Below, piece by piece: positions 1 through 64,000 of a stretch of 64,000 nt of DNA (within the stretch, counting starts at the first letter, position 1; each line of letters opens with the position of its first letter). Both the position numbers and the translations under genes were made by a program. The notes under the pieces were generated by a model. That model made no database searches, had not been told where the DNA came from, and worked only from the letters and a program-made list of their open reading frames with translations. This DNA comes from an uncultured delta proteobacterium (GTDB lineage: Bacteria; Desulfobacterota; RBG-13-43-22). The stretch is from the NCBI GenBank assembly GCA_963790475.1, contig CAWBOS010000015.1, positions 578,369 to 642,368 of the forward strand, given 5' to 3'.

Positions 1-121
1 TTTTTGATTCACCATGAATAAGATAGGATTCATCTTAGCGATTATGGCTTGACTTTACCGTTTCATTCTGTTACAAACCGGCCTTATTTAGGGTCAAAAA
101 ACGGTAAAAGGAGAAAGAAGC

Positions 122-1063
122 ATGGATATTTATTTGCCCATCGCCAGCATGAGCATCAATATCTTTTTGCTCATAGGTCTGGGCGGGTTAGTCGGGTTTT
201 TATCCGGGTTGTTCGGGGTGGGCGGAGGTTTTCTGCTCACACCTCTCCTGATTTTTTCAGGTATCCCCCCTACCGTTGCCGCAGCCAGTGATTCCAATCA
301 GATCGTAGCTGCCGCCTCTTCCGGGGCTTATGCCCACAGCCGCATGGGAAATGTGGATTTGAAAATGGGTATCATCATCCTGGTGGGAGGGATCGTCGGC
401 GGATCTATCGGGGTCCAGATCATCAAGGTCCTTAGGGTCATGGGGAATGTGGACTTTGTTATCAAACTGATTTATGTCATCATGCTGGGGTCCATCGGGT
501 CCTTTATGTTTATTGAAAGCCTCAATGCCTTGAGACGGAGTAAAGTCCAGGTGGGAGAAGACGCCCATCCGCACGAACCGAAAGAATCATCGGTCCGGAA
601 ACTGGCGGCCAAACTCCCTTTGCAGATGCACTTTGAGAAATCCCGCATGTCCACCTCGGCCATTTTCCCTTTTGTTTTAGGGACCGCGGTGGGCATCCTG
701 GCCGCCATCATGGGGGTAGGCGGGGGATTCATTATGGTGCCTTCCATGATTTATATCCTCGGTATGCCGACCATCGTGGCTATCGGGACCGATCTGTTTC
801 AGATCGTGTTGACCTGTATCAACGTCACCGTCCAACAGGCCATCCGAAACCATACGGTGGACCTGATCCTGGTGATCCTTCTCTTTATCGGATCCACGAT
901 CGGGGCTCAAGTCGGAGCGAGGGTCAGCCGGCATTTGCGGGGGGAGCAATTACGTATCCTTCTGGCCGTCATTGTCTTAATCGTCATGGTCAAAATGTTG
1001 ATTGATTTATTGGTGACACCCGATAACCTGATCAGCCTGGCCAGGGGAGGGGGTGGCCACTGA
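122..1063 (+). CDS. TSUP (TauE/SafE, sulfite exporter) family membrane protein
   Basis: Two repeats of the G(L/I)(F/M)GVGGGF motif, about 8 hydrophobic segments, C-terminal GGGGH. Confidence 0.9.
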   Translation: MDIYLPIASMSINIFLLIGLGGLVGFLSGLFGVGGGFLLTPLLIFSGIPPTVAAASDSNQIVAAASSGAYAHSRMGNVDLKMGIIILVGGIVGGSIGVQIIKVLRVMGNVDFVIKLIYVIMLGSIGSFMFIESLNALRRSKVQVGEDAHPHEPKESSVRKLAAKLPLQMHFEKSRMSTSAIFPFVLGTAVGILAAIMGVGGGFIMVPSMIYILGMPTIVAIGTDLFQIVLTCINVTVQQAIRNHTVDLILVILLFIGSTIGAQVGARVSRHLRGEQLRILLAVIVLIVMVKMLIDLLVTPDNLISLARGGGGH

Positions 1064-1935
1064 TGGAACGAAAGGAGGTTCAAGGTTCAAGGTTCAAGGT
1101 TCAAGGTTTTGAAAAATCCAATTCGATGTTTGACGGCGTCCCATTAATAAGAGGACATAAGATGCTGGCTTTTATGGGTATCGTTTTAATAGTCCTCCTG
1201 GTAACCAGTCACTATGGACTGGCAGGGACCCTGAGTTTCCAGCCCGCTTCTTTGGAAAGAACCCTCTTTTCCAAACGGTTCCAGGACCTGACGATCAGCG
1301 GTCCGGTCCCTGAAGGGGCTCAGGTCATTCTCAAAATCATTTCCCCAACGAAGACCTTCAATTTAAACAAGTCCGGTAAAGGGCTGGGATTCGTCTGGCT
1401 GCCCATCAGCCACGCCGAAGTCAAAAAACTTCCCGGCATGGTGGCCCTGCTCAGCTCCAGCAAAATATCGGGAATGCTCTCTCCCGAGCAACAAAAGGCC
1501 AATGGTCTTTCTCCGGATTACCAGGAAATCTATACCCAGGCTGAAATCCATTTTAAAGACCCCCCCAAAGAAGCCGAGGTCGCCGCATTAAAAAAAGAAT
1601 ATATCGCCGGGCTGATTAAAATTATGGAGCAGGGCGGACTTTATCAGGTGAAAGAGGCGGCTGTACAATTATCCGGGAATCAATTTACCGCCCGGATCAA
1701 ACAGCCGGCCGATGCCCCCTTGGGAGAATACCAGGTTTTTTGTTATGCCGTTAAAGAGGGCAACGTTGTTCTCCAGTCACAAGAAAAATTCCAGGTCAAA
1801 CAAATCGGCTTGGCTGAGTGGCTTACCCATCAGGCCGGTTCTAATGCGGTGGTCTATGGATTCATGGCCGCGCTGATAGCTATTGCGGTTGGACTCCTGG
1901 TCGGGTTGGTATTTAAAAAAGGGGGGGGGCACTAA
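1063..1935 (+). CDS. TIGR02186-like protein (signal peptide, periplasmic domain, C-terminal TM); true start probably ATG 1162
   Basis: Follows the TSUP gene; GK-G-VW motif; C-terminal TM then KKGGGH; GAGGA RBS at 1151-1155 before ATG 1162. Confidence 0.7.
   Translation: MERKEVQGSRFKVQGFEKSNSMFDGVPLIRGHKMLAFMGIVLIVLLVTSHYGLAGTLSFQPASLERTLFSKRFQDLTISGPVPEGAQVILKIISPTKTFNLNKSGKGLGFVWLPISHAEVKKLPGMVALLSSSKISGMLSPEQQKANGLSPDYQEIYTQAEIHFKDPPKEAEVAALKKEYIAGLIKIMEQGGLYQVKEAAVQLSGNQFTARIKQPADAPLGEYQVFCYAVKEGNVVLQSQEKFQVKQIGLAEWLTHQAGSNAVVYGFMAALIAIAVGLLVGLVFKKGGGH
1076..1108 (+). repeat. Heptamer tandem repeat (AGGTTCA)x4.7
   Basis: Read directly: aggttca aggttca aggttca aggttca aggtt. Confidence 0.9.
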
Positions 1936-2020
1936 GAGACAGGGAGAAACGGAGACACGGAGAAGCCTTTTCTCCGCCTCCCTCCATCGCCGAGTCTCTT
2001 TTCATCGTGTCTCCCCCTCA
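1936..2020. repeat. Inverted degenerate 8-mer repeat arms (GGAGACAC-like / GTGTCTCC-like) between convergent genes
   Basis: gagacagggagaaacggagacacggaga followed by tctccgcctc...gtgtctcccc. Confidence 0.6.
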
Positions 2021-4647
2021 TTGCGTCGTCTGCTCTCAAAGTCGTTTTCTGATAGAGAAGTTTGTCCATCTTTTTTAAAGGAATAATTCCCGTCCATAAA
2101 GGCCCGGACATACCATTCCACCACCCCATCGCTATACATGACCATGTCCAGTTGCCGGGAACAGCACATCAGGCGGCCCAGGTAATCTAATTTTTCTTCC
2201 GTAACCCGCCCGGTGTATTTCATCAGCTTGGCCATGAGCCAATCCCCCTTCAACTCCACTTCAAAATCCAGGTTTTTCAAAACCCCACTGATAAACCGGG
2301 CCCGCCGCGCCCTGCGTTCGGAGCTGGAGCCTCCGCCCATAAAATGAAAAGTGATATAATTGTTATTTTTGGTTTCTGAGCAATAGGTATCGACCGTGCT
2401 GAAATGATAGGCCAAACGGGAACTAAAATTCATGTAGTTTTTTGAGATCAGGGCATAACTGCGGTCCCCCATGGTCTGGCCATAGCGAGCGGAATCCGAA
2501 AGAGTGTTCAGCATGACCGAGGCAAACCCCTTCAAATCGACTTCCACCATACCGGTCCAGCTCACTCCCGGATGGGTCAATCCCCGCCAGAGGGCCTTCA
2601 TGGGTATGGAGATGATTTCTTCCGGCTGGACATTCTTCCGCGGCCTATTCGATGGGGTCAGACCACCCTCTAGATCAATCATATAGAGATTGATCGGGAT
2701 GTCGGAGATCAATCTCTTGGCTTGCTCTTTTTTAGAGGCTTTTTCCACTTCATTAAACCGGAACATCTCCTGGATGGAAATCTCATGGATGTAGCGGGTG
2801 ATATCATGGAAGGTGCGGCAGTTTTGTGATTGAAAAGATGCATCCCGGGGATCGACTAACTTTAAAGGAACGATGACCGAAAGGACCTCTTCCAGTTTTT
2901 TCAGGATCGCCGTCTGCTTGAGATTGCTTTCCACTTTCCCTTTTTCTTTTTCGATTAATTCCTCAATGACCCCCTGATAGATTTTATTCCTGATGGCATC
3001 CACGGTTACTAATTGCCCTGTTTTAAGCAGTTGGGTGGCTTCCCGGGTATCGACAATGGTCGGGATTTGAAATTCTCTGGCCAGAGAAGCCATATGACCG
3101 GTGACATTCCCGATATCGGTTATGATAGCCGCAGCCCGATTCATGACCGTCACATATTTGGGGGCCGTATGTTTAACGACCAGGACCCCTCCTTCAGGAA
3201 ACTGGATCAGATCCTGATCCTGTCTAACCAGGACCACCGGGCCAGCCCCGATCCCGGGAGAGGCCACCACGCCCCAATCGATCAGGACCTGATCAGGGCC
3301 AATCTCCGGAAGAGCGGTTTCTTCTGCCCCGATCTTCGATGAAGATATTTTCAAGGGACGGGTCTGGAGGAGAAAAAGTTCCCCCGCCTCATCAATAGCC
3401 CATTCAATATCCTGGGGTTTCTGATAGTGGTTTTCCAATTTAAGACCGTATTCAAATAATTGCTGAAGGGTCTCATCATTCAGACAGGGTTTCCCCTGGT
3501 CTTCTTCCGGGACATGGGTTTCCATAACCCCGGCCAATGGATGACTGACCAGCATAACCTCTTGTCTGGGGATCCTTTTTTCCAGAATCCGACCGTTTTC
3601 TTTGGATATGACATAGACATTGGGACTGACCTGACCGCTTACCGCATATTGGCCTAATCCCCAGACGGCGCTGATAATGACCGTGCTTTGAGCAAGGTTG
3701 TTCGGATCCTGGGTATACATAATCCCGCTGGTTCTGGCGGAAATCATGGACAGACACCCCACGCTCATGGCGATGTCTTCCTCGTTAAATCCTTTATCTT
3801 TCCAGTAGAAGATGGCCCGGGGGGTGAACTTACTGGCCACGATTTCCTTATAGGTTTGCAGGAGATTGTCGCGATGGACATTCAGGGCTGTGGCATATTG
3901 CCCGGCAAAAGTCATCTCACTGTCCTCCCCGACCGCGCTGCTTCGGATGGAGATAGGGATTTTCCCCCCGGCCTTGGCCATGAGCTGCTCGTAAGAGTCC
4001 AGTATGGCCTTTTCCAGGGTTGGAGGTATTTTGGCCAGGAGGATGGATTGTTGGATTTTTTTACCGGCCAGGGCAATGGCTTCCAAGTCGCTTCCGTCTA
4101 ATGAATCCAATTGTTTTCGGATTTGCTTTTCCAGGTCGTTTTCCCCGATAAAGATCTTGTAGGCATAGGAGGTGATGGCAAACCCATCGGGAACCGGCAG
4201 CCCGACCCGGTTTCTCATTTCCCCGAGATTGGCATTTTTACCCCCTACCTGGTCCATCATATCCCGGGTGATCTTGTTAAGGGAAAGGGTAAAGGAGGAG
4301 AATGGGATCTCTTTCCTGCCGAAGACCGTTTGTTTAACGGTTTGATCAACTTGGTCAAAAACATCATAAAGGAGGCCGAACCTTTTGGGAGCCATCCGGT
4401 TCAAGGCCTCCACCATTTCGAAGACCCGGTCTCTTAACCGGGCATAACCGGCCCGAATATACTGACGGTCGAATATATATTCCCCGCTGGAATATTTTTC
4501 CTCCATATCCCCCATAACCTCCAGGGCCTCATTGTTGGCTTGAAGAAGGGACTGGAAGGCCCGGAACCTTTCCTGGAGGGAGGGAACCTTCTCCTGGTTC
4601 TTTCTTAAATATCTGTTGCGGGATAGGAAGTTAGAAAAATTTATCAT
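2002..4647 (-). CDS. PEP-synthase/PPDK-like protein (ATP-grasp + phospho-His swivel domain + atypical C-terminal domain), paralog 1
   Basis: VGGKNANLGEM, IRSSAVGED, FAGQY, QDIEWAID, LQTRPL and TGHMASLAREF motifs; no ENPxLGxRG or GxNDL TIM-barrel motif. Confidence 0.85.
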   Translation of the reverse strand: MINFSNFLSRNRYLRKNQEKVPSLQERFRAFQSLLQANNEALEVMGDMEEKYSSGEYIFDRQYIRAGYARLRDRVFEMVEALNRMAPKRFGLLYDVFDQVDQTVKQTVFGRKEIPFSSFTLSLNKITRDMMDQVGGKNANLGEMRNRVGLPVPDGFAITSYAYKIFIGENDLEKQIRKQLDSLDGSDLEAIALAGKKIQQSILLAKIPPTLEKAILDSYEQLMAKAGGKIPISIRSSAVGEDSEMTFAGQYATALNVHRDNLLQTYKEIVASKFTPRAIFYWKDKGFNEEDIAMSVGCLSMISARTSGIMYTQDPNNLAQSTVIISAVWGLGQYAVSGQVSPNVYVISKENGRILEKRIPRQEVMLVSHPLAGVMETHVPEEDQGKPCLNDETLQQLFEYGLKLENHYQKPQDIEWAIDEAGELFLLQTRPLKISSSKIGAEETALPEIGPDQVLIDWGVVASPGIGAGPVVLVRQDQDLIQFPEGGVLVVKHTAPKYVTVMNRAAAIITDIGNVTGHMASLAREFQIPTIVDTREATQLLKTGQLVTVDAIRNKIYQGVIEELIEKEKGKVESNLKQTAILKKLEEVLSVIVPLKLVDPRDASFQSQNCRTFHDITRYIHEISIQEMFRFNEVEKASKKEQAKRLISDIPINLYMIDLEGGLTPSNRPRKNVQPEEIISIPMKALWRGLTHPGVSWTGMVEVDLKGFASVMLNTLSDSARYGQTMGDRSYALISKNYMNFSSRLAYHFSTVDTYCSETKNNNYITFHFMGGGSSSERRARRARFISGVLKNLDFEVELKGDWLMAKLMKYTGRVTEEKLDYLGRLMCCSRQLDMVMYSDGVVEWYVRAFMDGNYSFKKDGQTSLSENDFESRRRNEGETR

Positions 4648-4727
4648 AATTCAATTTATATCTTCTTGGCCGTTGGGAATAATCGCTCGCAGATTTATCA
4701 CTGGAGGATTGATTGTTGGGTTGGATT

Positions 4728-5150
4728 TTATTTCGACCCTGGGTTTAATTGGGCTTTAAGGTTCTTTATTTCCTTTTTCATGGCCTCCCATTCCATAGCC
4801 CGATTGATGGTGATAATGATCTGATCTTTTCGAAAAGGTTTGGTTATATAATCATAAGCCCCTTCGGTAATCGATTCTTCCGCCGATTGAGATGAGCCGT
4901 AAGCGGTTATGACAATGACCGGGATATCCGGATCGATTTTTTTGGTCTCTCGTATCAGATCAATCCCATTCAATCCCGGCATGCGAAGATCGGTGATCAA
5001 CAGGTCGAAAGGCTCCCCCTTCAGCAAAGGGGGGACCTCCAGAGGATTATTGGTGGTCACTACCTGGTGGGGCGTCCTTTCGACAATGATCATCTCTAAC
5101 AGTTCCAGAATATCCGGCTCGTCATCCACAATCAGGATTTTTCCTCCCAT
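4728..5150 (-). CDS. Stand-alone response regulator receiver protein
   Basis: ILIVDDE, TDLRMPG, TAYG, YITKPF; no output domain. Confidence 0.92.
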   Translation of the reverse strand: MGGKILIVDDEPDILELLEMIIVERTPHQVVTTNNPLEVPPLLKGEPFDLLITDLRMPGLNGIDLIRETKKIDPDIPVIVITAYGSSQSAEESITEGAYDYITKPFRKDQIIITINRAMEWEAMKKEIKNLKAQLNPGSK

Positions 5151-5188
5151 AGCATCCCCCTTTTATTTTTATCAAAAAACCTCTGGGG

Positions 5189-5623
5189 CTACCCGGCGGA
5201 ACCCTTTTTAAACTTTTCCAGTTCGGCCTTAAGGGCAATATTCTCTTTTTGAAGCCGTCTCCATTTCATGACTTTTTCAATAGTCAGCAGAATCTGTTCC
5301 TGGCGGAAAGGCTTGGTGATGTAGTCGAAGGCCCCTTTACGCATGGCTTCCACTGCCGACTCGATGGTTCCATAGGCCGTAATAATGATAAAAGGGAGTT
5401 GATCGTCAACCTGTTTGACCATCTCGATCAATTCGATACCGTCGATATCGGGCATCCGAAGGTCGGTAATCATTAAATCAACGGGCTGCTTCTTCAACAA
5501 ATCCGGCACTTCCAGAGGTGAATTGGTGGTGATCACTTCGTATTCCGTCCGATCGGTGATAATCAATTCCAGCAGTTCCAGCATGTCGATTTCATCATCA
5601 ACGATGAGAATCCTTTCAGCCAT
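5189..5623 (-). CDS. Stand-alone response regulator receiver protein
   Basis: ILIVDDE, TDLRMPD, TAYG, YITKPF; only a short coiled tail. Confidence 0.92.
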   Translation of the reverse strand: MAERILIVDDEIDMLELLELIITDRTEYEVITTNSPLEVPDLLKKQPVDLMITDLRMPDIDGIELIEMVKQVDDQLPFIIITAYGTIESAVEAMRKGAFDYITKPFRQEQILLTIEKVMKWRRLQKENIALKAELEKFKKGSAG

Positions 5624-5624
5624 C

Positions 5625-7890
5625 TTACGCTCCCTTCTTTTCCGCTTCCCGTTTGGAGTGATAGACGGGAAGGGTTACCGTAAAGCTGGTCCCATGGTTT
5701 ATCGGGTCCTCTTCTTCGGTTTTGGTTTCCAGATGGATAGTCCCCTGATAATGATTGACGATTCCATAGGTGACGGTCAATCCCAAGCCTGTGCCTTCTC
5801 CCACCTTTTTGGTGGTAAAGAAAGGATCATAGATCTTTTCTCTATGCTCTTTCCTGATGCCCGTTCCGCTGTCGGCAATGACTGACTTCCACCTTATCGG
5901 AATAGATCTGCCAGTGGGATATGACGGTCAGCAGGCCGCCCTTGGGCATGGCGGCGACGGCATTGTTCATTAAATTCAGAAAAACCTGTTGTAATTGGAC
6001 CGGGTCGGCCTTGACCCTGGGCAGGTTCGGTTCCAATTCTTTCTTTAACTGGACTTTTTTAATCATCAAATTGTTTTCGACCACGGCCAAGACTGTTTCC
6101 AAATTGAGATTGATATCGCTGATAGTATCGGAATGTTCGGTGTATCGGGAAAAACTGAGCAGATTTTCAACGACTTTTTTACAGTGATTGCCTTGGCGCT
6201 CTATCTTTTCCAGGACTTTGTGGGTCTTATCATCCGCCGGTATCTTATCCAGCATATAATCACAGTACCCCAGGATAACCCCCAGGGGATTGTTGATCTC
6301 ATGAGCGACACCGGCGGCCAACAGCCCCAGGGAGGCCAGTTTCTCAGTATTGATCATTTGCTTTTCTATATTTTTTTTCTCCGTAATATCCCGGGAGATC
6401 CCCAGCAGGCCCTGAACCTGACCCTCATCATCTTTGATGGCGATCAGTTGGGTGTGCAACCAAACATCATTGGCTCCAATCTTCAGGCTGTGTTCTATGG
6501 TCTTGGGTCGGCCCGTTTGCCAAATCTCATCAAATAACTGCGGGTGAAAAAAGCCGTCGGAGGGGAAAAATTCAACCAGTTTTCTGCCGATAAAATTTTC
6601 CGATTGTTCTTCATAGGGGAGCTTAGAGCCTTTTTCTGATTCAGGATTGACCAGTGCCCCTCTCAGAAAAATGGCCCCATACTGATTCAACGATATAAAT
6701 CTTCCCTCCCGGTCGGCAGAGAAAATGATATCCTGGGCCCCTTCCACCAATTTTTTATACCGCTCTTCCGAGTGTTGCAGGTCTTTGGTCTTGTTCTCCA
6801 CTTCGGTTTTCAGGGTCTTGGTGTATTGCCATTCGAACCCGATGATCGTCAGACTCCCCAGGATGATGGCGAAGATGATGAACCCCTGCATAATAAATTG
6901 CCAGAGATAGGGCCTGTGAATCACCTCATCGATTTCCGTGGCCGGGGCTACCACAGCCACTGCCCAATTAACCGATGGAGAAGTTCCATGAAGGCGGACC
7001 GGGGCATAGGCGATCAATTTGTTGATATTTCCCCGCTCCCCGCGGTGCCATCCCGAAACATACCAGGAGGTGCCCTGCTGGCCGGCGAGCATCTTTTCCT
7101 TCTGTATTCGATTGATCTGATCAAAAGAGATCTTGGCCGCCCGCTGGCCCCTGACGGCAAAGGCATTTTTTCCGATAAATTCCGGAACCGGGTGATAAAT
7201 AAAATTCCCATCATCATCAATGGCCCAGGCATAGCCGGTTTTTCCGGAGCGGATGTCCTTGAGCATCTGGGTTACAAAATATTCCTTATCGAGCGTGAGA
7301 TATAAATAACCGGCATACTGAAAACTGGAAATCGGATGGGCATCATCGACCGCTTCCAGATAAGTCGGAATAACGATTTTCATGACCGGCCTGACCGCAG
7401 TACCGTTTTGTTTGTAGGCCGGTATCAGGGATACTCTGTTTTTATTTTCCAGTCTTTTAGACCAAAGAAAAGGGTCCCGGTCGGCTTCAGAAACGGAGGC
7501 CATGCGAATTTCCTGTTTATCCGTAACCACAAAGAGGGATTTACCGGAAGAGGAGACCCGTCCGATCTCCAGCACCCCGGTTTCTTGCATGGTGGATAAG
7601 GTGATTTTTATCCGGTTGGCCCAGGAGACCTTCTCCAGATATTGCACGGAAGGGGATTGGTTCAGCATTTTCAGCTCTTGAATGATATTGGAAAATTTGT
7701 TTTCAAGCTGACGGGCCGCATGGGTCGCCAGTTCCAACTGCTGCTGATTGAACTGATCACCGACGATCTCTTTCATATACCGGAGCGAATAAAACCCGAC
7801 GATCAGACCGGCGATCAATAAGGAGACCGTAAATATCCCGATACCCAGAATGAATTTTTTTGTTTTGATGAACATGAAAAACCTTTCCAA
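5625..7890 (-). CDS. Cache/PAS sensor histidine kinase, interrupted by a single +1 frameshift near 5882
   Basis: Two TMs, periplasmic Cache-like region, PAS, AHEINNPL H-box and N-box in the 5842-7890 ORF; DSGTGI, DPFFTTK and GTGLGL boxes continue in the next frame to TAA 5627-5625. Confidence 0.88.
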
Positions 7891-7918
7891 AGATAATGTA
7901 CGAGTTGCGAGTTACAGG

Positions 7919-8051
7919 TGATGAACTCGCAAAAAGTCACCGAAGCCCGCATTAGTCATTCCGGCGAAAGCCGGAATCCAGTGATTTTAAGTAGTTTTAA
8001 TCTCCTGGACCCCGGCTTTCGCCGGGGTGACGACTTTTTGCGAATCCATCA
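7919..8051. mobile_element. MITE-like element, family A (20-bp TIRs enclosing two REP-like GAAA hairpins), 4-bp TSD CAGG
   Basis: TGATGAACTCGCAAAAAGTC ... GACTTTTTGCGAATCCATCA; CAGG at 7915-7918 and 8052-8055. Confidence 0.8.
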
Positions 8052-8121
8052 CAGGTTACGGGTTAAGGACAATCCGCCTATATTCTTAAAACCCGCAACT
8101 CGCAACTCGCAGCCTTCGTTA

Positions 8122-10683
8122 TTATCTTTTAAATTCATAATTCCCGGACAGGAAGGCCTCCGCATGCCAGGCTACCATATTTTCGTCGGCCATGGTCATA
8201 TCGGTTTGCCTGGCACACCCCATCAAACGGCCCAAATCTTCAAGTTTTTCTTCGGTCATCGGCTCCGGATATTTTCGATAATCGGCCTTGACCAGATCTT
8301 CCTTGACCATGACCTCAAAACCCAATTCTTCCAACACGATCCCCAGAAACCGGGCCCGTCTGCCGCGCCTCAGGATATCCGCCGCCCCCCCCTTGAACAC
8401 AAAGGTAATGTAATTGTTATTGCGAATCTTTCCGCAAAAGGAATCCACGGTGGCAAAATGATATCCTAACCGGGAGCTGAAGTTAAGATAATTCAAAGAA
8501 ACGAGGGCCAGGGTCCGGTCCCAAAAATCATCGGAAGGCTGGGTGGCCGATTGGGCCATGACCGAGAGCAACCCTTTAACGTCCAAACCTATTGGCCCGG
8601 CCCAGCGGATTCCAGGCCAAGTGATCCCTTTCCACAGGGCCATGAAAGGCACGGAGATGACATTTTCCGGCGGTAGAACACGATGACCCCCGGCCTTTTT
8701 AATTCCACCCCCCAAATCCAAAAGATGGAGATTGAGGGGCAAAGAAGTCTTGATTCGAATGGGAAATATCTTATGAAGGTCTTCCCTCTCGGAGAGCTTG
8801 AACATTTCTTCAATACTTTTTTCATGGGCAAAACGGATAATATCATGAAAAGTCTGGCAAGATCGGGGGTTGAAATTCTCGAGTTTGGGGTCTACCAGAT
8901 TTAAGGGAACAATATAACGGATGATCTCCTGAAGCCGTTCATAGACCGGGGTATTTAAGAAAAGAGGGTTCTCTTTGGATAATTCCTTTAAAAGAGGCTC
9001 TACGCAGCCGGCATAAACTCGGGCATTGAAAGTATCCACCGTCACCTCCTGCCCGGTTTCCAAACAGGCCGTGGCCTTCCCGGTGTCCACCAGAGTAGGG
9101 ACTCGAAATTCACGAGCCAGGATGGCCATATGACCGGTGGCACTCCCTATGTCGGTGACGATGGCCGCAGCCTTATCCATAACCGAGACAAACCGGGAGG
9201 AAGTGTGGGGCGCTACCAGGACTGCCCCTTTGGGAAAATCAGTCAAGTCCTCGTTGGGCCTGATCTTAAAGACCGGCCCGGCCCCAATACCGAAGGCCCC
9301 GACCGTCCCTCCTTCCAGGAGAATCGGATATTCCTGCGAGATCCGCTCGAGGATTTTTTTCTTTTCTATTTTCTCGTAGGCTCTTAAATTCCGCGTTTGA
9401 AGGACAAACAGATGGTCTTCCGGGTCAAGGGTCCACTCCACGTCTTGAGGATGGCCGAAATGGGTTTCCAACAAACAAGCCCATTTCCACAGGGTGTTCA
9501 GCTGGTCCGGATTCAAACAAGGGCTCTCCTGAATGGGTTCAGGGACGGCTTCCTCCTGCAGTCCCCCCCCTGGGACGGCGATTAACTGTTTGGGTTTTCG
9601 AGGAATTTTTTGCCCTTTAATCTCGCCGGTCTTTTTGTAGAGCAAATACAGGTCCGGGCTGGCCATCCCGTCCACTACCCATTTCCCCAACCCCCACAAG
9701 GCATTGATCAGGACCACCTCTCCGTATTCAGGATCTACGTGGCTGGTGAACAGGACGCCGCTGGCCTTGGCCGGGATCAAATTCTGACAGGCGACGGCCA
9801 TGGCCATTTCCTCTTCCAGAAGGCCTTTACTCTTCATATAGAAAAGAGACCGGGCGTTAAATTGGCTGGCGACAATTTCCTTATATTTATCGGGGACCTC
9901 TTGAGGAGTAATATTTAAAAATGTGGCATACTGACCGGCAAAACTGAAATGAGTATCTTCAAGAAGGGCACTGCTTCGCAAGGCCAGTCCCCGCCCATGG
10001 TTTCCTTCGGCCTGAATTTTAGTGGCGGAATCCACCAGGATTTTTTCCATATCCGGAGGAATCCTGGCTTGAAGGATCAGGCTCTTAATGGCTTCTCCCG
10101 TCTCTTGAAGGGTTTTTTGATCGATGATAGAGGAATGGTTAAGCAGGGAGACGATCCCGTCCTGAAGGTTATTATGGGATAAAAAATGAATATATCCAAA
10201 CGTAGTTACGGCAAAGCCTTCCGGGGTGGGGAGACCCAAGACATTTTTTACCTCCCCCAAATGGGCATTTTTCCCTCCGGTCTGGTGAAAAGAGTCAACC
10301 GTAACCCGGTTCAGGTTGATGGTGAAATCGGTCCGGGGAATCTCTTTTTTTTTCTCCAGGGCCTTTTGAACCTCAAGATGGATCCGTTGATGAATTTCCT
10401 TCAGCTCTTCATAACGATTAGGGCTGATATTGATAAGATAGGCAACAATGAGTCCCACTTTTTCCGCAATGCGACTGGCGGTGGACCGAAGGTAACTCAT
10501 ATCAAAGAGGAAGTGCCCTCCCTGTTTTTCCTCCAAGTCGGCCATCAATTCCAGTGTTTCATTATTTTCTTTGAGCAGTTCAGTAAAATATCCGAAGATC
10601 TTTTCTAAGGATTCTGACCCCTTGGGATTTTTGAGTTGATCTTCCTTCCTAAAAAGACGGAAAAAATTCATTTTTATCTGCAA
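8122..10683 (-). CDS. PEP-synthase/PPDK-like protein, paralog 2
   Basis: GGKNAHLGE, LRSSALLED, FAGQY, QDVEWT and TGHMAILAREF motifs; same atypical C-terminal domain (NFSSRLGYHF). Confidence 0.85.
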   Translation of the reverse strand: MQIKMNFFRLFRKEDQLKNPKGSESLEKIFGYFTELLKENNETLELMADLEEKQGGHFLFDMSYLRSTASRIAEKVGLIVAYLINISPNRYEELKEIHQRIHLEVQKALEKKKEIPRTDFTINLNRVTVDSFHQTGGKNAHLGEVKNVLGLPTPEGFAVTTFGYIHFLSHNNLQDGIVSLLNHSSIIDQKTLQETGEAIKSLILQARIPPDMEKILVDSATKIQAEGNHGRGLALRSSALLEDTHFSFAGQYATFLNITPQEVPDKYKEIVASQFNARSLFYMKSKGLLEEEMAMAVACQNLIPAKASGVLFTSHVDPEYGEVVLINALWGLGKWVVDGMASPDLYLLYKKTGEIKGQKIPRKPKQLIAVPGGGLQEEAVPEPIQESPCLNPDQLNTLWKWACLLETHFGHPQDVEWTLDPEDHLFVLQTRNLRAYEKIEKKKILERISQEYPILLEGGTVGAFGIGAGPVFKIRPNEDLTDFPKGAVLVAPHTSSRFVSVMDKAAAIVTDIGSATGHMAILAREFRVPTLVDTGKATACLETGQEVTVDTFNARVYAGCVEPLLKELSKENPLFLNTPVYERLQEIIRYIVPLNLVDPKLENFNPRSCQTFHDIIRFAHEKSIEEMFKLSEREDLHKIFPIRIKTSLPLNLHLLDLGGGIKKAGGHRVLPPENVISVPFMALWKGITWPGIRWAGPIGLDVKGLLSVMAQSATQPSDDFWDRTLALVSLNYLNFSSRLGYHFATVDSFCGKIRNNNYITFVFKGGAADILRRGRRARFLGIVLEELGFEVMVKEDLVKADYRKYPEPMTEEKLEDLGRLMGCARQTDMTMADENMVAWHAEAFLSGNYEFKR

Positions 10684-11003
10684 ACCGAAAAAGTTTTAAT
10701 TTTCCGGGCATTATAAAAAGCCAGGAAGAAAATAGCAAGAATTGTATGCTGATCGAATAAGAACGATTCGATTTTAGCGACCATCTTCTACCACACATTT
10801 TCCCTTTCATTCTTCCCCCTTTTAAATTAATATCGGTAGTCTTCAATAAAAGGAATTAGACGGAAACGGTGTTCGGCTGCCGATGGCCTATAAAATTTTG
10901 ATTATTAGAAAGGCCATTGTTTATTAATTCTTGGATATTAGTTTCGCATGCCACCTGGAGGTGAGAAATTCAATTAGGTGAGGTCCTGCCTCTTTACAGC
11001 ATA

Positions 11004-12323
11004 GTGCCCTTCCTGGGTCTGTTGTTATCTATAGCCTTATGTCCTCTTTTCCTGACCAAATTCTGGCATGACCATTTTGGTAAGGTTGCCGCCTTTTGGG
11101 CAGCCCTGACCGCTGTTCCCATTATCATTGCCTATCAGGGCCTGGCCGTAAATCAATTTATCCATGTCTTAGTGGTAGATTATATTCCCTTCATCATACT
11201 TCTTTGGTCCCTTTATACGGTATCGGGCGGAATTGTCATCCACGGCAATCTGATGGGGACCCCCCTCACCAATACCATGATCCTTCTTTCAGGAACAGTC
11301 CTGGCCTCCTGGATAGGCACCACCGGAGCCTCCCTGCTTTTGATCCGTTTTTTTCTGAAGTCCAATAAGCATCGCCGGAACAAGGGCTTCATGGTTGTTT
11401 TTTTTATATTTCTGGTAGCCAATATAGGGGGGGGCTTGACGCCTTTGGGAGATCCCCCCTTGTTCCTTGGATTCCTTCATGGGGTCCCCTTTACCTGGAC
11501 CTTCCGCCTATTTCCCCAGATACTTTTTTTGGTGATTGTCCTGCTGACCATTTACTTTTGTCTGGATCATTATTTTTATAGGAAAGAAACCCATCAATTA
11601 ACAAAAGGGAAATCGGCTTCTCAGCGGCTTGGCGTTAAGGGTTCGTACAATTTGATCTTTCTGGCCGGGGTTATCGGATCGGTCATACTGAGCGGCTGCC
11701 TTGACCTGGGGGCAGTCCATTTCTGGGGTGTCTCCTTCCGGATCATAGACTGGACACGCGACGGTCTGCTGATTCTCATGGGTCTATTTTCCTTACTGAC
11801 CACTCCGCGAATTTTCCGGGAGGAAAACGAATTTACCTGGGCCCCCATCCTGGAAGTGGGTTATATCTTTTTTGGATTATTTATTGCCATGGCCCCCTGT
11901 CTTCTTATTTTAAAGGCCGGGGATAAAGGGGCCCTGGCCTTTGTCACCTCCTCCCTCAAGACCCCGGCCCATTATTTCTGGGCCTCGGGAACCCTGTCGA
12001 GTTTTCTGGATAACGCCCCCACTTACCTGTCTTTTTTAAGCTCGGCCCTGGGCAGCTTTTACCCGGCCATGCCGGAGTCCCTATCCGTACCAAGACTGAT
12101 CAGTGAAAATGCCGCTTTTCTGAAGGCCATATCCTGCGGTGCCGTTTTTATGGGTGCCAACACCTACATTGGAAACGCCCCTAATTTTATGGTACGATCG
12201 ATTGCCGAGGAAGCCGGTGTCCCTATGCCCAATTTTATCACCTATATTTTAAAATATTCCCTGCCCATCCTCTGCCCTCTTTTCCTGATCATGACCTTTA
12301 TTTTTTTCAGGAGGATCCCGTGA
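11004..12323 (+). CDS. Putative Na+/H+ antiporter (IT/NhaD-like family); 5' end uncertain
   Basis: ANIGGGLTPLGDPPLFLG, SSFLDNAPTY and GANTYIGNAPNF motifs; multi-TM. Confidence 0.82.
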   Translation: MPFLGLLLSIALCPLFLTKFWHDHFGKVAAFWAALTAVPIIIAYQGLAVNQFIHVLVVDYIPFIILLWSLYTVSGGIVIHGNLMGTPLTNTMILLSGTVLASWIGTTGASLLLIRFFLKSNKHRRNKGFMVVFFIFLVANIGGGLTPLGDPPLFLGFLHGVPFTWTFRLFPQILFLVIVLLTIYFCLDHYFYRKETHQLTKGKSASQRLGVKGSYNLIFLAGVIGSVILSGCLDLGAVHFWGVSFRIIDWTRDGLLILMGLFSLLTTPRIFREENEFTWAPILEVGYIFFGLFIAMAPCLLILKAGDKGALAFVTSSLKTPAHYFWASGTLSSFLDNAPTYLSFLSSALGSFYPAMPESLSVPRLISENAAFLKAISCGAVFMGANTYIGNAPNFMVRSIAEEAGVPMPNFITYILKYSLPILCPLFLIMTFIFFRRIP

Positions 12324-13210
12324 AACCTTTCAAGGTCTTGTTCGCGACTAAGTTCGGAGAATCGGCCTTTGATTCCTTAGTTTCTCTCTTACCTTTAAAA
12401 AAGGTGGGGCTGGGAGAGATCATCCTGACCCATATCATTCCTCGGGACGAAGTGGCCTACGTTCCTTATGGGGGATACATGAAAGACGAGGAAGAACGAT
12501 TACGGGAAGAGGCGAGAATTCGTTTTGAAGACTGGGAGAAAACCATCTCCCGGGCAGGGATTAAAAGTAAAATTCATATTGAGGTCGGTAACCCGATACC
12601 GAAGATCGTGGAAATCGCCGAGATGGAAAAATGCAAATTGATTGCGGCCGGTCACAAAAAGCGGACCACCCTGGGAAAAATTATTATCGGTTCCCATACC
12701 CTTGAGCTGCTGCGTTGGAGCAAAGTTATTCCGATACTCATAAACAAACCCCCGATCGAATGTGATCCGGGCGGTCAGGGGATCTTGCAACAAAACGATC
12801 ATCCTTTCCGCAGACCCTTGTTGGCCACCGACTGGTCTAAACTAGCAAACAAATCTCTGCGTTTTATAGCCTCTTTTAAAGATGCGATTGACCGGGTGGA
12901 CGTCGTTCATGTGATTGGGAGCAAGATATCAAAAGGTGTAAGCAGGACGGAATTGAAACGTTTGGAAAGAGAAAGCAAGGAGAGACTTGCGGCTTACGCT
13001 GCCTACCTGCGAAACACCGGGATCGAGGCCGAGACCCACTTGGCTGCCGGAAGAACGGAAGAAGAAATTCTCCGGCTTTCGAGTGAACTGAAATCAACCA
13101 TGATCATCATTGGCACGACCGGGAAAGACCGCATAGGCGATTTTTTTCTCGGGAGCGTTTCCCACCGCATAGCCGAACTATCCGACCGCCCCACCCTCTT
13201 GATTCCATAG
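12320..13210 (+). CDS. Universal stress protein with two USP domains
   Basis: LLATDWS, IIIGTTG..FFLGSVS..I motifs; translationally coupled by GTGA overlap. Confidence 0.88.
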   Translation: MKPFKVLFATKFGESAFDSLVSLLPLKKVGLGEIILTHIIPRDEVAYVPYGGYMKDEEERLREEARIRFEDWEKTISRAGIKSKIHIEVGNPIPKIVEIAEMEKCKLIAAGHKKRTTLGKIIIGSHTLELLRWSKVIPILINKPPIECDPGGQGILQQNDHPFRRPLLATDWSKLANKSLRFIASFKDAIDRVDVVHVIGSKISKGVSRTELKRLERESKERLAAYAAYLRNTGIEAETHLAAGRTEEEILRLSSELKSTMIIIGTTGKDRIGDFFLGSVSHRIAELSDRPTLLIP

Positions 13211-13458
13211 AACATTCTGAAATTAGATCGGGGGAGGCGGATAATTTCCAGTGGCGGTCCGGTCAACTGGGGAACAAATTCGCATTTCCCCTTTTTGGCT
13301 TTATGGATTCTTTTGAACGCTAAGGGATTTTTTTGGTGGCCCGGAAGGGTGTCTTGAGGGCAGACCCAACCGGCAGGCCCGGATTGAGGCCCCCAAAGCA
13401 CCGAATTATCTTGTCCCGGCCGGTCAAATGAATCGTCCGAAATCTGAGTTGAGGCTCC

Positions 13459-14260
13459 CAGGGGCTGCTCTTATCCGGGGCCTTGGCCTATTATACCCTG
13501 TTGTCGATCGTGCCCCTGTCCATCCTATCCTTAATCGTTCTGTCCCATTTCATCGAAGAGGCCCAGCTATTCCAAATGTTATCGACTTATATCGGGATGG
13601 TCATTCCCGGCTATGCCGCGACTTTGAATGACCAGGTTCGGATATTTCTTGAGAATCGGAAAGTGGTCGGCATCGTCGGGTTCCTGGTCATGTTGTTTTT
13701 TAGCTCCACCGCCTTTACCGTGCCCGAAAGGGCTATGTGGGTGATCTTTCTTCACCGGGTCAGGGTTCCCCGCCGCTCTTTCTTGGTCTCTTTTATTATG
13801 TCTATATCTTTCAATGGGCCTGGGCCTCCTGATGGTTTCTTTTATCGCTGGAATCTTGGAGACCCTGGAAAAAGCGGAATTCCTGATTGTTGGATGGACC
13901 TTAAGTATTGAAGGCACCTCCAGGCTGGCCTTGTCGATTCTGGGGATCATCGGTGAAGTCTTTATGCTCACATCCATCTATCTGGTTATGCCCCTGGTGC
14001 GCGTAACCCCCCGACACGCCCTGATGGGCGGGATAACAGCTACGGGTTTATGGGAAATCACCCGCCGGATCCTGGTCTGGTATTATTCGGTCCTTTCCAT
14101 GGTCAATTTGATTTATGGTTCCCTGGCCACGGCCGTGGTGGCGCTTCTGAGCATAGAGGCTTTGGCGATCATCCTTTTGTTGGGAGCCCAGGTCATCGCC
14201 GAACTTGAACCTAAACCCGACGATTCAGCCGATGAGAACGGCTCCGGATTTAAACCCTGA
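13459..14260 (+). pseudogene. YihY/BrkB family membrane protein remnant (5' truncated, frameshifted near 13800)
   Basis: QGLLLSGALAYYTLLSIVP directly after an in-frame TGA (13450-13452); second frame carries YGSLA...LLLGAQ. Confidence 0.7.
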
Positions 14261-14429
14261 TCGCTGGTTTCGCCAGGAGATTCACCTTAGGGCAGTTCCA
14301 AAAAGTGCAGCCAAGCTTGTCCGGCCCGGAGTGCACTGAGTTTGGCCGGGTGAGAGGCCGCTTCGGGCCAAGACCGCTCATTCGGCTGTCACCGGGAAGA
14401 TAGTCCTTCAAAAAAAATCTAATCTTGGG

Positions 14430-15746
14430 TTACATTGCGGTCTTCTCAACCGAAATCAGAAAATCTTTTTTATGTGATCTTTGTGTGTTCGAGAGACTAA
14501 TGGGAGGGGGGGAGTGTTGTTCCCATCTTCGAATCGCCTTGATTTCATCCACTGAATGCCAGAGTTCCTGTCCCGGGATATAGGTAACCTGTTTCATGGT
14601 ATAAAAGGAATATTTGGGGTCTTTAGAGGTTATCCCAAAATAGGTCCCGCAGTTGGCCATGTGGTCAAAGGGCCGGATATAGAGAGGACCCCGCAACGAA
14701 TCCCATTGAATCCCTTCCAGGGCACCAATCACTTTTTCGGTTTCTATAGATTTGGCCTTTTCCACCGCTTTTTTTAAAACCATCAGACCGTCATAGATGG
14801 TAATGGCCCAGGCTGATGGATACTCCCCGGTCCTCGTCCAATACTTATTCACAAAGGCCTTCATCCGGGGATTGTTCAGGGCATAAAAAGGGGCCCGGTC
14901 AAAACCGTAGAGATTAGGTATCATATCCTCGCCCAACCCTTTAAAAAGGTCATAATCAAAAAGACCGATTAAACGTACACCGGGAAACAGCCCCATGGCC
15001 CGGCCTTTTCGGATAAATCCGGACAGATCGCCGCCCCACAAGATGGAGTAAATAACCTCCGGTTTGCTGGAAATCAAGGTATTGATATAAGGGCTGTAAT
15101 CCTGTTCCCCCAATTTTGCCCAGAGTTCTTTGATCACCTGGGCTGAGGGACTGAGTTCGGACAACCTTTTTTTAAAGGCTGCGGACTGGCTTTGTCCGTA
15201 CTCAGTATCCGGACCGATGATGGCGATTTTTCTAAAGGATTTCTTGGAGAGGAAGGCGGCCACAGCCCGGCCTTCCATATAGGTATTGGGGGTAACCTGA
15301 AACAAATAACGGTGGCCGTATTCGGCCGTTATCTTTTCATTGTTGGCGGCATGAAAAAATATCAATTTTTTATTTTCCCGGCATACCTGGGAAACGGCCA
15401 GGGCAACGGAAGGGCTGGTAGGACCGACCAAAAAATCAACTTTATCTTTCCAAATCAAATCCCGGGCCAAGGCCGACCCCAATTCGGGATTCAACTGGGA
15501 ATCGCGGACGATCAGCTCCACCTTGCGGCCCAGAAGACCTCCGGAGGAATTGATCTCTTCCAGGCCGATTTCCAGGGCCTGTTTCTGCGATAGGGCGATC
15601 AAGAATCCCGAGCCGGTCACATCGGCTACGAATCCAAATTTGACGATTTTTTTGTCCGCCCAGGAATGGCCTGGGAGAAAAATAAACAAAATCAGAAAAA
15701 GCCAAAACAGAAAAGAAGATAAATTTTTATCTTGATAATAATGCAT
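14430..15746 (-). CDS. Branched-chain amino acid-type (LivJ-like) ABC substrate-binding protein, orphan
   Basis: EEINSSGGLLGRKVELIVRD, LVGP, signal peptide; probable start MHYYQ at 15746. Confidence 0.82.
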   Translation of the reverse strand: MHYYQDKNLSSFLFWLFLILFIFLPGHSWADKKIVKFGFVADVTGSGFLIALSQKQALEIGLEEINSSGGLLGRKVELIVRDSQLNPELGSALARDLIWKDKVDFLVGPTSPSVALAVSQVCRENKKLIFFHAANNEKITAEYGHRYLFQVTPNTYMEGRAVAAFLSKKSFRKIAIIGPDTEYGQSQSAAFKKRLSELSPSAQVIKELWAKLGEQDYSPYINTLISSKPEVIYSILWGGDLSGFIRKGRAMGLFPGVRLIGLFDYDLFKGLGEDMIPNLYGFDRAPFYALNNPRMKAFVNKYWTRTGEYPSAWAITIYDGLMVLKKAVEKAKSIETEKVIGALEGIQWDSLRGPLYIRPFDHMANCGTYFGITSKDPKYSFYTMKQVTYIPGQELWHSVDEIKAIRRWEQHSPPPISLSNTQRSHKKDFLISVEKTAM

Positions 15747-15881
15747 AAAGGCCCTCTCCTGAAAATAAAACTGTAAACAGGAACCCAGATCAGAAATACT
15801 TGTTTTCCCCACACAAGAATTGTATATAATATTTACCTCATTTGAACAAAAAAACAAACAAGAGATTCCAAAGGGGACTTC

Positions 15882-16856
15882 ATGGGTGGTTTTTACTGGC
15901 TCTTTCCGGTCTCAGGGGTAAAGACCTTTTTTTTTATCCCGCCTTTAGTGGCCTTCGTTGTTTCTTTTTTCACTTCCATGGGCGGTGTTTCCGGGGCCTT
16001 TCTGCTCTTGCCTTTTCAAGTCAGTTTTTTAAATTTTACCACCCCGGCCGTCAGTGCCACGAATTTTGTTTATAACATCGTCGCTATCCCCAGCGGGGTC
16101 TATCGTTACCTCAAAGAAGGCCGCATGGCCTGGCCTTTGACCTGGGTGGTTATTGCCGGGACTTTGCCCGGGGTCTTTATCGGCTACTATCTGCGGGTTC
16201 TTTATCTTCCCGATCCCAAGGCTTTCAAATTTTTTGTCGGCGTCGTTTTACTCTATCTGGGCCTCCGTTTATTATATGAAATGACCTCCCGATCTCAAAA
16301 AGGGAAAAGGGGACTGAAGGTCCTGGAAGATAAATTTGATCGGCGCGCCAAAGAACTTAGGGAAAATCAGGCCGGGCTCACGACCTCCGCCCTGCCGGCC
16401 GAAGCAGTAGTAAAAACGGTCCGCTTTTCTCTTTCCCGGGTGGAATATGAGTTCTGGGGGGAACGGTTTTCTTTCAGCACCGCGGCCATGTTTTTCTTGG
16501 CCTGCGTGGTTGGGGTGATCGGCGGGACCTACGGCATCGGGGGCGGGGCCATCATCGCCCCATTTTGCGTGACCATATTTCATTTGCCGGTTCATACGGT
16601 TGCCGGGGCCGCCCTGCTGGGAACTTTTTTGACCTCCATTGCCGGGGTCTTTTTCTACAGCATCATCCCGGCCAAAGCGGGAATGGCCACGGCCCCGGAC
16701 TGGCTTTTGGGTTTTCTCTTCGGGGCCGGCGGCTTTGCCGGGATGTATCTGGGTGCCCGAACTCAAAAATATGTCCCGCAAAAATTCATCAAAATGATGC
16801 TGGGTCTTATCATCACCTCCTTGGCCCTGGGCTACATCATCCAATATTTTTATTGA
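15882..16856 (+). CDS. TSUP (TauE/SafE) family membrane protein
   Basis: MGGVSGAFLLLP and YGIGGGAIIAP repeats; multi-TM. Confidence 0.85.
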   Translation: MGGFYWLFPVSGVKTFFFIPPLVAFVVSFFTSMGGVSGAFLLLPFQVSFLNFTTPAVSATNFVYNIVAIPSGVYRYLKEGRMAWPLTWVVIAGTLPGVFIGYYLRVLYLPDPKAFKFFVGVVLLYLGLRLLYEMTSRSQKGKRGLKVLEDKFDRRAKELRENQAGLTTSALPAEAVVKTVRFSLSRVEYEFWGERFSFSTAAMFFLACVVGVIGGTYGIGGGAIIAPFCVTIFHLPVHTVAGAALLGTFLTSIAGVFFYSIIPAKAGMATAPDWLLGFLFGAGGFAGMYLGARTQKYVPQKFIKMMLGLIITSLALGYIIQYFY

Positions 16857-16889
16857 CTTAGGTGCCTATTACAAAATTCCGGAATGCCC

Positions 16890-16938
16890 GTCACCCTCGC
16901 TAAGCTTGTCTGCGACCTGATCGGAGATCGGGGGTCCG
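16890..16938 (+). repeat. Degenerate REP-like element with CTTGTC..GACCTGATCGG insert
   Basis: gtcaccctcgctaagcttgtctgcgacctgatcggagatcgggggtccg; a related reverse copy lies at 18421-18470. Confidence 0.5.
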
Positions 16939-17073
16939 TAATGAATATTTTTAGATTTAATAAACAAAGTGATCCAAGGTTATTGACCAAATCTGGATTT
17001 GTGGTAGGATTAGAAGAAAGGACAATTGAACGTTTCTGAGACTCTCATTATAATGCAATTGAGGGGAATAATC

Positions 17074-17448
17074 ATGAAGAATCTTAAATTTCATCCGGAA
17101 CATGCCTGGATATTGGTGAATGGACATCATGGGATCATCGGTATCTCGGAATATGCCCAGCAGCAATTGGGAGAAATCATCTACGTGGACCTGCCGGATA
17201 TCGATACTGAAATCAAACCGGGTGAGCCCTTGTGTGCCTTGGAATCCAGCAAGGTGGCGACCGACGTGATTGCCCCGGTCAGCGGTACGGTCATAGAAAC
17301 GAATGGGGCACTGGATGAAGAACCCCAAAGGATCAATTCTTCTCCCTATGAAGACGGCTGGTTGATTAAGGTTATTTTAAAAAAACCAACGGAACTGGAT
17401 GAATTAATGGACAAGGCCGCCTATGAGGAGTATATTAAGTCGAAATAA
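17074..17448 (+). CDS. gcvH: Glycine cleavage H protein (lipoyl carrier)
   Basis: EHAW, GISEYAQQQLG, ESSK lipoyl-Lys, INSSPYEDGWL; RBS GAGGGG before ATG 17074. Confidence 0.92.
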   Translation: MKNLKFHPEHAWILVNGHHGIIGISEYAQQQLGEIIYVDLPDIDTEIKPGEPLCALESSKVATDVIAPVSGTVIETNGALDEEPQRINSSPYEDGWLIKVILKKPTELDELMDKAAYEEYIKSK

Positions 17449-17508
17449 ACTACGTTCGTTGTCTAAACCGGCAAACCCAAAAGAATGAAAATGGGTTTAG
17501 CCAAATAC

Positions 17509-17647
17509 TGATTAGGTCATAAAGTTGTCATCCCAGCGAACCCCGGATCGGGTCCGGGGCAGGCGCCGGGATCCAGAATAATTATAACTTACTTAAAACA
17601 CTGGATTCCGGCTTTCGCCGGAATGACAATTTTTTACGATTAAATTA
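17509..17647. mobile_element. MITE-like element, family A (variant with extra CCCCGGA-TCCGGGG hairpin)
   Basis: gtcatcccagcgaa...gccgggatccag...ctggattccggctttcgccggaatgac with degenerate TIRs. Confidence 0.65.
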
Positions 17648-17689
17648 AAAGGAGGGACTATGGCTCTACAAAAGAGAAAAGGCAGGGAC

Positions 17690-18196
17690 ATGATCCTGCT
17701 GAAAAGACTTATTCTGTTTATTACCTGTCTGTCTTTTTTTGGCCTTCTCTCTTGTAGTAATTCCGGCACCAACAGTACCGCCAGTTCCGGCGGTACTGCA
17801 GGCACAGGGACAGGTTGGACGATCTCGGTTAGAACTTTTAAAAATTCTGCCTCAGCTTCAGGGCTCGAGCTTGTCGGTGTTATCGTCAATATTAAAGATC
17901 GTTCGGGAGCACCTGCGCCTAATGGGACACAAGTTTGTGATACAGTCTCGAGGGGTGGATTCTTAGTCAATGGCACAACACTTGTTTCTTCTAAATGTGA
18001 ATCAACCGCAAATGATATTGGACAGGTATTGTTAACCTACATCCCTGCAGTTATGGGACAAGTCTGTAAAGTTAATCCAGTTACTCTAATAGAAACTTGT
18101 ACCACTCAACAAGTCCCTATTAGCTCAGGGTTAGACACAATTCAATCTTCTTCCATGGGGGCTTTTGGCTCAACCACGATTGAAGTGGTACCATAA
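17690..18196 (+). CDS. Lipoprotein with Ig-like (Big/invasin-type) domain
   Basis: Lipobox LLSC, Ser/Gly/Thr linker, IKDRSGAPAPNG motif. Confidence 0.65.
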   Translation: MILLKRLILFITCLSFFGLLSCSNSGTNSTASSGGTAGTGTGWTISVRTFKNSASASGLELVGVIVNIKDRSGAPAPNGTQVCDTVSRGGFLVNGTTLVSSKCESTANDIGQVLLTYIPAVMGQVCKVNPVTLIETCTTQQVPISSGLDTIQSSSMGAFGSTTIEVVP

Positions 18197-18420
18197 TCCG
18201 GCCTTTTTAAGCTCAGCAAAAGTCTTGATATTATCAAAATAGGCCAGCCTCGTCTGGGAGAGAATTCCACAGCTAAAGAAATATTATAATTCTCAATTTT
18301 CATCTCCCGTCAGAATACCTAACACTTTTATTAAGTCCGAAAAATTTCCCCCCAATCCTTTCCTTCCTTCGTGTCATGTACAGTCAGACCTTTGAATTTG
18401 AAGTAGTTAAATTGCAGGGC

Positions 18421-18470
18421 GGGCTCCCCGTTCCCCCGATCAGGTTGAGGACAAGTTTCAAGGAGATGAC
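18421..18470 (-). repeat. Degenerate REP-like element
   Basis: Reverse strand gtcatctccttgaaacttgtcctcaacctgatcgggggaacggggagccc, related to 16890-16938. Confidence 0.45.
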
Positions 18471-18617
18471 GAAAATGGGTTTCGGAGATTTGTTTAAGAT
18501 AAAAACAGGCTTTGAATGTTAGGTTGGACACTGAAAGAAATTCCCTTTAAATTCCGCGAAAGAAGCAATGCGTTATGAGCCATGCATTTATAGCCTCTTT
18601 TCGCAATAAGTACATCA

Positions 18618-19022
18618 TTATGGTTTATAGACTTGAATACTGATATAGGCAAAGGCCCCCTGATAGGAAGCAGTGATTTGATCAACCACTGTTGTGGGTT
18701 GTGTTGCGGCTGCCGGGGCCGTATAAGTGACAGAACAGACCCCGAGGTTAATCGTATTATTTGTACTAAATGTCGCCCCCTGGGTGGAGGTAAAGGTAAC
18801 TCCCCGGAGTGAATCATTGACCGGATTTCCCTGGGCATCTTTTACCGAGGCGATCAGCGTGGCTTGCCCTCCCTGGGGGAGGATACTGTTGGTGGTCCTG
18901 AGATCTATGGTATAACCGCTGCCCGAGCCGAAGCCGCTGTTAGTGGTTGTATTGGATGAACAGCTGACGATCCCCAGAACACAAAACATCAGACAACAAA
19001 GAAAAATTTTGGTATAGGTCAT
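18618..19022 (-). CDS. Lipoprotein with Ig-like (Big_1-type) domain
   Basis: Lipobox IVSC, VKDAQGNPVN..VTF motif, ITASY. Confidence 0.7.
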   Translation of the reverse strand: MTYTKIFLCCLMFCVLGIVSCSSNTTTNSGFGSGSGYTIDLRTTNSILPQGGQATLIASVKDAQGNPVNDSLRGVTFTSTQGATFSTNNTINLGVCSVTYTAPAAATQPTTVVDQITASYQGAFAYISIQVYKP

Positions 19023-19071
19023 TCCCCGCTCCTTAGCTTAAAAAAGAAGGATTCTACTATGATTCTATAAT

Positions 19072-19213
19072 GAGAGCTTTGAAAAACGTTCCCTTTTGCC
19101 CAATCTCTGTGTCAGGCTCAAATTTCAATCCTCGAAATATTCTATATATTCCTGCGGTTGAAATTTTCGCCTTCCTTGATCTCGACCAAAATTAAACATT
19201 TTTCAAGGCTCTC
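19072..19213. mobile_element. MITE-like element, family B (15-bp TIR GAGAGCYTTGAAAAA), flanked by ATAAT direct repeats
   Basis: gagagctttgaaaaa...tttttcaaggctctc; ATAAT at 19067-19071 and 19214-19218; second copy at 33926-34065. Confidence 0.78.
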
Positions 19214-19381
19214 ATAATGTGGGGGGCAAGGGTTTCAAAGATAATATTTCCCTTTCTATTCGGTCAGCTCATCCTCTCCCCGAAGCCCTTTAACTTCTTT
19301 TATCAATCTATTTCAACTTTTTGTCAAGTTAATTTAAAGACATAAGATTGAAAAAAATTGAATTTCCAGCAAAAAAAACGC

Positions 19382-19410
19382 TTGACATCGAAAATCCAAC
19401 CTGTTATGAA
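19382..19410 (+). promoter_or_regulatory. Sigma70-type promoter upstream of the porin gene
   Basis: TTGACA-17 bp-TATGAA with an A-rich upstream tract. Confidence 0.5.
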
Positions 19411-19549
19411 AAAAGGAATCTGTTATAAAAAGAAAACGAAAAGGGGGTGGTCTGCATATTTTTAAGTGAATAAAGCAAGTTAAGAGATTTTGTTTTCTTG
19501 AATTATGAAGCTATTTTTTAAACTGCACCCACAACAAGGAGAAAAAGAG

Positions 19550-20791
19550 ATGATGAAAAAATTAGGCATGTTTGCTTTTGTTATGGCCCTGGCAGTCGCC
19601 TTTTCCCTGCCGGCCTACGCTGGCACCATTGCCGGTGAAAAAGAATTTTCCGTAACTATAGGCGGTTTGTTTACCCTTGATGCGAACTACAAAATCACGG
19701 ACAAAAATTTCAATACCTTTATCAATGTTCCGACCGGCGGGGGGAAGGATAAAACCCAGTTCATCATGGATGTCCCCTTTTGGAGCTACCTGTATATACT
19801 GGTTAGGCAGGGGGGTTTCTCCGGCTATGCGGATATTGCTACCCAGATAACCCGTGAGTCTTCTAATCTCCAGGTTCCCACCACCAGCTTCCAAAACGAT
19901 GCCGACTTCATCTTAAACGGTCGATGGTACGGGAATTATCAATTCGGAGATATGTCAATAAGGGCAGGAAAGGATAATGGTTGGTTTGACTCCGATGCTT
20001 ATGGGGTCGCTCCGTCATCGGCCCTTGGTTATTCTACGGCCAACACTACCCACGTAGCCTTGATCGGCTGGGGCTGGGCGTATGACGGCAAGAACGCCAA
20101 TCTCAGGTTCCTCCACAACGTCACCAAGACCTTCGGCTACCAAATCGCCCTGGTTGATACCGGCACCTATGCTGAAACTGTCGGCGCGGCAACCAGGCTG
20201 TCCTATGCTCAATATCCGGGCATTGCCGCCAAGATCCTGTTGAACTTCGGTCCGGTGGCCCTTTATCCGGCCGCTGTCTACCAGCAGGTTAAATGGGATG
20301 CATTGACACCTGGGATGCAAGACAATATGACCGCCTGGGCGGGGACATTACCGGTAAGGGTCGCCGTTGGTCCTTTCGTGGCCGCAGCGCAGGTAACTTA
20401 TGGAAAGAACGTAGGTGGTGTGACCTCTGGAAACGTCCTGCTGCGAGGGGAAAATTCCAATACCGGTTATCTAAGGGATGCCGCCGGCAACATCCAAGAT
20501 ACCTCCGATTGGTCTGGCTTTATTGATCTGTCCTATGCCTTTGGTCCGGCGAAACCGCATATCTTTTTCGGTATGGACTATGCCCAAAATGACCACTGGA
20601 AGAATATTTTTAATGCCAACGATTACTATCAAAGGACGTCGTACGGGATCAATCTCTATTACACGATAGGCAACTTTCAAATTATTCCTGAAGTTGCCTT
20701 TTATGATTATGGAAACCTAGCTGGGGTACCAGGCAAACCAGCTTTAGGCACAGAGTGGTTGGCTGGCGTTCATTTCCGCTTCGCCTTTTAA
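19550..20791 (+). CDS. Outer-membrane beta-barrel protein (porin-like)
   Basis: Signal peptide ending PAYA, aromatic-rich alternating strands, C-terminal Phe, AAGGAG RBS. Confidence 0.75.
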   Translation: MMKKLGMFAFVMALAVAFSLPAYAGTIAGEKEFSVTIGGLFTLDANYKITDKNFNTFINVPTGGGKDKTQFIMDVPFWSYLYILVRQGGFSGYADIATQITRESSNLQVPTTSFQNDADFILNGRWYGNYQFGDMSIRAGKDNGWFDSDAYGVAPSSALGYSTANTTHVALIGWGWAYDGKNANLRFLHNVTKTFGYQIALVDTGTYAETVGAATRLSYAQYPGIAAKILLNFGPVALYPAAVYQQVKWDALTPGMQDNMTAWAGTLPVRVAVGPFVAAAQVTYGKNVGGVTSGNVLLRGENSNTGYLRDAAGNIQDTSDWSGFIDLSYAFGPAKPHIFFGMDYAQNDHWKNIFNANDYYQRTSYGINLYYTIGNFQIIPEVAFYDYGNLAGVPGKPALGTEWLAGVHFRFAF

Positions 20792-20812
20792 TCTATCCTA
20801 AAGAAATAACCG

Positions 20813-20848
20813 AAAACCCCGGACGATTTTCTCTCCGGGGTTTTTTTT
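20813..20848 (+). terminator. Rho-independent terminator
   Basis: AAAACCCCGGA...TCCGGGG followed by T8. Confidence 0.85.
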
Positions 20849-21064
20849 GATCAAATTTTTGTAGAGACCGCCCGTGATGAATCGGTCCGCTTAATCAACT
20901 TTACTGAAATCACGCTATTTTCCCCCTTAACCAGTTGACAGTAGAACGAAAAACTGGTAAAAAATACGAAAACAATAAGCAGGTCATCAAGAGAAGAAGA
21001 ATACAAAAAAACGGAATCGAAGCTGGAAGGTGGCTTTGAAGAAATTGTATCGGGGGAAACAATA

Positions 21065-22645
21065 ATGAAAATATTGGTCAGTGATAATTTGTCGGAAACA
21101 GGGGTGGAAATTTTTAAAAAGGCCGAGGGCATCCAGGTGGACGTCAAAACCGGCCTGACCCCGGATGAATTGAAGTCCATCATCAAAGACTATGACGGGT
21201 TGGTTATTCGCAGTGCCACCAAGGTTACGGCTGACGTTATAAGTGCGGCCGACAACCTCAAAGTGGTAGGGAGGGCCGGCATCGGGCTCGATAATGTGGA
21301 CATCCCGGCCGCTTCCCAACGGGGCATCGTGGTGATGAACACCCCGGAAGGCAATACGATAACTACGGCCGAACATACCATTTCTCTGCTTCTGTCCCTG
21401 GCCCGAAATATTCCCCAGGCCACGGCCTCCTTAAAAGATCAAAAATGGGAAAAGAAAAAATTTCAGGGCAAGGAGATTTATAACAAGACCCTGGGGATCA
21501 TCGGCCTGGGAAAAATCGGCAGTATCGTCGCCGACAGGGCCAAGGGCTTGAAAATGCAGGTTATCACCTATGATCCCTTTATTCAGCCGGAAATTCTTTT
21601 GAAACAGGGGATTGAACCGGTTTCTCTGGAAGAACTCTACCAGCGGGCGGACTTCATCACCATTCATACTCCAAAGACGAAAGATACTTCAGACCTGATC
21701 AATGACCAGGCTATTTCCAGGATGAAGGACGGGGTAATGATCGTCAATTGCTCCCGAGGCGGGATTATTGATGAAAAGGCCCTCTTCGAGGGATTAAAGA
21801 GCGGCAAGGTCGCGGGAGCGGCCTTGGATGTCTTTGAGACCGAACCCCCCGGAGCAAGTCCTTTGCTTGCTCTGGACAACTTTATCTGTACCCCCCACCT
21901 GGGGGCCTCAACCGCTGAGGCCCAGGAAAATGTGGCTGTGGCCGTGGCCGAACAGATGGTCGATTACCTCCAACATGGGGTTATTAAAAATGCCGTCAAC
22001 GTCCCCTCGGTCAGCGCCAACCTCCTGGAACGGGTCAGACCCTATCTGGTGTTGGCGGAACGATTGGGGGCTTTCCAGTCTCAGATCCTTGAGGGCGGAA
22101 TGACCGAGGTGTCAATAGAATATCTGGGAGATGTGGCCGGGTTCGACACCAAGCCGATGACAGTCTCAGTGCTTAAAGGACTCTTGACCCCGAGCATGAA
22201 GGACGTCGTCAATTTCGTCAATGCCCCTATTCTGGCCAAAGATCGGGGAATACGGGTGATCGAATCGAAAACCGATACGGTAGATGATTTTTTAAATCTG
22301 ATTACCTTGCGGGTAAAGACCCAGGGGATGGAGAGTTCCATCTCCGGGACCCTTTTCGGCAAATATGAACCCCGAATTGTTCGCCTGAACAAATTTCGTC
22401 TGGAGGCCATTCCCGAGGGACATATGCTCTTGATCTATAATGAAGACAAACCCGGGGTGATCGGGACGATCGGAATGACCCTGGGAAAACATCGGATCAA
22501 TATTGAACGGATGCAGGTGGGTCAGGAAAAAGATAAGGGAGGCAATGTTATCCTGTTAACTACGGATCGGGCCGTTTCAGAAGCGGCACTCAAGGAACTG
22601 ACTTCCCTGCCCTCGGTGACCCAGGCCTGGCCTCTGGAATTGTAA
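21065..22645 (+). CDS. serA: D-3-phosphoglycerate dehydrogenase (long form with ASB and ACT domains)
   Basis: GRAGIGLDNVD, GLGKIG, TPHLGAST, C-terminal NEDKPGVIG. Confidence 0.95.
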   Translation: MKILVSDNLSETGVEIFKKAEGIQVDVKTGLTPDELKSIIKDYDGLVIRSATKVTADVISAADNLKVVGRAGIGLDNVDIPAASQRGIVVMNTPEGNTITTAEHTISLLLSLARNIPQATASLKDQKWEKKKFQGKEIYNKTLGIIGLGKIGSIVADRAKGLKMQVITYDPFIQPEILLKQGIEPVSLEELYQRADFITIHTPKTKDTSDLINDQAISRMKDGVMIVNCSRGGIIDEKALFEGLKSGKVAGAALDVFETEPPGASPLLALDNFICTPHLGASTAEAQENVAVAVAEQMVDYLQHGVIKNAVNVPSVSANLLERVRPYLVLAERLGAFQSQILEGGMTEVSIEYLGDVAGFDTKPMTVSVLKGLLTPSMKDVVNFVNAPILAKDRGIRVIESKTDTVDDFLNLITLRVKTQGMESSISGTLFGKYEPRIVRLNKFRLEAIPEGHMLLIYNEDKPGVIGTIGMTLGKHRINIERMQVGQEKDKGGNVILLTTDRAVSEAALKELTSLPSVTQAWPLEL

Positions 22646-22724
22646 TGGAAAAGAGGTCGGGAGACGAGGAATGCAGTAACTACCATAAACCCGATAGTAT
22701 CGAAGAATTGTGTTCCATAAGCTT

Positions 22725-22859
22725 TGATGAATTTGATAAAAGTCGTCTCCCCGGCGAAAGCCGGGGTCCAGGAGATAAACAATTCATCGAAAAGACTGGA
22801 TTCCGGCTTTCGCCGGAATGACTTATTGCGGGGTTAGGCGATTCTTTAGAGTTTCACCA
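22725..22859. mobile_element. MITE-like element, family A
   Basis: gtctccccggcgaaagccggggtccag...ctggattccggctttcgccggaatgac within degenerate TIRs. Confidence 0.7.
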
Positions 22860-22866
22860 AGTTTGG

Positions 22867-22894
22867 AAAAAAAGGGCGGATTATAAATCCGCCC
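22867..22894 (-). terminator. Rho-independent terminator after the HesB-like gene
   Basis: GGGCGGATT-3-AATCCGCCC hairpin with T7 on the minus strand. Confidence 0.8.
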
Positions 22895-22920
22895 CTCACA
22901 GAATATTTGTCGAATTTCAA

Positions 22921-23238
22921 TTAACAACTGCAGGAAGTCCCGCAAGAACCCCCGCCTAAATTCAATGCGGAAGACACCGAAAAGCCAGACCGTCCGTTAT
23001 AATCGACGAAATCCACCTTCACTTCTTTAGCCTGTTCGGATAACGCTTTATCGATCAGATAAGTAATTCCATTGATATCAAATACGTTATCGGACTCTTT
23101 TGACTCATCCAGAGCCAAGGCCAGAGAGGGCCCTGATCACCCGCCTTGACTTAAGAAAACCCTTATGGGGGATTTGAGATTTTGTTTTTCAAAATGTTCT
23201 TTAAGTGCTGTTTGAGCTGCTTCGGTAACTGTTAACAT
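22921..23238 (-). CDS. HesB/IscA-like selenoprotein, 105 aa, Sec at codon 34 (TGA 23139-23137)
   Basis: AAAGGA RBS + ATG 23238; MLTVTEAA...PIRVFLSQGG-U-SGPSLALALDE is in frame with the 23118 ORF; C-terminal CGTSCSC. Confidence 0.88.
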
Positions 23239-23333
23239 GATGTTTCCTTTCTAAAATAAATTTATTACCCTCCGTATTTTCCCTTTGAAACCATAGCCGG
23301 TAAATTTAACTATAGGTATTTGATCTCCTTTTG

Positions 23334-24233
23334 TCAAGAAGGCCTACCGATCCTCTCCAGAACCGGTTGGAGGCTGATGCGATGGTCTCCCAGTCCGAGA
23401 TTGGCCCGGTCCAGGCCGAAGGCCAGGCCAATGAGCTGGGAAATAAAGAGAGTCGGTAATCCGAATCCGTCATGATGCTTCCTCTCCAGCATCATCTGAC
23501 CCCGGTCGAACTGGGAGAAGCAGGATGGGCAGGCCACAGCCACGGCCTCAATGTGGTGCTTTTTCATATGTTGCAGTTTTTCCCGAGTGATTTCATTGGC
23601 CGCCTGGGCATCAATATTGGTTCCCAGGGCCGAACCGCAGCAGAGGAATTTCCTGGAATATTGGGTCGGCTGGGCACCCAGCACCTCCAGGATATGATCC
23701 ATACTGACCGGCACATAACTGGCCGCTTCCGACAGCTCGTCGGGATACATGAGCCGTGGAGGCCGGTAGAGGTGACAACCGTAATGACACCCGATCCTTA
23801 TCCCGTCCAAAGGGTAGCGGACCTTCTCGGCCATGCGCTCCAAACCGACTTCTTTATAAAGGACATCCAGAAGGTGTTTAACCTCAATGGCTCCTTTGAA
23901 AACATGACCGGACCCTTCCAGGGCCTGATTGACCTGATTTCGCCTTTGGAGGTCCTCTTTCAGGATCAGGTTGACTTCTTTAAGGGTGTTGATGCAGCCG
24001 TTGCACATGGCCAGGATAGGCAGTCCGGCCTCTTCGGCCAGGCAGAGATTACGGGCCGCCAGGGCCAGCCAGGTATCGTAGTGGGCCAGCTTCATATTGG
24101 TTGGGGCCGGACAGCAGGAAAAGGGAAGGTCCACCAGTTCAATGTCCAGGGCCTTCATCACTTCCCGGGTGGCCTTTTCAAATCCCGGATATTTGACCGG
24201 GATGACACATCCTAAAAAAAATGCATATTTCAT
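23334..24233 (-). CDS. hdrB: Heterodisulfide reductase subunit B
   Basis: Two CCG domains: FLGC, FSCCP, CNGC, HYGCH, LCCG, CPSC. Confidence 0.92.
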   Translation of the reverse strand: MKYAFFLGCVIPVKYPGFEKATREVMKALDIELVDLPFSCCPAPTNMKLAHYDTWLALAARNLCLAEEAGLPILAMCNGCINTLKEVNLILKEDLQRRNQVNQALEGSGHVFKGAIEVKHLLDVLYKEVGLERMAEKVRYPLDGIRIGCHYGCHLYRPPRLMYPDELSEAASYVPVSMDHILEVLGAQPTQYSRKFLCCGSALGTNIDAQAANEITREKLQHMKKHHIEAVAVACPSCFSQFDRGQMMLERKHHDGFGLPTLFISQLIGLAFGLDRANLGLGDHRISLQPVLERIGRPS

Positions 24234-24263
24234 GAATTAAATACCAATCATCAGTATTAATAT

Positions 24264-24394
24264 TGACAAGTTCGTAAAAAGACCTCACCCCGGCGAAAGC
24301 CGGGGTCCAGGTAATTATACTAAAAAACACTGGATTCCGGCTTTCGCCGGAATGACTTATCCGAGTTTCAGGGACTTTTTTTATACGTCCCTCA
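24264..24394. mobile_element. MITE-like element, family A, between hdrC and hdrB
   Basis: tgacaagttcgtaaaaagac + ccccggcgaaagccggggtccag...ctggattccggctttcgccggaatgac. Confidence 0.7.
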
Positions 24395-24465
24395 ATCTCA
24401 TTTTTGAGTGAGAAATTCTACTTTCCTATTCTGACTTCTGACTCCTGCATTCTGAATTCCAAATT

Positions 24466-24933
24466 CTAACTCAGTTCAATTACTTCGTTCAATCCCGTTT
24501 TCTTCAAGATCCCTTCTATTTCATCGATATTCAAAGGATCAAGGGCAGGCAGAGAAAGTTTTTGCCGGTCCTTCAGGACCTTTTCATTGACGATCAGGCT
24601 GCGCCCCGTCTTGGCAATCATATCCACCCCGAATTTAATTTTTTCGGGAAGGTTGCCCCGTTGGGCCGCCAGGTTGAAAATGGCGGTCAATAATTCGGAA
24701 ATATTAATTTCCTGGGGGCAGCGGTCTTCACAGACATGACAGGTGGTGCAGTACCAGACCCGTTCGTCGTTAATGACCGCTTCCTGCCCTAAATTCAGAC
24801 AGCGAAGCAAAATTTCCCGCGGGCCATAGCATTTCATTACCATGGCCGCCGGGCAGCTTCCTGTGCAGCGAGCACACTGATAACATTCGAAAAGATCTTC
24901 TTTATTAAAAAGTTCCCAGATGCTGGTGATCAT
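24466..24933 (-). CDS. hdrC: Heterodisulfide reductase subunit C
   Basis: CYQCARCTGSCP and CTTCHVCEDRCP 2x[4Fe-4S] motifs. Confidence 0.9.
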   Translation of the reverse strand: MITSIWELFNKEDLFECYQCARCTGSCPAAMVMKCYGPREILLRCLNLGQEAVINDERVWYCTTCHVCEDRCPQEINISELLTAIFNLAAQRGNLPEKIKFGVDMIAKTGRSLIVNEKVLKDRQKLSLPALDPLNIDEIEGILKKTGLNEVIELS

Positions 24934-24946
24934 ATCTATTTATTCC

Positions 24947-25009
24947 TGACGGAGTTGCAAAAAGTCATCACTAGCCGATTTCCGTCATTCCGGCTTTCGC
25001 CGGAATGAC
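24947..25009. mobile_element. Truncated family A element (one TIR + one hairpin) between hdrA and hdrC
   Basis: tgacggagttgcaaaaagtc ... gtcattccggctttcgccggaatgac. Confidence 0.65.
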
Positions 25010-25040
25010 TCCCTTAAGATCCTCCAACCTAATTTAAAGC

Positions 25041-27494
25041 TTATTCTTTCGGTTCGGTACTCTCGCCTTTCCCCTTTTTCTTCGGCACCAGGGCCTTCCT
25101 GGCCTTTTCAATCTCCTCCGGGGTTACCGCTTTGATAATCTCATCCATTTCCTTCATCTTCCTGGCGAAGATGTTGCCTTCCGCCGCACTGATCCAGGCC
25201 AACTGGAGACGGTTTTTATCCAACCCGAGGCGTTCCATTTTTTTCCAGACTTTTTTAACCCTTTTTTCGGTCTGGTGATTGGCATTGATATAGTGGCAGT
25301 CTCCGATATGGCAACCGGAAACCAGGACAGCCGCCGCACCCCGCCGGAAGGCATATTCGATAAATTCGGTACTGATCCGGCCGGAGCACATGGTGCGGAT
25401 GATCCGTATGGGGGCCGGGTATTGCATCCGGCTGACACCGGCAAAGTCAGCCCCGGCGTAAGAACACCAGTTGCAGCAAAAGGCCACGGCCTTGGTCTCC
25501 GGGGCTTCTTCGGTGATGGCATCGATCTGGGCATAAATCTGCTGATCGGTGAAATGTCTCTGGGTAATGGCCGAAAACGGGCACTCGGCCACACAGGTTC
25601 CGCACCCGGCGCAAGAGGCCTGGGTCACCTGGGCGATCTGGGTTTCCGGGTCCTGCCGAATGGACGAGTAAGGACAGACCTTGACACACATCCCACATCC
25701 CTGACAGAGGGTTTCGTCAATGACAGCGGTAATGGCCTCCACGTTGACCTTTCCCTGAGCCATCAGGATATTGGCCCGGGAAGCGGCGGCACTGGCTTGG
25801 GTTACCGAATCTTTGATGTCCTTCGGACCTTCGGCACAGCCGGCCAGAAAGATCCCGCCGGTGGGGGTGTCGACCGGGCGGAGTTTGGGATGAGCCTCCA
25901 GGAAAAAACCATCTGAGGCACAAGAGAGGTTCAGGAGACGCTGGATGGCCGGACTGTCCTTCCTGGGTTCGATCCCCACGGAAAGGATGGCCATATCGAC
26001 TTCATAGCGATAGAGTTGGGAAAGGAGGGAGTCTTCACCGATCAAGGTCAGATTGTTGGTCTCCGGGTCTTCGATGATCTCTCCCGGGACCCCCCGGATA
26101 AAGGAGACCCCTTCCCGTCTGGCCCGCTGGAACAGGTCTTCAAAGCCTTTTCCAAAGGCCCGGATATCGATATAAAACACCAGAATTTTGGTCTCCGGCC
26201 AGTGTTCCTTGATCAGCAGGGCATCTTTAATGGTATTCATACAGCAGATGTTGCTGCAGTATATATTGGAGCGTTTGGAACGGGACCCGATACATTGGAG
26301 AAAGGCCACGGTTTTGGGGATCTGCTGATCCGACGGCCGGATCAGATTTCCGCCTGAAGGTCCGCCGGCATTGATCAGGCGTTCGAATTCCAGGCTGGTA
26401 ATGACATTGGGAAACTTGCGGTATCCGAATTCGGTCAAGGGCGTCGGGTCATAGACATCCACCCCGGTAGCCACAATAATGGTCCCGACATCCAGGGTCA
26501 GAATTTGATCGTTCTGGGAATAATCCACACATTGTCGTTGACAGGCCTGAAAACATTTATCGCAGGCCACAATGCCCTGTTTATTTAAACATAGATCCAT
26601 GTCAATCTGGTAAGTGGAAGGGACAGCCTGGGCAAAGGACATATAGATAGCCCGGCGCATGGAAAGTCCGGCATTGAATTCATCAGGGGCCACTTGCGGG
26701 CAGACCTTGGCGCAATCGCCGCAGGCGGTACAAGAATCGGTGACAAAGCGGGCCTTCTTGCGGACCTGGACGGTAAAATTGCCCACATATCCTTCAACCT
26801 TCTCGATCTCGCTCATGGTCAACAATTCAATATTGGGATGCCGCCCGGCCTCGGACATCTTGGGGGCCAGGATGCAGATGGAGCAGTCCATGGTCGGGAA
26901 GGTCTTATCGATCTGGGCCATTCGTCCGCCTATACTGGGGTCTTTTTCAACCAGATAAACCTTGTAGCCGCTGTCCGCCAGATCCAGAGCGGCCTGAATG
27001 CCGGCCACCCCGCCGCCGACGACCAGGGCCTTTCGAGTGACCGGGACTTCGAAGATTTCCTGGGCGGCCAGATATCGGGATCGGGCCACAGCCATTCGGA
27101 CCAGGTCCTGCGCTTTTTCGGTGGCAGCGGCTTTGTCGTGAAGATGGACCCAGGAACAGTGTTCCCGGATATTGGCCATCTCAAAGAGATAGGGGTTTAA
27201 CCCGGCATCCTGACAGGCGGCACGGAAGGTCGGCTCATGCAGGCGGGGGGTGCAGGAGGCCACCACCACCCGGTTCAACCGCTGTTCTTTAATATCGGCT
27301 TTGATCAGTTCCTGCCCCGGTTCGGAACAGGTATAAAGATTATGTTTGGACAGGACCACCCCGGGAAGGCCGGCGGCAAACTCGGCCACTTGGGCACAAT
27401 CCACCACACCGCCGATATTCAATCCGCAATGACAGACATAGACCCCGATCCGGGGTTCTTCTTTTTCTTTTCGTTGTACTTTTTTGGGGGTCAA
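25041..27494 (-). CDS. hdrA: Heterodisulfide reductase subunit A with C-terminally fused MvhD domain
   Basis: GVYVCHCG, GGGVAG FAD motif, DKTFPTMDCSIC, QCIGSR..CSNICC, ferredoxin motifs; C-terminal FCCNWCSYAGAD..MCSGR..GCHIGDCHY is MvhD. Confidence 0.93.
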   Translation of the reverse strand: MTPKKVQRKEKEEPRIGVYVCHCGLNIGGVVDCAQVAEFAAGLPGVVLSKHNLYTCSEPGQELIKADIKEQRLNRVVVASCTPRLHEPTFRAACQDAGLNPYLFEMANIREHCSWVHLHDKAAATEKAQDLVRMAVARSRYLAAQEIFEVPVTRKALVVGGGVAGIQAALDLADSGYKVYLVEKDPSIGGRMAQIDKTFPTMDCSICILAPKMSEAGRHPNIELLTMSEIEKVEGYVGNFTVQVRKKARFVTDSCTACGDCAKVCPQVAPDEFNAGLSMRRAIYMSFAQAVPSTYQIDMDLCLNKQGIVACDKCFQACQRQCVDYSQNDQILTLDVGTIIVATGVDVYDPTPLTEFGYRKFPNVITSLEFERLINAGGPSGGNLIRPSDQQIPKTVAFLQCIGSRSKRSNIYCSNICCMNTIKDALLIKEHWPETKILVFYIDIRAFGKGFEDLFQRARREGVSFIRGVPGEIIEDPETNNLTLIGEDSLLSQLYRYEVDMAILSVGIEPRKDSPAIQRLLNLSCASDGFFLEAHPKLRPVDTPTGGIFLAGCAEGPKDIKDSVTQASAAASRANILMAQGKVNVEAITAVIDETLCQGCGMCVKVCPYSSIRQDPETQIAQVTQASCAGCGTCVAECPFSAITQRHFTDQQIYAQIDAITEEAPETKAVAFCCNWCSYAGADFAGVSRMQYPAPIRIIRTMCSGRISTEFIEYAFRRGAAAVLVSGCHIGDCHYINANHQTEKRVKKVWKKMERLGLDKNRLQLAWISAAEGNIFARKMKEMDEIIKAVTPEEIEKARKALVPKKKGKGESTEPKE

Positions 27495-27522
27495 CCCATT
27501 ACTCCTTTTTTACAAACAGTAT

Positions 27523-27613
27523 TGAGGAGTCAGAATTAAGAATCAAGAATAAAAACAACCCGAGATTCTAATCTCCTGACTTCTGTCTCCTGACTACTGG
27601 CTCCTGACTTCTG
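27523..27613. repeat. Inverted heptamer arms (GGAGTCA / CTCCTGA-type), overlapping the korC stop
   Basis: gaggagtcagaattaagaatcaagaat ... ctcctgacttctgtctcctgactactggctcctgacttctg. Confidence 0.7.
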
Positions 27614-28157
27614 TTTGTTTCCCGTACTCAAAGCCCTTTTCAAAAGCTTTGAGATTCAACTCTTCGGTCCCGCTGGGGATGGAATCAAAAAGGGCCTTTT
27701 TCATGGCCTCATACCCAACCACTTCGGTAACCGCGGTAATAAACCCGAGCATGACGATATTGGCGACGATCTTTCGGCCCAGCTTTTCCGCCAGCCGGGT
27801 GGCCGGTATTTTAAAAAGGAGGCACCCTTTTGGAACAGTATCCATCTGTACCAGGTCCTCATCAATCAGGACCATGGCCTGATCGGACATTTGCCGGCCA
27901 TAGGTGCTTTTGGCCTCTTCGGACATCAGGACCAGGATTTTAGGCAGGGAAACCCGGGGATAATAAATGGCCCTGCCGGAAATAATCACATCGGCACTGC
28001 AAGCCCCGCCGCGGGCCTCAGGCCCGTAGCTTTGGGTGAAAACGGCTTGAAGCTGTTCATAAAGGGAAGCTGCCTTGCCCAGAATATTTCCGGCCAGGAT
28101 GATTCCCTGGCCCCCGAACCCGGCCAGTCTGATCTCGGTTTTTTCGTTTGTGCTCAT
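27594..28157 (-). CDS. korC: 2-oxoacid:ferredoxin oxidoreductase gamma subunit
   Basis: AGFGGQG, QSYGPEARGG, ANIVMLG. Confidence 0.88.
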   Translation of the reverse strand: MSTNEKTEIRLAGFGGQGIILAGNILGKAASLYEQLQAVFTQSYGPEARGGACSADVIISGRAIYYPRVSLPKILVLMSEEAKSTYGRQMSDQAMVLIDEDLVQMDTVPKGCLLFKIPATRLAEKLGRKIVANIVMLGFITAVTEVVGYEAMKKALFDSIPSGTEELNLKAFEKGFEYGKQTEVRSQ

Positions 28158-28217
28158 CTGATATTTACTTGTCTTTAGGGTAAAAGCCTAAAATTAACTT
28201 ATCAGTCTTTCGGGGGT

Positions 28218-28309
28218 CAGGCCGAAGGCTGTTAGACTGAAGGCTGAAGGTCTAATGAATTAAACTCATTTTTTTACCTTCAGTCTTCAGCCTAATCGTC
28301 TTCAGTCTG
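28218..28309. repeat. Inverted heptamer arms (GGCTGAA / TTCAGTC)
   Basis: agactgaaggctgaagg (28234-28250) versus ccttcagtcttcagcct (28277-28293). Confidence 0.72.
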
Positions 28310-29210
28310 ATTTATTTCCCGTTCTCCTGAATTTTTTCAGGATTTTTTCCTCATATTCTCCCAAAAAGGTGGGTCGTTTTTCCTCGGAAAATTTCCCCAC
28401 TACGATCTTTCCTCTCAGGGAAATATCCACGTCCCTGGGATCGGCCCCATTCTGGACTATACTGTTTTCTTTGTAATAGATCATCTCATCCAAACCGCTG
28501 CCGATTTTATTGGGACGTCCATACCCTATAGGACAGGGGGCGATGACTTCTATAAAGGTAAATCCATCGATGGCAAAAGTCTCGGCAATGGAATTAACCA
28601 ATTGCCGGGCATGGAAAGTAGTCCAGCGGGCCACATAAACCGCTCCACAGGCATGGGCCAGATAAGGCAGATTGAACGAGGCCTCTGAATTACCGTAGGG
28701 CGTCGTTGTCGTCCTGGCCGTAACCGGTGTGGTCGGGGCCACCTGGCCCCCGGTCATCCCATAATTAAAATTATTGACACAGATGACCTTGAGGTTGACA
28801 TTTCTCCGGGCGGCATGAATGAAGTGATTTCCCCCGATGGCAAAGAGATCGCCGTCACCGCTGAATACAGTCACTGACAGGTCGGGACGGGTCAAGGACA
28901 ATCCGGTGGCAAAAGGGATGGCCCGGCCGTGCGTAGTGTGGTAAGTGTCCATATTCAGGTAACCGGCCACCCGGCCTGTACAGCCGATGCCGGAAACAAC
29001 AACCGTTTTGTCAAGCGGGACACCGGTCATCTTCAAACCGTTAATATAGGTGTTCAAGACCACACCCAATCCACAGCCCGGGCACCAGATATGAGGAATT
29101 CTGCCCGGTTTCAGATACTGGTCATCAGGATGAAGGCCATGTTGTTCATCGATGAGGCGAAGGAATGCTTCCTGATCAAAAGGGACGACAGGTTGATACC
29201 GTATCTTCAT
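28302..29210 (-). CDS. korB: 2-oxoacid:ferredoxin oxidoreductase beta subunit (TPP-binding)
   Basis: WCPGCG, SGIGC, HGRA, GDGD, NNFNYGMTGGQ; start 29210 overlaps the alpha-subunit stop. Confidence 0.9.
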   Translation of the reverse strand: MKIRYQPVVPFDQEAFLRLIDEQHGLHPDDQYLKPGRIPHIWCPGCGLGVVLNTYINGLKMTGVPLDKTVVVSGIGCTGRVAGYLNMDTYHTTHGRAIPFATGLSLTRPDLSVTVFSGDGDLFAIGGNHFIHAARRNVNLKVICVNNFNYGMTGGQVAPTTPVTARTTTTPYGNSEASFNLPYLAHACGAVYVARWTTFHARQLVNSIAETFAIDGFTFIEVIAPCPIGYGRPNKIGSGLDEMIYYKENSIVQNGADPRDVDISLRGKIVVGKFSEEKRPTFLGEYEEKILKKFRRTGNKSD

Positions 29211-30358
29211 GGCAGATATTCCTTGACCGCTTCCATAATGTCTTCCGGAGTATGGATGGCTCCGCCCATTAAAGGCAGAAGGACCGTCTCGGCCTGACCC
29301 TGGGCACAACGTTCCACTTCATAAGCCATTTGGCCGTAATTGATTTCAGGAACGATGAAAGCCTTGATCCCTTTAGCCAACTGACGGATCTTTTCCTCGG
29401 GGAAAGGCCAAAGCGTAATCAGACGCAGAAGCCCCACTTTCTTGCCTTGGGAACGAAGAAGTTGGACAGCCTCCCGGGCCGTCCGAGAGGTGCAGCCATA
29501 GGCCACGACTACCACTTCCGAATTCCTGGTTTCGAATTCTTCCACCTGAATGATTTTGGAGGCGTTGAGACGGATTTTATCCACCAGCCGTCGAACCGTC
29601 CGCTCATGGACCTGGGCAACGGTTTGGGGATAACCTTGCTCATCATGGGTCAAGCCGGAGACATGAACATGATACCCTTCCCCGGCACAGGCCATTGCGG
29701 GGACGAGATCGGCCCCGGCCATAAACGGCAAATAGGCATCCGGAGATTGACTCGGTCGGACCCTGGAAACCCGATGAATTTGATCCGGAGGCGGGATAAT
29801 CACTTTTTCGGACATGTGTCCGACCAGTTCATCTCCCAGGACAAATACCGGCAGTCGGTAGGTCTCGGACAAATTAAAGGCCTCGATGGTCAGGTCAAAC
29901 ATCTCCTGGGGGGAAGATGGGGAAAGGGCGATGACCTCGTAGTCCCCATGGGAGCCCCAGCGGGCCTGCATAACATCGGCCTGTCCGACCAAGGTAGGCA
30001 GTCCGGTGGAAGGCCCGCCACGCATGATATTGACGATAACGCAAGGGGTCTCGGTCATCATGCCCAGACCGATGTTTTCCATCATTAAAGAAAACCCCGG
30101 CCCGGAAGTGGCGGTCATGGATTTGATTCCGCCCCAGGAGGCCCCCAGGATGGCGGCCACCGAAGCGATTTCGTCTTCCATCTGGATACAGATTCCCTGA
30201 ACCTGGGGCATACGTCTGGCCATCCGTTCGGCGATTTCCGTGGCCGGTGTAATGGGATAGCCGGCAAAAAACCGGCAGCCGGCGGCAATGGCCCCTTCCG
30301 CACAGGCTTCGTCACCATTAATGAAATATTCGCCGGTCAAAATTCCTGAATCAGACAT
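29207..30358 (-). CDS. korA: 2-oxoacid:ferredoxin oxidoreductase alpha subunit
   Basis: GYPITP, QMEDE, TSGPGFSLM, RGGPSTGLPT. Confidence 0.9.
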   Translation of the reverse strand: MSDSGILTGEYFINGDEACAEGAIAAGCRFFAGYPITPATEIAERMARRMPQVQGICIQMEDEIASVAAILGASWGGIKSMTATSGPGFSLMMENIGLGMMTETPCVIVNIMRGGPSTGLPTLVGQADVMQARWGSHGDYEVIALSPSSPQEMFDLTIEAFNLSETYRLPVFVLGDELVGHMSEKVIIPPPDQIHRVSRVRPSQSPDAYLPFMAGADLVPAMACAGEGYHVHVSGLTHDEQGYPQTVAQVHERTVRRLVDKIRLNASKIIQVEEFETRNSEVVVVAYGCTSRTAREAVQLLRSQGKKVGLLRLITLWPFPEEKIRQLAKGIKAFIVPEINYGQMAYEVERCAQGQAETVLLPLMGGAIHTPEDIMEAVKEYLP

Positions 30359-30373
30359 ACTGGTTTATTCTTC

Positions 30374-30673
30374 CTATCTTGAACCGCCGACAATATCTTC
30401 GGCCGTCAACTCTTTGTGTTCTTTAAGGACGCTGTAAATAGCGAATTCCGGGCAAATGATCTCACACAGATTGCAATTGACGCATTCCCCCTGCTTGGAG
30501 ACCAAAGGGGGATGATAGCCTTTTTTGTTGAATTCCGGGGCTTCCTTAAGGACCTGGTTAGGACAAAACTCAACGCAAAACCCGCAGCCCTTGCAGCGGT
30601 CTTTGATAATATGCAGCTCCCCGATCGGTATGGAATGGGAAGCGGCATCCAGCGGCAGTCTCCAGAATTTCAT
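30374..30673 (-). CDS. korD: 2-oxoacid:ferredoxin oxidoreductase delta subunit (2x[4Fe-4S])
   Basis: CKGCGFCVEFCP, CVNCNLCEIICP. Confidence 0.88.
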   Translation of the reverse strand: MKFWRLPLDAASHSIPIGELHIIKDRCKGCGFCVEFCPNQVLKEAPEFNKKGYHPPLVSKQGECVNCNLCEIICPEFAIYSVLKEHKELTAEDIVGGSR

Positions 30674-30698
30674 TCGATACTCCTATACAAAATCTTAC

Positions 30699-30728
30699 TT
30701 TATACCCTAAAAGGGAAGAAAATGTCAA
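30699..30728 (-). promoter_or_regulatory. Sigma70-type promoter for the kor-hdr cluster
   Basis: Minus strand TTGACA-18 bp-TATAAA, then AGGAG RBS. Confidence 0.6.
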
Positions 30729-30753
30729 TATGATTTTAATCACCGGACTGGAT

Positions 30754-30912
30754 TGAAAAACATGCAAAAAGTCGTCACCCCGGCGAAAGCCGGGATCCAG
30801 GAGAATTCTAACTGCTTTAAAATACTGGATTCCGGCTTTCGCCGGAATGACTTTATTTGGGTTTTGGCGACTTTTTACAAATCTGTCCTAATTGATGGAC
30901 TTGCAAAAAATC
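30754..30912. mobile_element. MITE-like element, family A, plus an adjacent extra TIR (30893-30912)
   Basis: gtcgtcaccccggcgaaagccgggatccag...ctggattccggctttcgccggaatgac...cgactttttac; then tgatggacttgcaaaaaatc. Confidence 0.7.
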
Positions 30913-30921
30913 CCTTATATT

Positions 30922-32355
30922 CTAATCCCCTTCGCTCTTTACCGAGGTTTCCATGGTAATCCCATATTTTTCTATCTTGGATTGGAGCGTCGGTCGGGAA
31001 ACACCGAGAATCTTGGCTGCCCGACTTCGGTTACCGCCGGTGATATCCAGGGCCTCGCTGATCAGTGCGCTGGCAACGTGGTCGATCAGATTGTCAAATT
31101 TATCCATACCCGGCTCGTTCATCAAGGCCTTTCGAGCCCACTGCCTGATTGAACCATCACCCGGTGGCCCATCGGCCCTGACGAGGGCTTCCCCTTGAAT
31201 GAGTTGAGAGATGTCCTCGGGACGGATGGGATATCCCCGGCTGAAAATCAGGGCTTTTTGGATGGTATTGGCCAATTCCCGGACGTTGCCGGGCCAGTGA
31301 TAATTTTTCAGCACCCCTCTGGTTTCATCGGTCATACCCGGGTTGTCGATATCCATCGATTTGGCGAACCGATCTAAAAAATATTCGGCCAGTCTGGAAA
31401 TATCCTGGAGACGCTCGCGTAAAGGAGGGAGCCAGATCGTCACCACCTTGAGTCGATAATAAAGATCCTCACGGAATCTTCCCTCGGCCAGACCGGCCTC
31501 CAGATCCCGGTTGGTGGCGGCGATAATCCGCACATCCACAGGGATGGGCTCGCGGCCTCCCAAACGCTCGATACTTTTTTCCTGAAGCAGGCGTAATATT
31601 TTAGACTGGATGCTGAAGGGCATATCGCCGATTTCATCGAGAAAGATGGTCCCGCCGTTGGCCTGCTCAATCCTTCCCATCCGCCGGCTGACGGCTCCGG
31701 TAAAGGCCCCTTTCTCATACCCGAACAGTTCGCTTTCCAGCAATGTTTCCGGGATGGCCACACAGTTGATGACCAGAAATGGTTTGCCGGCCCGCTGGCT
31801 GTGTTGATAAACAGCCCGGGCTACCAGTTCCTTGCCTGTGCCTGATTCGCCGCGCACCAGGACCGTAGCCTCGGTCGGGGCGACCCGCCCAATGGCTTTA
31901 TAGATCTCCTGCATCGGCTTGCTTTGTCCGATAATGACCTCACTGGAAGGGGTTTTAGGAAGGATATCGATTTCCACCTGGGAACGCATAAACCGGCTGG
32001 CCTCCAGGGCCTGAGTGATTAGTTTCAAAATATCCGGAATATCGAAAGGTTTGAGAATATAATCAAAGGCCCCTAATTTTGTGGCCTCGATGGCCGTTTC
32101 GGTGGTCCCGAAGGCGGTCATGATGATCACCGGAAGTTTGGACTCGATCTCCCGTATAGCGAGAAAGGTCTCCAGTCCGCTCATCCCCGGAAGGCGCAAA
32201 TCCAACAGAACCAGATCCGGCAAAACCGAACGCAGGACGTCCAGGCCGGTCTCACCGCTGGCAGCGGTCAATACTTCATGACCCTCTTCGGTCAGGAGCT
32301 TCTCGAAGCTCTCCCGGATTTGATAATCATCATCAATAATCAGAATGACGCCCAT
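30922..32355 (-). CDS. Sigma54-dependent response regulator (NtrC family)
   Basis: Receiver, [30 protein letters not shown], Fis-type HTH. Confidence 0.95.
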
Positions 32356-32398
32356 AGGTCCTTTCCCAGGCTCTATCGTCCTGGACTGTTTTTCTCAT

Positions 32399-33913
32399 TT
32401 ACTCCGAACCCAGAACCCCGAGCTCCGAAATATTTTCTCGGTAAGGAAGAGTGATCACAAAGGCGGTTCCCTCCCCCTCCTGAGAGCGGAGGCCTATGCT
32501 TCCGCCATGTTTTTCCACGATCCGCGAGGCGATACTCAATCCCAATCCGGTACCCTCTTCTTTAGTGCTGAAGAAGGGTTGAAAGATGTTTTCCTGAATC
32601 GATTCGGGTATGCCCGGACCGTTGTCGCTTACGGTTATGGTGGCAACCTTTTTCCCGGTCTCCACAGTTTCCTCCTTTTCCAAAATACGGATCCACCCGC
32701 CCTTAACCATGACTTCACAGGCATTGACCAGCAGATTCACCAAAACCTCCTTTAATTGATCCGGATCGGCCCAGATTTCGGGCAAGGGATTTTCCCGGAT
32801 CAATTCAACCTGGACCCCGTTGGATTCCAACCGGTGTTTCATAAGTCGGAGGGTCATATCGACCACTTCGGAAGGACTGACCTTTTGCATGGTCAGTTTG
32901 GGCGGCCGGGAAAATTCAAGAAAACTCCGGACAATGGATTCAATATGACGGATTTCCTCTGAAATAACCTCCAGGTCTTCTTTCTGAGTAGGGGATAAGT
33001 CCGGAGTGCGGCCCATGGAAAAGAGACGGATTTTCACTGAGGTCAATGGATTTCTAATGCTATGGGCTACGCCGGCCGCCAATTTACCGGTCAAGGCCCA
33101 TTTCTCCGATTGGACCAGATGTTCCTGACTGCGGGCCAGCTTGTTCTGAGTCTGGTCGACATCCTCAATCAAACTGTGCACCCGATGGCTGAGGACATTG
33201 ACTTCGTTGGACAGCGGGGGTTGGCTGTCATCAGGACCTGTGGCCTTGGTCAAGCGGCGAATAGGCTCCAGGATCTGCTTGAAAAGAATATAGGCCAGCA
33301 GGACACCCATCATAGCCGCCAATTGAATAGCGATCAAGGCCGCCGTACTGATATATCGCGTGCGGACCTGGGCATTTTTTCTGGCCTGGCCAATATTTTT
33401 TAGGTGGATATCCTTATACTGCTCGCAGAGGTTCACAATAGACAGGAACTGAGGGCGGGCCCGGAGATGGAGTTTAGTCCCTGATTCCTCCTCACCGTTT
33501 TGATAAAGATGAATGACTTCCTGCCGGCTGCTTTTATAGTGGAGGTATTCTGATTCGATTTTACCCAAAAGACTCCAGGCGGTTTCCATTCGTGCGTATT
33601 CTCTGGCTTTAAAAAGTTTTTCTTCAAAGGCCTTCTGGTACGTTTCCAATTGTTTCAACCAATCCGGGTTGCCGTCCTGGAAGTAATAGGTGATAAATCC
33701 TTTCTGCATGACCAGAGCGGTTTCCATTTCTTCGGCCACCTGGAAAGAGAGGATATCCCGGTCCAGTATCGAAGTGAAAAGGGAACCGATGGTATCCGCA
33801 TACCAGATGGTGGCCAGCCCCCCTCCGATCGTGGTTAAAACCAAGGCGATCAGAAGGATGATGATTCGTGCCCTTAGACTGAGTTGTTTAAGCATTGGAA
33901 TTAGCCTTTTCAA
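32399..33913 (-). CDS. Sensor histidine kinase with helical periplasmic domain
   Basis: Two TMs, AHSIRNPL, DNGPGI, PFFSTK, GTGLGL. Confidence 0.92.
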   Translation of the reverse strand: MKRLIPMLKQLSLRARIIILLIALVLTTIGGGLATIWYADTIGSLFTSILDRDILSFQVAEEMETALVMQKGFITYYFQDGNPDWLKQLETYQKAFEEKLFKAREYARMETAWSLLGKIESEYLHYKSSRQEVIHLYQNGEEESGTKLHLRARPQFLSIVNLCEQYKDIHLKNIGQARKNAQVRTRYISTAALIAIQLAAMMGVLLAYILFKQILEPIRRLTKATGPDDSQPPLSNEVNVLSHRVHSLIEDVDQTQNKLARSQEHLVQSEKWALTGKLAAGVAHSIRNPLTSVKIRLFSMGRTPDLSPTQKEDLEVISEEIRHIESIVRSFLEFSRPPKLTMQKVSPSEVVDMTLRLMKHRLESNGVQVELIRENPLPEIWADPDQLKEVLVNLLVNACEVMVKGGWIRILEKEETVETGKKVATITVSDNGPGIPESIQENIFQPFFSTKEEGTGLGLSIASRIVEKHGGSIGLRSQEGEGTAFVITLPYRENISELGVLGSE

Positions 33914-33925
33914 CGTCTACCTATT

Positions 33926-34065
33926 TAGAGTTTTGAAAAACATCTCCTTTTGCCCAATCTCTGCGTCAGACTCAAATCCTAAACCCCAAAATACAAAATG
34001 TATATCTTGGTTAAAATTCTCGTCTTCTTCGATCTTGAACAGAATTGGATATTTTCAAGGCTCTC
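33926..34065. mobile_element. MITE-like element, family B (second copy)
   Basis: tagagttttgaaaaa...ttttgcccaatctctgcgtcagactcaaat...ttttcaaggctctc, colinear with 19072-19213. Confidence 0.72.
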
Positions 34066-34222
34066 ATGTTATTAAAGGATCGCCCGGACAAGCCGGATTT
34101 GAGGAGCGCTTCATTTGAGGCATAAGCGGCTTAAAAGCCGTCTGGAAGGAAATCCTGAATCAAAAGGTCCGAGGGCCTCTTTCCGGTCCTCCTTTTGGGG
34201 GTCCTTCTTGTTTTTATTTTGA

Positions 34223-35590
34223 CTAAGCCGGATGAATCCTTTTCCAGCTTTTTTCCTCATACATCCGTTTGTCCGCCTCGGCAATCAATTCTTCCACAGA
34301 GGCCGGTTGGTCGGGATCGTAACGCACCACGCCCATGGAAAGTGAGAGCTTGTAAGGAGGTTGGCTTCTCGCATTAACCAGGCCCAGATTGCGGTTTAAC
34401 CGGATTCTCAGGTTTTCGGCACTGGACTCTGAAGTCCCTTCTATGGCCAGGATAACAAACTCATCCCCCCCGATCCGGGCGATGATATCCGGATCGCGAT
34501 AGGTCTCTTTAGTGATGTTGGCCACAGCGATTAATGCCCGGTCGCCTTCCTGGTGGCCATAATGATCATTAATACCCTTCAGGTCATCCAGATCGGCAAA
34601 AAGCAGAAACATACCCCGCTTCAACCTGTGGGCCAGCTTCAACTCCTGTTCGGCCAAGGTCAGGAATCCCCGCCGATTATAGAGACCGGTCAAATCGTCC
34701 ACCAGACTCAAGGTTCGTAATGTTTCCTCCCCTTGTTTTCGTTGGGTTACATCCCGAAAATTCCAAACCCGCCCGACACTTTTTCCATCAACCCGTTGGG
34801 GTGTTGAATAACGTTCAAAAATTCTTCCGTTATTAAATTCCAAGGTATCAAAACTTTCATCATCCGGGTGGGCATACAATTCATTAACTTTGTTTATGAA
34901 TCCCTCAGGATCTTTGAGCTTAGCCAGAACAAAGGATAAGGCCTGATAGTCATCTTTGGTTTCTAATACCGAATCGGGTATCCCCCAAAGTTCAACAAAT
35001 TTATTATTAAACCTGATGATCTGTCCCTGGGTGTTTACCACCAAGATCCCGTCTGTGGTCGATTCAATCGTGGCTTCAAGAAGAGAAACCAAATTTTTGA
35101 GTTCAGCTTCCGTTCGGTTTCTCTCGGTAACGTCGCGAGTTATACCTCTAAATCCAATAGGTTTTCCATTTTCATCTTTGATGAGAGAAACAGAGGATTC
35201 CACCTCTCTTTGGGAGCCGTCTTTTCTATAAATTTTTCTATGAACGGATTTAGTCGGCATCCCCGTCCGAAAAACGGTATTGAAGGTTTTATAGGTTTTA
35301 GGGGGGTCCTGGGAAATCCCTTTATAACTAATACCGATCAATTCTTCTTTGGCCAATCCATATATTTTAGTGTAGGCTTCATTACAGAATAGATATTTCC
35401 CCGTTAAATCCACTTCATAATAACCGTCTTCAATATTCTCCAGGATGGCCCGGGCCTTTTCCTCTGATTCTCTTAATGACGCCTCCGCCTGTCTGCGACG
35501 ATCCTCCAAGGCCTCCAATTCAGCAATCCGTTGACGGAGTTCTGCTACTTCCTTGCCTAAATCCTCAGTGGAATTATCCTCGTTTGCCAT
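34223..35590 (-). CDS. PAS-PAS-GGDEF diguanylate cyclase
   Basis: Two PAS domains, DDLTGLYNRR, RDPD I-site, GGDEF. Confidence 0.93.
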   Translation of the reverse strand: MANEDNSTEDLGKEVAELRQRIAELEALEDRRRQAEASLRESEEKARAILENIEDGYYEVDLTGKYLFCNEAYTKIYGLAKEELIGISYKGISQDPPKTYKTFNTVFRTGMPTKSVHRKIYRKDGSQREVESSVSLIKDENGKPIGFRGITRDVTERNRTEAELKNLVSLLEATIESTTDGILVVNTQGQIIRFNNKFVELWGIPDSVLETKDDYQALSFVLAKLKDPEGFINKVNELYAHPDDESFDTLEFNNGRIFERYSTPQRVDGKSVGRVWNFRDVTQRKQGEETLRTLSLVDDLTGLYNRRGFLTLAEQELKLAHRLKRGMFLLFADLDDLKGINDHYGHQEGDRALIAVANITKETYRDPDIIARIGGDEFVILAIEGTSESSAENLRIRLNRNLGLVNARSQPPYKLSLSMGVVRYDPDQPASVEELIAEADKRMYEEKSWKRIHPA

Positions 35591-35698
35591 GGAAATTTCT
35601 TTGCCTTTTTAAGAAAATACCTTCCTGCGTTGCTTAAATTTAACAGAATCAAACAGAATGTCCACTTATTTTTTTCAAGCAGGAAGGGCATTTCTTTC

Positions 35699-35740
35699 TT
35701 GACAAATCCCCCCTAAACCTTTACTTACCGGTAGGTAAGT
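35699..35740 (+). promoter_or_regulatory. Promoter with overlapping palindromic TetR-type operator
   Basis: TTGACA (35699)-17 bp-TACTTA; palindrome ACTTACC-GGTA-GGTAAGT at 35723-35740. Confidence 0.7.
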
Positions 35741-35782
35741 TTTTCGGGAAGATCTTCAAACCCAAAAAAAGAGAGAGCGCTG

Positions 35783-36407
35783 TTGAAAAAAAGCGGGGAG
35801 GAATTCATGAACGACTTGACGGTTCGTCAGCGTCTTTTGGCCAGTTCAGCCGAATTATTCGCCCGTAAAGGGTATGCCTCAACTACGGTCCGAGAGATTG
35901 TTGAGGCGGCAAAGGTTACCAAACCGGCCCTTTATTATTATTTCCAGAATAAAGAGGAAATTTATCTGGAGTTGATGAGGGAGGCCGAATCACGATTTGA
36001 GATCCTCTTGCGCAGTGCCCGAAAAGAAATCGGGACAGTCAAAAAAAGGGTACTGCGTTTTTCAGAGCAAGTTTTTCAGCTTTTTTTGGACCAGATTGAA
36101 GTAGCCCGAGTTGGGATTTCCATTCATTATGGGCCGGCCCAGGGGACGCCTTTCTTTGATTTTGAAGCCTTTCATCTCAAGTTCCAGGAATTCATTCGAA
36201 AGATTGATACGGGAAGGGATTCGGAAAGGTGAGTTTCGAAAAGGAAATGTGATGGACATGACCTGGGCTATTCTCGGAGCAATCAATGTGGCCATAGAAG
36301 TCCAACTCTGGCATCCGGAACAATCGACAGGCCGTAAGGGATTGGTCAGGGTTCTTAAATTGATATTTGAAGGAATATCCAGCGAAAGAAAGAGAAAGGG
36401 GAGTTAG
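35783..36407 (+). CDS. TetR/AcrR family regulator (one +1 frameshift near 36200)
   Basis: LFARKGYASTTVREI..LYYYFQNKEE HTH; C-terminus (GIRKGEF...) in the next frame. Confidence 0.85.
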
Positions 36408-36408
36408 C

Positions 36409-37580
36409 ATGAAACGGGGGTTAATATTCGGGGCCGTCTTGGCTGCCCTGTGGATTGGAGCGTGGGGGTGTTCAAAAACGAATGAAGCCAGCAAAGGAGT
36501 TGAAAATACCGGGACCTTACCCCCTGTAGCCGTTGAGGCCTCACAGGCCCAGGCCAGAGATCTCATCGAGGGGATTGAGGTCGTGGGATCATTAACGCCC
36601 AAGCTCGAGGCCAGACTCAAAGCTGAATATTCCGGGATCGTCACCGAAGTTTATGTCACCGAATGGGTGCGGGTGAAAAAAGGAACCCCCCTGGCCAAGT
36701 TGGACACTCGTGAAATAGAGGCCATTGTCCAAAAGGCCCAGGCCGCCGTTGAGGTTGGAAAGGCCAATCTTTTACAGGCTGAAGTCGGCGGTAATCGGGC
36801 CGAACGGGAGTTGACCCGGGCCCAAAACCTCAAAGCAGAGGGTTTGATCACCCAGCAGAATCTGGATGATGTCCGAACGGAAAAGGCGGCCTCCATGGCC
36901 CGTATCGCCGCGGCCAAGGCCCAGGCCCTGGCTGCCGAAAAAGATCTCTCACCAGGCGCAGACCCGGTTGGCCAAAGCTGTTATTCAATCCCCCCTGGAT
37001 GGGGTGGTCTCTTCACGCAACATCAATGTCGGAGATTTAGTGGGGGAACCCGGGATCAACCCGCATTTTATTTCAGATGGTCGATAACCGCCAACTGGAA
37101 CTGACGGTCACGGTTCCCTCCACAGAAATGGGACATCTGCGCCTGAATCAGCCGCTTGACCTTTGTAACCGATGCCTTCCCGGAAAAACCTTTTTCCGGC
37201 CGGATAAAATACATCAATCCTACGGTAAACGAAGCCGACCGGTCGGTCAAGGTCATAGCCGAGGTCCCGAATAGCGACGAAACCCTTAAAGCCGGGCTTT
37301 TTGTCAAAGGCCGGATCATTACCGGAGAGCGCCGGAAGATATTGCAAATCCCCCGATCAGCCCTGCTTTCCTGGGATGTAGGGGCCAAGAAAGGCGAGGT
37401 CTTTGTAGTTGACCGGGATCTGGCTCAGCGCAAAACCATTCAGACCGGAAGTGTCTCCGGTGATTGGGTGGAGGTGGTCTCCGGATTACAACCGGGGGTA
37501 CCCATCATCACCCGTGGGGGGTTCAATGTCAAAAACGGCGATCGGGTCAAAATCATCCCGGATGAACGGGGGAAATTAAT
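36409..37580 (+). CDS. RND efflux periplasmic adaptor (MFP), split by about four +1 frameshifts
   Basis: Lipobox WGC, SGIVTEV, SPLDGVV, FSGRIKYINP, LKAGLF and VEVVSGL fragments in successive frames. Confidence 0.82.
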
Positions 37581-37582
37581 TC

Positions 37583-40500
37583 ATGTTCCTTTCCAATCTT
37601 TCCATTAAAAGACCGATATTCGCCACCATGATGATGCTGGCCCTGGTCATTCTGGGGATTTTTTCCTATCGCCGGCTGGCCGTAGATATGTATCCGGATG
37701 TGGAAATCCCGGTCCTTTCCATCGTCACCATTTTTCCCGGAGCCTCTCCGGAGACGGTGGAACGGGAAGTGACCAAACGGATCGAAGAGGTGGTCAACCG
37801 CATTTCCGGGGCCAAACACGTCATCTCCATCTCCCGGGAAAGTGTCTCCCAGGTGGTGGTTGAGTTTCAACTGGAAGTAAAGATCAACGAGGCCTCACAG
37901 GATGCCCGGGCCAAGATCAACACCATCCGCAAGGATCTTCCCCAGGATATCGAAGAACCGGTCATTCAAAAAATTGATATTTCCGGCATGCCGGCCGTCT
38001 CTCTGGCGGTACGGTCCGAAAGCCTTATCCCCGAGAGATCTGACCACCCTGGTGGAAAAAAAGGTCAAACGCAGTTTTGAAAACATCTCCGGTGTCGGCA
38101 AGGTGGAATTGGTCGGGTCTTCCAAACGGGAGGTCAACATCTGGATTGATCCCTTTCGCCTGCAGGCCTTAAATTTAGGCGTGGACGAGGTCATAGCCGG
38201 TCTGCAATCGGAAAATGTCAATATCCCTCTGGGCCGATTGAACCGCAACGGTTCCGAATTTCCCCTTCGGGTGTCCGGAAAACCAGAGGAAGTGGAACAG
38301 TTCAAGACCATGGTCATCGGTCAACGAGGAGGCCGCCCGATCCTCTTAAGCGAGGTGGCCGATGTCCGGGACGGCATGGAAGAACAACGTTCCCTGGCCA
38401 TGATCAATGGCATACCGGCCGTGTCGCTCAATATCCTTAAACAAACCGGGGCCAATACGGTGGAGGTGGTGAATAACGTCAAAAAAACCATCGCCAGGCT
38501 TCAGAAAGAACTTCCTGCCGGGACCATCATCGATATCGTCCAGGATTCTTCCATCGTCATCCGGGATTCGGTTCGTGACGTCCAGGAGACCATGATTCTG
38601 GGCGGTATTTTAACCATCCTGATCGTTTTTTGCTTTCTCAATTCCTGGCGTTCCACGGTAATCACCGGCCTGACTCTGCCTATTTCGGTCATCTCTTCTT
38701 TTATCGTCATGAACTTTGTAGGTATGACCATCAACGTCATGACCTTAATGGCCTTGTCGTTGGCCATCGGCTTATTGATCGATGATGCCATAGTCGTCCG
38801 GGAAAACATCGTCCGCCATCTGGAACGGGGTCAGGATCATATCACCGCCGCCCAGGATGGGACCAGCGAGATTGGGCTGGCCGTTTTGGCCACCTCCTTT
38901 TCGATTGTGGCCGTTTTTGTCCCGGTGGCCTTTATGAAGGGAATTGTGGGGCGTTTTTTCTTCCAATTCGGGATTACGGTGACCTTTGCGGTTATCATTT
39001 CCCTGTTTGTCTCCTTCACCCTTGATCCCATGCTCTCCTCACGCTGGTTCGACCCGGATATTGAAAGAAAAGGGGAAACGGCATTTTCTGGCCCGAATGC
39101 TGGATTATTTCAATCATTGGTTTGACTGGATGGCCGATCGATACCGATTGGTTGTTGCTTGGGCTTTGGATCATCGCAAGTCGGTGATGGTGATCACCAC
39201 CCTGGCCTTTTTGGCCGGCTTGTCTATATTTATCAACCTCCCCAATGCCTTTTTCCCTTCCTTCGACGCCAGTGAATTCCAATTGAACTTTACCACCGCA
39301 CCGGGGTCCTCCATAGAGGAAACCCGGGGACGGGTGGCTGCCGTCCTGTCGACCCTGAAGCAACTCCCCGAGATCAAACATACCTACACGACCATCGGGG
39401 CCGGAGACACCGGAACTGTCCGGGATGTGCGTATGTTTATTAAATTAAAAGAGCGCAGCGAGCGGTCCCGAAGTCAAACCCAGCTACAGGAAGAAGTGCG
39501 GCGCAGGATCATGGAGATTCCGGGTATTTTGCCTTCGATCATGGAAGCCGGCCGGATGGACAGCCGAAAACCGTTGCTCGTCAGTATCCGAGGGGATGAT
39601 ATTACCGAGCTTAAAAAATATGCCGCCCAGCTCAAAGCGATGGTCCGTCCCATCAAAGGTATCGTCGATCTTGATGTCACTCTGGAACAGGACGTCCCTG
39701 AATACCGCCTGACCGTCGATCGGGAGAGAGCCGTGGACACCGGCTTGATGACCGCCAATATTGTCCGCACCGTGGGGGCCCTGGTGGGAGGGAAGGCCGT
39801 GTCCACTTATGAAGATGAGGATGGTGACGCCGTCGACCTGCGGGTGCGGCTCCCGCAGGACCTTACGGCAGGACCCGGATCAGGTGAAACAGTTGCGATT
39901 ATCCGTTCAGAAATTGGGTCAGCCTCCCGCCTTGGTTCCCCTCGGCGACCTGGTTTCCTACCAAAGGAAAACCACCCCCTCGGAGATTAACCGTCAGGAC
40001 CTTTCCCGGGAAGTGGTCCTCTCAGCCAACCTGGACAAACTGCCTCTCGGCTCGGCCATGGCCAAGATCAAGGAGGTCATAAAAAACTTGAAAATGGCCC
40101 CCGGGTATAAAGTGGTTTTCTCCGGTGAAGGGGAGGATATGGTGGAATCCTTTGGTTATATGGCCGAGGCCTTGATCCTGGCGATTCTTTTTGTCTATCT
40201 GATACTGGCCTCCCAGTTCGAGTCCTTTATCGATCCGTTGGCCATTATGCTGTCTTTGCCTCTTTCCCTGGTGGGTATGGCCGGGATGCTTTATCTGACC
40301 GGCGACACGATCAATATGATGTCTCTTATCGGTCTCATCATGCTGATGGGTCTGGTGACCAAAAATGCCATTTTGCTGGTGGATTACACCAAGGTCCTTC
40401 GTTCCCGGGGGCTGGAACGAAAAGAGGCCATTATCACCGCCGGTCGGACCAGGCTGCGGCCCATCATGATGACCACCCTGGCCATGATCTTCGGCATGCT

Positions 40501-40687
40501 GCCCCTGGCCCTGGCCCTGGGTTCCGGGGCGGAGATGCGGGCCCCCATGGCCCGGGCCGTTATCGGAGGGCTGATCACTTCCACTTTTCTGACCTTGCTG
40601 GTGGTCCCGGTGGTTTACTCCCTGCTTGATGATGTCAGTGAACATTTCCGTCGGAAGCGGGCACAAAAAAAGGAGGTCCTTTCATGA
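37583..40687 (+). CDS. RND efflux permease (AcrB/D/F family), split by three +1 frameshifts
   Basis: SIKRPIF, GLLIDDAIVVRENI, KNAILLVD and RLRPIMMT in successive frames. Confidence 0.88.
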
Positions 40688-42054
40688 ATTCGCGTATGAT
40701 GATGAAAATACAACTTCTCCTGGCTGTTTTCGCAATAGTCTTGGGAACGCTTCTCCCGGCTCAGGCTTCTGAGGCAAAGAAAAATGTCATGGTATTGTCG
40801 TTGGATCAGGCCTTGCAGATAGCCATGGAGAAAAACAAGGATATTCAGAAGGCCAGGGAATATCGTAATCAGGTGGAAGGGCGTTATGTAGAAGAACGGG
40901 CCGCGGCCCTGCCCCGATTTGCGATCCAAGGTAGTTTTGAACGAGGCAGAGACGAAAGTCAAAAGGCCCTTGGCAGTATCTATCCTGTGAACGCGGAATA
41001 CCGTTCCTTGGGGATCGGTATTTCTCAAGTCCTCTATTCCTTTGGTCAGGTGAGTGCCGCCATTCGCGCTGCCAAGGTCGGCCTTAAAACCGCTGACGAC
41101 CAATTGCTTCTTTATCAGCAGGCAGCCTTAAAAGACGTATCATCGGCCTTTTACGATGCCCTGCTCTCCAGGGAATTGGATGCCCTGGCTCGACAGAACC
41201 TGGAACAAAGGACCCGTCATCTGGAAGAGGCCCTTAAAAAATATGCGGCCGGTACGGCTACCGATTACGACGTCTTAGCCGCAGAGGTGGCCGTGAAAAA
41301 CGCCCGGCCCGATGTTATTCGAACCGAAAATCTTATCCGGATTACCAGGGACAGGTTGCGCTTTCTTTTGGGTTTGGAAGGTCAGGAGGTCGACACCGTA
41401 GGAACTCTTTTATCCCCCACGATAATCCCTCCCTCCTATGAAGACAGCCTGGCTATTGCCTGGAAAAATCGGCCGGAATTGTCCGGTTATAAAAACCGAA
41501 TCGGTATAGCCGAAGAGTTGGTGACCATTTACAAGGCCGGGAACAAACCGCATCTGGATTTAAGAGCCAGTTATGGGTGGAAAAGCTTGGATCTGCAAAG
41601 CCCGCCTCTTTTCGGCGAAGCCGAGGGTCAGGCTTGGATGGCCGGGGTTTATCTAACCTTTCCTTTTTTTGACGGTCTGCGGACTCAGGGTAAGGTAGCC
41701 CAGGCTAAAAGTGACTTAGCTACATTGAAAATAGAAGAGGCTAAACTGATTGATTCCATCGTCTTGCAGATCCATGAAGCCATCAATGCCGTTTCTGAAT
41801 CCGGAGAAATCCTTAAAGGCCTTACCGGCACGGTGTCCCAGGCCCAACGTCTTCTGACCATGGCCGAAAAAGGATATGAATTCGGGGTCAAGACCAGGCT
41901 GGATGTGGACGATGCCCAATTGAACCTCCAGCTGGCCCAAAGCAACCTGGCCAAGGCCCGAAGGGACCATCTGGCAGCTCAGACAAATTTACAATGGGCC
42001 ATGGGGACCATTCAAGCCCCCTCGATCCCCTCACCGCCCACTCCACCGAAATAA
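40684..42054 (+). CDS. TolC family outer-membrane efflux protein
   Basis: Signal peptide, LSLDQALQIA, NRPEL, PFFDG; intact ORF. Confidence 0.9.
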   Translation: MNSRMMMKIQLLLAVFAIVLGTLLPAQASEAKKNVMVLSLDQALQIAMEKNKDIQKAREYRNQVEGRYVEERAAALPRFAIQGSFERGRDESQKALGSIYPVNAEYRSLGIGISQVLYSFGQVSAAIRAAKVGLKTADDQLLLYQQAALKDVSSAFYDALLSRELDALARQNLEQRTRHLEEALKKYAAGTATDYDVLAAEVAVKNARPDVIRTENLIRITRDRLRFLLGLEGQEVDTVGTLLSPTIIPPSYEDSLAIAWKNRPELSGYKNRIGIAEELVTIYKAGNKPHLDLRASYGWKSLDLQSPPLFGEAEGQAWMAGVYLTFPFFDGLRTQGKVAQAKSDLATLKIEEAKLIDSIVLQIHEAINAVSESGEILKGLTGTVSQAQRLLTMAEKGYEFGVKTRLDVDDAQLNLQLAQSNLAKARRDHLAAQTNLQWAMGTIQAPSIPSPPTPPK

Positions 42055-42176
42055 ACCCCAAGGTTGAAAAAGCAGAGGAATAAACAACATATCGAAATGT
42101 TGGCTTTTCACTTGACAACATTTGCTGATTTCCATAAATTATAATCAAAAATTTTATTCCAGAAAAGAGAATCGTT

Positions 42177-42362
42177 ATGTTCAAGGTCGAAGTAGACCCG
42201 GATAAGTGTGTGGGGGATGAAGAATGCGTGGAGGTCTGCCCAGTGGATGTATTCGAGCTTCAAGACGGCAAGGCCGTCCCCGTTCGGGCAGAAGAATGCT
42301 TGGGCTGTGAAAGCTGTATTGAGGTTTGTGAAGAGGAAGCGATCACAGTAACTGAGGTTTAA
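42177..42362 (+). CDS. Ferredoxin (CxxDxxC + CxxCxxC, 7Fe/8Fe type)
   Basis: CVGDEECVEVCP ... CLGCESCIEVC. Confidence 0.92.
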   Translation: MFKVEVDPDKCVGDEECVEVCPVDVFELQDGKAVPVRAEECLGCESCIEVCEEEAITVTEV

Positions 42363-42367
42363 GTAAC

Positions 42368-42403
42368 AAAGGTCTGCCCGGAGGATTCCAGGCAGACCTT
42401 TTT
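42368..42403. terminator. Bidirectional intrinsic terminator
   Basis: AAAGGTCTGCC...GGCAGACCTTTTT between convergent genes. Confidence 0.8.
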
Positions 42404-42423
42404 GTTTCCCAACCTGAAAGGTT

Positions 42424-42867
42424 TTACTTCTTGGCCACCACGTGACACTGCGCGCACAGCGTAGGCCCTGATTTCTTGCCTTCAGCTTTCAATTTGTTGT
42501 GGCAGTCCCTGCAATTTTTATGATAGGCATTATTGAGCGATAAAATCTTGCCTTGATCGGCTGCCTTGTGGCATTCATTACATTTTTGAACCTTCGTCAC
42601 CCCTTGTTTCCACGTGTTTTTCCCGTCTTTGTAGAGATGATGACATTCGGTACAGGCGACCTTGTGTTCTTTTTCGTGCTTCAAGTGGGTAAATTCCACC
42701 GGCGGTTTGGTCCGTTTTCCATCCTTAAAAAAAGATTTATCATTATCAATTTTGATGGTATCCGGGGCCTTATCGGCGGCATAAACCCAGGCCATCAACC
42801 CTAAGGAAAAGAGAAATGCCGCAATTATGATGATAATTGCCAAGCCTTTTTTCATCTTAACACTCAC
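42424..42867 (-). CDS. Tetraheme cytochrome c3 (class III)
   Basis: Signal peptide, FTHLKH, CTECHH, CNECH, CRDCH, CAQCH. Confidence 0.92.
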   Translation of the reverse strand: MSVKMKKGLAIIIIIAAFLFSLGLMAWVYAADKAPDTIKIDNDKSFFKDGKRTKPPVEFTHLKHEKEHKVACTECHHLYKDGKNTWKQGVTKVQKCNECHKAADQGKILSLNNAYHKNCRDCHNKLKAEGKKSGPTLCAQCHVVAKK

Positions 42868-43037
42868 CTCCCCTCCTTAAATTGTAAGTTAGCCGATAAT
42901 TTGTTTTCTATCTATCTCATAGAATCATTTCATATAATCAAACGTTATTGTTCTGTCAAGAAAAAGTTGACACAACCTGATTATTTTGATAAAAAGAAAT
43001 AAATTTAATAGTTTTTGACCTTCAAAGGGGGTACAAG

Positions 43038-43226
43038 ATTACGGTTTCATCAAGTACTCACAGCGTTTGGAGTATTCTCCCCTGGGAAGTGCCCTGGGAT
43101 GTAGGACATGTTTTTTTTCTTGGCCTGACTTACCTGGTTCTGGCCGTACTCGGGGTGACATTGATTGTCGTGGTCCTGAGGACCAGGCGGTCAATTAAAA
43201 GCCGCGCACGATTAACCATTTTTTGA
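43038..43226 (+). CDS. Unannotated small single-TM protein (62 aa, apparent ATT start)
   Basis: AAGGGGG RBS then ATT; PWEVPWDVGHVFFLGLTYLVLAVLGVTLIVVVLRTRR; stop 16 nt before tatA. Confidence 0.55.
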   Translation: MTVSSSTHSVWSILPWEVPWDVGHVFFLGLTYLVLAVLGVTLIVVVLRTRRSIKSRARLTIF

Positions 43227-43242
43227 AACCTAAGGAGATCCG

Positions 43243-43446
43243 ATGTTTGGACTTGGGACACAGGAATTAATCATTATTCTCGGTATTGCCCTGTTTATTT
43301 TTGGGGCAAAAAAACTACCTGAAATCGGCAAAGGCCTGGGCAAAAGCATCCGGGAATTTAAAAGCAGTGTCAGTGGAGAAGAGGAAAAGGAAGACCCGGC
43401 CAAACCGAAAGAAATCAATAAGGAAAACACCGACAAACCCTCCTGA
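43243..43446 (+). CDS. tatA: Twin-arginine translocase subunit TatA/E
   Basis: MFGLGTQELIIIL..FGAKKLPEIGKGLGKSIREFK. Confidence 0.95.
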   Translation: MFGLGTQELIIILGIALFIFGAKKLPEIGKGLGKSIREFKSSVSGEEEKEDPAKPKEINKENTDKPS

Positions 43447-43572
43447 TCCCTTCGCCGGGACCTTCCCTTCTTTTTGATCCTGCCGATATCAATTCTTTTA
43501 GAAATTTCCTGATTTCTTAACAAAGATACCGAAAGGGATGGTCTAATAAGTCTTATTATAGAGAGGTATACC

Positions 43573-44529
43573 ATGGTTGTCAAAACCAGCAAACGGGATG
43601 CCCTGCTTGGATTATTGAAAAAGAACTCGCCCCAGGAATATATCCCGGCCGCTTTTTTTATTCACTTTGAAAAATCCTTTCGCTTAGGATCGGCCGCGGT
43701 GGAAAAGCATCTGGAGTATTTCCGCTATACCGGCATGGACTTGGTGAAGATTCAGTATGAAAGGACCTTTCCACCGATTGCCGAGATAAAGAAACCGGAA
43801 GATTGGGCAAAGATGCCTTTTTATAAATTGGATTTTTATCAGCCCCAATTGGAGGTGGTCAACGGATTGGTCAAGAAGGCACAAAAGGAGGCTCTGGTCA
43901 TTGTGACCTTATATTCCCCTTTCATGTGTGCCGGCCATACTGCTACTTCTCGTTTGCTCACGGCCCATCTCCAGAAAAACCCCGAGGCCGTAAAGAAAGG
44001 GCTGGAAGTTATCACCGAGAGCCTGATGTTGTTTGTCAAAGAATGCATCCGGCTGGGAGTGGATGGGTTCTACGCCTCCACCCAAGGGGGAGAAGTCGGC
44101 CGATTCCAGGATTCCCAAATATTTAAAAATTATATCAAGCCCCATGACCTGGTCCTCATGAACGAAATGAACCGGGCCTGCATCTTCAACATCCTGCATG
44201 TCTGCGATTACCACGGGCCCTATGATGATTTCGGTCCATTTCTCGACTATCCAGGACACGTGGTCAACTGCAATCCGTTGCTCAGCACAGGGCAATTGGC
44301 CTGGAAGGAAATTGCCCGACTGTTCAAACGACCTTGCATGGGGGGACTGGACAGGCAGGGGATTATTGTGTCCGGTTCTAAGGAAGAGATAGAAAAAAAG
44401 GTAAATGAAGAACTGAGTGAGGTCTCTCACCCTTTCGTTCTTGGGGCCGATTGTACGCTGCCGGGTGAAATCCCCTGGTTAAACATCCGGACGGCAATCT
44501 CTGCCGCCCATGCCTTTCGAAGGAGCTGA
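43573..44529 (+). CDS. Uroporphyrinogen decarboxylase / MtaA-like superfamily protein
   Basis: TLYSPF, ILHVC, MGGLD, LGADC motifs. Confidence 0.75.
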   Translation: MVVKTSKRDALLGLLKKNSPQEYIPAAFFIHFEKSFRLGSAAVEKHLEYFRYTGMDLVKIQYERTFPPIAEIKKPEDWAKMPFYKLDFYQPQLEVVNGLVKKAQKEALVIVTLYSPFMCAGHTATSRLLTAHLQKNPEAVKKGLEVITESLMLFVKECIRLGVDGFYASTQGGEVGRFQDSQIFKNYIKPHDLVLMNEMNRACIFNILHVCDYHGPYDDFGPFLDYPGHVVNCNPLLSTGQLAWKEIARLFKRPCMGGLDRQGIIVSGSKEEIEKKVNEELSEVSHPFVLGADCTLPGEIPWLNIRTAISAAHAFRRS

Positions 44530-44912
44530 TCCGAAAAAGAGGCAGAACCTGCTCTTTTGGCAAACAGGAGCGGGCCTTATTGATTTAGTTTTGGAAAAGG
44601 GTTATGCCGGAAACGGCACAAAATAAAATAATTTTTATTTCCTTTCCCGGTAAACGGTTCAAGCCCAATTCCAAATGATCGCCTTCCCGCTTTTTCTCCT
44701 TGACCCCTTACCCGGCCTATCCTATACTTTTTCAAAAAAGAAAACCCTTATCAAAAAATCCTGTTTATTACGTACAGGTGTGAACCAAAAGCCTTAAGAA
44801 AATGCTTTTTTGAGGTGAACCGCCCTTACGATTTTTTTTCGGCCAAAACCACCGGAAGATTAAAAATAGGAGCAACCCGGTTTTGACCGTCACTGGTCTT
44901 TGAGGAGAAATA

Positions 44913-46553
44913 ATGAAAGAAAACGAAAACACAGGTTCTGTGGAATCGGGACCGCGGATGCTGCTCAAGAATGGTCTGATCGTGGACGGCTCCGGGCGAA
45001 AAGGGTATCGGGGCGATCTGCTTATCAAGGGGTCCCGCATTGAGCAAGTTTCCGAAAAACCGATTGAACTGAAGGATTGTGCCTCCATCGACTGCACCGG
45101 ACTGGTCATTGCCCCGGGTTTCATTGATGCCCATTCCCATATGGACCGGACTCTGGCCTACCAAGGGCAGGAGGACCTTAAAACCCCTTTCACCGCCCAG
45201 GGCTGCACTACCTTCATTGCCGGCAACTGCGGAAGCAGCGCGGGAAGTCTTCGCCGTGATAACCGGTATGTCAGTCAGATTACCCTCTTCGAAAAATTTC
45301 CCCAGCCCGTAGACTGGGATTCCATGGAAGGGTATTTCACCCACCTGGAACGAATCGGGTTAAGCCACAACCTGGTCCAACTGGCCGGGCATGGCACGGA
45401 ATGGGCTACTCTGCGGGGCCGCAATCCTAACCCTTTTTCCCCCGAAGAGAAGCAATCGATTTTCCGTAGACTGGAAGAAGCCCTGGACCAGGGAGCGGCC
45501 GGCGTATCCTTTGGACTCCAGTATGAGCCGGATATTTTTTGTCCGCCGGAACAGATCAGGGAAGTCGGCCGTTTGTTGAAGCGGAAGAATAAAATCCTGA
45601 CCGTTCATGGCCGTGCTTATTCCAAGGTGTCGGGTGCCTTTCGGGAGAGGGGGGGAACCCCGCACAATGTCCTGGCATTAATGGAAATGATCGATGTGGC
45701 CCGGGAAACCGGTGTGCGTCTCCAGTATTCGCACCTTATGTTCGCCGGCTTCAAATCTTTTCCTACCTACGAACAATGCCTCGATATCCTGGATAAGACC
45801 GTCTCCGACGGAGGGGACGTCATGACAGACTCCTATCCCTATCATTGCGGATACTCGGTTATCAATGTGATCCTGCCCGGCTGGTTCCTGGCCAACATCC
45901 CGGCCAACTACCACGACCGGGAAGCCAGGGAAAGGGTGGAACGCGGGCTGGAGCGCATGCCCGATTTTAACGGGTTCGGCTTCGGGGATATTCAGATCAT
46001 GAACGCCGATCATCCCGAGCTGGGAAAATATGACGGCTGGTTTCTCAGTGACATTGCCGGGGACCTCGGGATCAGTCCGCCGAAGACCGCCCTTTTTCTT
46101 TCAGAAAAGACCAAAGGCCGGACTCACATACTCAATCACCAATACAGTGACCTGAAGATCATCGATGCCCTGATCAGTCATCCCTCCTGCCTGTTCATGA
46201 CTGACTCCACAGTTTCCGTGGCCGGCCTTCAGAATCCGGCCTCCTTCGGGTCCTTTCCGCTTGTTCTTCAGTATGCCCGGGACCGAAAGCTCGTTTCCCT
46301 GGAAGAGGCCGTACGCCGGATGACGGGGGCCACGGCCGAACGTTTCAAGCTGAAGGAACGGGGTTTTTTAAAGGAGGGTTATGCCGCGGATATCACTGTT
46401 TTCGATTGGCAGAAAATCAAGGATCATAACACGGTGACCAAAACCGACCAGGCCCCAAGCGGAATCGAGGCTGTATTCATCAATGGCCGACAGGTGATGA
46501 AGGACGGCCGCGTGGATTCATCCATCAATGCCGGTGAAGTCCTCCGGCTTTGA
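44913..46553 (+). CDS. N-acyl-D-amino-acid deacylase-like amidohydrolase
   Basis: PGFIDAHSH, GNCG, YPY, AVRRMT..A.RF, GYAADITVFD. Confidence 0.85.
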   Translation: MKENENTGSVESGPRMLLKNGLIVDGSGRKGYRGDLLIKGSRIEQVSEKPIELKDCASIDCTGLVIAPGFIDAHSHMDRTLAYQGQEDLKTPFTAQGCTTFIAGNCGSSAGSLRRDNRYVSQITLFEKFPQPVDWDSMEGYFTHLERIGLSHNLVQLAGHGTEWATLRGRNPNPFSPEEKQSIFRRLEEALDQGAAGVSFGLQYEPDIFCPPEQIREVGRLLKRKNKILTVHGRAYSKVSGAFRERGGTPHNVLALMEMIDVARETGVRLQYSHLMFAGFKSFPTYEQCLDILDKTVSDGGDVMTDSYPYHCGYSVINVILPGWFLANIPANYHDREARERVERGLERMPDFNGFGFGDIQIMNADHPELGKYDGWFLSDIAGDLGISPPKTALFLSEKTKGRTHILNHQYSDLKIIDALISHPSCLFMTDSTVSVAGLQNPASFGSFPLVLQYARDRKLVSLEEAVRRMTGATAERFKLKERGFLKEGYAADITVFDWQKIKDHNTVTKTDQAPSGIEAVFINGRQVMKDGRVDSSINAGEVLRL

Positions 46554-46704
46554 GCCTCGAAGTTGTGAAGAAATAATCGAGGTAAACATGGCCAGCGGTT
46601 ACAGGCCCCGTCTCGCCAAAGAAATAACGGAGGGGATCCATTCCTTTTGAACGTGAAGTTCAGGAACAAACTCTTTATAGAGAGGGAAAAAAGAGAGGTG
46701 CAGG

Positions 46705-47934
46705 ATGGCAAGTTTTGAAAAATCTCAAGCCCTATTTCAGAGGGCCAGGATAGTAATCCCCGGAGGTATTCCCGGGCACCAGACCCCGGCTTTGCTGGTT
46801 CGCGAACAAAGCCCCTGTTTTATAGAAAAGGCGGAGGGATGCCGGTTCTGGGATGTGGACGGGAATGTGTATATCGATTATATGTGCGCTTATGGTCCCA
46901 TGGTCCTCGGTTACAATCACCCAAAGGTGGAAGAGGCCGTTCAAGAACAGAGGCTCAAAGGGAATTGTTTCAACCTCCCATCTCCTTTGTTGGTCGAGCT
47001 CGCGGAATATCTGGTGGAGTTGATACCATCGGCCGATTGGGCTGTTTTCGGGAAAAACGGCTCTGATGCCACCAATTATGCCTGTCAGGTGGCCAGGGCC
47101 CACACGGGCCGGAAAAAGATCATTATGGCTGAGGGGGCCTATCACGGAATCGGGGCCTGGTGCAACCCCAACACCACCGGGATCTGTGAGGAAGATAGGG
47201 TTAACGTCCTCACCTTTCCTTATAACGACCTTCAGGCCCTCCGGGATTTGGTGAAAGCCAACAGGGACGATGTGGCCGGATTGATTCTCTCGCCCTTTCG
47301 TCATGATGCCTTTCACGATCAGGAAATGCCCACAGAGCCTTTTCTGCAAGGTCTTCGCGAACTCTGCAACCTGGAGGGGCCGGTGTTGATCATCGATGAC
47401 GTCCGGGCCGGATTTCGGCTCGACCTGCGCGGTTCCGCTGCCTACTTTGATCTATCCCCTCAGTTGAATTGCTTTTCCAAGGCCTTGGGAAACGGCTACC
47501 CCATTTCGGCCTGCCTGGGCGCCGAAGAACTCAGGCAATCGGCCAGGAAGGTTTACTTTACGGGGTCGTTTTTCATGAGCGGGGTGCCCATGGCCGCGGC
47601 CTTGGCCACTCTAAAAGAGATGGCGGCTGCCAAGGCCGTCGAGCATATGTTCCAGGTGGGGGAGAAATTGAAGCAGGGTATTCTCCAACAGGCTGAAGCG
47701 TTAAAACTGGAGATCCATTACACCGGGCCGGTCACCCTGCCTTTCATGACCTTTGCAGACGATCCATCCTTCAACAAGGCCAGGATCTTCTGTGCCCGGG
47801 CTTTTCAAGAAGGTGTTTTCTTTCATCCTATCCATAATTGGTTCATCTCCGCTGCCCATGGGGAGGAAGAGATTGAACAAACCCTGACAGTCACCCGGAA
47901 AGCCTTCGAGGAGGTCAAGGAGAAATTCGGATAG
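46705..47934 (+). CDS. Class III aminotransferase (glutamate-1-semialdehyde aminomutase-like)
   Basis: WDVDGNVYIDY, KNGSDA, DDVRAGFR, FSKALGNG (PLP Lys). Confidence 0.85.
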   Translation: MASFEKSQALFQRARIVIPGGIPGHQTPALLVREQSPCFIEKAEGCRFWDVDGNVYIDYMCAYGPMVLGYNHPKVEEAVQEQRLKGNCFNLPSPLLVELAEYLVELIPSADWAVFGKNGSDATNYACQVARAHTGRKKIIMAEGAYHGIGAWCNPNTTGICEEDRVNVLTFPYNDLQALRDLVKANRDDVAGLILSPFRHDAFHDQEMPTEPFLQGLRELCNLEGPVLIIDDVRAGFRLDLRGSAAYFDLSPQLNCFSKALGNGYPISACLGAEELRQSARKVYFTGSFFMSGVPMAAALATLKEMAAAKAVEHMFQVGEKLKQGILQQAEALKLEIHYTGPVTLPFMTFADDPSFNKARIFCARAFQEGVFFHPIHNWFISAAHGEEEIEQTLTVTRKAFEEVKEKFG

Positions 47935-48028
47935 ATAGGTTTCGGAGAGTAGCAAAGAGGGCAGGCAATTGTAGAAGGGATTGAACGAGGAGGGTCAGTT
48001 TCATACTAAATAAAAAACAGAAAACGGG

Positions 48029-48814
48029 TTATTCAGATTCCTTGGATCGGACCCACAATTTTTCCCATTCCTCAATCGGCAAAAAAGGGACCCCAGAATC
48101 TTTAAACCGGGGATCGTCGGTCATCAGTCGAAAACGTTTTAGAAACTTCTGGATGGTCTTGCGCAGGGCATTTTCGGCCGGGATTTCCAAAAACCGTCCC
48201 AGATTCACCAGGGCAAACAACAGATCCCCCAATTCTTCCCTGGCCGACGGCAGATTATTTTCCTGGATGGCTTCTTCCAATTCCCTGAATTCCTCCCGGA
48301 CTTTTTCCAAGACCCCTTTCATATCCGGCCAATCAAATCCCAGGCCGGCTGCCCTTTGTGATATCCGATGGGCCTTCAGCAGAGCCGGCAAATTCACTGG
48401 GATAGAATCAAAGGGATCCCGCCCTTTTTTCTCCTCAGCCTTGATATCCTGCCAGCCCTGAACCACCTGCTCGGCATTTTCCCAATTTTTGTTGCCAAAA
48501 ACATGAGGATGACGGCGGATCATTTTCCGATAGATGGTGTTCATCACCTGGGTTAGATCAAAGACCCCCTGTTCCTCATAGAGTTGGCTGAGAAAAACAA
48601 TTTGAAAGAGAAGGTCGCCCAATTCTTCTTTCACCTCTTCGCCGGCCTTTCGGTCCAGTGCTTCGGCCAACTCATGGGCTTCTTCCAACAGATAGATTTT
48701 AAGGCTGTCAAGGGTCTGTTTCCGGTCCCAGGGGCAACCTCGTTCTCCCCTTAGTCGGGCAATCAAATCCCGCAGATCATCCAGGGTAGTCCGATCGTCA
48801 GGGTTATTGTTCAT
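48029..48814 (-). CDS. mazG: Nucleoside triphosphate pyrophosphohydrolase MazG
   Basis: GCPWDRKQT, EELGDLL twice, RRHPHVF, GFDW. Confidence 0.95.
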   Translation of the reverse strand: MNNNPDDRTTLDDLRDLIARLRGERGCPWDRKQTLDSLKIYLLEEAHELAEALDRKAGEEVKEELGDLLFQIVFLSQLYEEQGVFDLTQVMNTIYRKMIRRHPHVFGNKNWENAEQVVQGWQDIKAEEKKGRDPFDSIPVNLPALLKAHRISQRAAGLGFDWPDMKGVLEKVREEFRELEEAIQENNLPSAREELGDLLFALVNLGRFLEIPAENALRKTIQKFLKRFRLMTDDPRFKDSGVPFLPIEEWEKLWVRSKESE

Positions 48815-49376
48815 CTTCTGGAAGCCTTTGTAATTTTCTTATATTTCGTTTCCTTTCGTCCCAAAAATTTTGCAGTTCTTTTTTCTTGTCGAGAAAATCG
48901 TTCTTAATCTTAAGGGGAACGAAGGAGGCCAATTTTTCGGTAATGGTTAGAATAGATGGGAAAAACCGTGAATTTTCAACCACCGGACCACTTTTGGGAT
49001 AAGAAACCGTCAGGATGGTAACTAAAACAAAAAGGACGACCGCTGCCTTGATCAGGCCGAACAGACCGCCCAATGTCCGATCCAGCCACCCCAACAAGGC
49101 CAGGCGGATCGCCCCTCTGGCTAATATGGCAAAAAAATTGAATAAAAAAATGCAGAGGATAAAAAGAAAAGCAAAACAAAAAAAACTTAAGACAATTTCA
49201 TGGTCGGGGAAATAGCGTTCCAGCCAGAAGGCCAGGTTCTTATAATATAAAGCCGCCAAAAAGAAGCTGGCTATCAAACCCAAAAGGGTAGCCGCCTCTT
49301 GAACGATTCCCCGGAAAAAACCCCGGACAGTCATCAGGGCGACAATGATCAAAATGGCAATATCCAAGAGATTCAT
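48804..49376 (-). CDS. cvpA: CvpA family membrane protein
   Basis: MNLLD..RGFFRG..E, LDRTLGGLFG. Confidence 0.88.
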   Translation of the reverse strand: MNLLDIAILIIVALMTVRGFFRGIVQEAATLLGLIASFFLAALYYKNLAFWLERYFPDHEIVLSFFCFAFLFILCIFLFNFFAILARGAIRLALLGWLDRTLGGLFGLIKAAVVLFVLVTILTVSYPKSGPVVENSRFFPSILTITEKLASFVPLKIKNDFLDKKKELQNFWDERKRNIRKLQRLPEDEQ

Positions 49377-49521
49377 ATTGTTTTGGTAACAGAGGGCCGT
49401 GAAATAGTCAAGTGAATAGAAACAGGGGTAGTGCACCATCAAATCAGGACAGGACCCAAACAGGAAAAAAATAGACCTTCAGGAGAAATATGATATAATT
49501 ATAAAATTTGTATATCCAAAC

Positions 49522-49667
49522 AAGGCTCTTGCAAAACTTAAGATATTAGAATTTTTCGTTTAACCGGTCAGCCGTCTCAACTGACTTCTATTGTTTTCAA
49601 CCTATTGTCAGGTAATCCCGCCATCGGGACTGCCCTATTTAAAAAAATGGAACTTTGCAAGAGGCTC
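49522..49667. mobile_element. Possible third MITE-like remnant (imperfect TIR, GCTCTTGCAAA type)
   Basis: aaggctcttgcaaaact ... aactttgcaagaggctc, about 145 bp. Confidence 0.4.
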
Positions 49668-49702
49668 GAATTTTAAGAATATAGAAAGGCCTTGGAGCAG
49701 AA

Positions 49703-50692
49703 TTGGAAGAAACACAAACCACGGAGCGTATGAGCTTCGAGAATAATCTGTTGGCTCAAAGTTTGTTTGGAGAACATAATCAACACATCCGTTTGGTGGA
49801 ACAAAGGCTTGGTCTAAAGATCTCCACTAAAGGGAATACCCTCCAGGTCCGGGGGGAAGAATCTGACGTCTATTTGGCCCGGAGATTATTTACGGAATTG
49901 TATGGGCTCTTAAAAAAAGATTACCCCCTTTATGACCATGATATTGATTTTGCCTTGCGCTTTCTCAAGGAGAACCCGGAAGCCGGCCTCCAGGAAGTCT
50001 TTTTGGATGCCGTCTATGTCACCTCTCAAAAGCGGATCATTACCCCCAAGACCCAAAACCAGAAAGACTATATTGAGGCCATCCGCAAATTCGATATTGT
50101 TTTCGGGATCGGGCCGGCCGGAACCGGAAAAACCTATTTGGCCATGTCCATGGCCATTTCAGCCTTGATGAAAAACGAGGTGATCCGTATTGTCCTGGCC
50201 CGGCCGGCCGTAGAGGCCGGGGAAAAGCTAGGCTTCCTCCCCGGAGATCTTAATGAAAAAGTGAATCCCTATCTTCGCCCTTTGTATGATGCCTTACACG
50301 ACATGATGAATTTTGAAAAGGCTACCAAACTGATCCAACGGGGGGTTATTGAGGTGGCCCCCCTGGCTTTTATGCGCGGCCGGACCCTTAACGATTCCTT
50401 TGTTATTTTGGATGAAGCCCAAAATACTACCTCCGAGCAGATGAAGATGTTTCTGACCCGTTTGGGTTTCAGCTCCAAGGCCGTAATCACGGGAGACATC
50501 ACTCAGATTGATCTGCCGGAAGGCAAAACATCCGGACTGGTAGAAGCCCGAGAACTCCTGGAAGGGGTCGAGGATATCGCTTTTATCCATTTCGGCAAGC
50601 AAGATGTCATTCGTCATCCCCTGGTCCAAAAAATCATCGAGGCTTATGAGGAATCGGAAGAAAAAAGACGGACCCTGAAGGAACGCACCTAG
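49703..50692 (+). CDS. phoH: PhoH-like ATPase
   Basis: [34 protein letters not shown]. Confidence 0.95.
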
Positions 50693-50706
50693 GCAAGAAA
50701 GACCGC

Positions 50707-53121
50707 ATGGAAAAATCAGAAAAAGAGATTAAAAAAAAGATCTCGAAATTATCCCGTTTAGGGGAAACCAAAAAGGTTTCCATAAAAGAGCATCTCCATA
50801 ATACCTGGCAACATTTTTTTTCACTTCTCGGGGGGAAATTTTTTCTTTTATTTCTACTTAGCCTGTTCATCACCCTGGTCAATGCCCCCAGCCTCTTGAT
50901 TCCCGACATAACCTACCGGGTGGGCGAGGTGCCGTCCTATCCGATCAAGGCCTCTCATGATATTTTAGTTGAAGACCCGGCAGTCACGGAAGAAAAAAGA
51001 CAGGAGGCGAGGGCCTCGGTCTTATCCGTTTATGATTTTGACGATAGGATCAACCAGGATGTGCAAAAAAGAATCCAGCTTGGATTTCAAACCATGAGGG
51101 AGGATTTAAAGAAACCATCTTTCAATCGCGGTGAAAAGGCCGGCGAAGAACACTTAACCTTAAAAAAAATATGGGGAATTGAAATAACCCCGGCTGAATT
51201 CCTCTCTTTGACCCGGGACCGGTTTTCCGAATCCATTGAAAACAGTCTGGTTCAACTGATTCAGTCCGTTATGACCCTTGGGATAGTCAACAGCAAACTG
51301 ACCCTTATGAATGAACAAGGCAAAGGGATTGTAGTTCGGAAAATACCTTCGAACCAGGAATTTCAAATCCGAGAGGTCGAAAGATATCCCGACCTCGATG
51401 AGGCCCGGGATCGACTTGAAAAAAGATCGGCCTATCTCCTGGTCGGCAAGAACAGGGAGTTTCGTCCTCTCGCGGTTGGGTTGGCCCAGAAATTAATCGT
51501 TCCCAATTTGTCTTTCAACGAAACCGAAACTGAAAATCGAATTAACAAAGTCGTTCAGGAGGTCCGGCCCGTCCTTTTTCAGATAAGAAAAGGAGAGGTT
51601 CTCGTTCGAGAGGGAGAAATGATTACCGAAGCCAATCTGAGTAAAATTAGGTTGGCTACTCAAAGTAAAAAGGGGGCGGAGGTCCTTTGGAATTCCTTGG
51701 GATTGGCCTTGATCTGGGGTTTGTTCGTTTATATGCTCTATCAGACAGCCATAAGAAGGGGATTCTTCTTAAGCGGCAATCTGCGGAATCTGATCTTTTT
51801 ATCCTCCCTTTTGGCCCTTTCACTTCTCACCCTCCGATCCGCCGATTATCTGGCTCAGATTTTAGCCTCTGACCTATCCAGGATCCAGCCCCAGAGTATC
51901 CTCCTGATCTTACCGATTGCGGCCGCTCCGATGATGATCAGTATGGTCTTGGGACCTCTGCCGGCACTCCTGTTCGGTTTGGTTCAGGCCTTTTTAGCGG
52001 TCACCATCTGGGAAGGAAATCCTGAACTGGCCCTTTATTTTGCCATTGCCGGGCTGTTCTCTTCCATGGCGGGGAGGACCTGTCATAATCGCTGGGATTT
52101 GTTTCGGATGGGTTTTTCCCTTGGGCTTATCAATATGGCCACCATACTGGCCTTTCAGATGATGCAAGGAAGGTTGATCCATTGGGAGAGCCCGCTAAAC
52201 TTATTTTTCGGTTTTCTGGGGGGGATTTTTGCCGGGATAATTGTCACCGGATTCAGCCCCCTGATTGAAAAAATATTCGGCTTCACGACCGACATGAAAC
52301 TTCTGGAAAGGGCCAATATGGACCAGCCCCTGTTACGGGAACTCATGGTCCAGGCGCCGGGCACTTATCATCACAGCATCATTGTCGGAAACATGGTGGA
52401 AGCGGCTGCCGAAGCGATCGGGGCCAATGCCCTACTGGCCCGGGTGAGCGCCTACTATCATGATATCGGCAAAATCCAAAAACCTCTTTATTTTATCGAA
52501 AACCAGATGGGTTACGAGAACAAACATGAGAAGCTGGCCCCTTCCATGAGCAGTTTGATCCTGATCGCCCACGTCAAAGATGGAGTGGAAATGGCCCTCC
52601 AAGAGAAACTAGAGGCCCCCATTGTAGAAATTATAAGCCAGCATCACGGGACGAGTCTCATCTCCTTCTTTTATCAAAAAGCCCTGGAAATAAAAGGAGG
52701 GGATGCGAGCCAAGTATCGATGGAGGATTTCCGGTATCCCGGACCAAAACCCCAGACCCGGGAAGCCGGGCTGGTTTTGTTGGCCGATTCCATAGAGGCC
52801 GCCTCGAGAACCCTGGTCGATCCCACTCCGGCCCGGATCCAGGGTCTGGTACAAAGAATTATCCAGAATGCCTTTTCCGACGGCCAATTGGATGAATGTG
52901 ATTTGACCCTGAAAGATCTGTCCTTAATCTCAACCAGTTTCACAAAAGTTCTTACCGGGATCTTCCACCACCGGATCGAATATCCTGAGACCAACCCAAA
53001 AGGGGGGACGGGTAGGAAAAAGACCAATGGAGATTCAGATAAACAATCGGCAGAACCTGATAGACCCGGCCGAAATTCGGGAAATCTGCCTGCGGACAGC
53101 GAAGTCCTGGGAAATTTCTAA
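50707..53121 (+). CDS. 7TM-HD phosphohydrolase (PgpH/YqfF-like)
   Basis: Extracellular domain, 7TM region, APGTYHHS, YYHDIGK, QHHGT, LADS. Confidence 0.9.
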   Translation: MEKSEKEIKKKISKLSRLGETKKVSIKEHLHNTWQHFFSLLGGKFFLLFLLSLFITLVNAPSLLIPDITYRVGEVPSYPIKASHDILVEDPAVTEEKRQEARASVLSVYDFDDRINQDVQKRIQLGFQTMREDLKKPSFNRGEKAGEEHLTLKKIWGIEITPAEFLSLTRDRFSESIENSLVQLIQSVMTLGIVNSKLTLMNEQGKGIVVRKIPSNQEFQIREVERYPDLDEARDRLEKRSAYLLVGKNREFRPLAVGLAQKLIVPNLSFNETETENRINKVVQEVRPVLFQIRKGEVLVREGEMITEANLSKIRLATQSKKGAEVLWNSLGLALIWGLFVYMLYQTAIRRGFFLSGNLRNLIFLSSLLALSLLTLRSADYLAQILASDLSRIQPQSILLILPIAAAPMMISMVLGPLPALLFGLVQAFLAVTIWEGNPELALYFAIAGLFSSMAGRTCHNRWDLFRMGFSLGLINMATILAFQMMQGRLIHWESPLNLFFGFLGGIFAGIIVTGFSPLIEKIFGFTTDMKLLERANMDQPLLRELMVQAPGTYHHSIIVGNMVEAAAEAIGANALLARVSAYYHDIGKIQKPLYFIENQMGYENKHEKLAPSMSSLILIAHVKDGVEMALQEKLEAPIVEIISQHHGTSLISFFYQKALEIKGGDASQVSMEDFRYPGPKPQTREAGLVLLADSIEAASRTLVDPTPARIQGLVQRIIQNAFSDGQLDECDLTLKDLSLISTSFTKVLTGIFHHRIEYPETNPKGGTGRKKTNGDSDKQSAEPDRPGRNSGNLPADSEVLGNF

Positions 53122-54202
53122 AGGGGAAGTCAGCCTGCTGGCCGTCGAGGACCGGGAGATGGCCGGGTATAACAGGGACTATCTCGGTCGGAAGGGTCCG
53201 ACCAATGTCCTGGCCTTCCCCATGCGAGAAGGCCTGTTTTCGGAAATCAATCCCCATCTTTGGGGGGACGTGGTTATTTCCACGGAAACCGCCGGCCGAG
53301 AGGCCCGGGAGGCGGGGATAACGCCCGGCGAACGATTTCAATTCTTGCTGATTCATGGATTATTACATTTAACCGGCTATGACCATGAAGTCTCGGAATC
53401 GGAGGCCCGGCGAATGGAAATCAAGACTGAAGAAATCATGGCCCGTATTGAAGCCGATAAAAAGGAGGAAAGAAGGATGCAGATACCGCGTTTGGCCGTT
53501 AATGTGGATCACATTGCCACTGTTCGCCAGGCCAGAAAGATCAATGAGCCCGATCCCGTGATTGCCGCCGGTCTGGCCGAACTGGCCGGAGCCGAAGGGA
53601 TCATCATCCACCTGCGTGAAGATCGAAGGCATATTCAAGATCGCGATCTTTTTATATTGAAAGAGACTATAAAAACCAAATTAAACCTGGAAATGGCCGC
53701 AGCGGAAGAAATCATTCGGATTGCCCTTAGAGTCCGCCCCCACCTGGTCACCCTGGTACCCGAGAACAGGCAGGAATTGACTACCGAAGGGGGGCTTGAT
53801 GTCCGGAAGCAGCAAAAAGGGCTAAGGGAAACAATTAAACGATTGCACAAAGGCAAGATGGCCGTCAGCCTGTTCGTGGATGCGGATCCGGGGCAGATCC
53901 GGGCGGCCAAGGAAGCGGGAGCCGATATCATCGAATTACACACCGGCCATTATGCCGATGCCAAAAACGAAAAAGAGGCCTTGCAACTCTTTGAACGCAT
54001 TGTAACCGGAGCACAACTGGGCATCCAACTGGGTTTGAAAGTCAGCGCCGGTCACGGGCTCAATTACATCAATATCAAAAGGTTTCAGGGGCTGGAAGAA
54101 ATCGAGGAGTACAGCATCGGGCATAGTATCATCGCTCGGGCCGTTTATGTAGGGCTGGATCAAGCCGTGCGCGAGATGGTGGCTCTGGTGGAGCAATTAT
54201 AA
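53027..54202 (+). CDS. ybeY-pdxJ: YbeY (rRNA maturation endonuclease)-PdxJ (pyridoxine 5'-phosphate synthase) in one reading frame
   Basis: aa 1-150: PTNVLAFP, GDVVIS, HGLLHLTGYDH; from M151 (53477): VNVDHIAT, HLREDRRHIQ, ELTTEGGL, AGHGL, IGHSII. Confidence 0.9.
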   Translation: MEIQINNRQNLIDPAEIREICLRTAKSWEISKGEVSLLAVEDREMAGYNRDYLGRKGPTNVLAFPMREGLFSEINPHLWGDVVISTETAGREAREAGITPGERFQFLLIHGLLHLTGYDHEVSESEARRMEIKTEEIMARIEADKKEERRMQIPRLAVNVDHIATVRQARKINEPDPVIAAGLAELAGAEGIIIHLREDRRHIQDRDLFILKETIKTKLNLEMAAAEEIIRIALRVRPHLVTLVPENRQELTTEGGLDVRKQQKGLRETIKRLHKGKMAVSLFVDADPGQIRAAKEAGADIIELHTGHYADAKNEKEALQLFERIVTGAQLGIQLGLKVSAGHGLNYINIKRFQGLEEIEEYSIGHSIIARAVYVGLDQAVREMVALVEQL

Positions 54203-54252
54203 TAAATTCATAAGAGCTGAAGACCGGCCAATATTTATCATTTAATTAATAT

Positions 54253-54398
54253 TGAGGAACCTATAAAAAGTCGTCACCCCGGCGAAAGCCGGGGTCCAGG
54301 GAAAATTATAACTACTTTAAACTACTTTAAAAGACTAGATTCCGGCTTTCGCCGGAATGACGTGATTTGAGTTTTGGCGACTTTTTAAGAATCCGTCA
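54253..54398. mobile_element. MITE-like element, family A
   Basis: tgaggaacctataaaaagtcgtcaccccggcgaaagccggggtccag...cgactttttaagaatccgtca; internal ACTACTTTAA duplication. Confidence 0.72.
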
Positions 54399-54426
54399 AT
54401 TTTGATACTATCCGGATTGTCCTTCT

Positions 54427-55134
54427 TCAGGAAGAATCGTTTTGGGATAACACCCCTTTGTCCAAATAAATCAATTTGCGGGCGGTTTGGGCGGCCCGGG
54501 GATCATGGGTGACCATGATGATGGTCTTCCCAAACTCCTGATTCAATCCTTCCATTAAACCCAAAATTTCCCTGGCCGAGTTTTTATCCAGATCTCCGGT
54601 CGGTTCATCGGCGACGATGATCGTCGGGTCGGTGATGACCGCCCTGGCTATGGCTACCCGCTGCTGCTGTCCTCCGGAGAGCTCTTTGGGATAGTGGTCC
54701 ATCCGATCGGCCAGTCCGACTACCTTTAAGGCCGTTTCCACATGCCGGCGGCGTTCCTGCCGGGATAAAGAGGTCAACAGCAAAGGGAGTTCTATATTTT
54801 CATAAGCCGTCAATACCGGCAGGAGGTTATAGAACTGAAAGATAAAACCGATGTTGCCGGACCGCCAGCGGGCCAGATCCATTTCCTTTAGAGCGGCAAT
54901 ATCAGTCCCGGCAATACGAATCGTCCCTTGATCGGCCTGGTCGATTCCGGCGATCAAATTAAGCAGGGTTGTTTTCCCGGAACCGGAAGGTCCCATCAGG
55001 GCGATAAATTCCCCTTCCGGGATATCCAGGGAAATGTCCTGCAAGACCGGAATTTGCTGATTACCCCGATAATAGGATTTGAAAAGGTTTTTTATCTCAA
55101 CCAGTGGATGACCATCAGCGTCCTGTTGATTCAT
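54427..55134 (-). CDS. ABC transporter ATP-binding protein (LolD/MacB-like)
   Basis: [31 protein letters not shown]; start overlaps the nth stop. Confidence 0.92.
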
Positions 55135-55817
55135 GACCTTACAACTTTCTGAGAGTTCGCTTCCAAGCTTCCGAAATCGCAATAAGGCCGCAGGAAACAG
55201 GAAGGGCATTTCGGAGACCGGGCCGTACAAAGACTTCGGCCGTGTTCGATCATCTGGTGGGAAAAATTAGTCCATTGGTTTTCGGGAATCAAAGGCATCA
55301 AAGCGAATTCGATTTTGACCGGATCCTTTTCGTGGGTCAGACCCAGGCGTTGGGCAATTCGGCTCACATGGGTATCGACCACGATGCCCGGGATACCGAA
55401 AGCATTGCCCAGGACCACATTGGCGGTTTTACGGCCGATGCCCGGCAGGGCCACCAGTTCTTCCATGGTCTGCGGGACCTTCCCCGAATGTCGTTTGATC
55501 AACTCTCGGCAACACCCTTGAATACTTTTGGCCTTGTTATGGAAAAAGCCCGTAGGTCGGATATCTTCTTCAAGCTCGGCCAGGGGGGCCTGGGCATAAT
55601 CCTGAGGGGTTTTATATTTTTTGAAAAGGGTCTTGGTCACCTCATTGACCCGCTTGTCCGTACATTGGGCCGAAAGGATGGTGGCGATAAGGATTTCCAA
55701 AGAATTTTGAAAATACAGGGCCGTATGCGCCTGCGGATAGGCTTGGCTGAGGCCTTTAAGGATATGAACCACTTTTTCGTTGAGGGTCATAAACTTCCCT
55801 GTTTTTATTTTTTTCAT
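55131..55817 (-). CDS. nth: Endonuclease III
   Basis: LSAQCTD, LPGIGRKTAN, VDTHV, C-X6-C-X2-C-X5-C. Confidence 0.95.
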   Translation of the reverse strand: MKKIKTGKFMTLNEKVVHILKGLSQAYPQAHTALYFQNSLEILIATILSAQCTDKRVNEVTKTLFKKYKTPQDYAQAPLAELEEDIRPTGFFHNKAKSIQGCCRELIKRHSGKVPQTMEELVALPGIGRKTANVVLGNAFGIPGIVVDTHVSRIAQRLGLTHEKDPVKIEFALMPLIPENQWTNFSHQMIEHGRSLCTARSPKCPSCFLRPYCDFGSLEANSQKVVRS

Positions 55818-56018
55818 TTTTGGATTTCCCCCCAGGATACGATGAATTCAAAATTCATTATAACATGAAACCATCCTTGAAATCTCTCCCTTTTTATCAA
55901 TCAATAATTGAGAACAACTTTTCAAAAAGGGCATAAAATAAATTGGGGAATCCTCTTATTCATGAGGATTTTGGTTTGCACATAAAATTTCTATAAAGAC
56001 AGAGCAAAAATCAGGGTT

Positions 56019-57389
56019 CTAACGGTCCAAATTCCGGGTTTCACTTTTACAAAAGGAAATAATGAAATCTTCCAGGAGAAATGATGGGGTGGCCCCGCTT
56101 GTTTTGAGCTTTCGATCGGCCTCATGAAGGGTTTCCAAGGCTAGAACCAGACGTGACAGGGAAAAGTTTTGGGACGTCTTTAGAGTGTTGAATAAGACGA
56201 AGGGGTGGACCTTCGACAAAGTTTCCGGCAGAGGGCCCTGTTTTAATTGGGGCAGGACTTTGGCCGAAAATGCTCCAAAGTCGTGCCAACTCCGGGCAGA
56301 AACCCCTGAGATTGCCTCCAAGAATTCTCGGGCTACTAACAACCGGCGTAAGGTATTGGTAATGCCGGCCAGGATTTGTAAAGGATTATATCCTTGTTCC
56401 CAGAGTTGGTTGAGTTTTCGAAGGGCTTCCGCTAACTTCCGTTCCCCCATGACGGTAGTCAATTCATACAGAGGTTCCTCGCGAAAAGCCCCCACGACTT
56501 CGGCAATATCCTTAGGCAGGATCTGTTTTCGATCCCCGGTATAGGCGACCAATTTTTGAATTTCCATTTCCAAAAGATAGGTCTCGGGACCGACTCGCTC
56601 CAATAATAGAGCTTCAGCCTGAGGAAGAATGGTTTTCCCCTCTCGCCCAAGCCGTGTTCTCAAGAAACCTTTCAAGGTGGTTGTCTGTTCCCCTTTTTTC
56701 CCCTGTCTTAATGCCAGATTAATGACCACGCCGTGTTCAGCTATGGATTTAATGATTTTTTTTGAACCGGGAGGGCCTTCCAAGGTCAGGACCAGGATAT
56801 GACCTTTAGGGAACCCCAGCCGAATGGCCGATTCCAGGAGATCATCGGGATTCAGGGTTACGGATTCTTCAGGAATTTGATTACTCAGGTAGAGGAGGGC
56901 TTCTTTGCACCAGCCGGGTATAGGACCCTCCATTTCCGGGAAAAATTTTTCTTTTAGGACTTCCTCTAGCGCATTTCCCTTTTCAATTAAATCCAGGGAA
57001 ATCCCGCCGTTTTGTAACAAGGTTCGGAGTAAGCGGGTGCAGCGTCCCGACTGCCCTTTTTGCCAGGCTTCTTCCGCCTTTTTTAAAAGCCGATCCTCGC
57101 TGCCGGCAGAAAAAATCTGCATCGGATTTTTGACCGAGACCACTTTACGTCCCGGAAAAAAAGGAAAGGTTTGGAGTCGTTCCAGGATGGATCGGATATC
57201 TTCTTTTTCTCCGTCAACGATTTCCAGGTTAAAAGATCGCTGTTCTTGAGGGATCAACCGGCCAATCAGTTGCTCGTGGACATCATTAGAGAGGTAGGAG
57301 TCGCCGGCGATAAGATAGATGGGAGCAGGCCGGCCTTTCTCTGCTTGTTCCAGGATCTTGGAAATGTCTTTATAAGAATAGGTGGGCAT
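56019..57389 (-). CDS. holA: DNA polymerase III delta subunit (long form)
   Basis: PIYLIAG, FN..DG, PFF.GRKVV, EIQKL..Y, D.KLKTS. Confidence 0.8.
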   Translation of the reverse strand: MPTYSYKDISKILEQAEKGRPAPIYLIAGDSYLSNDVHEQLIGRLIPQEQRSFNLEIVDGEKEDIRSILERLQTFPFFPGRKVVSVKNPMQIFSAGSEDRLLKKAEEAWQKGQSGRCTRLLRTLLQNGGISLDLIEKGNALEEVLKEKFFPEMEGPIPGWCKEALLYLSNQIPEESVTLNPDDLLESAIRLGFPKGHILVLTLEGPPGSKKIIKSIAEHGVVINLALRQGKKGEQTTTLKGFLRTRLGREGKTILPQAEALLLERVGPETYLLEMEIQKLVAYTGDRKQILPKDIAEVVGAFREEPLYELTTVMGERKLAEALRKLNQLWEQGYNPLQILAGITNTLRRLLVAREFLEAISGVSARSWHDFGAFSAKVLPQLKQGPLPETLSKVHPFVLFNTLKTSQNFSLSRLVLALETLHEADRKLKTSGATPSFLLEDFIISFCKSETRNLDR

Positions 57390-57432
57390 CTTAATTGTTA
57401 AATATGTTAAAGGAAAATGAAAGGATTGAACC

Positions 57433-57460
57433 AAAAAAAAGGCCCCCTTCGGGGCCTTTT
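57433..57460 (-). terminator. Intrinsic terminator after dodecin
   Basis: A8-GGCCCC-cttc-GGGGCC-TTTT. Confidence 0.75.
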
Positions 57461-57482
57461 CGCATTTCTATGCCAACCCCTA

Positions 57483-57692
57483 TTAAGGTTCTAAAAGAAA
57501 AATTACTTCCATCCGGACCCGATATTCAATTATCTTGTTGTTTTCCACAGCGACTCGTTGTTCAATAATTTTAATGCCGGTGATCCCCCGCAAGGTCTTG
57601 GAAGCCCTTTTGAAACCCTGGGAAATCGCATCTTCAAAACTCTTTGGTGAAGCAGCGATAATCTCTGTTACTCTGGCAACTCGGGCGGCCAT
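57483..57692 (-). CDS. Dodecin family flavin-binding protein
   Basis: VARVTEI.A.S..SFEDAI..G..RA.KTLRGI..EYRV. Confidence 0.9.
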   Translation of the reverse strand: MAARVARVTEIIAASPKSFEDAISQGFKRASKTLRGITGIKIIEQRVAVENNKIIEYRVRMEVIFLLEP

Positions 57693-57908
57693 ACAATCAC
57701 CTCCTTTCTGTGTCTAAAATAGAAAGTCTATTTCTCTCCACAGATTGGATTAGGCGCATTCTTTTGAAAGGCTTTGCCGAATGCGAGTTAATAAAGAAAA
57801 TTATTATATTTTATGGGAAAAACGTATCATAACCAGGAGTGGTTGGCAAGAAGAAAAAAATCAATTAATTCTTGACTTTTCTTTCTAAAGCAAGATATTA
57901 TTTTAAAA

Positions 57909-58157
57909 TTGGAAAAATTATATGAGAGCCCTATGGAGAGGCAAGTGTTTGAAATATTAGAGGAAAAAATTGATCAGGCCATGAAGAAGATGGAAGCTCT
58001 ATCTTTGGAAAACCTGGAACTAAAACGGAAAATTCAGGAAAAAGAGAGTATTATGCAAGACGCCCAAAGGCATCTGGATGCTCTGGAGGAAGAAAAAGAG
58101 CTTATTAAAGGTAAGATCGACGGGATATTACAAAAAATAAACCGGGTATTAGGATAA
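57909..58157 (+). CDS. zapB: Cell division protein ZapB-like coiled coil
   Basis: LEEKIDQA..LENLEL..I..KID.IL; directly upstream of zapA. Confidence 0.75.
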   Translation: MEKLYESPMERQVFEILEEKIDQAMKKMEALSLENLELKRKIQEKESIMQDAQRHLDALEEEKELIKGKIDGILQKINRVLG

Positions 58158-58168
58158 TTATATAGAAC

Positions 58169-58459
58169 GTGTCTGATTTATTTAAAGTTGACATATTAGG
58201 AAATGAGTATACCCTGAGAGGGGATTTAGACCCCGGGCTATTGGAAAAGGTATCTGCTTTACTCAATGAAAGGATTAAAGAAGTCCAGGCCTCGATGCCT
58301 TCCGCCAACAAGGTCCATCTGGTCATATTGACCGCTTTGAACATAGCCTATGACTACCTTCTAACCAAAGAAACCCTGGATCAGATGGAAAAGATGGTGG
58401 AAGCCAAAAGCCGGCAATGGATAACAAAGTTAGATTCACCACCTCAATTAAATAAATGA
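58169..58459 (+). CDS. zapA: Cell division protein ZapA
   Basis: V.ILG.EY, ILTALNIA. Confidence 0.88.
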   Translation: MSDLFKVDILGNEYTLRGDLDPGLLEKVSALLNERIKEVQASMPSANKVHLVILTALNIAYDYLLTKETLDQMEKMVEAKSRQWITKLDSPPQLNK

Positions 58460-58479
58460 GGTTTTATCATATATATTGA

Positions 58480-58648
58480 ATGAGCAAGAAGAAATAATGA
58501 GCCTGCTATCCTCAAAAGGTTTGGGTCAACGATATAGTAACCAATATGATCTTTTAATAAATTTTCCCTATAAACCCTGAAACCCATCTTTTGATTTAGC
58601 TCTCCGCTCCGGTTAAACCCCCCGGTTATTCCTTCGCCGCTTGTTCAT
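58480..58648. ncRNA. Candidate 6S-like long hairpin RNA
   Basis: Nested complementary blocks ATGAGCAAG/CTTGTTCAT, GAGC/GCTC, TCAAAAG/CTTTTGA, TATAG/CTATA; lies directly downstream of zapA. Confidence 0.4.
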
Positions 58649-58714
58649 AAGTTAATTCCAGAATAATATGCATTTGTAATCTAAAAAAACCATTCGTTTT
58701 ATCAAAAGGAACTC

Positions 58715-60289
58715 ATGGCGATCTCAACACAATTGATAAGTCTGGTCAGCGGAATTCTCCTCGCCCTCTTTCTGGGAATCCTGATCGGTTTTTTTATCCG
58801 AAAGAAATTTACCGAGAGCAGGGTAGAATCCATCGAGGCCCTTTCCAAAAAGATTGTCGAAGAAGCCAAAAAAGAGGCCGAAACCGTTAAAAAAGAAGCT
58901 ATGTTACAAGCTAAGGACAGCCTCTATCAGATGAAAATGGAATTCGAAAAGGAGACCAAGGAACGAAAGCAGGAAATTCAAGATCAGGAAAAAAGAATCT
59001 TGAACAAAGAGCAGAATCTGGATCGAAAGATTGAAGTCATCGAAAAAAGGGAGTTGGAATTTGAAAAAAAAGACCGACTTCAGATCCAAAAAGAGAAGGA
59101 TACCCAGGAATTAAAAGAAAAGTATGACTTATTGATCAGCGAACAGAAGAAACAGTTGGAATATCTGGCTGGCATATCTTCCCAGGAAGCCAAGGAATTG
59201 TTACTTCAGGCCATGGAAAATGAGGCCAAACACGAAGCGGCCAAGACCATTCGCCGTTTGGAAAATGAGGCCAAAGAAATTGCCGATAAAAAGGCGAAAG
59301 AAATTATTTCCCTAGCCATAAAGCGGTATGCCGGGGATTATGTGGCTGAAAAAACAGTATCCTATGTCAACCTGCCTAATGAAGAAATGAAAGGTCGGAT
59401 CATTGGACGGGAAGGAAGGAATATCAGGGCCATCGAGGCGGCCACGGGTATTGACCTGATTATTGATGATACCCCGGAGGCCGTTATTCTTTCCGGTTTT
59501 AATTCGGTTCGAAGGGAAGTGGCCCGGCTTTCCCTGGAGAGACTGATCAGCGATGGCCGTATTCATCCGGCCCGTATTGAAGAAGTGGTCAAGAAAGTTT
59601 CTCAGGAAGTGGAGGTAGCTGTCCGGGAGGCCGGCGAGGCAGCCACTTTCGATGTAGGGGTCCATGGGATCCATCCGGAAATGATCAAGCTGGTCGGAAA
59701 ATTGAAATACCGATCCAGTTACGGACAAAATGTGCTTCAACACTCTCTGGAGGTGGCCTTCCTTTGCGGGATCATGGCCGCAGAATTGGGTTTGAATATC
59801 AAACAGGCTAAAAGGGCCGGTTTACTTCATGATATCGGCAAAGCAGTTGACCATGAGGTGGAAGGATCCCATGCCGTTATCGGGGCGGACTTGGCCAAAA
59901 GGTATGGAGAGTCTAACCGTGTTATTCATTCCATTGCTTCCCATCACGAGGATATTCCTCTGGAATCCATCCTGGATGTCCTGGTTCAGGCGGCGGATAC
60001 CCTTTCCGGGGCCCGGCCAGGGGCCAGGAAAGAAATGCTGGAAACCTATGTCAAACGTCTCGAAGACCTAGAAAAGATTGCCCAGTCTTTTGAAGGGATT
60101 GGGAAGACCTTTGCCCTTCAGGCCGGTCGGGAAATTCGAATTATCGTAGAGAGCGAAAAAGTTACCGATAATGATATTTATGTTCTATCGAAAGACATTG
60201 CAAAAAAAATTGAAGAGTGCCTAACCTACCCCGGTCAAATCAAGGTCACGGTAATCAGAGAAATTCGGGCCGTGGAATACGCCAAATAA
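58715..60289 (+). CDS. rny: Ribonuclease Y
   Basis: N-terminal TM, coiled coil, [12 protein letters not shown] (KH), LLHDIGK (HD). Confidence 0.97.
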
Positions 60290-60300
60290 TTAGAAAGAAA

Positions 60301-60374
60301 CGGTGAATCGGGGAACGGGAGAAGCGGGACTCAAGGTTATCCCCGTTTCTCCCTCTCTCCCCTTCTCCGGTTCG
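60301..60374. repeat. Inverted degenerate 8-mer arms (GGAGAANC / GNTTCTCC)
   Basis: cggtgaatcggggaacgggagaagcgg ... ccccgtttctccctctctccccttctccggttc. Confidence 0.6.
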
Positions 60375-60393
60375 TCAACCAAAGGAATTTAAC

Positions 60394-61185
60394 TTGCCCG
60401 TTAATATCCTATTCATAGGTGATATCATTGGAAAACCAGGCCGTAAAGCGGTAAGAGAATTATTGCCCCCTTTGATGGATCGATTCCAGGTCGACCTGGT
60501 GGTGGCCAACGGAGAAAATGCCTCCGGAGGCATTGGGATTTCGATAAAAGGGGCTGATGAATTGTTATCCGGTGGTATCCATGTGCTGACTTCAGGAAAT
60601 CATATTTGGAAAAAAAAGGAGATCCTGACCTATATTCAACAGAACCCGGACTTGATCCGGCCGGCCAATTATCCTGCCGGAACGCCGGGCAAAGGTTCGG
60701 TGATCAAAGAAATCCGTTCCGGATATAAGGTGGCCGTTGTTAATTTATTAGGCAGGACCTTTATGGAGGCCTTAGACTGCCCCTTTAGGAGAAGTTTGGA
60801 GGAAAGGGCTCGGTTGATTGATGAAACCCCGATAATTCTGGTGGACATTCATGCCGAGGCGACTTCAGAGAAGGTCGCTTTGGGTTGGTTTTTGGATGGC
60901 AAGGTCAGTGCGGTTTTAGGAACTCATACCCATATTCAAACCTCCGATGAAAAGGTCTTACCCCAGGGGACGGCTTATATGACCGATGTGGGGATGACCG
61001 GACCAACGGATTCGGTGATCGGGGTGGAGAAAGCATTGGCGATTGATCGGTTTCTGACTCAGATGCCCCATAAATTCGAAGTGGCCAAAAGAGCGTTGGT
61101 CCTGGAGGGGGCGGTAGTTTCTATTGATCCGGAAACGGGGCGAGCGACGGGGATAACCCGGATCAGGGAAAGAAGTTCTGAGTGA
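60394..61185 (+). CDS. ymdB: TIGR00282/YmdB metallophosphoesterase
   Basis: GDIIG.PG, NGEN, TSGNH, HAEATSEK, GTHTH, TDVGMTG. Confidence 0.93.
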   Translation: MPVNILFIGDIIGKPGRKAVRELLPPLMDRFQVDLVVANGENASGGIGISIKGADELLSGGIHVLTSGNHIWKKKEILTYIQQNPDLIRPANYPAGTPGKGSVIKEIRSGYKVAVVNLLGRTFMEALDCPFRRSLEERARLIDETPIILVDIHAEATSEKVALGWFLDGKVSAVLGTHTHIQTSDEKVLPQGTAYMTDVGMTGPTDSVIGVEKALAIDRFLTQMPHKFEVAKRALVLEGAVVSIDPETGRATGITRIRERSSE

Positions 61186-61241
61186 TCAGTTCGGAGTTCG
61201 GAGACGAAGATGCCTTTACTCCGAACTCATCACTCAGAACT
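61174..61241. repeat. Inverted heptamer arms (24-bp stem, one mismatch)
   Basis: agttctgagtgatcagttcggagt versus actccgaactcatcactcagaact. Confidence 0.8.
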
Positions 61242-61275
61242 GCTATCTCTGAATTTTAAAAGGGGAGTATTCTAA

Positions 61276-62505
61276 TTGAAGAACTTTTATCTCACCTTAG
61301 AGGAACGCGGGTTTCTCGAACAGGCGACCGACCCTGAAGAGTTGGAAGCACTTTTCGAGACAAAGACCATTTCGGCGTACATCGGTTTTGATCCCACGGC
61401 CAAGAGTCTGCATGTCGGGAGTCTGATTCCCATCATGGCCCTGTCCCACCTGCAACAGCATGGACATCGTCCAATTGCCCTGGTAGGCGGCGGCACCGCT
61501 TTAATTGGAGACCCAAGCGGCAAAACTGAGATGCGTCCGGTATTAAGTCACAGAGAGATTCGTGATAATGCCGAAGGATTGAAGCAGCAATTGGCCCGTT
61601 ATATGACCTTGGATGGTCACCAGGGTCAATTGGCAAATAATATGGATTGGCTGGCCCCTCTGAATTACATTGAATTTTTAAGGGATATCGGCCGTCATTT
61701 CAGCATCAACCGAATGCTGGCCGCTGAATCGGTTAAGCAGCGTCTGGAAACAGGTTTATCCTTTATAGAATTCAACTATCAATTGCTTCAGGCCTATGAT
61801 TTTTTTCATCTTTATTGCCATGAGGGTTGTTTGCTCCAAATGGGGGGATCGGATCAATGGGGAAACATTGTGGCCGGGACCGACCTGATACGAAGAATGA
61901 AAGGGGGCAAAGCCTATGGCCTGACCTTTCCTTTGATTGTGACCAGTTCCGGCGAAAAGATGGGTAAGACGGCCAAGGGAGCGGTGTGGCTTGACCCTGA
62001 GCGAACCAGTCCTTACGAGTATTACCAATTTTGGATCAATACTGAGGATCAGGATGTTGGACGATTTTTGGCCCTCTTTACCTTTTTGCCCATGAATAAA
62101 GTCCGGGAGTTGTCTCAAAAACAGGGCGCGGATTTACGGGAAGTCAAAGAGATATTGGCTATGGAGGCCACTGCGATTACCCATGGCCGGGATGAAGCGG
62201 AAAAAGCTCGCGAAACCTCCCGGACCCTTTTTTCCGGACAGGGTTCAGACCTGGAGTCGGTCCCGACTTCTATCATAGCCGAGGGAAAACTGGAACAGGG
62301 GCTTGAGGCTTATCTCTTGCTTGTGGAATCCGGTATTTGTCAAACCCGCAGTGAGGCCAGAAGGCTGATAGCCCAGGGCGGAGTGGCTTTGAATGATCAA
62401 CGAATCCCTTCCTTTGATTTTAAGATTTCGGCGCACCAGGTTAAGGATCATACCCTGCTGTTGAAGATTGGCAAGAAAAGATTCCATAAAATCATTTTCT
62501 CGTGA
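61276..62505 (+). CDS. tyrS: Tyrosyl-tRNA synthetase
   Basis: GFDPTA..LHVG, QMGGSDQWGN, KMGKT, C-terminal S4 domain. Confidence 0.97.
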   Translation: MKNFYLTLEERGFLEQATDPEELEALFETKTISAYIGFDPTAKSLHVGSLIPIMALSHLQQHGHRPIALVGGGTALIGDPSGKTEMRPVLSHREIRDNAEGLKQQLARYMTLDGHQGQLANNMDWLAPLNYIEFLRDIGRHFSINRMLAAESVKQRLETGLSFIEFNYQLLQAYDFFHLYCHEGCLLQMGGSDQWGNIVAGTDLIRRMKGGKAYGLTFPLIVTSSGEKMGKTAKGAVWLDPERTSPYEYYQFWINTEDQDVGRFLALFTFLPMNKVRELSQKQGADLREVKEILAMEATAITHGRDEAEKARETSRTLFSGQGSDLESVPTSIIAEGKLEQGLEAYLLLVESGICQTRSEARRLIAQGGVALNDQRIPSFDFKISAHQVKDHTLLLKIGKKRFHKIIFS

Positions 62506-62514
62506 TCTTTTTTC

Positions 62515-62625
62515 TTGACATATTATTTCTAACTGGTTATGGTACTATTTTTACTTTGCCTGGGGGATAATAGCTCTTGACAAAATAAGAAAAGTAGGTT
62601 ATCTTTTTTACTTGATCTTTGAAAA
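62515..62625 (+). promoter_or_regulatory. Tandem rrn promoters P1/P2 and boxA
   Basis: TTGACA-17-TATGGT (62515), TTGACA-17-TATCTT (62577), TGATCTTTGAAAA (62613). Confidence 0.8.
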
Positions 62626-62685
62626 CTAAATAGTGAGCCGTTTTGTGGTCCCTTTTTTAATTTGTAAATGAATAAGCTTTCCAGT

Positions 62686-64000
<1,315 letters not shown>

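Follow-up and report, generated by a model that had tools for sequence, protein, structure and literature searches.

A family of PEP-synthase-like proteins with a distinct C-terminal domain, encoded beside two-component genes and TauE/TSUP permeases: a probable switch for anion uptake

The chassis formed by an ATP-grasp domain and a swivelling phospho-histidine domain has been reused repeatedly with new acceptor domains, and glucan water dikinase works in starch metabolism together with a DSP phosphatase. The targets of response regulators that consist of a receiver domain without an output domain are usually hard to find, and we know of no account of how permeases of the TSUP family are regulated. 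A described system of a similar kind is the Desulfovibrio "nitrate cluster" (DVU0251-DVU0245 / Dde_0597-Dde_0605; Korte et al. 2014, PMC4001038). According to that paper, its genes encode a TauE permease, a hypothetical protein, PtxB, a kinase, a receiver-only regulator, a protein with PPDK_N and mobile domains, and a DSP phosphatase. Strains with a transposon in the permease, receiver or PEP-synthase-like (PPS-like) gene grew equally with or without 100 mM nitrate, while the phosphatase mutant was still inhibited by nitrate, with a fitness of -6.04; the G20 phosphatase mutant, unlike that of DvH, had a positive fitness, and for two genes the pooled and single-mutant results were at odds (PMC4001038). 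These strains do not metabolise nitrate, and the paper describes phenotypes but no mechanism (PMC4001038). A literature search by the gene numbers of the cluster returned nothing beyond this paper; in the searchable literature since 2014, nitrate resistance of sulfate reducers has been left without a mechanism, and the module described below offers one that can be tested.

We analysed a 64,000-nucleotide stretch of DNA from an uncultured delta proteobacterium (the window). It contains two PPS-like genes, a sensor kinase gene, two receiver genes and a permease pair, which together probably constitute a switch for anion uptake. The family to which the PPS-like proteins belong is linked to TSUP permeases and also to output-less receivers; it is common, yet has no curated name, and its acceptor domain has no Pfam model.

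The locus and its neighbouring genes

The five genes lie on the minus strand in the order PPS-like A, Cache/PAS kinase, receiver, receiver and PPS-like B, with coordinates that agree with the initial annotation (Table 1), and are one part of a super-locus of about 35 kb. An order of PPS-like gene, Cache kinase, one or more receivers and PPS-like gene is seen again in many other loci, across several lineages, so the cluster is not a chance arrangement. The gene for the first TauE permease is convergent with that of PPS-like B, as it is in loci L002-L005, and CitMHS_2 genes adjoin PPS-like genes also in L003 and L046. The TIGR02186 protein encoded next to the permease has an N-terminal anchor, an outer domain of about 200 residues and a C-terminal transmembrane helix, with hydropathy segments at residues 26-59 and 258-289. 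A BrkB-like gene further along (13483-14260) is, like the kinase gene discussed below, split in this assembly.

Table 1. Features of the PPS-like locus and its surroundings (positions in the window)
Feature	Position	Strand	Description
TauE/SafE (TSUP) family permease	122..1063	+	313 aa; Pfam TauE E 2e-48; end ...ARGGGGH
TIGR02186 / Alph_Pro_TM membrane protein	1063..1935	+	290 aa; PF09608 E 4e-39; end ...FKKGGGH
PPS-like B	2002..4647	-	881 aa
PPS-like B C-terminal domain (residues 576-860)	2068..2922	-	no Pfam family or clear solved fold
Receiver-only response regulator	4728..5150	-	140 aa; Pfam Response_reg E 7e-28; short C-terminal helix
Receiver-only response regulator	5189..5623	-	144 aa; Pfam Response_reg E 1e-29
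Sensor histidine kinase	5625..7890	-	TM, dCache_1, TM, PAS, HisKA, HATPase_c; two reading frames
PPS-like A	8122..10683	-	853 aa; four-part build as in B; first ATG five codons in
Sigma-70-like promoter match	10710..10738	-	10/12, best of the region; directly upstream of PPS-like A; consensus match only
CitMHS_2 family permease	11004..12323	+	divergent pair with universal stress protein gene
Tandem universal stress protein	12320..13210	+	partner of CitMHS_2 gene in divergent pair
Second TauE family permease	15882..16856	+	no His tail

No gene for a DNA-binding regulator had been seen in the operon. This is true of the five genes themselves, but an NtrC-type sigma-54 activator is encoded with its kinase just beyond the start of the window (G000:C15:575273-578282), and the same pair of kinase and receiver-plus-output protein is kept in L002. 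The sigma-54 promoter pattern has 17 matches where 22.5 were expected, none of them inside the cluster, and sigma-70-like sites number 16 across the region, with 12.4 expected.

A histidine kinase of the Cache/PAS type is present as claimed (HisKA E 6e-15), but its frame is broken in this assembly, HATPase_c running on in another frame (5625-5927, E 3e-14). The break is due to a single additional base at 5883/5884, which the L002 and L003 orthologues do not have. In two public runs, the extra base is absent from contigs of relatives that are 95-97% alike; the sole contig of at least 99% likeness begins at 5895, short of the site, so the frameshift is either a real mutation or an assembly error.

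The two receivers consist of the receiver domain only, which bears out their description as output-less. Asp9, Asp10, the acceptor Asp54, Thr82 and Lys104 are kept in both and are invariant in 36 aligned sequences. The best NCBIfam matches of the receiver adjacent to PPS-like B are receivers of the NosR-family, NtrX, AtoC and NtrC types. A complex prediction for PPS-like B (residues 1-860) and this receiver (residues 1-135) gave, from a run of this pair alone, a score of 0.00, which speaks neither for nor against contact.

Domain structure of the PPS-like proteins

Aligned from end to end, PPS-like A and B show 43% identity. In B, a three-helix extension (residues 1-118) is followed by the ATP-grasp domain (119-440), the swivel domain with His518 (455-575) and the C-terminal domain (576-860). 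Both the ATP-grasp domain and the phospho-histidine TGH motif had been described as kept, and both are recognised in the two proteins, by Pfam PPDK_N (PF01326; E 5e-99 and 3e-81) and the PEP-utilizers mobile domain (PF00391; E 1e-20 and 3e-20), respectively. The swivel histidine and the ATP-grasp residues are invariant among 69 aligned sequences. The helical character proposed for the N-terminal extension is seen in the model as three helices, spanning residues 24-54, 61-85 and 92-109. A Pfam scan of both proteins left residues 1-120 and 575-860 without a match.

In structure comparisons, PPS-like B superimposes on rifampin phosphotransferase (Rph) with a Z-score of 41.2 over residues 115-559 and on PEP synthase (2ols) with 39.9. 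Solved chains are 30-34% identical over residues 118-575, and those of PEP synthase and PPDK can be aligned only to residues 115-588. The NCBIfam PEP synthase models TIGR01418 and NF005057 give scores of 412 and 401.6 for PPS-like B, against cut-offs of 598 and 739.75, and of 334.8 and 322.7 for PPS-like A, likewise below the cut-offs; the matches end at position 477 of the 798 in the profile. The pyruvate-binding barrel, PEP-utilizers_C (PF02896), has no match in either protein at E <= 0.01. Without this barrel, and with scores under the curated cut-offs, the two proteins are not bona fide PEP synthases. Elsewhere in the genome, another PPS-like ORF (C10:1619514-1621610) has no C-terminal domain of the kind described here.

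In place of the TIM barrel, A and B share a distinct domain, as had been proposed from the sequence. It is about 285 residues long and has an alpha+beta layout in the AF2 model (pLDDT 83), the secondary structure of which is not that of a beta-alpha barrel. The motifs CxTFHDIxR, NFSSRLxYHF and FxGG..RRxRRARF occur in both proteins and contain residues that do not vary across 55 to 73 aligned relatives. The alignment of 55 C-terminal domains has 24 invariant columns, in which His, Asp, Arg and Tyr are frequent; the invariant residues in PPS-like B include His614, Asp615, Arg618, His621, Tyr747, His748, Asn763, Gly771, Gly772, Arg782, Asp802 and Asp834. The domain thus appears to hold an invariant polar site where the pyruvate site would be. 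A signature for the family can be written as PPDK_N, a mobile His domain and a C-terminal domain of about 285 residues with HDxxRxxHE, YHF, NNY, GG and R/D residues, all found in both A and B.

A Foldseek search of the domain against the PDB returned nothing at E <= 1e-3 (best E 1.7e-2). With VIA-align, three chains reached Z >= 5 and none Z >= 8; the best (coproporphyrinogen oxidase, Z 5.7) falls within the noise range stated for the tool. We take these low scores as a common arrangement and do not propose kinship with the matched proteins. An ESM Atlas search returned no clusters other than those of the family itself, which are unnamed (0.88-0.91). A literature search found no paper on the domain, on the Gly-Gly-His tails described below or on the mechanism, and for TIGR02186 (PF09608, Alph_Pro_TM) none of the listed hits was pertinent.

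Genomic neighbourhoods and membrane partners

A profile of the C-terminal domain matched 1555 cluster representatives at E <= 1e-3 and 576 stretches in species genomes, with up to 13 matches per genome. Within one family of sulfate reducers, 58 of the 81 sampled genomes have it. The genome of the window carries nine PPS-like genes. The DNA within 5 kb of them is 1.4% of the total and contains seven of the nine TauE genes, both TIGR02186 genes, ten of the 53 small receiver genes and six of the 44 kinase genes; a receiver or TauE gene is close to eight of the nine paralogues.

We compared 76 loci, which lean toward close relatives as they were drawn from the best 80 of the 576 matches, and in which the genes are plain ORFs labelled by single-sequence phmmer. 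Two-component genes lie within 5 kb in 46 of these loci, TauE or TIGR02186 in 35, at least one of the two kinds in 57 and neither in 19. ATP sulfurylase (Sat) is encoded beside the relatives in 9/76 and a P-loop kinase-like protein (CK2) in 14/76; no paper joining TauE, water dikinase, sulfurylase and cytidylate kinase was found in the literature search. With a C-terminal domain that is not a TIM barrel, and homologues that lie beside two-component genes, the initial annotation of a non-canonical, signalling-linked family holds. Receivers and kinases accompany the family, and TauE/TSUP permeases and TIGR02186 proteins do so still more closely. Among 20 relatives, the nine with TIGR02186 all have the PPS-like C-terminal domain as well, and none of the eight without this domain has TIGR02186.

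In a midpoint-rooted tree of the PPS-like proteins, read without support values, the members of the A clade all precede a Cache kinase and a receiver, and each has a second PPS-like gene after it. The B clade always faces a TIGR02186-TauE pair, and so does its sister clade, which lacks two-component genes. As whole clades (L007-L014, for instance) have no two-component genes nearby, the relay looks like an added input to the PPS-like system rather than its core.

Other associations involve fusions and phosphatases. Fusions of TIGR02186 with the PPS-like protein occur in L009 and L010, and P0246 contains a fused LMWPc domain. In L032, L033 and L048, PPS-like genes in tandem have a Metallophos gene beside them, and one subtype adjoins genes for GlgC-like nucleotidyltransferases, an outer-membrane factor and Metallophos_2. 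A search for long fused forms, at 1543-4405 residues, found none; the long ORFs in L061 and L067 were rejected as fusions, being over-extended ORF calls with low-complexity N-termini.

Both membrane proteins next to PPS-like B end in Gly-Gly-His, and such tails are specific to TauE-TIGR02186 pairs. Of 26 TauE genes that lie immediately upstream of a TIGR02186 gene, 22 have a G(x)H ending, compared with 3/34 among the remaining TauE genes and 26/959 among genes of other kinds, and 25 of 31 TIGR02186 genes end in His. Only seven of the 12,070 ORFs of the genome end in this way, and four of the seven are the two TauE-TIGR02186 pairs. In two Desulfovibrionaceae pairs, all four tails end in His; in three alphaproteobacterial pairs none of the six does, and two of these three pairs have no annotated PPS-like gene within 5 kb. 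The tail is missing from TauE genes that adjoin a gene for a TIGR02186-enzyme fusion.

Proposed mechanism and relation to known systems

The nitrate cluster can be recognised in locus L126 (genome G066), which has the same order and domains. Three of its genes are as long as published (588, 360 and 1110 bp), and the C-terminal domain profile recognises its PPS-like gene with E 4.6e-66. Shared with the window are thus a TauE permease, a sensor kinase, a receiver-only regulator and, as far as the published description goes, a protein with PPDK_N and mobile domains, to which L126 adds the C-terminal domain. Unlike the window, the nitrate cluster has a single PPS-like gene and a single receiver, encodes a PtxB-like binding protein and a DSP phosphatase in the published description, and has neither a TIGR02186 protein nor Gly-Gly-His tails.

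The five genes of the cluster probably form one half of a conserved module for transport control, namely its regulated enzymatic part, of which the TauE and TIGR02186 genes (122-1935) would be the other half. On balance, we lean toward the PPS-like protein being an ATP-driven His-phosphotransferase that switches a permease and is tuned by the two-component system. Given the conserved chassis and residues, the ATP-grasp domain would load a phosphate from ATP onto the swivel histidine, and the swivel domain would then bring it to the new C-terminal domain. Action of the PPS-like protein would be needed for a working permease, which is partly shown: in Desulfovibrio, strains became nitrate-resistant when any one of the permease, receiver and PPS-like genes was lost, while loss of the neighbouring phosphatase had the opposite result in one of two species (PMC4001038). 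The Cache kinase would sense a ligand outside the cell and phosphorylate both receivers, which in turn may tune the PPS-like enzymes by binding. Our leading guess for the transported anion is thiosulfate or sulfate, in line with a remark by the Desulfovibrio authors (PMC4001038) and with the ATP sulfurylase genes beside relatives. In a more detailed and distinctly speculative version, the C-terminal domain would pass the phosphate of the swivel histidine to the terminal histidines of the flexible cytoplasmic Gly-Gly-His tails of TauE and TIGR02186, gating or energising anion uptake, with phosphatases resetting and receivers tuning the system, as an ATP-fuelled counterpart of the sugar PTS.

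It is possible, if somewhat unlikely, that the proteins are instead metabolic dikinases, the C-terminal domain phosphorylating a small molecule that is imported by TauE or derived from the import (ATP + X + H2O -> AMP + Pi + X-P) as Rph and phenylphosphate synthase do with theirs, and the two-component system only setting expression or activity. The invariant polar residues do resemble an active site, an exchange of the acceptor domain on this chassis is a known pattern in solved relatives, the ATP sulfurylase and P-loop kinase-like genes would fit, and losing a step after uptake could also alter nitrate sensitivity. However, nine paralogues in one genome, beside permeases and receivers, suit regulators better than a single metabolic step; the fusion to a membrane protein and the protein-type phosphatase partners point to a protein or membrane-bound target; and nitrate is, by the published account, not metabolised by the Desulfovibrio strains (PMC4001038).

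We consider it quite unlikely that the swivel histidine gives phosphate to, or takes it from, the receiver aspartate, possibly within an A/B heterodimer, as the initial annotation had suggested. The clades without a nearby receiver still keep every invariant residue of the C-terminal domain, and the receivers of the window have a normal partner kinase in their own operon. These observations stand against a direct contiguity of receivers and PPS-like genes without a near kinase, for example at L020, L021, L054, L067 and G000:C15:379184-382269, the second PPS-like gene that accompanies every A-clade member, and the fact that the receivers of Cache-kinase loci form a close subfamily moving with the PPS-like genes (E 1e-40 to 1e-85, versus about 1e-15 for other receivers). 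A dikinase acting on a glycan or other polymer, after the manner of glucan water dikinase with its dual-specificity phosphatase, is highly improbable: two GlgC-like nucleotidyltransferase genes beside one subtype (L022, L024, L029, L038, L039 and L056) and the DSP phosphatase of the Desulfovibrio cluster would agree with it, but Pfam finds no carbohydrate-binding module in the PPS-like proteins and the genes of the window adjoin permeases, not glycan genes.

The permease-switching His-phosphotransferase that we favour can be set beside several known enzymes. PEP synthase (PpsA) and PPDK have the ATP-grasp and swivel His domains in the same order; PPS-like A and B differ from them in having an alpha+beta domain for the PEP/pyruvate TIM barrel and in the additional three-helix N-terminal extension. 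Rph, HpeHI (PDB entry 9goj), PigC/RedH and phenylphosphate synthase combine the same chassis with a non-pyruvate acceptor domain. Rph is the best structural match, but its acceptor domain lies between the ATP-grasp domain and a C-terminal His domain, whereas the new domain of the PPS-like proteins comes after the His domain, which in B is internal (455-575 of 881); PPS-like B therefore does not have the domain order of the NCBIfam Rph model (NF041857), against which it scores 230 with a cut-off of 999. With Enzyme I of the PTS, the structural likeness is limited to the homologous swivel His domain (Z 13 over residues 453-576), to which our proposal would add the pairing of a His-phosphotransferase in the cytoplasm with a transporter in the membrane. 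Enzyme I takes its phosphate from PEP via a TIM barrel and hands it to HPr, whereas the predicted donor for the PPS-like proteins is ATP, via the ATP-grasp domain, and their system has no HPr, no EII and no PF02896 match. If phosphorylation of the tails does take place, it would be a second, ATP-fuelled route to the control of transport by histidine phosphate, beside the PEP-fuelled PTS.

Gene cluster and C-terminal domain

ORF listing and translation bear out the five-gene operon of the initial annotation. Both PPS-like (PEP-synthase-like) proteins, 43% identical end to end, contain PPDK_N and the PEP-utilizers mobile domain according to Pfam, in keeping with the ATP-grasp and phospho-histidine domains assigned to them. 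Their first ~120 and last ~300 residues have no Pfam match, nor is PEP-utilizers_C matched in either; matches to NCBIfam PEP synthase models are confined to the first 477 of 798 positions, with scores far under the cut-offs. The kinase contains dCache_1, PAS and HisKA domains (Pfam), and the two small proteins consist, as annotated, of a receiver domain without output (Pfam), with the acidic pocket, Asp54, Thr82 and Lys104 all kept.

Features of the window and of related regions of its genome (G000)
Feature	Coordinates	Strand	Remarks
TauE permease	122-1063	+	C-terminal end GGGH
TIGR02186/Alph_Pro_TM protein	1063-1935	+	C-terminal end GGGH
Five co-directional genes	2002-10683	minus
PPS-like B	2002-4647	minus	881 aa
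HATPase_c of kinase	5625-5927		continues in other frame
Kinase frameshift site	5883/5884
PPS-like A	8122-10683	minus	853 aa
CitMHS_2 permease, tandem universal stress protein	11004-13210		divergent from PPS-like A
BrkB/YihY-like membrane protein gene	13483-14260		overlapping frames 13483-13911 and 13814-14260
NtrC-type sigma-54 activator (REC-AAA-HTH_8), divergent HAMP kinase	G000:C15:575273-578282		16774-19783 of L128, the window's own region; directly before window start
Cytidylate_kin2 proteins	L128 1219-2055 and 14476-15987
ORF with GGH end	G000:C13:134621-135640		339 aa

The kinase ORF ends early. Alignment with orthologues from loci L002 and L003 places one extra base in the window gene, and contigs of two public runs, 95-97% alike, have one base fewer at this site; the sole contig with at least 99% likeness begins at 5895, past it. 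A second frameshift, less than 8 kb away, splits the BrkB-like gene. Two frameshifts inside 8 kb hint at an indel-prone assembly; because the BrkB-like gene is also split, assembly error and a true kinase pseudogene are equally probable.

CitMHS_2 also adjoins PPS-like genes in two other loci, L003 and L046. The NtrC-type activator and HAMP kinase directly adjoin the TauE gene at window position 122, a pairing of kinase and receiver-plus-output protein also kept in L002, and may exert transcriptional control over the locus.

An AlphaFold2 model of the C-terminal domain from a 73-sequence alignment (pLDDT 83.2, pTM 0.72) shows helices and antiparallel strands, with no beta-alpha barrel. Foldseek retrieved no known structure at E <= 1e-3; the best VIA-align Z among 48,161 chains, 5.7, is within noise according to the tool's notes. 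Rifampin phosphotransferase (Z 41.2) and PEP synthase (Z 39.9) match the full-length model (pLDDT 85.1) over residues 115-560, and the alignment of no structure chain extends past residue ~588. These results, with the missing PEP-utilizers_C match, agree with the claimed replacement of the pyruvate-binding barrel; the N-terminal extension, annotated as helical, is modelled as three helices. Of 1759 candidates from a word-based search with residues 575-860 as query, 167 reached E <= 1e-3; each of the 120 listed has the two N-terminal Pfam domains and no other. Across 55 sequences the domain has 24 invariant columns, including H40, D41, R44, H47, Y173, H174, N189, R208, D228 and D260.

Distribution and gene neighbourhoods

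In a search of 1.84 billion proteins, the domain profile matches 1555 representatives at E <= 1e-3, of which 793 also pass E <= 1e-30; the typical match is ~850 aa long with the domain at ~570-850. It is encoded by 576 stretches of species-representative genomes. The 76 loci fetched (from the best 80 matches, leaning toward close relatives) have record titles that mention Thermodesulfobacteriota, Syntrophorhabdales, Desulfobaccales, Desulfarculaceae, Nitrospira, Acidobacteriota, Ignavibacteria, Planctomycetales, Abyssobacteria and Poribacteria. Nine copies occur in the window's genome; 12 of 20 relatives have 3-13 matches each, and within one Desulfovibrionales family the domain is present in 58 of the 81 genomes sampled. 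In one member, P0246 (1248 aa), the N-terminus is fused to a low-molecular-weight phosphotyrosine phosphatase domain; P0195, P0232, P0266 and P0267 have ~200 additional C-terminal residues with no clear family match.

Neighbours within 5 kb, labelled roughly by plain ORF calls and phmmer against the window's own proteins, include a small receiver in 40 of the 76 loci and a kinase in 33, upholding a linkage to two-component genes. TauE is present in 32 and TIGR02186 in 26; 57 have any of the four, and 28 have at least two PPS-like genes. In L058 the PPS-like ORF dropped out during ORF calling. Pfam analysis of 123 proteins (four long PPS-like ORFs and, from 21 loci that lack two-component genes, 119 flanking genes) confirmed TauE, Alph_Pro_TM, Cytidylate_kin2(+BON) and ATP-sulfurylase neighbours, and identified two proteins, 1125-1128 aa long, in which Alph_Pro_TM and a PPS-like protein are fused. 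Neighbour genes are strongly enriched around PPS-like genes in the window's own genome; the ~35 kb around the window cluster hold four PPS-like genes, five receivers, four kinases, five TauE, two TIGR02186 and two Cytidylate_kin2 genes.

In a midpoint-rooted FastTree phylogeny of 95 full-length members, a TIGR02186-TauE pair always lies opposite members of the PPS-like B clade and its sister clade, and every PPS-like A member has a Cache kinase, receiver(s) and another PPS-like gene after it.

Cytidylate_kin2 proteins, often with BON, adjoin PPS-like/TauE modules in L128 and in L008, L013, L032, L050, L064 and others (14 of the 76 loci), and ATP sulfurylase adjoins Cytidylate_kin2 in Syntrophorhabdales and Acidobacteriota loci. 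A distinct PPS-like subtype (L022, L024, L029, L030, L038, L039, L040, L056), with no two-component or TauE genes near, adjoins one or two GlgC-like nucleotidyltransferase genes per locus; an outer-membrane efflux protein is present in most of these loci, and two 'Gate' domain proteins and a Metallophos_2 phosphoesterase in some.

Histidine tails of the membrane pair

Across loci, the His-tail ending is specific to TauE-TIGR02186 pairs, a correlation among loci chosen through their PPS-like gene, and it is rare outside such pairs in the window's genome, where the only other sizeable ORF with a GGH end is that on C13. Two more pairs, from Desulfovibrionaceae genomes, also have His tails. Three alphaproteobacterial pairs have none; the two of these three that are annotated show no PPS-like gene inside 5 kb. 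The TauE genes adjoining the fusion gene in the two fusion loci have other endings. The TIGR02186 proteins of the acidobacterial loci L050, L064 and L072 bear long acidic C-terminal extensions instead of GGH, with His-rich ends (...ETTHHG, ...ETTHRD and ...DTVHHV).

A proposed permease switch and the nitrate cluster

In the favoured reading, the PPS-like enzyme and a permease form the core of the module, and the two-component system would serve as an input to it; some clades lack that system. In the simplest mechanism, the swivel histidine would carry ATP-derived phosphate to a site on the C-terminal domain, and this delivery would switch on the permease; a phosphatase would counteract the switch and the phosphorylated receiver would modulate it. 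A small molecule, the receivers and the His tails are each candidates for the phosphate acceptor.

Korte et al. (2014; PMC4001038) describe a Desulfovibrio 'nitrate cluster' of a TauE permease, a hypothetical protein, a PtxB-like protein, a kinase, a receiver-only regulator, a PPDK_N plus mobile-domain protein and a dual-specificity phosphatase. Permease, receiver and PPS-like mutants were nitrate resistant in two species, and the phosphatase mutant showed raised sensitivity in one species and higher fitness in the other; leaky thiosulfate uptake was suggested by the authors. Locus L126 of another genome, G066, agrees with the cluster as described there in gene order and domains and matches three gene lengths, and its PPS-like gene matches the C-terminal domain profile at E 4.6e-66. 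On this evidence, the agreement argues that the published nitrate cluster belongs to the same family as the window module.

Follow-up and report, generated by a model that had tools for sequence, protein, structure and literature searches.

In methanogens, the polyferredoxin FmdF is the ferredoxin-type link between a CO2-fixing enzyme and Hdr. The Fdh-Hdr-Fmd and Mvh-Hdr(-Fwd) supercomplexes of these organisms (PDB 7bkb, 5odc and 8rvu, found through sequence matches) are built on an HdrABC-type core, to which the low-potential, CO2-fixing enzyme, formylmethanofuran dehydrogenase, is wired by a ferredoxin-type subunit. HdrA2B2C2 of Methanosarcina acetivorans, as described in PMC5296606, consists of HdrB, HdrC and a fused HdrA-MvhD subunit, lacks a hydrogenase or Fdh module, and works with F420H2, free ferredoxin and CoM-S-S-CoB; it needs no further subunit to oxidize reduced ferredoxin and reduce the heterodisulfide.

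Gene clusters that join Hdr to a 2-oxoacid oxidoreductase (Kor) have also been reported. Tubeworm symbionts (Ca. Endoriftia and the Escarpia symbiont) and Thioflavicoccus mobilis carry a flxABCD-hdrABC/korABCD/tfrAB rTCA cluster (PMC6315080), the kor/flx-hdr genes of the tubeworm symbionts are co-expressed (PMC11636981), and the excerpts of both papers propose that Hdr-type bifurcation passes electrons directly to 2-oxoglutarate:ferredoxin oxidoreductase (OGOR). In Ca. Celaenobacter (Cloacimonadota), an OGOR-TFR-Mvh-Hdr gene cluster is read, in the excerpt of PMC8542988, as a functional link in the rTCA cycle.

The stretch of DNA analyzed here (64,000 nucleotides, the window) holds eight genes on the minus strand in the order korD-korA-korB-korC-hdrA2-hdrC-hdrB-hesB/iscA(Sec), and gene calls confirmed the content, order and strand that an initial annotation had assigned to all eight:

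30374..30673, minus strand: korD, delta subunit, 2x[4Fe-4S] ferredoxin-like, 99 aa (Pfam Fer4 families, two 4Fe-4S motifs)
29207..30358, minus strand: korA, alpha subunit, 383 aa (POR_N 1e-70, and PFOR_II)
28302..29210, minus strand: korB, TPP-binding beta subunit, 302 aa (TPP_enzyme_C)
27594..28157, minus strand: korC, gamma subunit, 187 aa (Pfam POR)
25041..27494, minus strand: hdrA2, HdrA flavoprotein-MvhD fusion, 817 aa, TTG start (FlpD domain at residues 670-789)
24466..24933, minus strand: hdrC, 2x[4Fe-4S] subunit, 155 aa (TIGR03290 at 109.5 bits, below the cut-off of 160)
23334..24233, minus strand: hdrB, two CCG domains (CCG x2), 299 aa, putative disulfide-reducing site
22921..23238, minus strand: hesB/iscA-type selenoprotein gene, 105-aa reading frame in which codon 34 is TGA

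An AGGAG ribosome-binding site precedes the korD ATG, and the korB ATG, from which its 302 residues are counted, overlaps the korA stop.

To the extent that the excerpts describe the tubeworm-symbiont and Thioflavicoccus cluster, it resembles the window in encoding a four-subunit Kor among hdrA and hdrBC genes. However, korDABC and hdrA2CB are contiguous in the window and interleaved in that cluster, the window HdrA is of the MvhD-fused HdrA2 type, and flx, tfr, acl and other TCA genes are not nearby, ATP-citrate lyase (ACL) not being found in the window genome at all. The Ca. Celaenobacter cluster, again as excerpted, likewise unites OGOR and Hdr but includes an Mvh hydrogenase donor and TCA genes, of which the window has neither. 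The methanogen supercomplexes, whose HdrA is about 60% identical, possess the hydrogenase or Fdh donor that the window lacks, and the place of formylmethanofuran dehydrogenase would here be taken by a TPP-dependent 2-oxoacid oxidoreductase, with KorD in the proposed role of the ferredoxin-type subunit. The window organism is not a methanogen, and cofH and cofE were not found in its genome, which excludes the F420H2 mode of the M. acetivorans enzyme; in contrast to what is described of that enzyme, the operon here also carries the Kor genes. The M. acetivorans genes hdrA2 and hdrB2C2 lie at separate loci. The suggestion in the initial annotation that the system is undescribed was therefore too strong, since kor-hdr clusters with the same proposed mechanism appear in PMC6315080 and PMC11636981, and a further cluster in PMC8542988.

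The linkage of kor and hdr recurs widely. All eight loci fetched from the window's family carry the identical eight genes in identical order, with identities of 73-95%. The phylum was sampled evenly (401 genomes, 279 of them with a KorA match), and an HdrA match of over 400 aa that lay on the kor strand within about 9 kb was scored as HdrA beside kor; among the 89 loci from outside the window's family whose KorA is at least 56% identical, 67 have such a match, the remainder being 15 loci truncated by a contig end (two with a partial hdrA there) and seven with full flanks. At 51-55% KorA identity, none of 33 phylum loci had any Hdr gene. A search from HdrA2 found kor on the same strand in 51 of 80 loci (51 of the 56 judgeable), in genomes that bear the labels of some dozen phyla, Bathyarchaeia among them. 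With one exception, all Hdr-linked KorA proteins fall in a single 144-row clade of the KorA tree (local support 99), and the Hdr-linked state changes only 5 times over 147 scored rows. The pairing is a conserved module, not a chance neighborhood, and the combination of Kor with HdrA-MvhD/HdrC/HdrB recurs across many anaerobe phyla.

The module occurs in three architectures. In most relatives, kor and hdrA2 are separated by genes for an NAD(P)H-binding HdrL-like protein and an MvhD-HdrCB fusion; the name HdrL originates from Desulfobacterium autotrophicum, according to the excerpt of PMC2702500. This korDABC-hdrL(GltD/NfnB-like)-mvhD-hdrCB fusion-Sec-hdrA2 cluster of many anaerobes has a Kor of the same clade as the window and the same type of HdrA2 (58-63% identity), with kor likewise upstream of hdrA2 on one strand, but all seven HdrL-type HdrA2 proteins examined have a TGA (Sec) codon where the window has Cys (position 207). 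The window represents a compact form, without HdrL or the fusion and with separate hdrC and hdrB genes after hdrA2. A third gene order, hdrCB-hdrA-korDABC, is found in TCA gene clusters of the window's phylum, beside genes for an FeS protein (16/16 loci), a fumarate-reductase-like flavoprotein (14/16), SucC (8/16) and an ACL-like protein (4/16), the same kind of TCA cluster as that excerpted for the tubeworm symbionts.

These architectures qualify the claim of the initial annotation that no canonical electron-donor module is present. No Mvh, Fdh or Flx gene occurs in the operon or among ORFs of at least 160 aa between 8 and 46 kb (about 15 kb around), so that the claim holds in cis for the window; the absence is nonetheless confined to the compact form, most relatives encoding an NAD(P)H-type HdrL in the cluster.

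Linkage of genes is by itself no proof of binding, and we considered whether Kor and HdrA2BC might be separate, co-regulated enzymes whose common free ferredoxin pool explains the shared operon. Four-subunit OFORs that work with free ferredoxin ordinarily have a delta subunit like KorD, and in the calibration of the prediction tool blind neighbors passed the complex test only occasionally. Gaps of 99-232 nt separate some genes, and some contain REP insertions:

30753..30877, no strand assigned: REP-like element upstream of the operon promoter
30699..30728, minus strand: sigma-70-like promoter of the operon, 5' of korD, TTGACA (30728-30723), 18 nt, TATAAA (30704-30699)
24947..25013, no strand assigned: partial REP-like element in the hdrA-hdrC gap
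24262..24360, no strand assigned: REP-like palindromic element between hdrC and hdrB, containing two minus-strand hairpins that resemble terminators
22724..22848, no strand assigned: REP-like element downstream of hesB, containing hairpin 22819-22800

The hairpins between hdrC and hdrB count against the complex proposed below. In a sister genus the gaps are shorter (korC-hdrA2 31-72 nt, hdrC-hdrB 4-10 nt). Against separate enzymes stands the specific and ancient tie of this Kor clade to HdrA, under about a dozen phylum labels and in three gene orders, and the predicted contact of KorD with HdrA2 described below; on balance we regard separate enzymes as improbable and a physical or functional Kor-Hdr unit as likely.

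The predicted complex of KorD and HdrA2, from alignments of 10 rows each, scored 0.70 against 0.00 for the best control, a mark that 116 of the 157 solved complexes used for calibration reached, as did 2 of the 215 mismatched pairs; contacts agreed between runs to at least 86%, and partner pLDDT was at least 80. KorD residues 1-16 are placed on HdrA2 residues 266-279, 303-311 and 359-390, with the N-terminal peptide MKFWRLPLD, conserved in Hdr-linked Kor, on the inserted ferredoxin domain. The interface, a predicted one with a model confidence behind it, supports binding of KorD to HdrA2, a contact proposed for modeling in the initial annotation. The peptide is mostly restricted to Hdr-linked copies: 30 of the 31 compact-type loci and 71 of the 73 HdrL-type loci have its motif W[RK]xP[LFIMV][DE], as do 2 of the 21 unlinked full-flank loci, both of which retain Hdr-like fragments nearby. 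The association comprises no more than 4 independent contrasts (p about 0.5 in a sign test). The contacted HdrA surface is mostly conserved in methanogen HdrA as well, and is thus not specific to Kor-linked enzymes.

The cofactor sites are intact, in agreement with the earlier assignment of HdrA as a flavin-based bifurcating subunit. HdrA2 exceeds the cut-off of the NCBIfam HdrA2 model NF040770 (1240 versus 1100 bits), the sole protein of the window genome to do so, and its residues 12-660 align to 5odc_A (E 1e-249); its MvhD domain spans residues about 666-797, and the protein also matches 5odc_D (E 3e-42). K423 and E371, the counterparts of K409 and E356, whose functional roles are treated in the excerpt of PMC12054007, are invariant in 10 relatives. 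HdrC matches 9sfi_E and 5odc_C (both E about 1e-25), and HdrB, at 290 bits below the TIGR03288 cut-off of 345, keeps all ten cluster cysteines of both CCG motifs when aligned to 5odc_B.

We therefore propose, with a probability of roughly 0.5, that KorDABC and HdrA2-HdrC-HdrB form one coupled redox complex in which bifurcation like that of the methanogen Fmd-Hdr supercomplex drives reductive carboxylation. The KorD N-terminal peptide would dock on the inserted-ferredoxin and flavin domains of HdrA2, and Kor would replace the free ferredoxin of other Hdr complexes as the low-potential branch, the role that the inserted ferredoxin domain reportedly has in the 2017 Mvh-Hdr structure. Electrons from a hydride donor or a mid-potential donor would be bifurcated at the HdrA2 flavin, the coupling point, one electron passing through HdrC and HdrB to a disulfide, for which DsrC is a candidate in the window organism, and the other directly to Kor for carboxylation of an acyl-CoA, probably succinyl-CoA to 2-oxoglutarate. 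Input would be at the MvhD domain or the flavin itself, with no partner encoded in cis; electrons would come from NAD(P)H acting at the flavin or from a trans module docked on the MvhD domain, where relatives would use a cis-encoded HdrL protein.

The reaction would in principle be reversible, and both directions raised in the initial annotation remain readings of what is one conserved module with intact flavin and HdrB sites. The reductive, bifurcating direction is favored because hdrCB-hdrA-korDABC loci sit in TCA clusters and published Kor-Hdr clusters in rTCA contexts, although we place it somewhat short of even odds: without a donor it is thermodynamically impossible, so that the lack of one from the operon and its surroundings (about 15 kb) counts against it, as do the 32 compact-type loci, none of which has a TCA gene in the surrounding 9 kb or so, and the lack of ATP-citrate lyase in a genome that has CODH/ACS, where no rTCA cycle is evident. 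On the other hand, the same complex might run without a donor in the oxidative direction, electrons passing from a 2-oxoacid through KorD, HdrA2, HdrC and HdrB to a disulfide (here DsrC, the genome being of sulfate-reducer type), which would hard-wire the ferredoxin:heterodisulfide oxidoreductase reaction of Methanosarcina HdrA2B2C2. This first rival matches the gene content in cis exactly and requires no unobserved partner; the ferredoxin-dependent activity excerpted for M. acetivorans (PMC5296606), the HdrA2 model match, the exclusion of the F420H2 mode, the two DsrC genes of the window genome and the absence of TCA or rTCA context around the compact type are all in its favor. Yet about 0.3 V would be lost with no evident energy conservation, the conserved bifurcation residues and MvhD domain would be superfluous, and the loci of relatives include an NAD(P)H module or lie in rTCA clusters, and we consider this direction rather unlikely. 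The DsrC-type carrier suggested earlier is plausible in the window organism because of its two DsrC genes; as a general acceptor it is unlikely, many carriers of the module belonging to lineages not known as sulfate reducers (Bathyarchaeia, Chloroflexota and others), and if these lack Dsr genes DsrC cannot be the general partner.

The proposed 2-oxoglutarate substrate must be weighed against another 2-oxoacid (pyruvate, branched-chain or aromatic), with the module serving catabolism of amino acids or aromatic compounds. Some named carriers are aromatic-compound degraders, such as, to judge by its name, Desulfoprunum benzoelyticum. KorA exceeds the cut-off of NF006412 (582.8 versus 411 bits), the sole model above cut-off for the Kor part is a generic '2-oxoacid:acceptor oxidoreductase alpha', and the nearest solved chain to KorA, 1yd7_A (E 3.5e-129), is an uncharacterized '2-keto acid:ferredoxin oxidoreductase'. 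The 2-oxoglutarate-specific NCBIfam models all remain below their cut-offs, which counts against the proposed reading, but they are the best subunit-specific matches of KorB (NF007207, 2-oxoglutarate:Fd oxidoreductase beta, 237 bits, cut-off 364) and KorD (OGOR_delta, 64 bits, cut-off 125) and the second best of KorA; KorC scored 228.5 bits with NF006323, slightly below 235. Moreover, rTCA-embedded KorA proteins are 58-64% identical to that of the window, and a different substrate seems doubtful to us.

Promoters and terminators were called solely by match to a consensus. The TTGACA-18-TATAAA match noted earlier is present; it was read directly from the sequence and is unlisted in the consensus scan because the scan demands T as the sixth base of the -10 hexamer, and no sigma-54 consensus occurs at the site within 2 mismatches. 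The supposed closing terminator (hairpin 22819-22800) is a copy of the dispersed REP-like element (123 blastn HSPs genome-wide) also found inside the operon and upstream of its promoter, and is thus weak evidence for a transcript end. The hesB/iscA gene (NF038090, 136 bits, cut-off 85) follows hdrB at every one of the eight loci of the family but at none of the compact-form loci from other families, its linkage to the operon being limited to the window's family. A second sigma-70-like site just before hesB (TTGACA-17-TATAGT, 23337-23309, 11/12 consensus) is stronger than that of korD, so that hesB may have its own promoter.

The eight-gene kor-hdr-hesB arrangement described in the initial annotation was borne out, all of its genes being present on the minus strand at 22921-30728.

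Genes of the operon, in operon order
korD, minus strand: 99 aa, two 4Fe-4S motifs
korA, minus strand: 383 aa, POR_N and PFOR_II domains
korB, minus strand: 302 aa counted from an ATG overlapping the korA stop codon, TPP-binding
korC, minus strand: 187 aa, gamma subunit with POR domain
hdrA2, minus strand: 817 aa, C-terminal MvhD (FlpD) domain at residues 670-789
hdrC, minus strand: 155 aa, two 4Fe-4S motifs
hdrB, minus strand: 299 aa, two CCG domains
hesB/iscA, minus strand: 105-aa frame with an in-frame TGA as codon 34

Kor is a four-subunit delta-alpha-beta-gamma 2-oxoacid:ferredoxin oxidoreductase, with its genes together and all Pfam hits above their cut-offs; KorA scored 582.8 bits against NF006412 (cut-off 411). 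Models specific for 2-oxoglutarate:ferredoxin oxidoreductase (OGOR) were the best or second-best matches but in each case fell short of the cut-off (score/cut-off 64/125 for KorD, 397/579 for KorA and 237/364 for KorB), and the KorA proteins of a related cluster form, 58-64% identical to that of the window, sit in TCA clusters. The HdrA fusion belongs to the HdrA2 subclass (NF040770, 1240 bits against a cut-off of 1100, positions 1-777), a cut-off passed by one protein only in the window's genome and in 1 of 14 control genomes. Its residues 12-660 correspond in alignment to the HdrA solved from Methanothermococcus (5odc_A, E 1e-249), and its residues 666-797 to MvhD. Passages of a 2025 paper (PMC12054007) name K409 and E356, which hold flavin N5, as key to the bifurcating flavin; these residues of 5odc_A align with K423 and E371 of the window's HdrA2, both invariant in two 10-relative alignments. 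HdrA2 is thus predicted to combine the FAD-binding thioredoxin-reductase fold with the flavin Lys/Glu pair of an electron-bifurcating HdrA.

All Cys of both CCG motifs of HdrB (ten Cys, two non-cubane 4Fe-4S clusters) align with 5odc_B, and HdrC aligns with 9sfi_E and 5odc_C, so that, as judged from these alignments, the two would form a heterodisulfide-reductase catalytic pair. Given that both fall below the cut-offs of the methanogen-specific CoB-CoM equivalog models (HdrB 290/345, HdrC 109.5/160), the disulfide need not be CoM-S-S-CoB. The F420H2-dependent mode of the Methanosarcina acetivorans HdrA2B2C2 was considered for this organism and ruled out, because its genome, rated 100% complete, contains neither a cofH match over cut-off nor an F420 ligase (PF01996, cofE), and control genomes gave the expected hits.

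The reported absence of electron-donor genes also held, in that no hydrogenase, Fdh or Flx was found in the operon or among the larger ORFs at 8-46 kb. Neither flxABCD, tfrAB, acl nor other TCA genes occur within ~15 kb, and the locus therefore differs in make-up from the Flx-Hdr-Kor rTCA cluster of tubeworm symbionts. The genome encodes 14 MvhD-type domains and at least ten other Hdr-like clusters. On its contigs C6, C10, C12, C13 and C15 there are at least nine further clusters of HdrL/HdrA-MvhD make-up, many of which contain an in-frame TGA; they may provide donor modules that act in trans at the MvhD port of HdrA2.

The last gene encodes a member of the IscA/HesB selenoprotein subfamily (NF038090, 136.4 bits against a cut-off of 85, with the TGA read as a residue). 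In a SECIS search the hairpin after the TGA folded no better than shuffled sequence (z -0.23), and the selenoprotein call therefore rests on the family model. A strong promoter-like site (11 of 12) lies directly before hesB, and a promoter-like TTGACA-18-TATAAA precedes korD. Directly upstream of the latter, on the same strand (30922-33913, minus), are genes for a response regulator of the sigma-54-dependent kind and a histidine kinase whose sensor is 4HB_MCP-like; another family has similar regulators upstream of kor in two of its compact-type loci (L032, L141). Despite this upstream activator, a sigma-54 promoter for the operon was rejected: the consensus (TGGCACG-N4-TTGCW, at most 2 mismatches) has 6 matches in the window against 5.99 expected, none of them upstream of korD.

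The terminator that had been placed after hesB does exist as a hairpin, but it is part of a dispersed REP-like element. This element is palindromic, ~125 nt long, with a core of CCGGCGAAAGCCGG hairpins and a T-run after each, and gave 123 blastn HSPs genome-wide, 22 of them at least 100 nt long. Read on the minus strand, its hairpins have the scores of intrinsic terminators.

REP-like copies in the window
22724-22848, 24262-24360, 24947-25013 and 30753-30877: four copies flanking or interrupting kor-hdr
7931-8051, 17595-17627 and 54266-54387: copies elsewhere

One copy, with two terminator-like hairpins, occupies the hdrC-hdrB gap, another the hdrA-hdrC gap, and a further one precedes the promoter. 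The operon of the sister genus is tighter (hdrC-hdrB 4-10 nt, korC-hdrA2 31-72 nt), and the long gaps of the window's operon coincide with REP copies absent from it. A soil metatranscriptome matched 8% of the sampled words and yielded only contigs of 251-405 nt that were 85-99% alike and derived from relatives; none of them bridges a gene junction, they are uninformative on transcript boundaries, and their depth peak at 24215-24477 is the REP element.

Whether kor and hdr belong together had been left to a synteny search, and the linkage proved conserved within the family, across the phylum and in a reverse search from HdrA2. The eight genes recur in unchanged order in all 8 family loci fetched, with identities of 73-95%, the linkage of hesB being confined to this family. 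Of 401 genomes sampled evenly across the phylum, 279 had a KorA match (E 1e-90 or better). Outside the family, 89 loci had a KorA at least 56% identical (87 fetched and two already in the set), and 67 of them carried an HdrA match of >400 aa on the same strand; the other 22 comprise 15 that run into a contig end within 8 kb, two of these with a partial hdrA at the break, and seven without HdrA despite full flanks (L044, L071, L072, L077, L080, L086, L095). None of the next 33 loci (KorA 51-55%), taken as controls, had Hdr genes, 15 of them with full flanks. An orthologous operon in another genome of the genus (G004:C19:66186-71475) looks broken, with HdrA2 in three pieces (93-97% identical) and an internal TAA in KorA; either this copy is decaying or the assembly is at fault.

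The reverse search, with an HdrA2 profile, drew 80 loci from named public records, and kor was on the same strand as HdrA2 in 51, with 56 of the 80 open to judgement; five loci with full flanks, Desulfobulbus rhabdoformis among them, had no kor. By label, which can be wrong for bins, kor-linked HdrA2 made up 17/22 in Thermodesulfobacteriota, 6/14 in Chloroflexota, 3/5 in Bathyarchaeota, 3/4 in Planctomycetota and 3/3 in Acidobacteriota, with Spirochaetota, Gemmatimonadota, Zixiibacteriota and others among the further labels. All but one of the Hdr-linked KorA proteins fell in one 144-row clade of a 191-row FastTree phylogeny (local support 99, a measure weaker than a bootstrap), the lone outlier being a second kor set merely near another set's hdrA2. 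Over the 147 rows scored, in which kin are not independent, linkage switches 5 times, and the compact type makes up a separate subclade (30 rows). The nearly constant pairing of this Kor clade with HdrA2, under about a dozen phylum labels, archaeal ones included, suggests a widespread, biochemically unstudied enzyme in which 2-oxoacid chemistry would be tied directly to flavin-based electron bifurcation without passing through free ferredoxin.

The linked clusters take three forms. The compact type of the window, korDABC-hdrA2-hdrC-hdrB, occurs in two further families of the phylum (14 complete loci, HdrA2 68-74% identical), and variant orders are found in bins labelled Spirochaetota, Bathyarchaeia and Planctomycetota. 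In the commonest form, the HdrL type, whose name comes from Desulfobacterium autotrophicum (PMC2702500), korDABC is followed by ~5 kb, then hdrA2 (58-63% identical) and often hdrC-hdrB. In Desulfoprunum benzoelyticum these ~5 kb encode two proteins, one of 1129 aa with Fer4, Fer4_20 and Pyr_redox_2 domains, a GltD/NfnB-like NAD(P)H module, and the other an MvhD-HdrC-HdrB fusion. All seven HdrL-type hdrA2 genes examined (L040, L046, L059, L099, L100, L036, L105) have a TGA (Sec) codon at the position of the window's Cys207, in the motif TMDCSI-U-ILGPKM, whereas the compact-type proteins, including that of the window, have Cys; the Sec/Cys switch in HdrA2 follows cluster architecture.

In the third, rTCA-embedded type, hdrC-hdrB-hdrA-korDABC stands among TCA genes, and its HdrA is ~45% identical and lacks the fusion. 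One such locus, in a complete 2.5-Mb genome, has nearby an ATP-citrate lyase (ACL)-like gene, isocitrate and malate dehydrogenases, fumarase, a soluble fumarate-reductase-like pair and succinyl-CoA synthetase. Across 16 loci of this type the FeS protein was present in 16, the fumarate-reductase-like flavoprotein in 14, SucC in 8 and an ACL-like gene in 4; TCA genes were near none of 32 compact-type loci and rarely near HdrL-type loci (Mdh 6/75, Idh 4/75). One relative's locus, L098 (G302:C70:1-12335), has the interleaved order korD-korA-hdrA-mvhD ... korB-korC-hdrC-hdrB, in which hdr genes split the kor genes, and resembles the published tubeworm-symbiont arrangement. A reductive TCA cycle was rejected for the window's own organism, whose genome has no ACL while CODH/ACS is present.

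The structure prediction of KorD with HdrA that the initial annotation had called for was run with one 10-row alignment of compact-type relatives for each protein. The interface was supported, with a score of 0.70 against 0.00 for the best control; among 157 solved complexes 116 attain the corresponding mark, against 2 among 215 mismatched pairs, a calibration that is only rough with our own alignments. Runs agreed in at least 86% of contacts, and the pLDDT of KorD as partner was at least 80. In the model KorD 1-16 contacts HdrA2 at 266-279 and 303-311, in the inserted ferredoxin domain, and at 359-390, leaving the MvhD domain untouched, and this supports a predicted binding of KorD to HdrA2. 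In the 2017 Mvh-Hdr structure paper the inserted domain is reportedly the arm leading to ferredoxin.

Within the contacted peptide, MKFWRLPLD, residues M1, W4, R5, P7 and D9 are invariant in a 10-row alignment of compact and HdrL types. The motif W[RK]xP[LFIMV][DE] is present in 30/31 compact-type and 71/73 HdrL-type loci, in 1/15 rTCA-embedded loci (the rest having a related RKP(L/F)NL peptide), in 2/21 unlinked full-flank loci, both with Hdr-like fragments nearby, and in none of the distant controls. Where linkage has been lost within the KorA clade the motif is lost as well, in only about two independent events, and independent contrasts of motif and linkage were underpowered (n=4, sign test p ~0.5). 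Beside the modelled contact and the distribution of the motif, an arrangement in which Kor and Hdr form no complex and share nothing but ferredoxin appears improbable.

It is conceivable, if somewhat doubtful, that Kor is the donor module of a new class of Hdr supercomplex, a '2-oxoacid:heterodisulfide oxidoreductase', docked by a dedicated N-terminal peptide of KorD. Were this so, a CO2-releasing TPP enzyme would stand in for hydrogenase, formate dehydrogenase or Flx, sulfate reducers would wire 2-oxoglutarate oxidation to DsrC without free ferredoxin, and the HdrL relatives would be an NAD(P)-coupled (confurcating or bifurcating) elaboration of an ancient core found in Bacteria and Bathyarchaeia.

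The conserved operon, the intact cofactor sites and the modelled interface bear out part of the earlier interpretation, that of the locus as a Kor-Hdr module; its mechanism is one that we infer. To carboxylate reductively, 2-oxoacid:ferredoxin oxidoreductases require electrons near -500 mV, and how anaerobes come by them is a standing problem in work on the reverse TCA cycle and Wood-Ljungdahl anabolism. We favor, at a probability of roughly 40%, a bifurcating, reductive Kor-HdrA2BC. Kor would replace free ferredoxin at the low-potential arm of HdrA2, HdrC and HdrB would lead electrons to the disulfide, and HdrA2 would be fed by a mid-potential donor in trans or by NAD(P)H at the flavin; one electron would then pass to the disulfide and the other to Kor for acyl-CoA carboxylation, probably of succinyl-CoA to 2-oxoglutarate. 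The third partner differs by type, with an NAD(P)H module in cis in the HdrL type and none in cis in the window, and the context of the rTCA-embedded type and of the published clusters is the reductive TCA cycle.

A rather less probable reading of the donor-less operon is oxidative, with electrons passing from the 2-oxoacid through Kor and HdrA2BC to a disulfide such as DsrC. The ferredoxin:heterodisulfide activity of M. acetivorans HdrA2B2C2, as stated in part of one report (PMC5296606), provides a precedent, and the window's genome has two DsrC genes; if true, this reading would give a new electron route to DsrC in sulfate reducers. The window's donor-less operon is the minimal form of the module, with seven redox subunits, and the predicted docking peptide of KorD makes it directly testable.

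The suggestion that the system was undescribed proved too strong, as Kor-Hdr clusters of rTCA type are already in print. Kor genes interleaved with flxABCD-hdrABC in tubeworm symbionts and Thioflavicoccus led to a proposal, in the relevant section of that paper, of direct electron shuttling to OGOR (PMC6315080), which co-expression in Endoriftia supports according to excerpts of a later study (PMC11636981) and which a passage of a 2026 survey cites (PMC13147460); an OGOR-TFR-Mvh-Hdr cluster is noted in part of a report on a Cloacimonadota genus (PMC8542988). A search of article full texts returned only rTCA-type clusters and no description of a korDABC-hdrA2CB operon or a korDABC-hdrL-mvhD/hdrCB-hdrA2 cluster. 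New in the window are the minimal donor-less form, the separate old subclade, Cys in place of Sec and the predicted KorD docking peptide.

Two other loci in the window deserve mention. At 37902-40687 (plus strand) an efflux pump of AcrB/AcrD/AcrF type is broken into three ORFs that overlap (profile positions 147-502, 487-780 and 766-1020), with an outer-membrane factor gene next after them, and is either a frameshifted pseudogene or the product of assembly errors. At 19505-20791 (plus strand), adjoining serA, is a 428-aa ORF with no Pfam or NCBIfam match, whose position is kept in four genomes of the genus at only 34-44% identity, against 85-95% for its neighbours.
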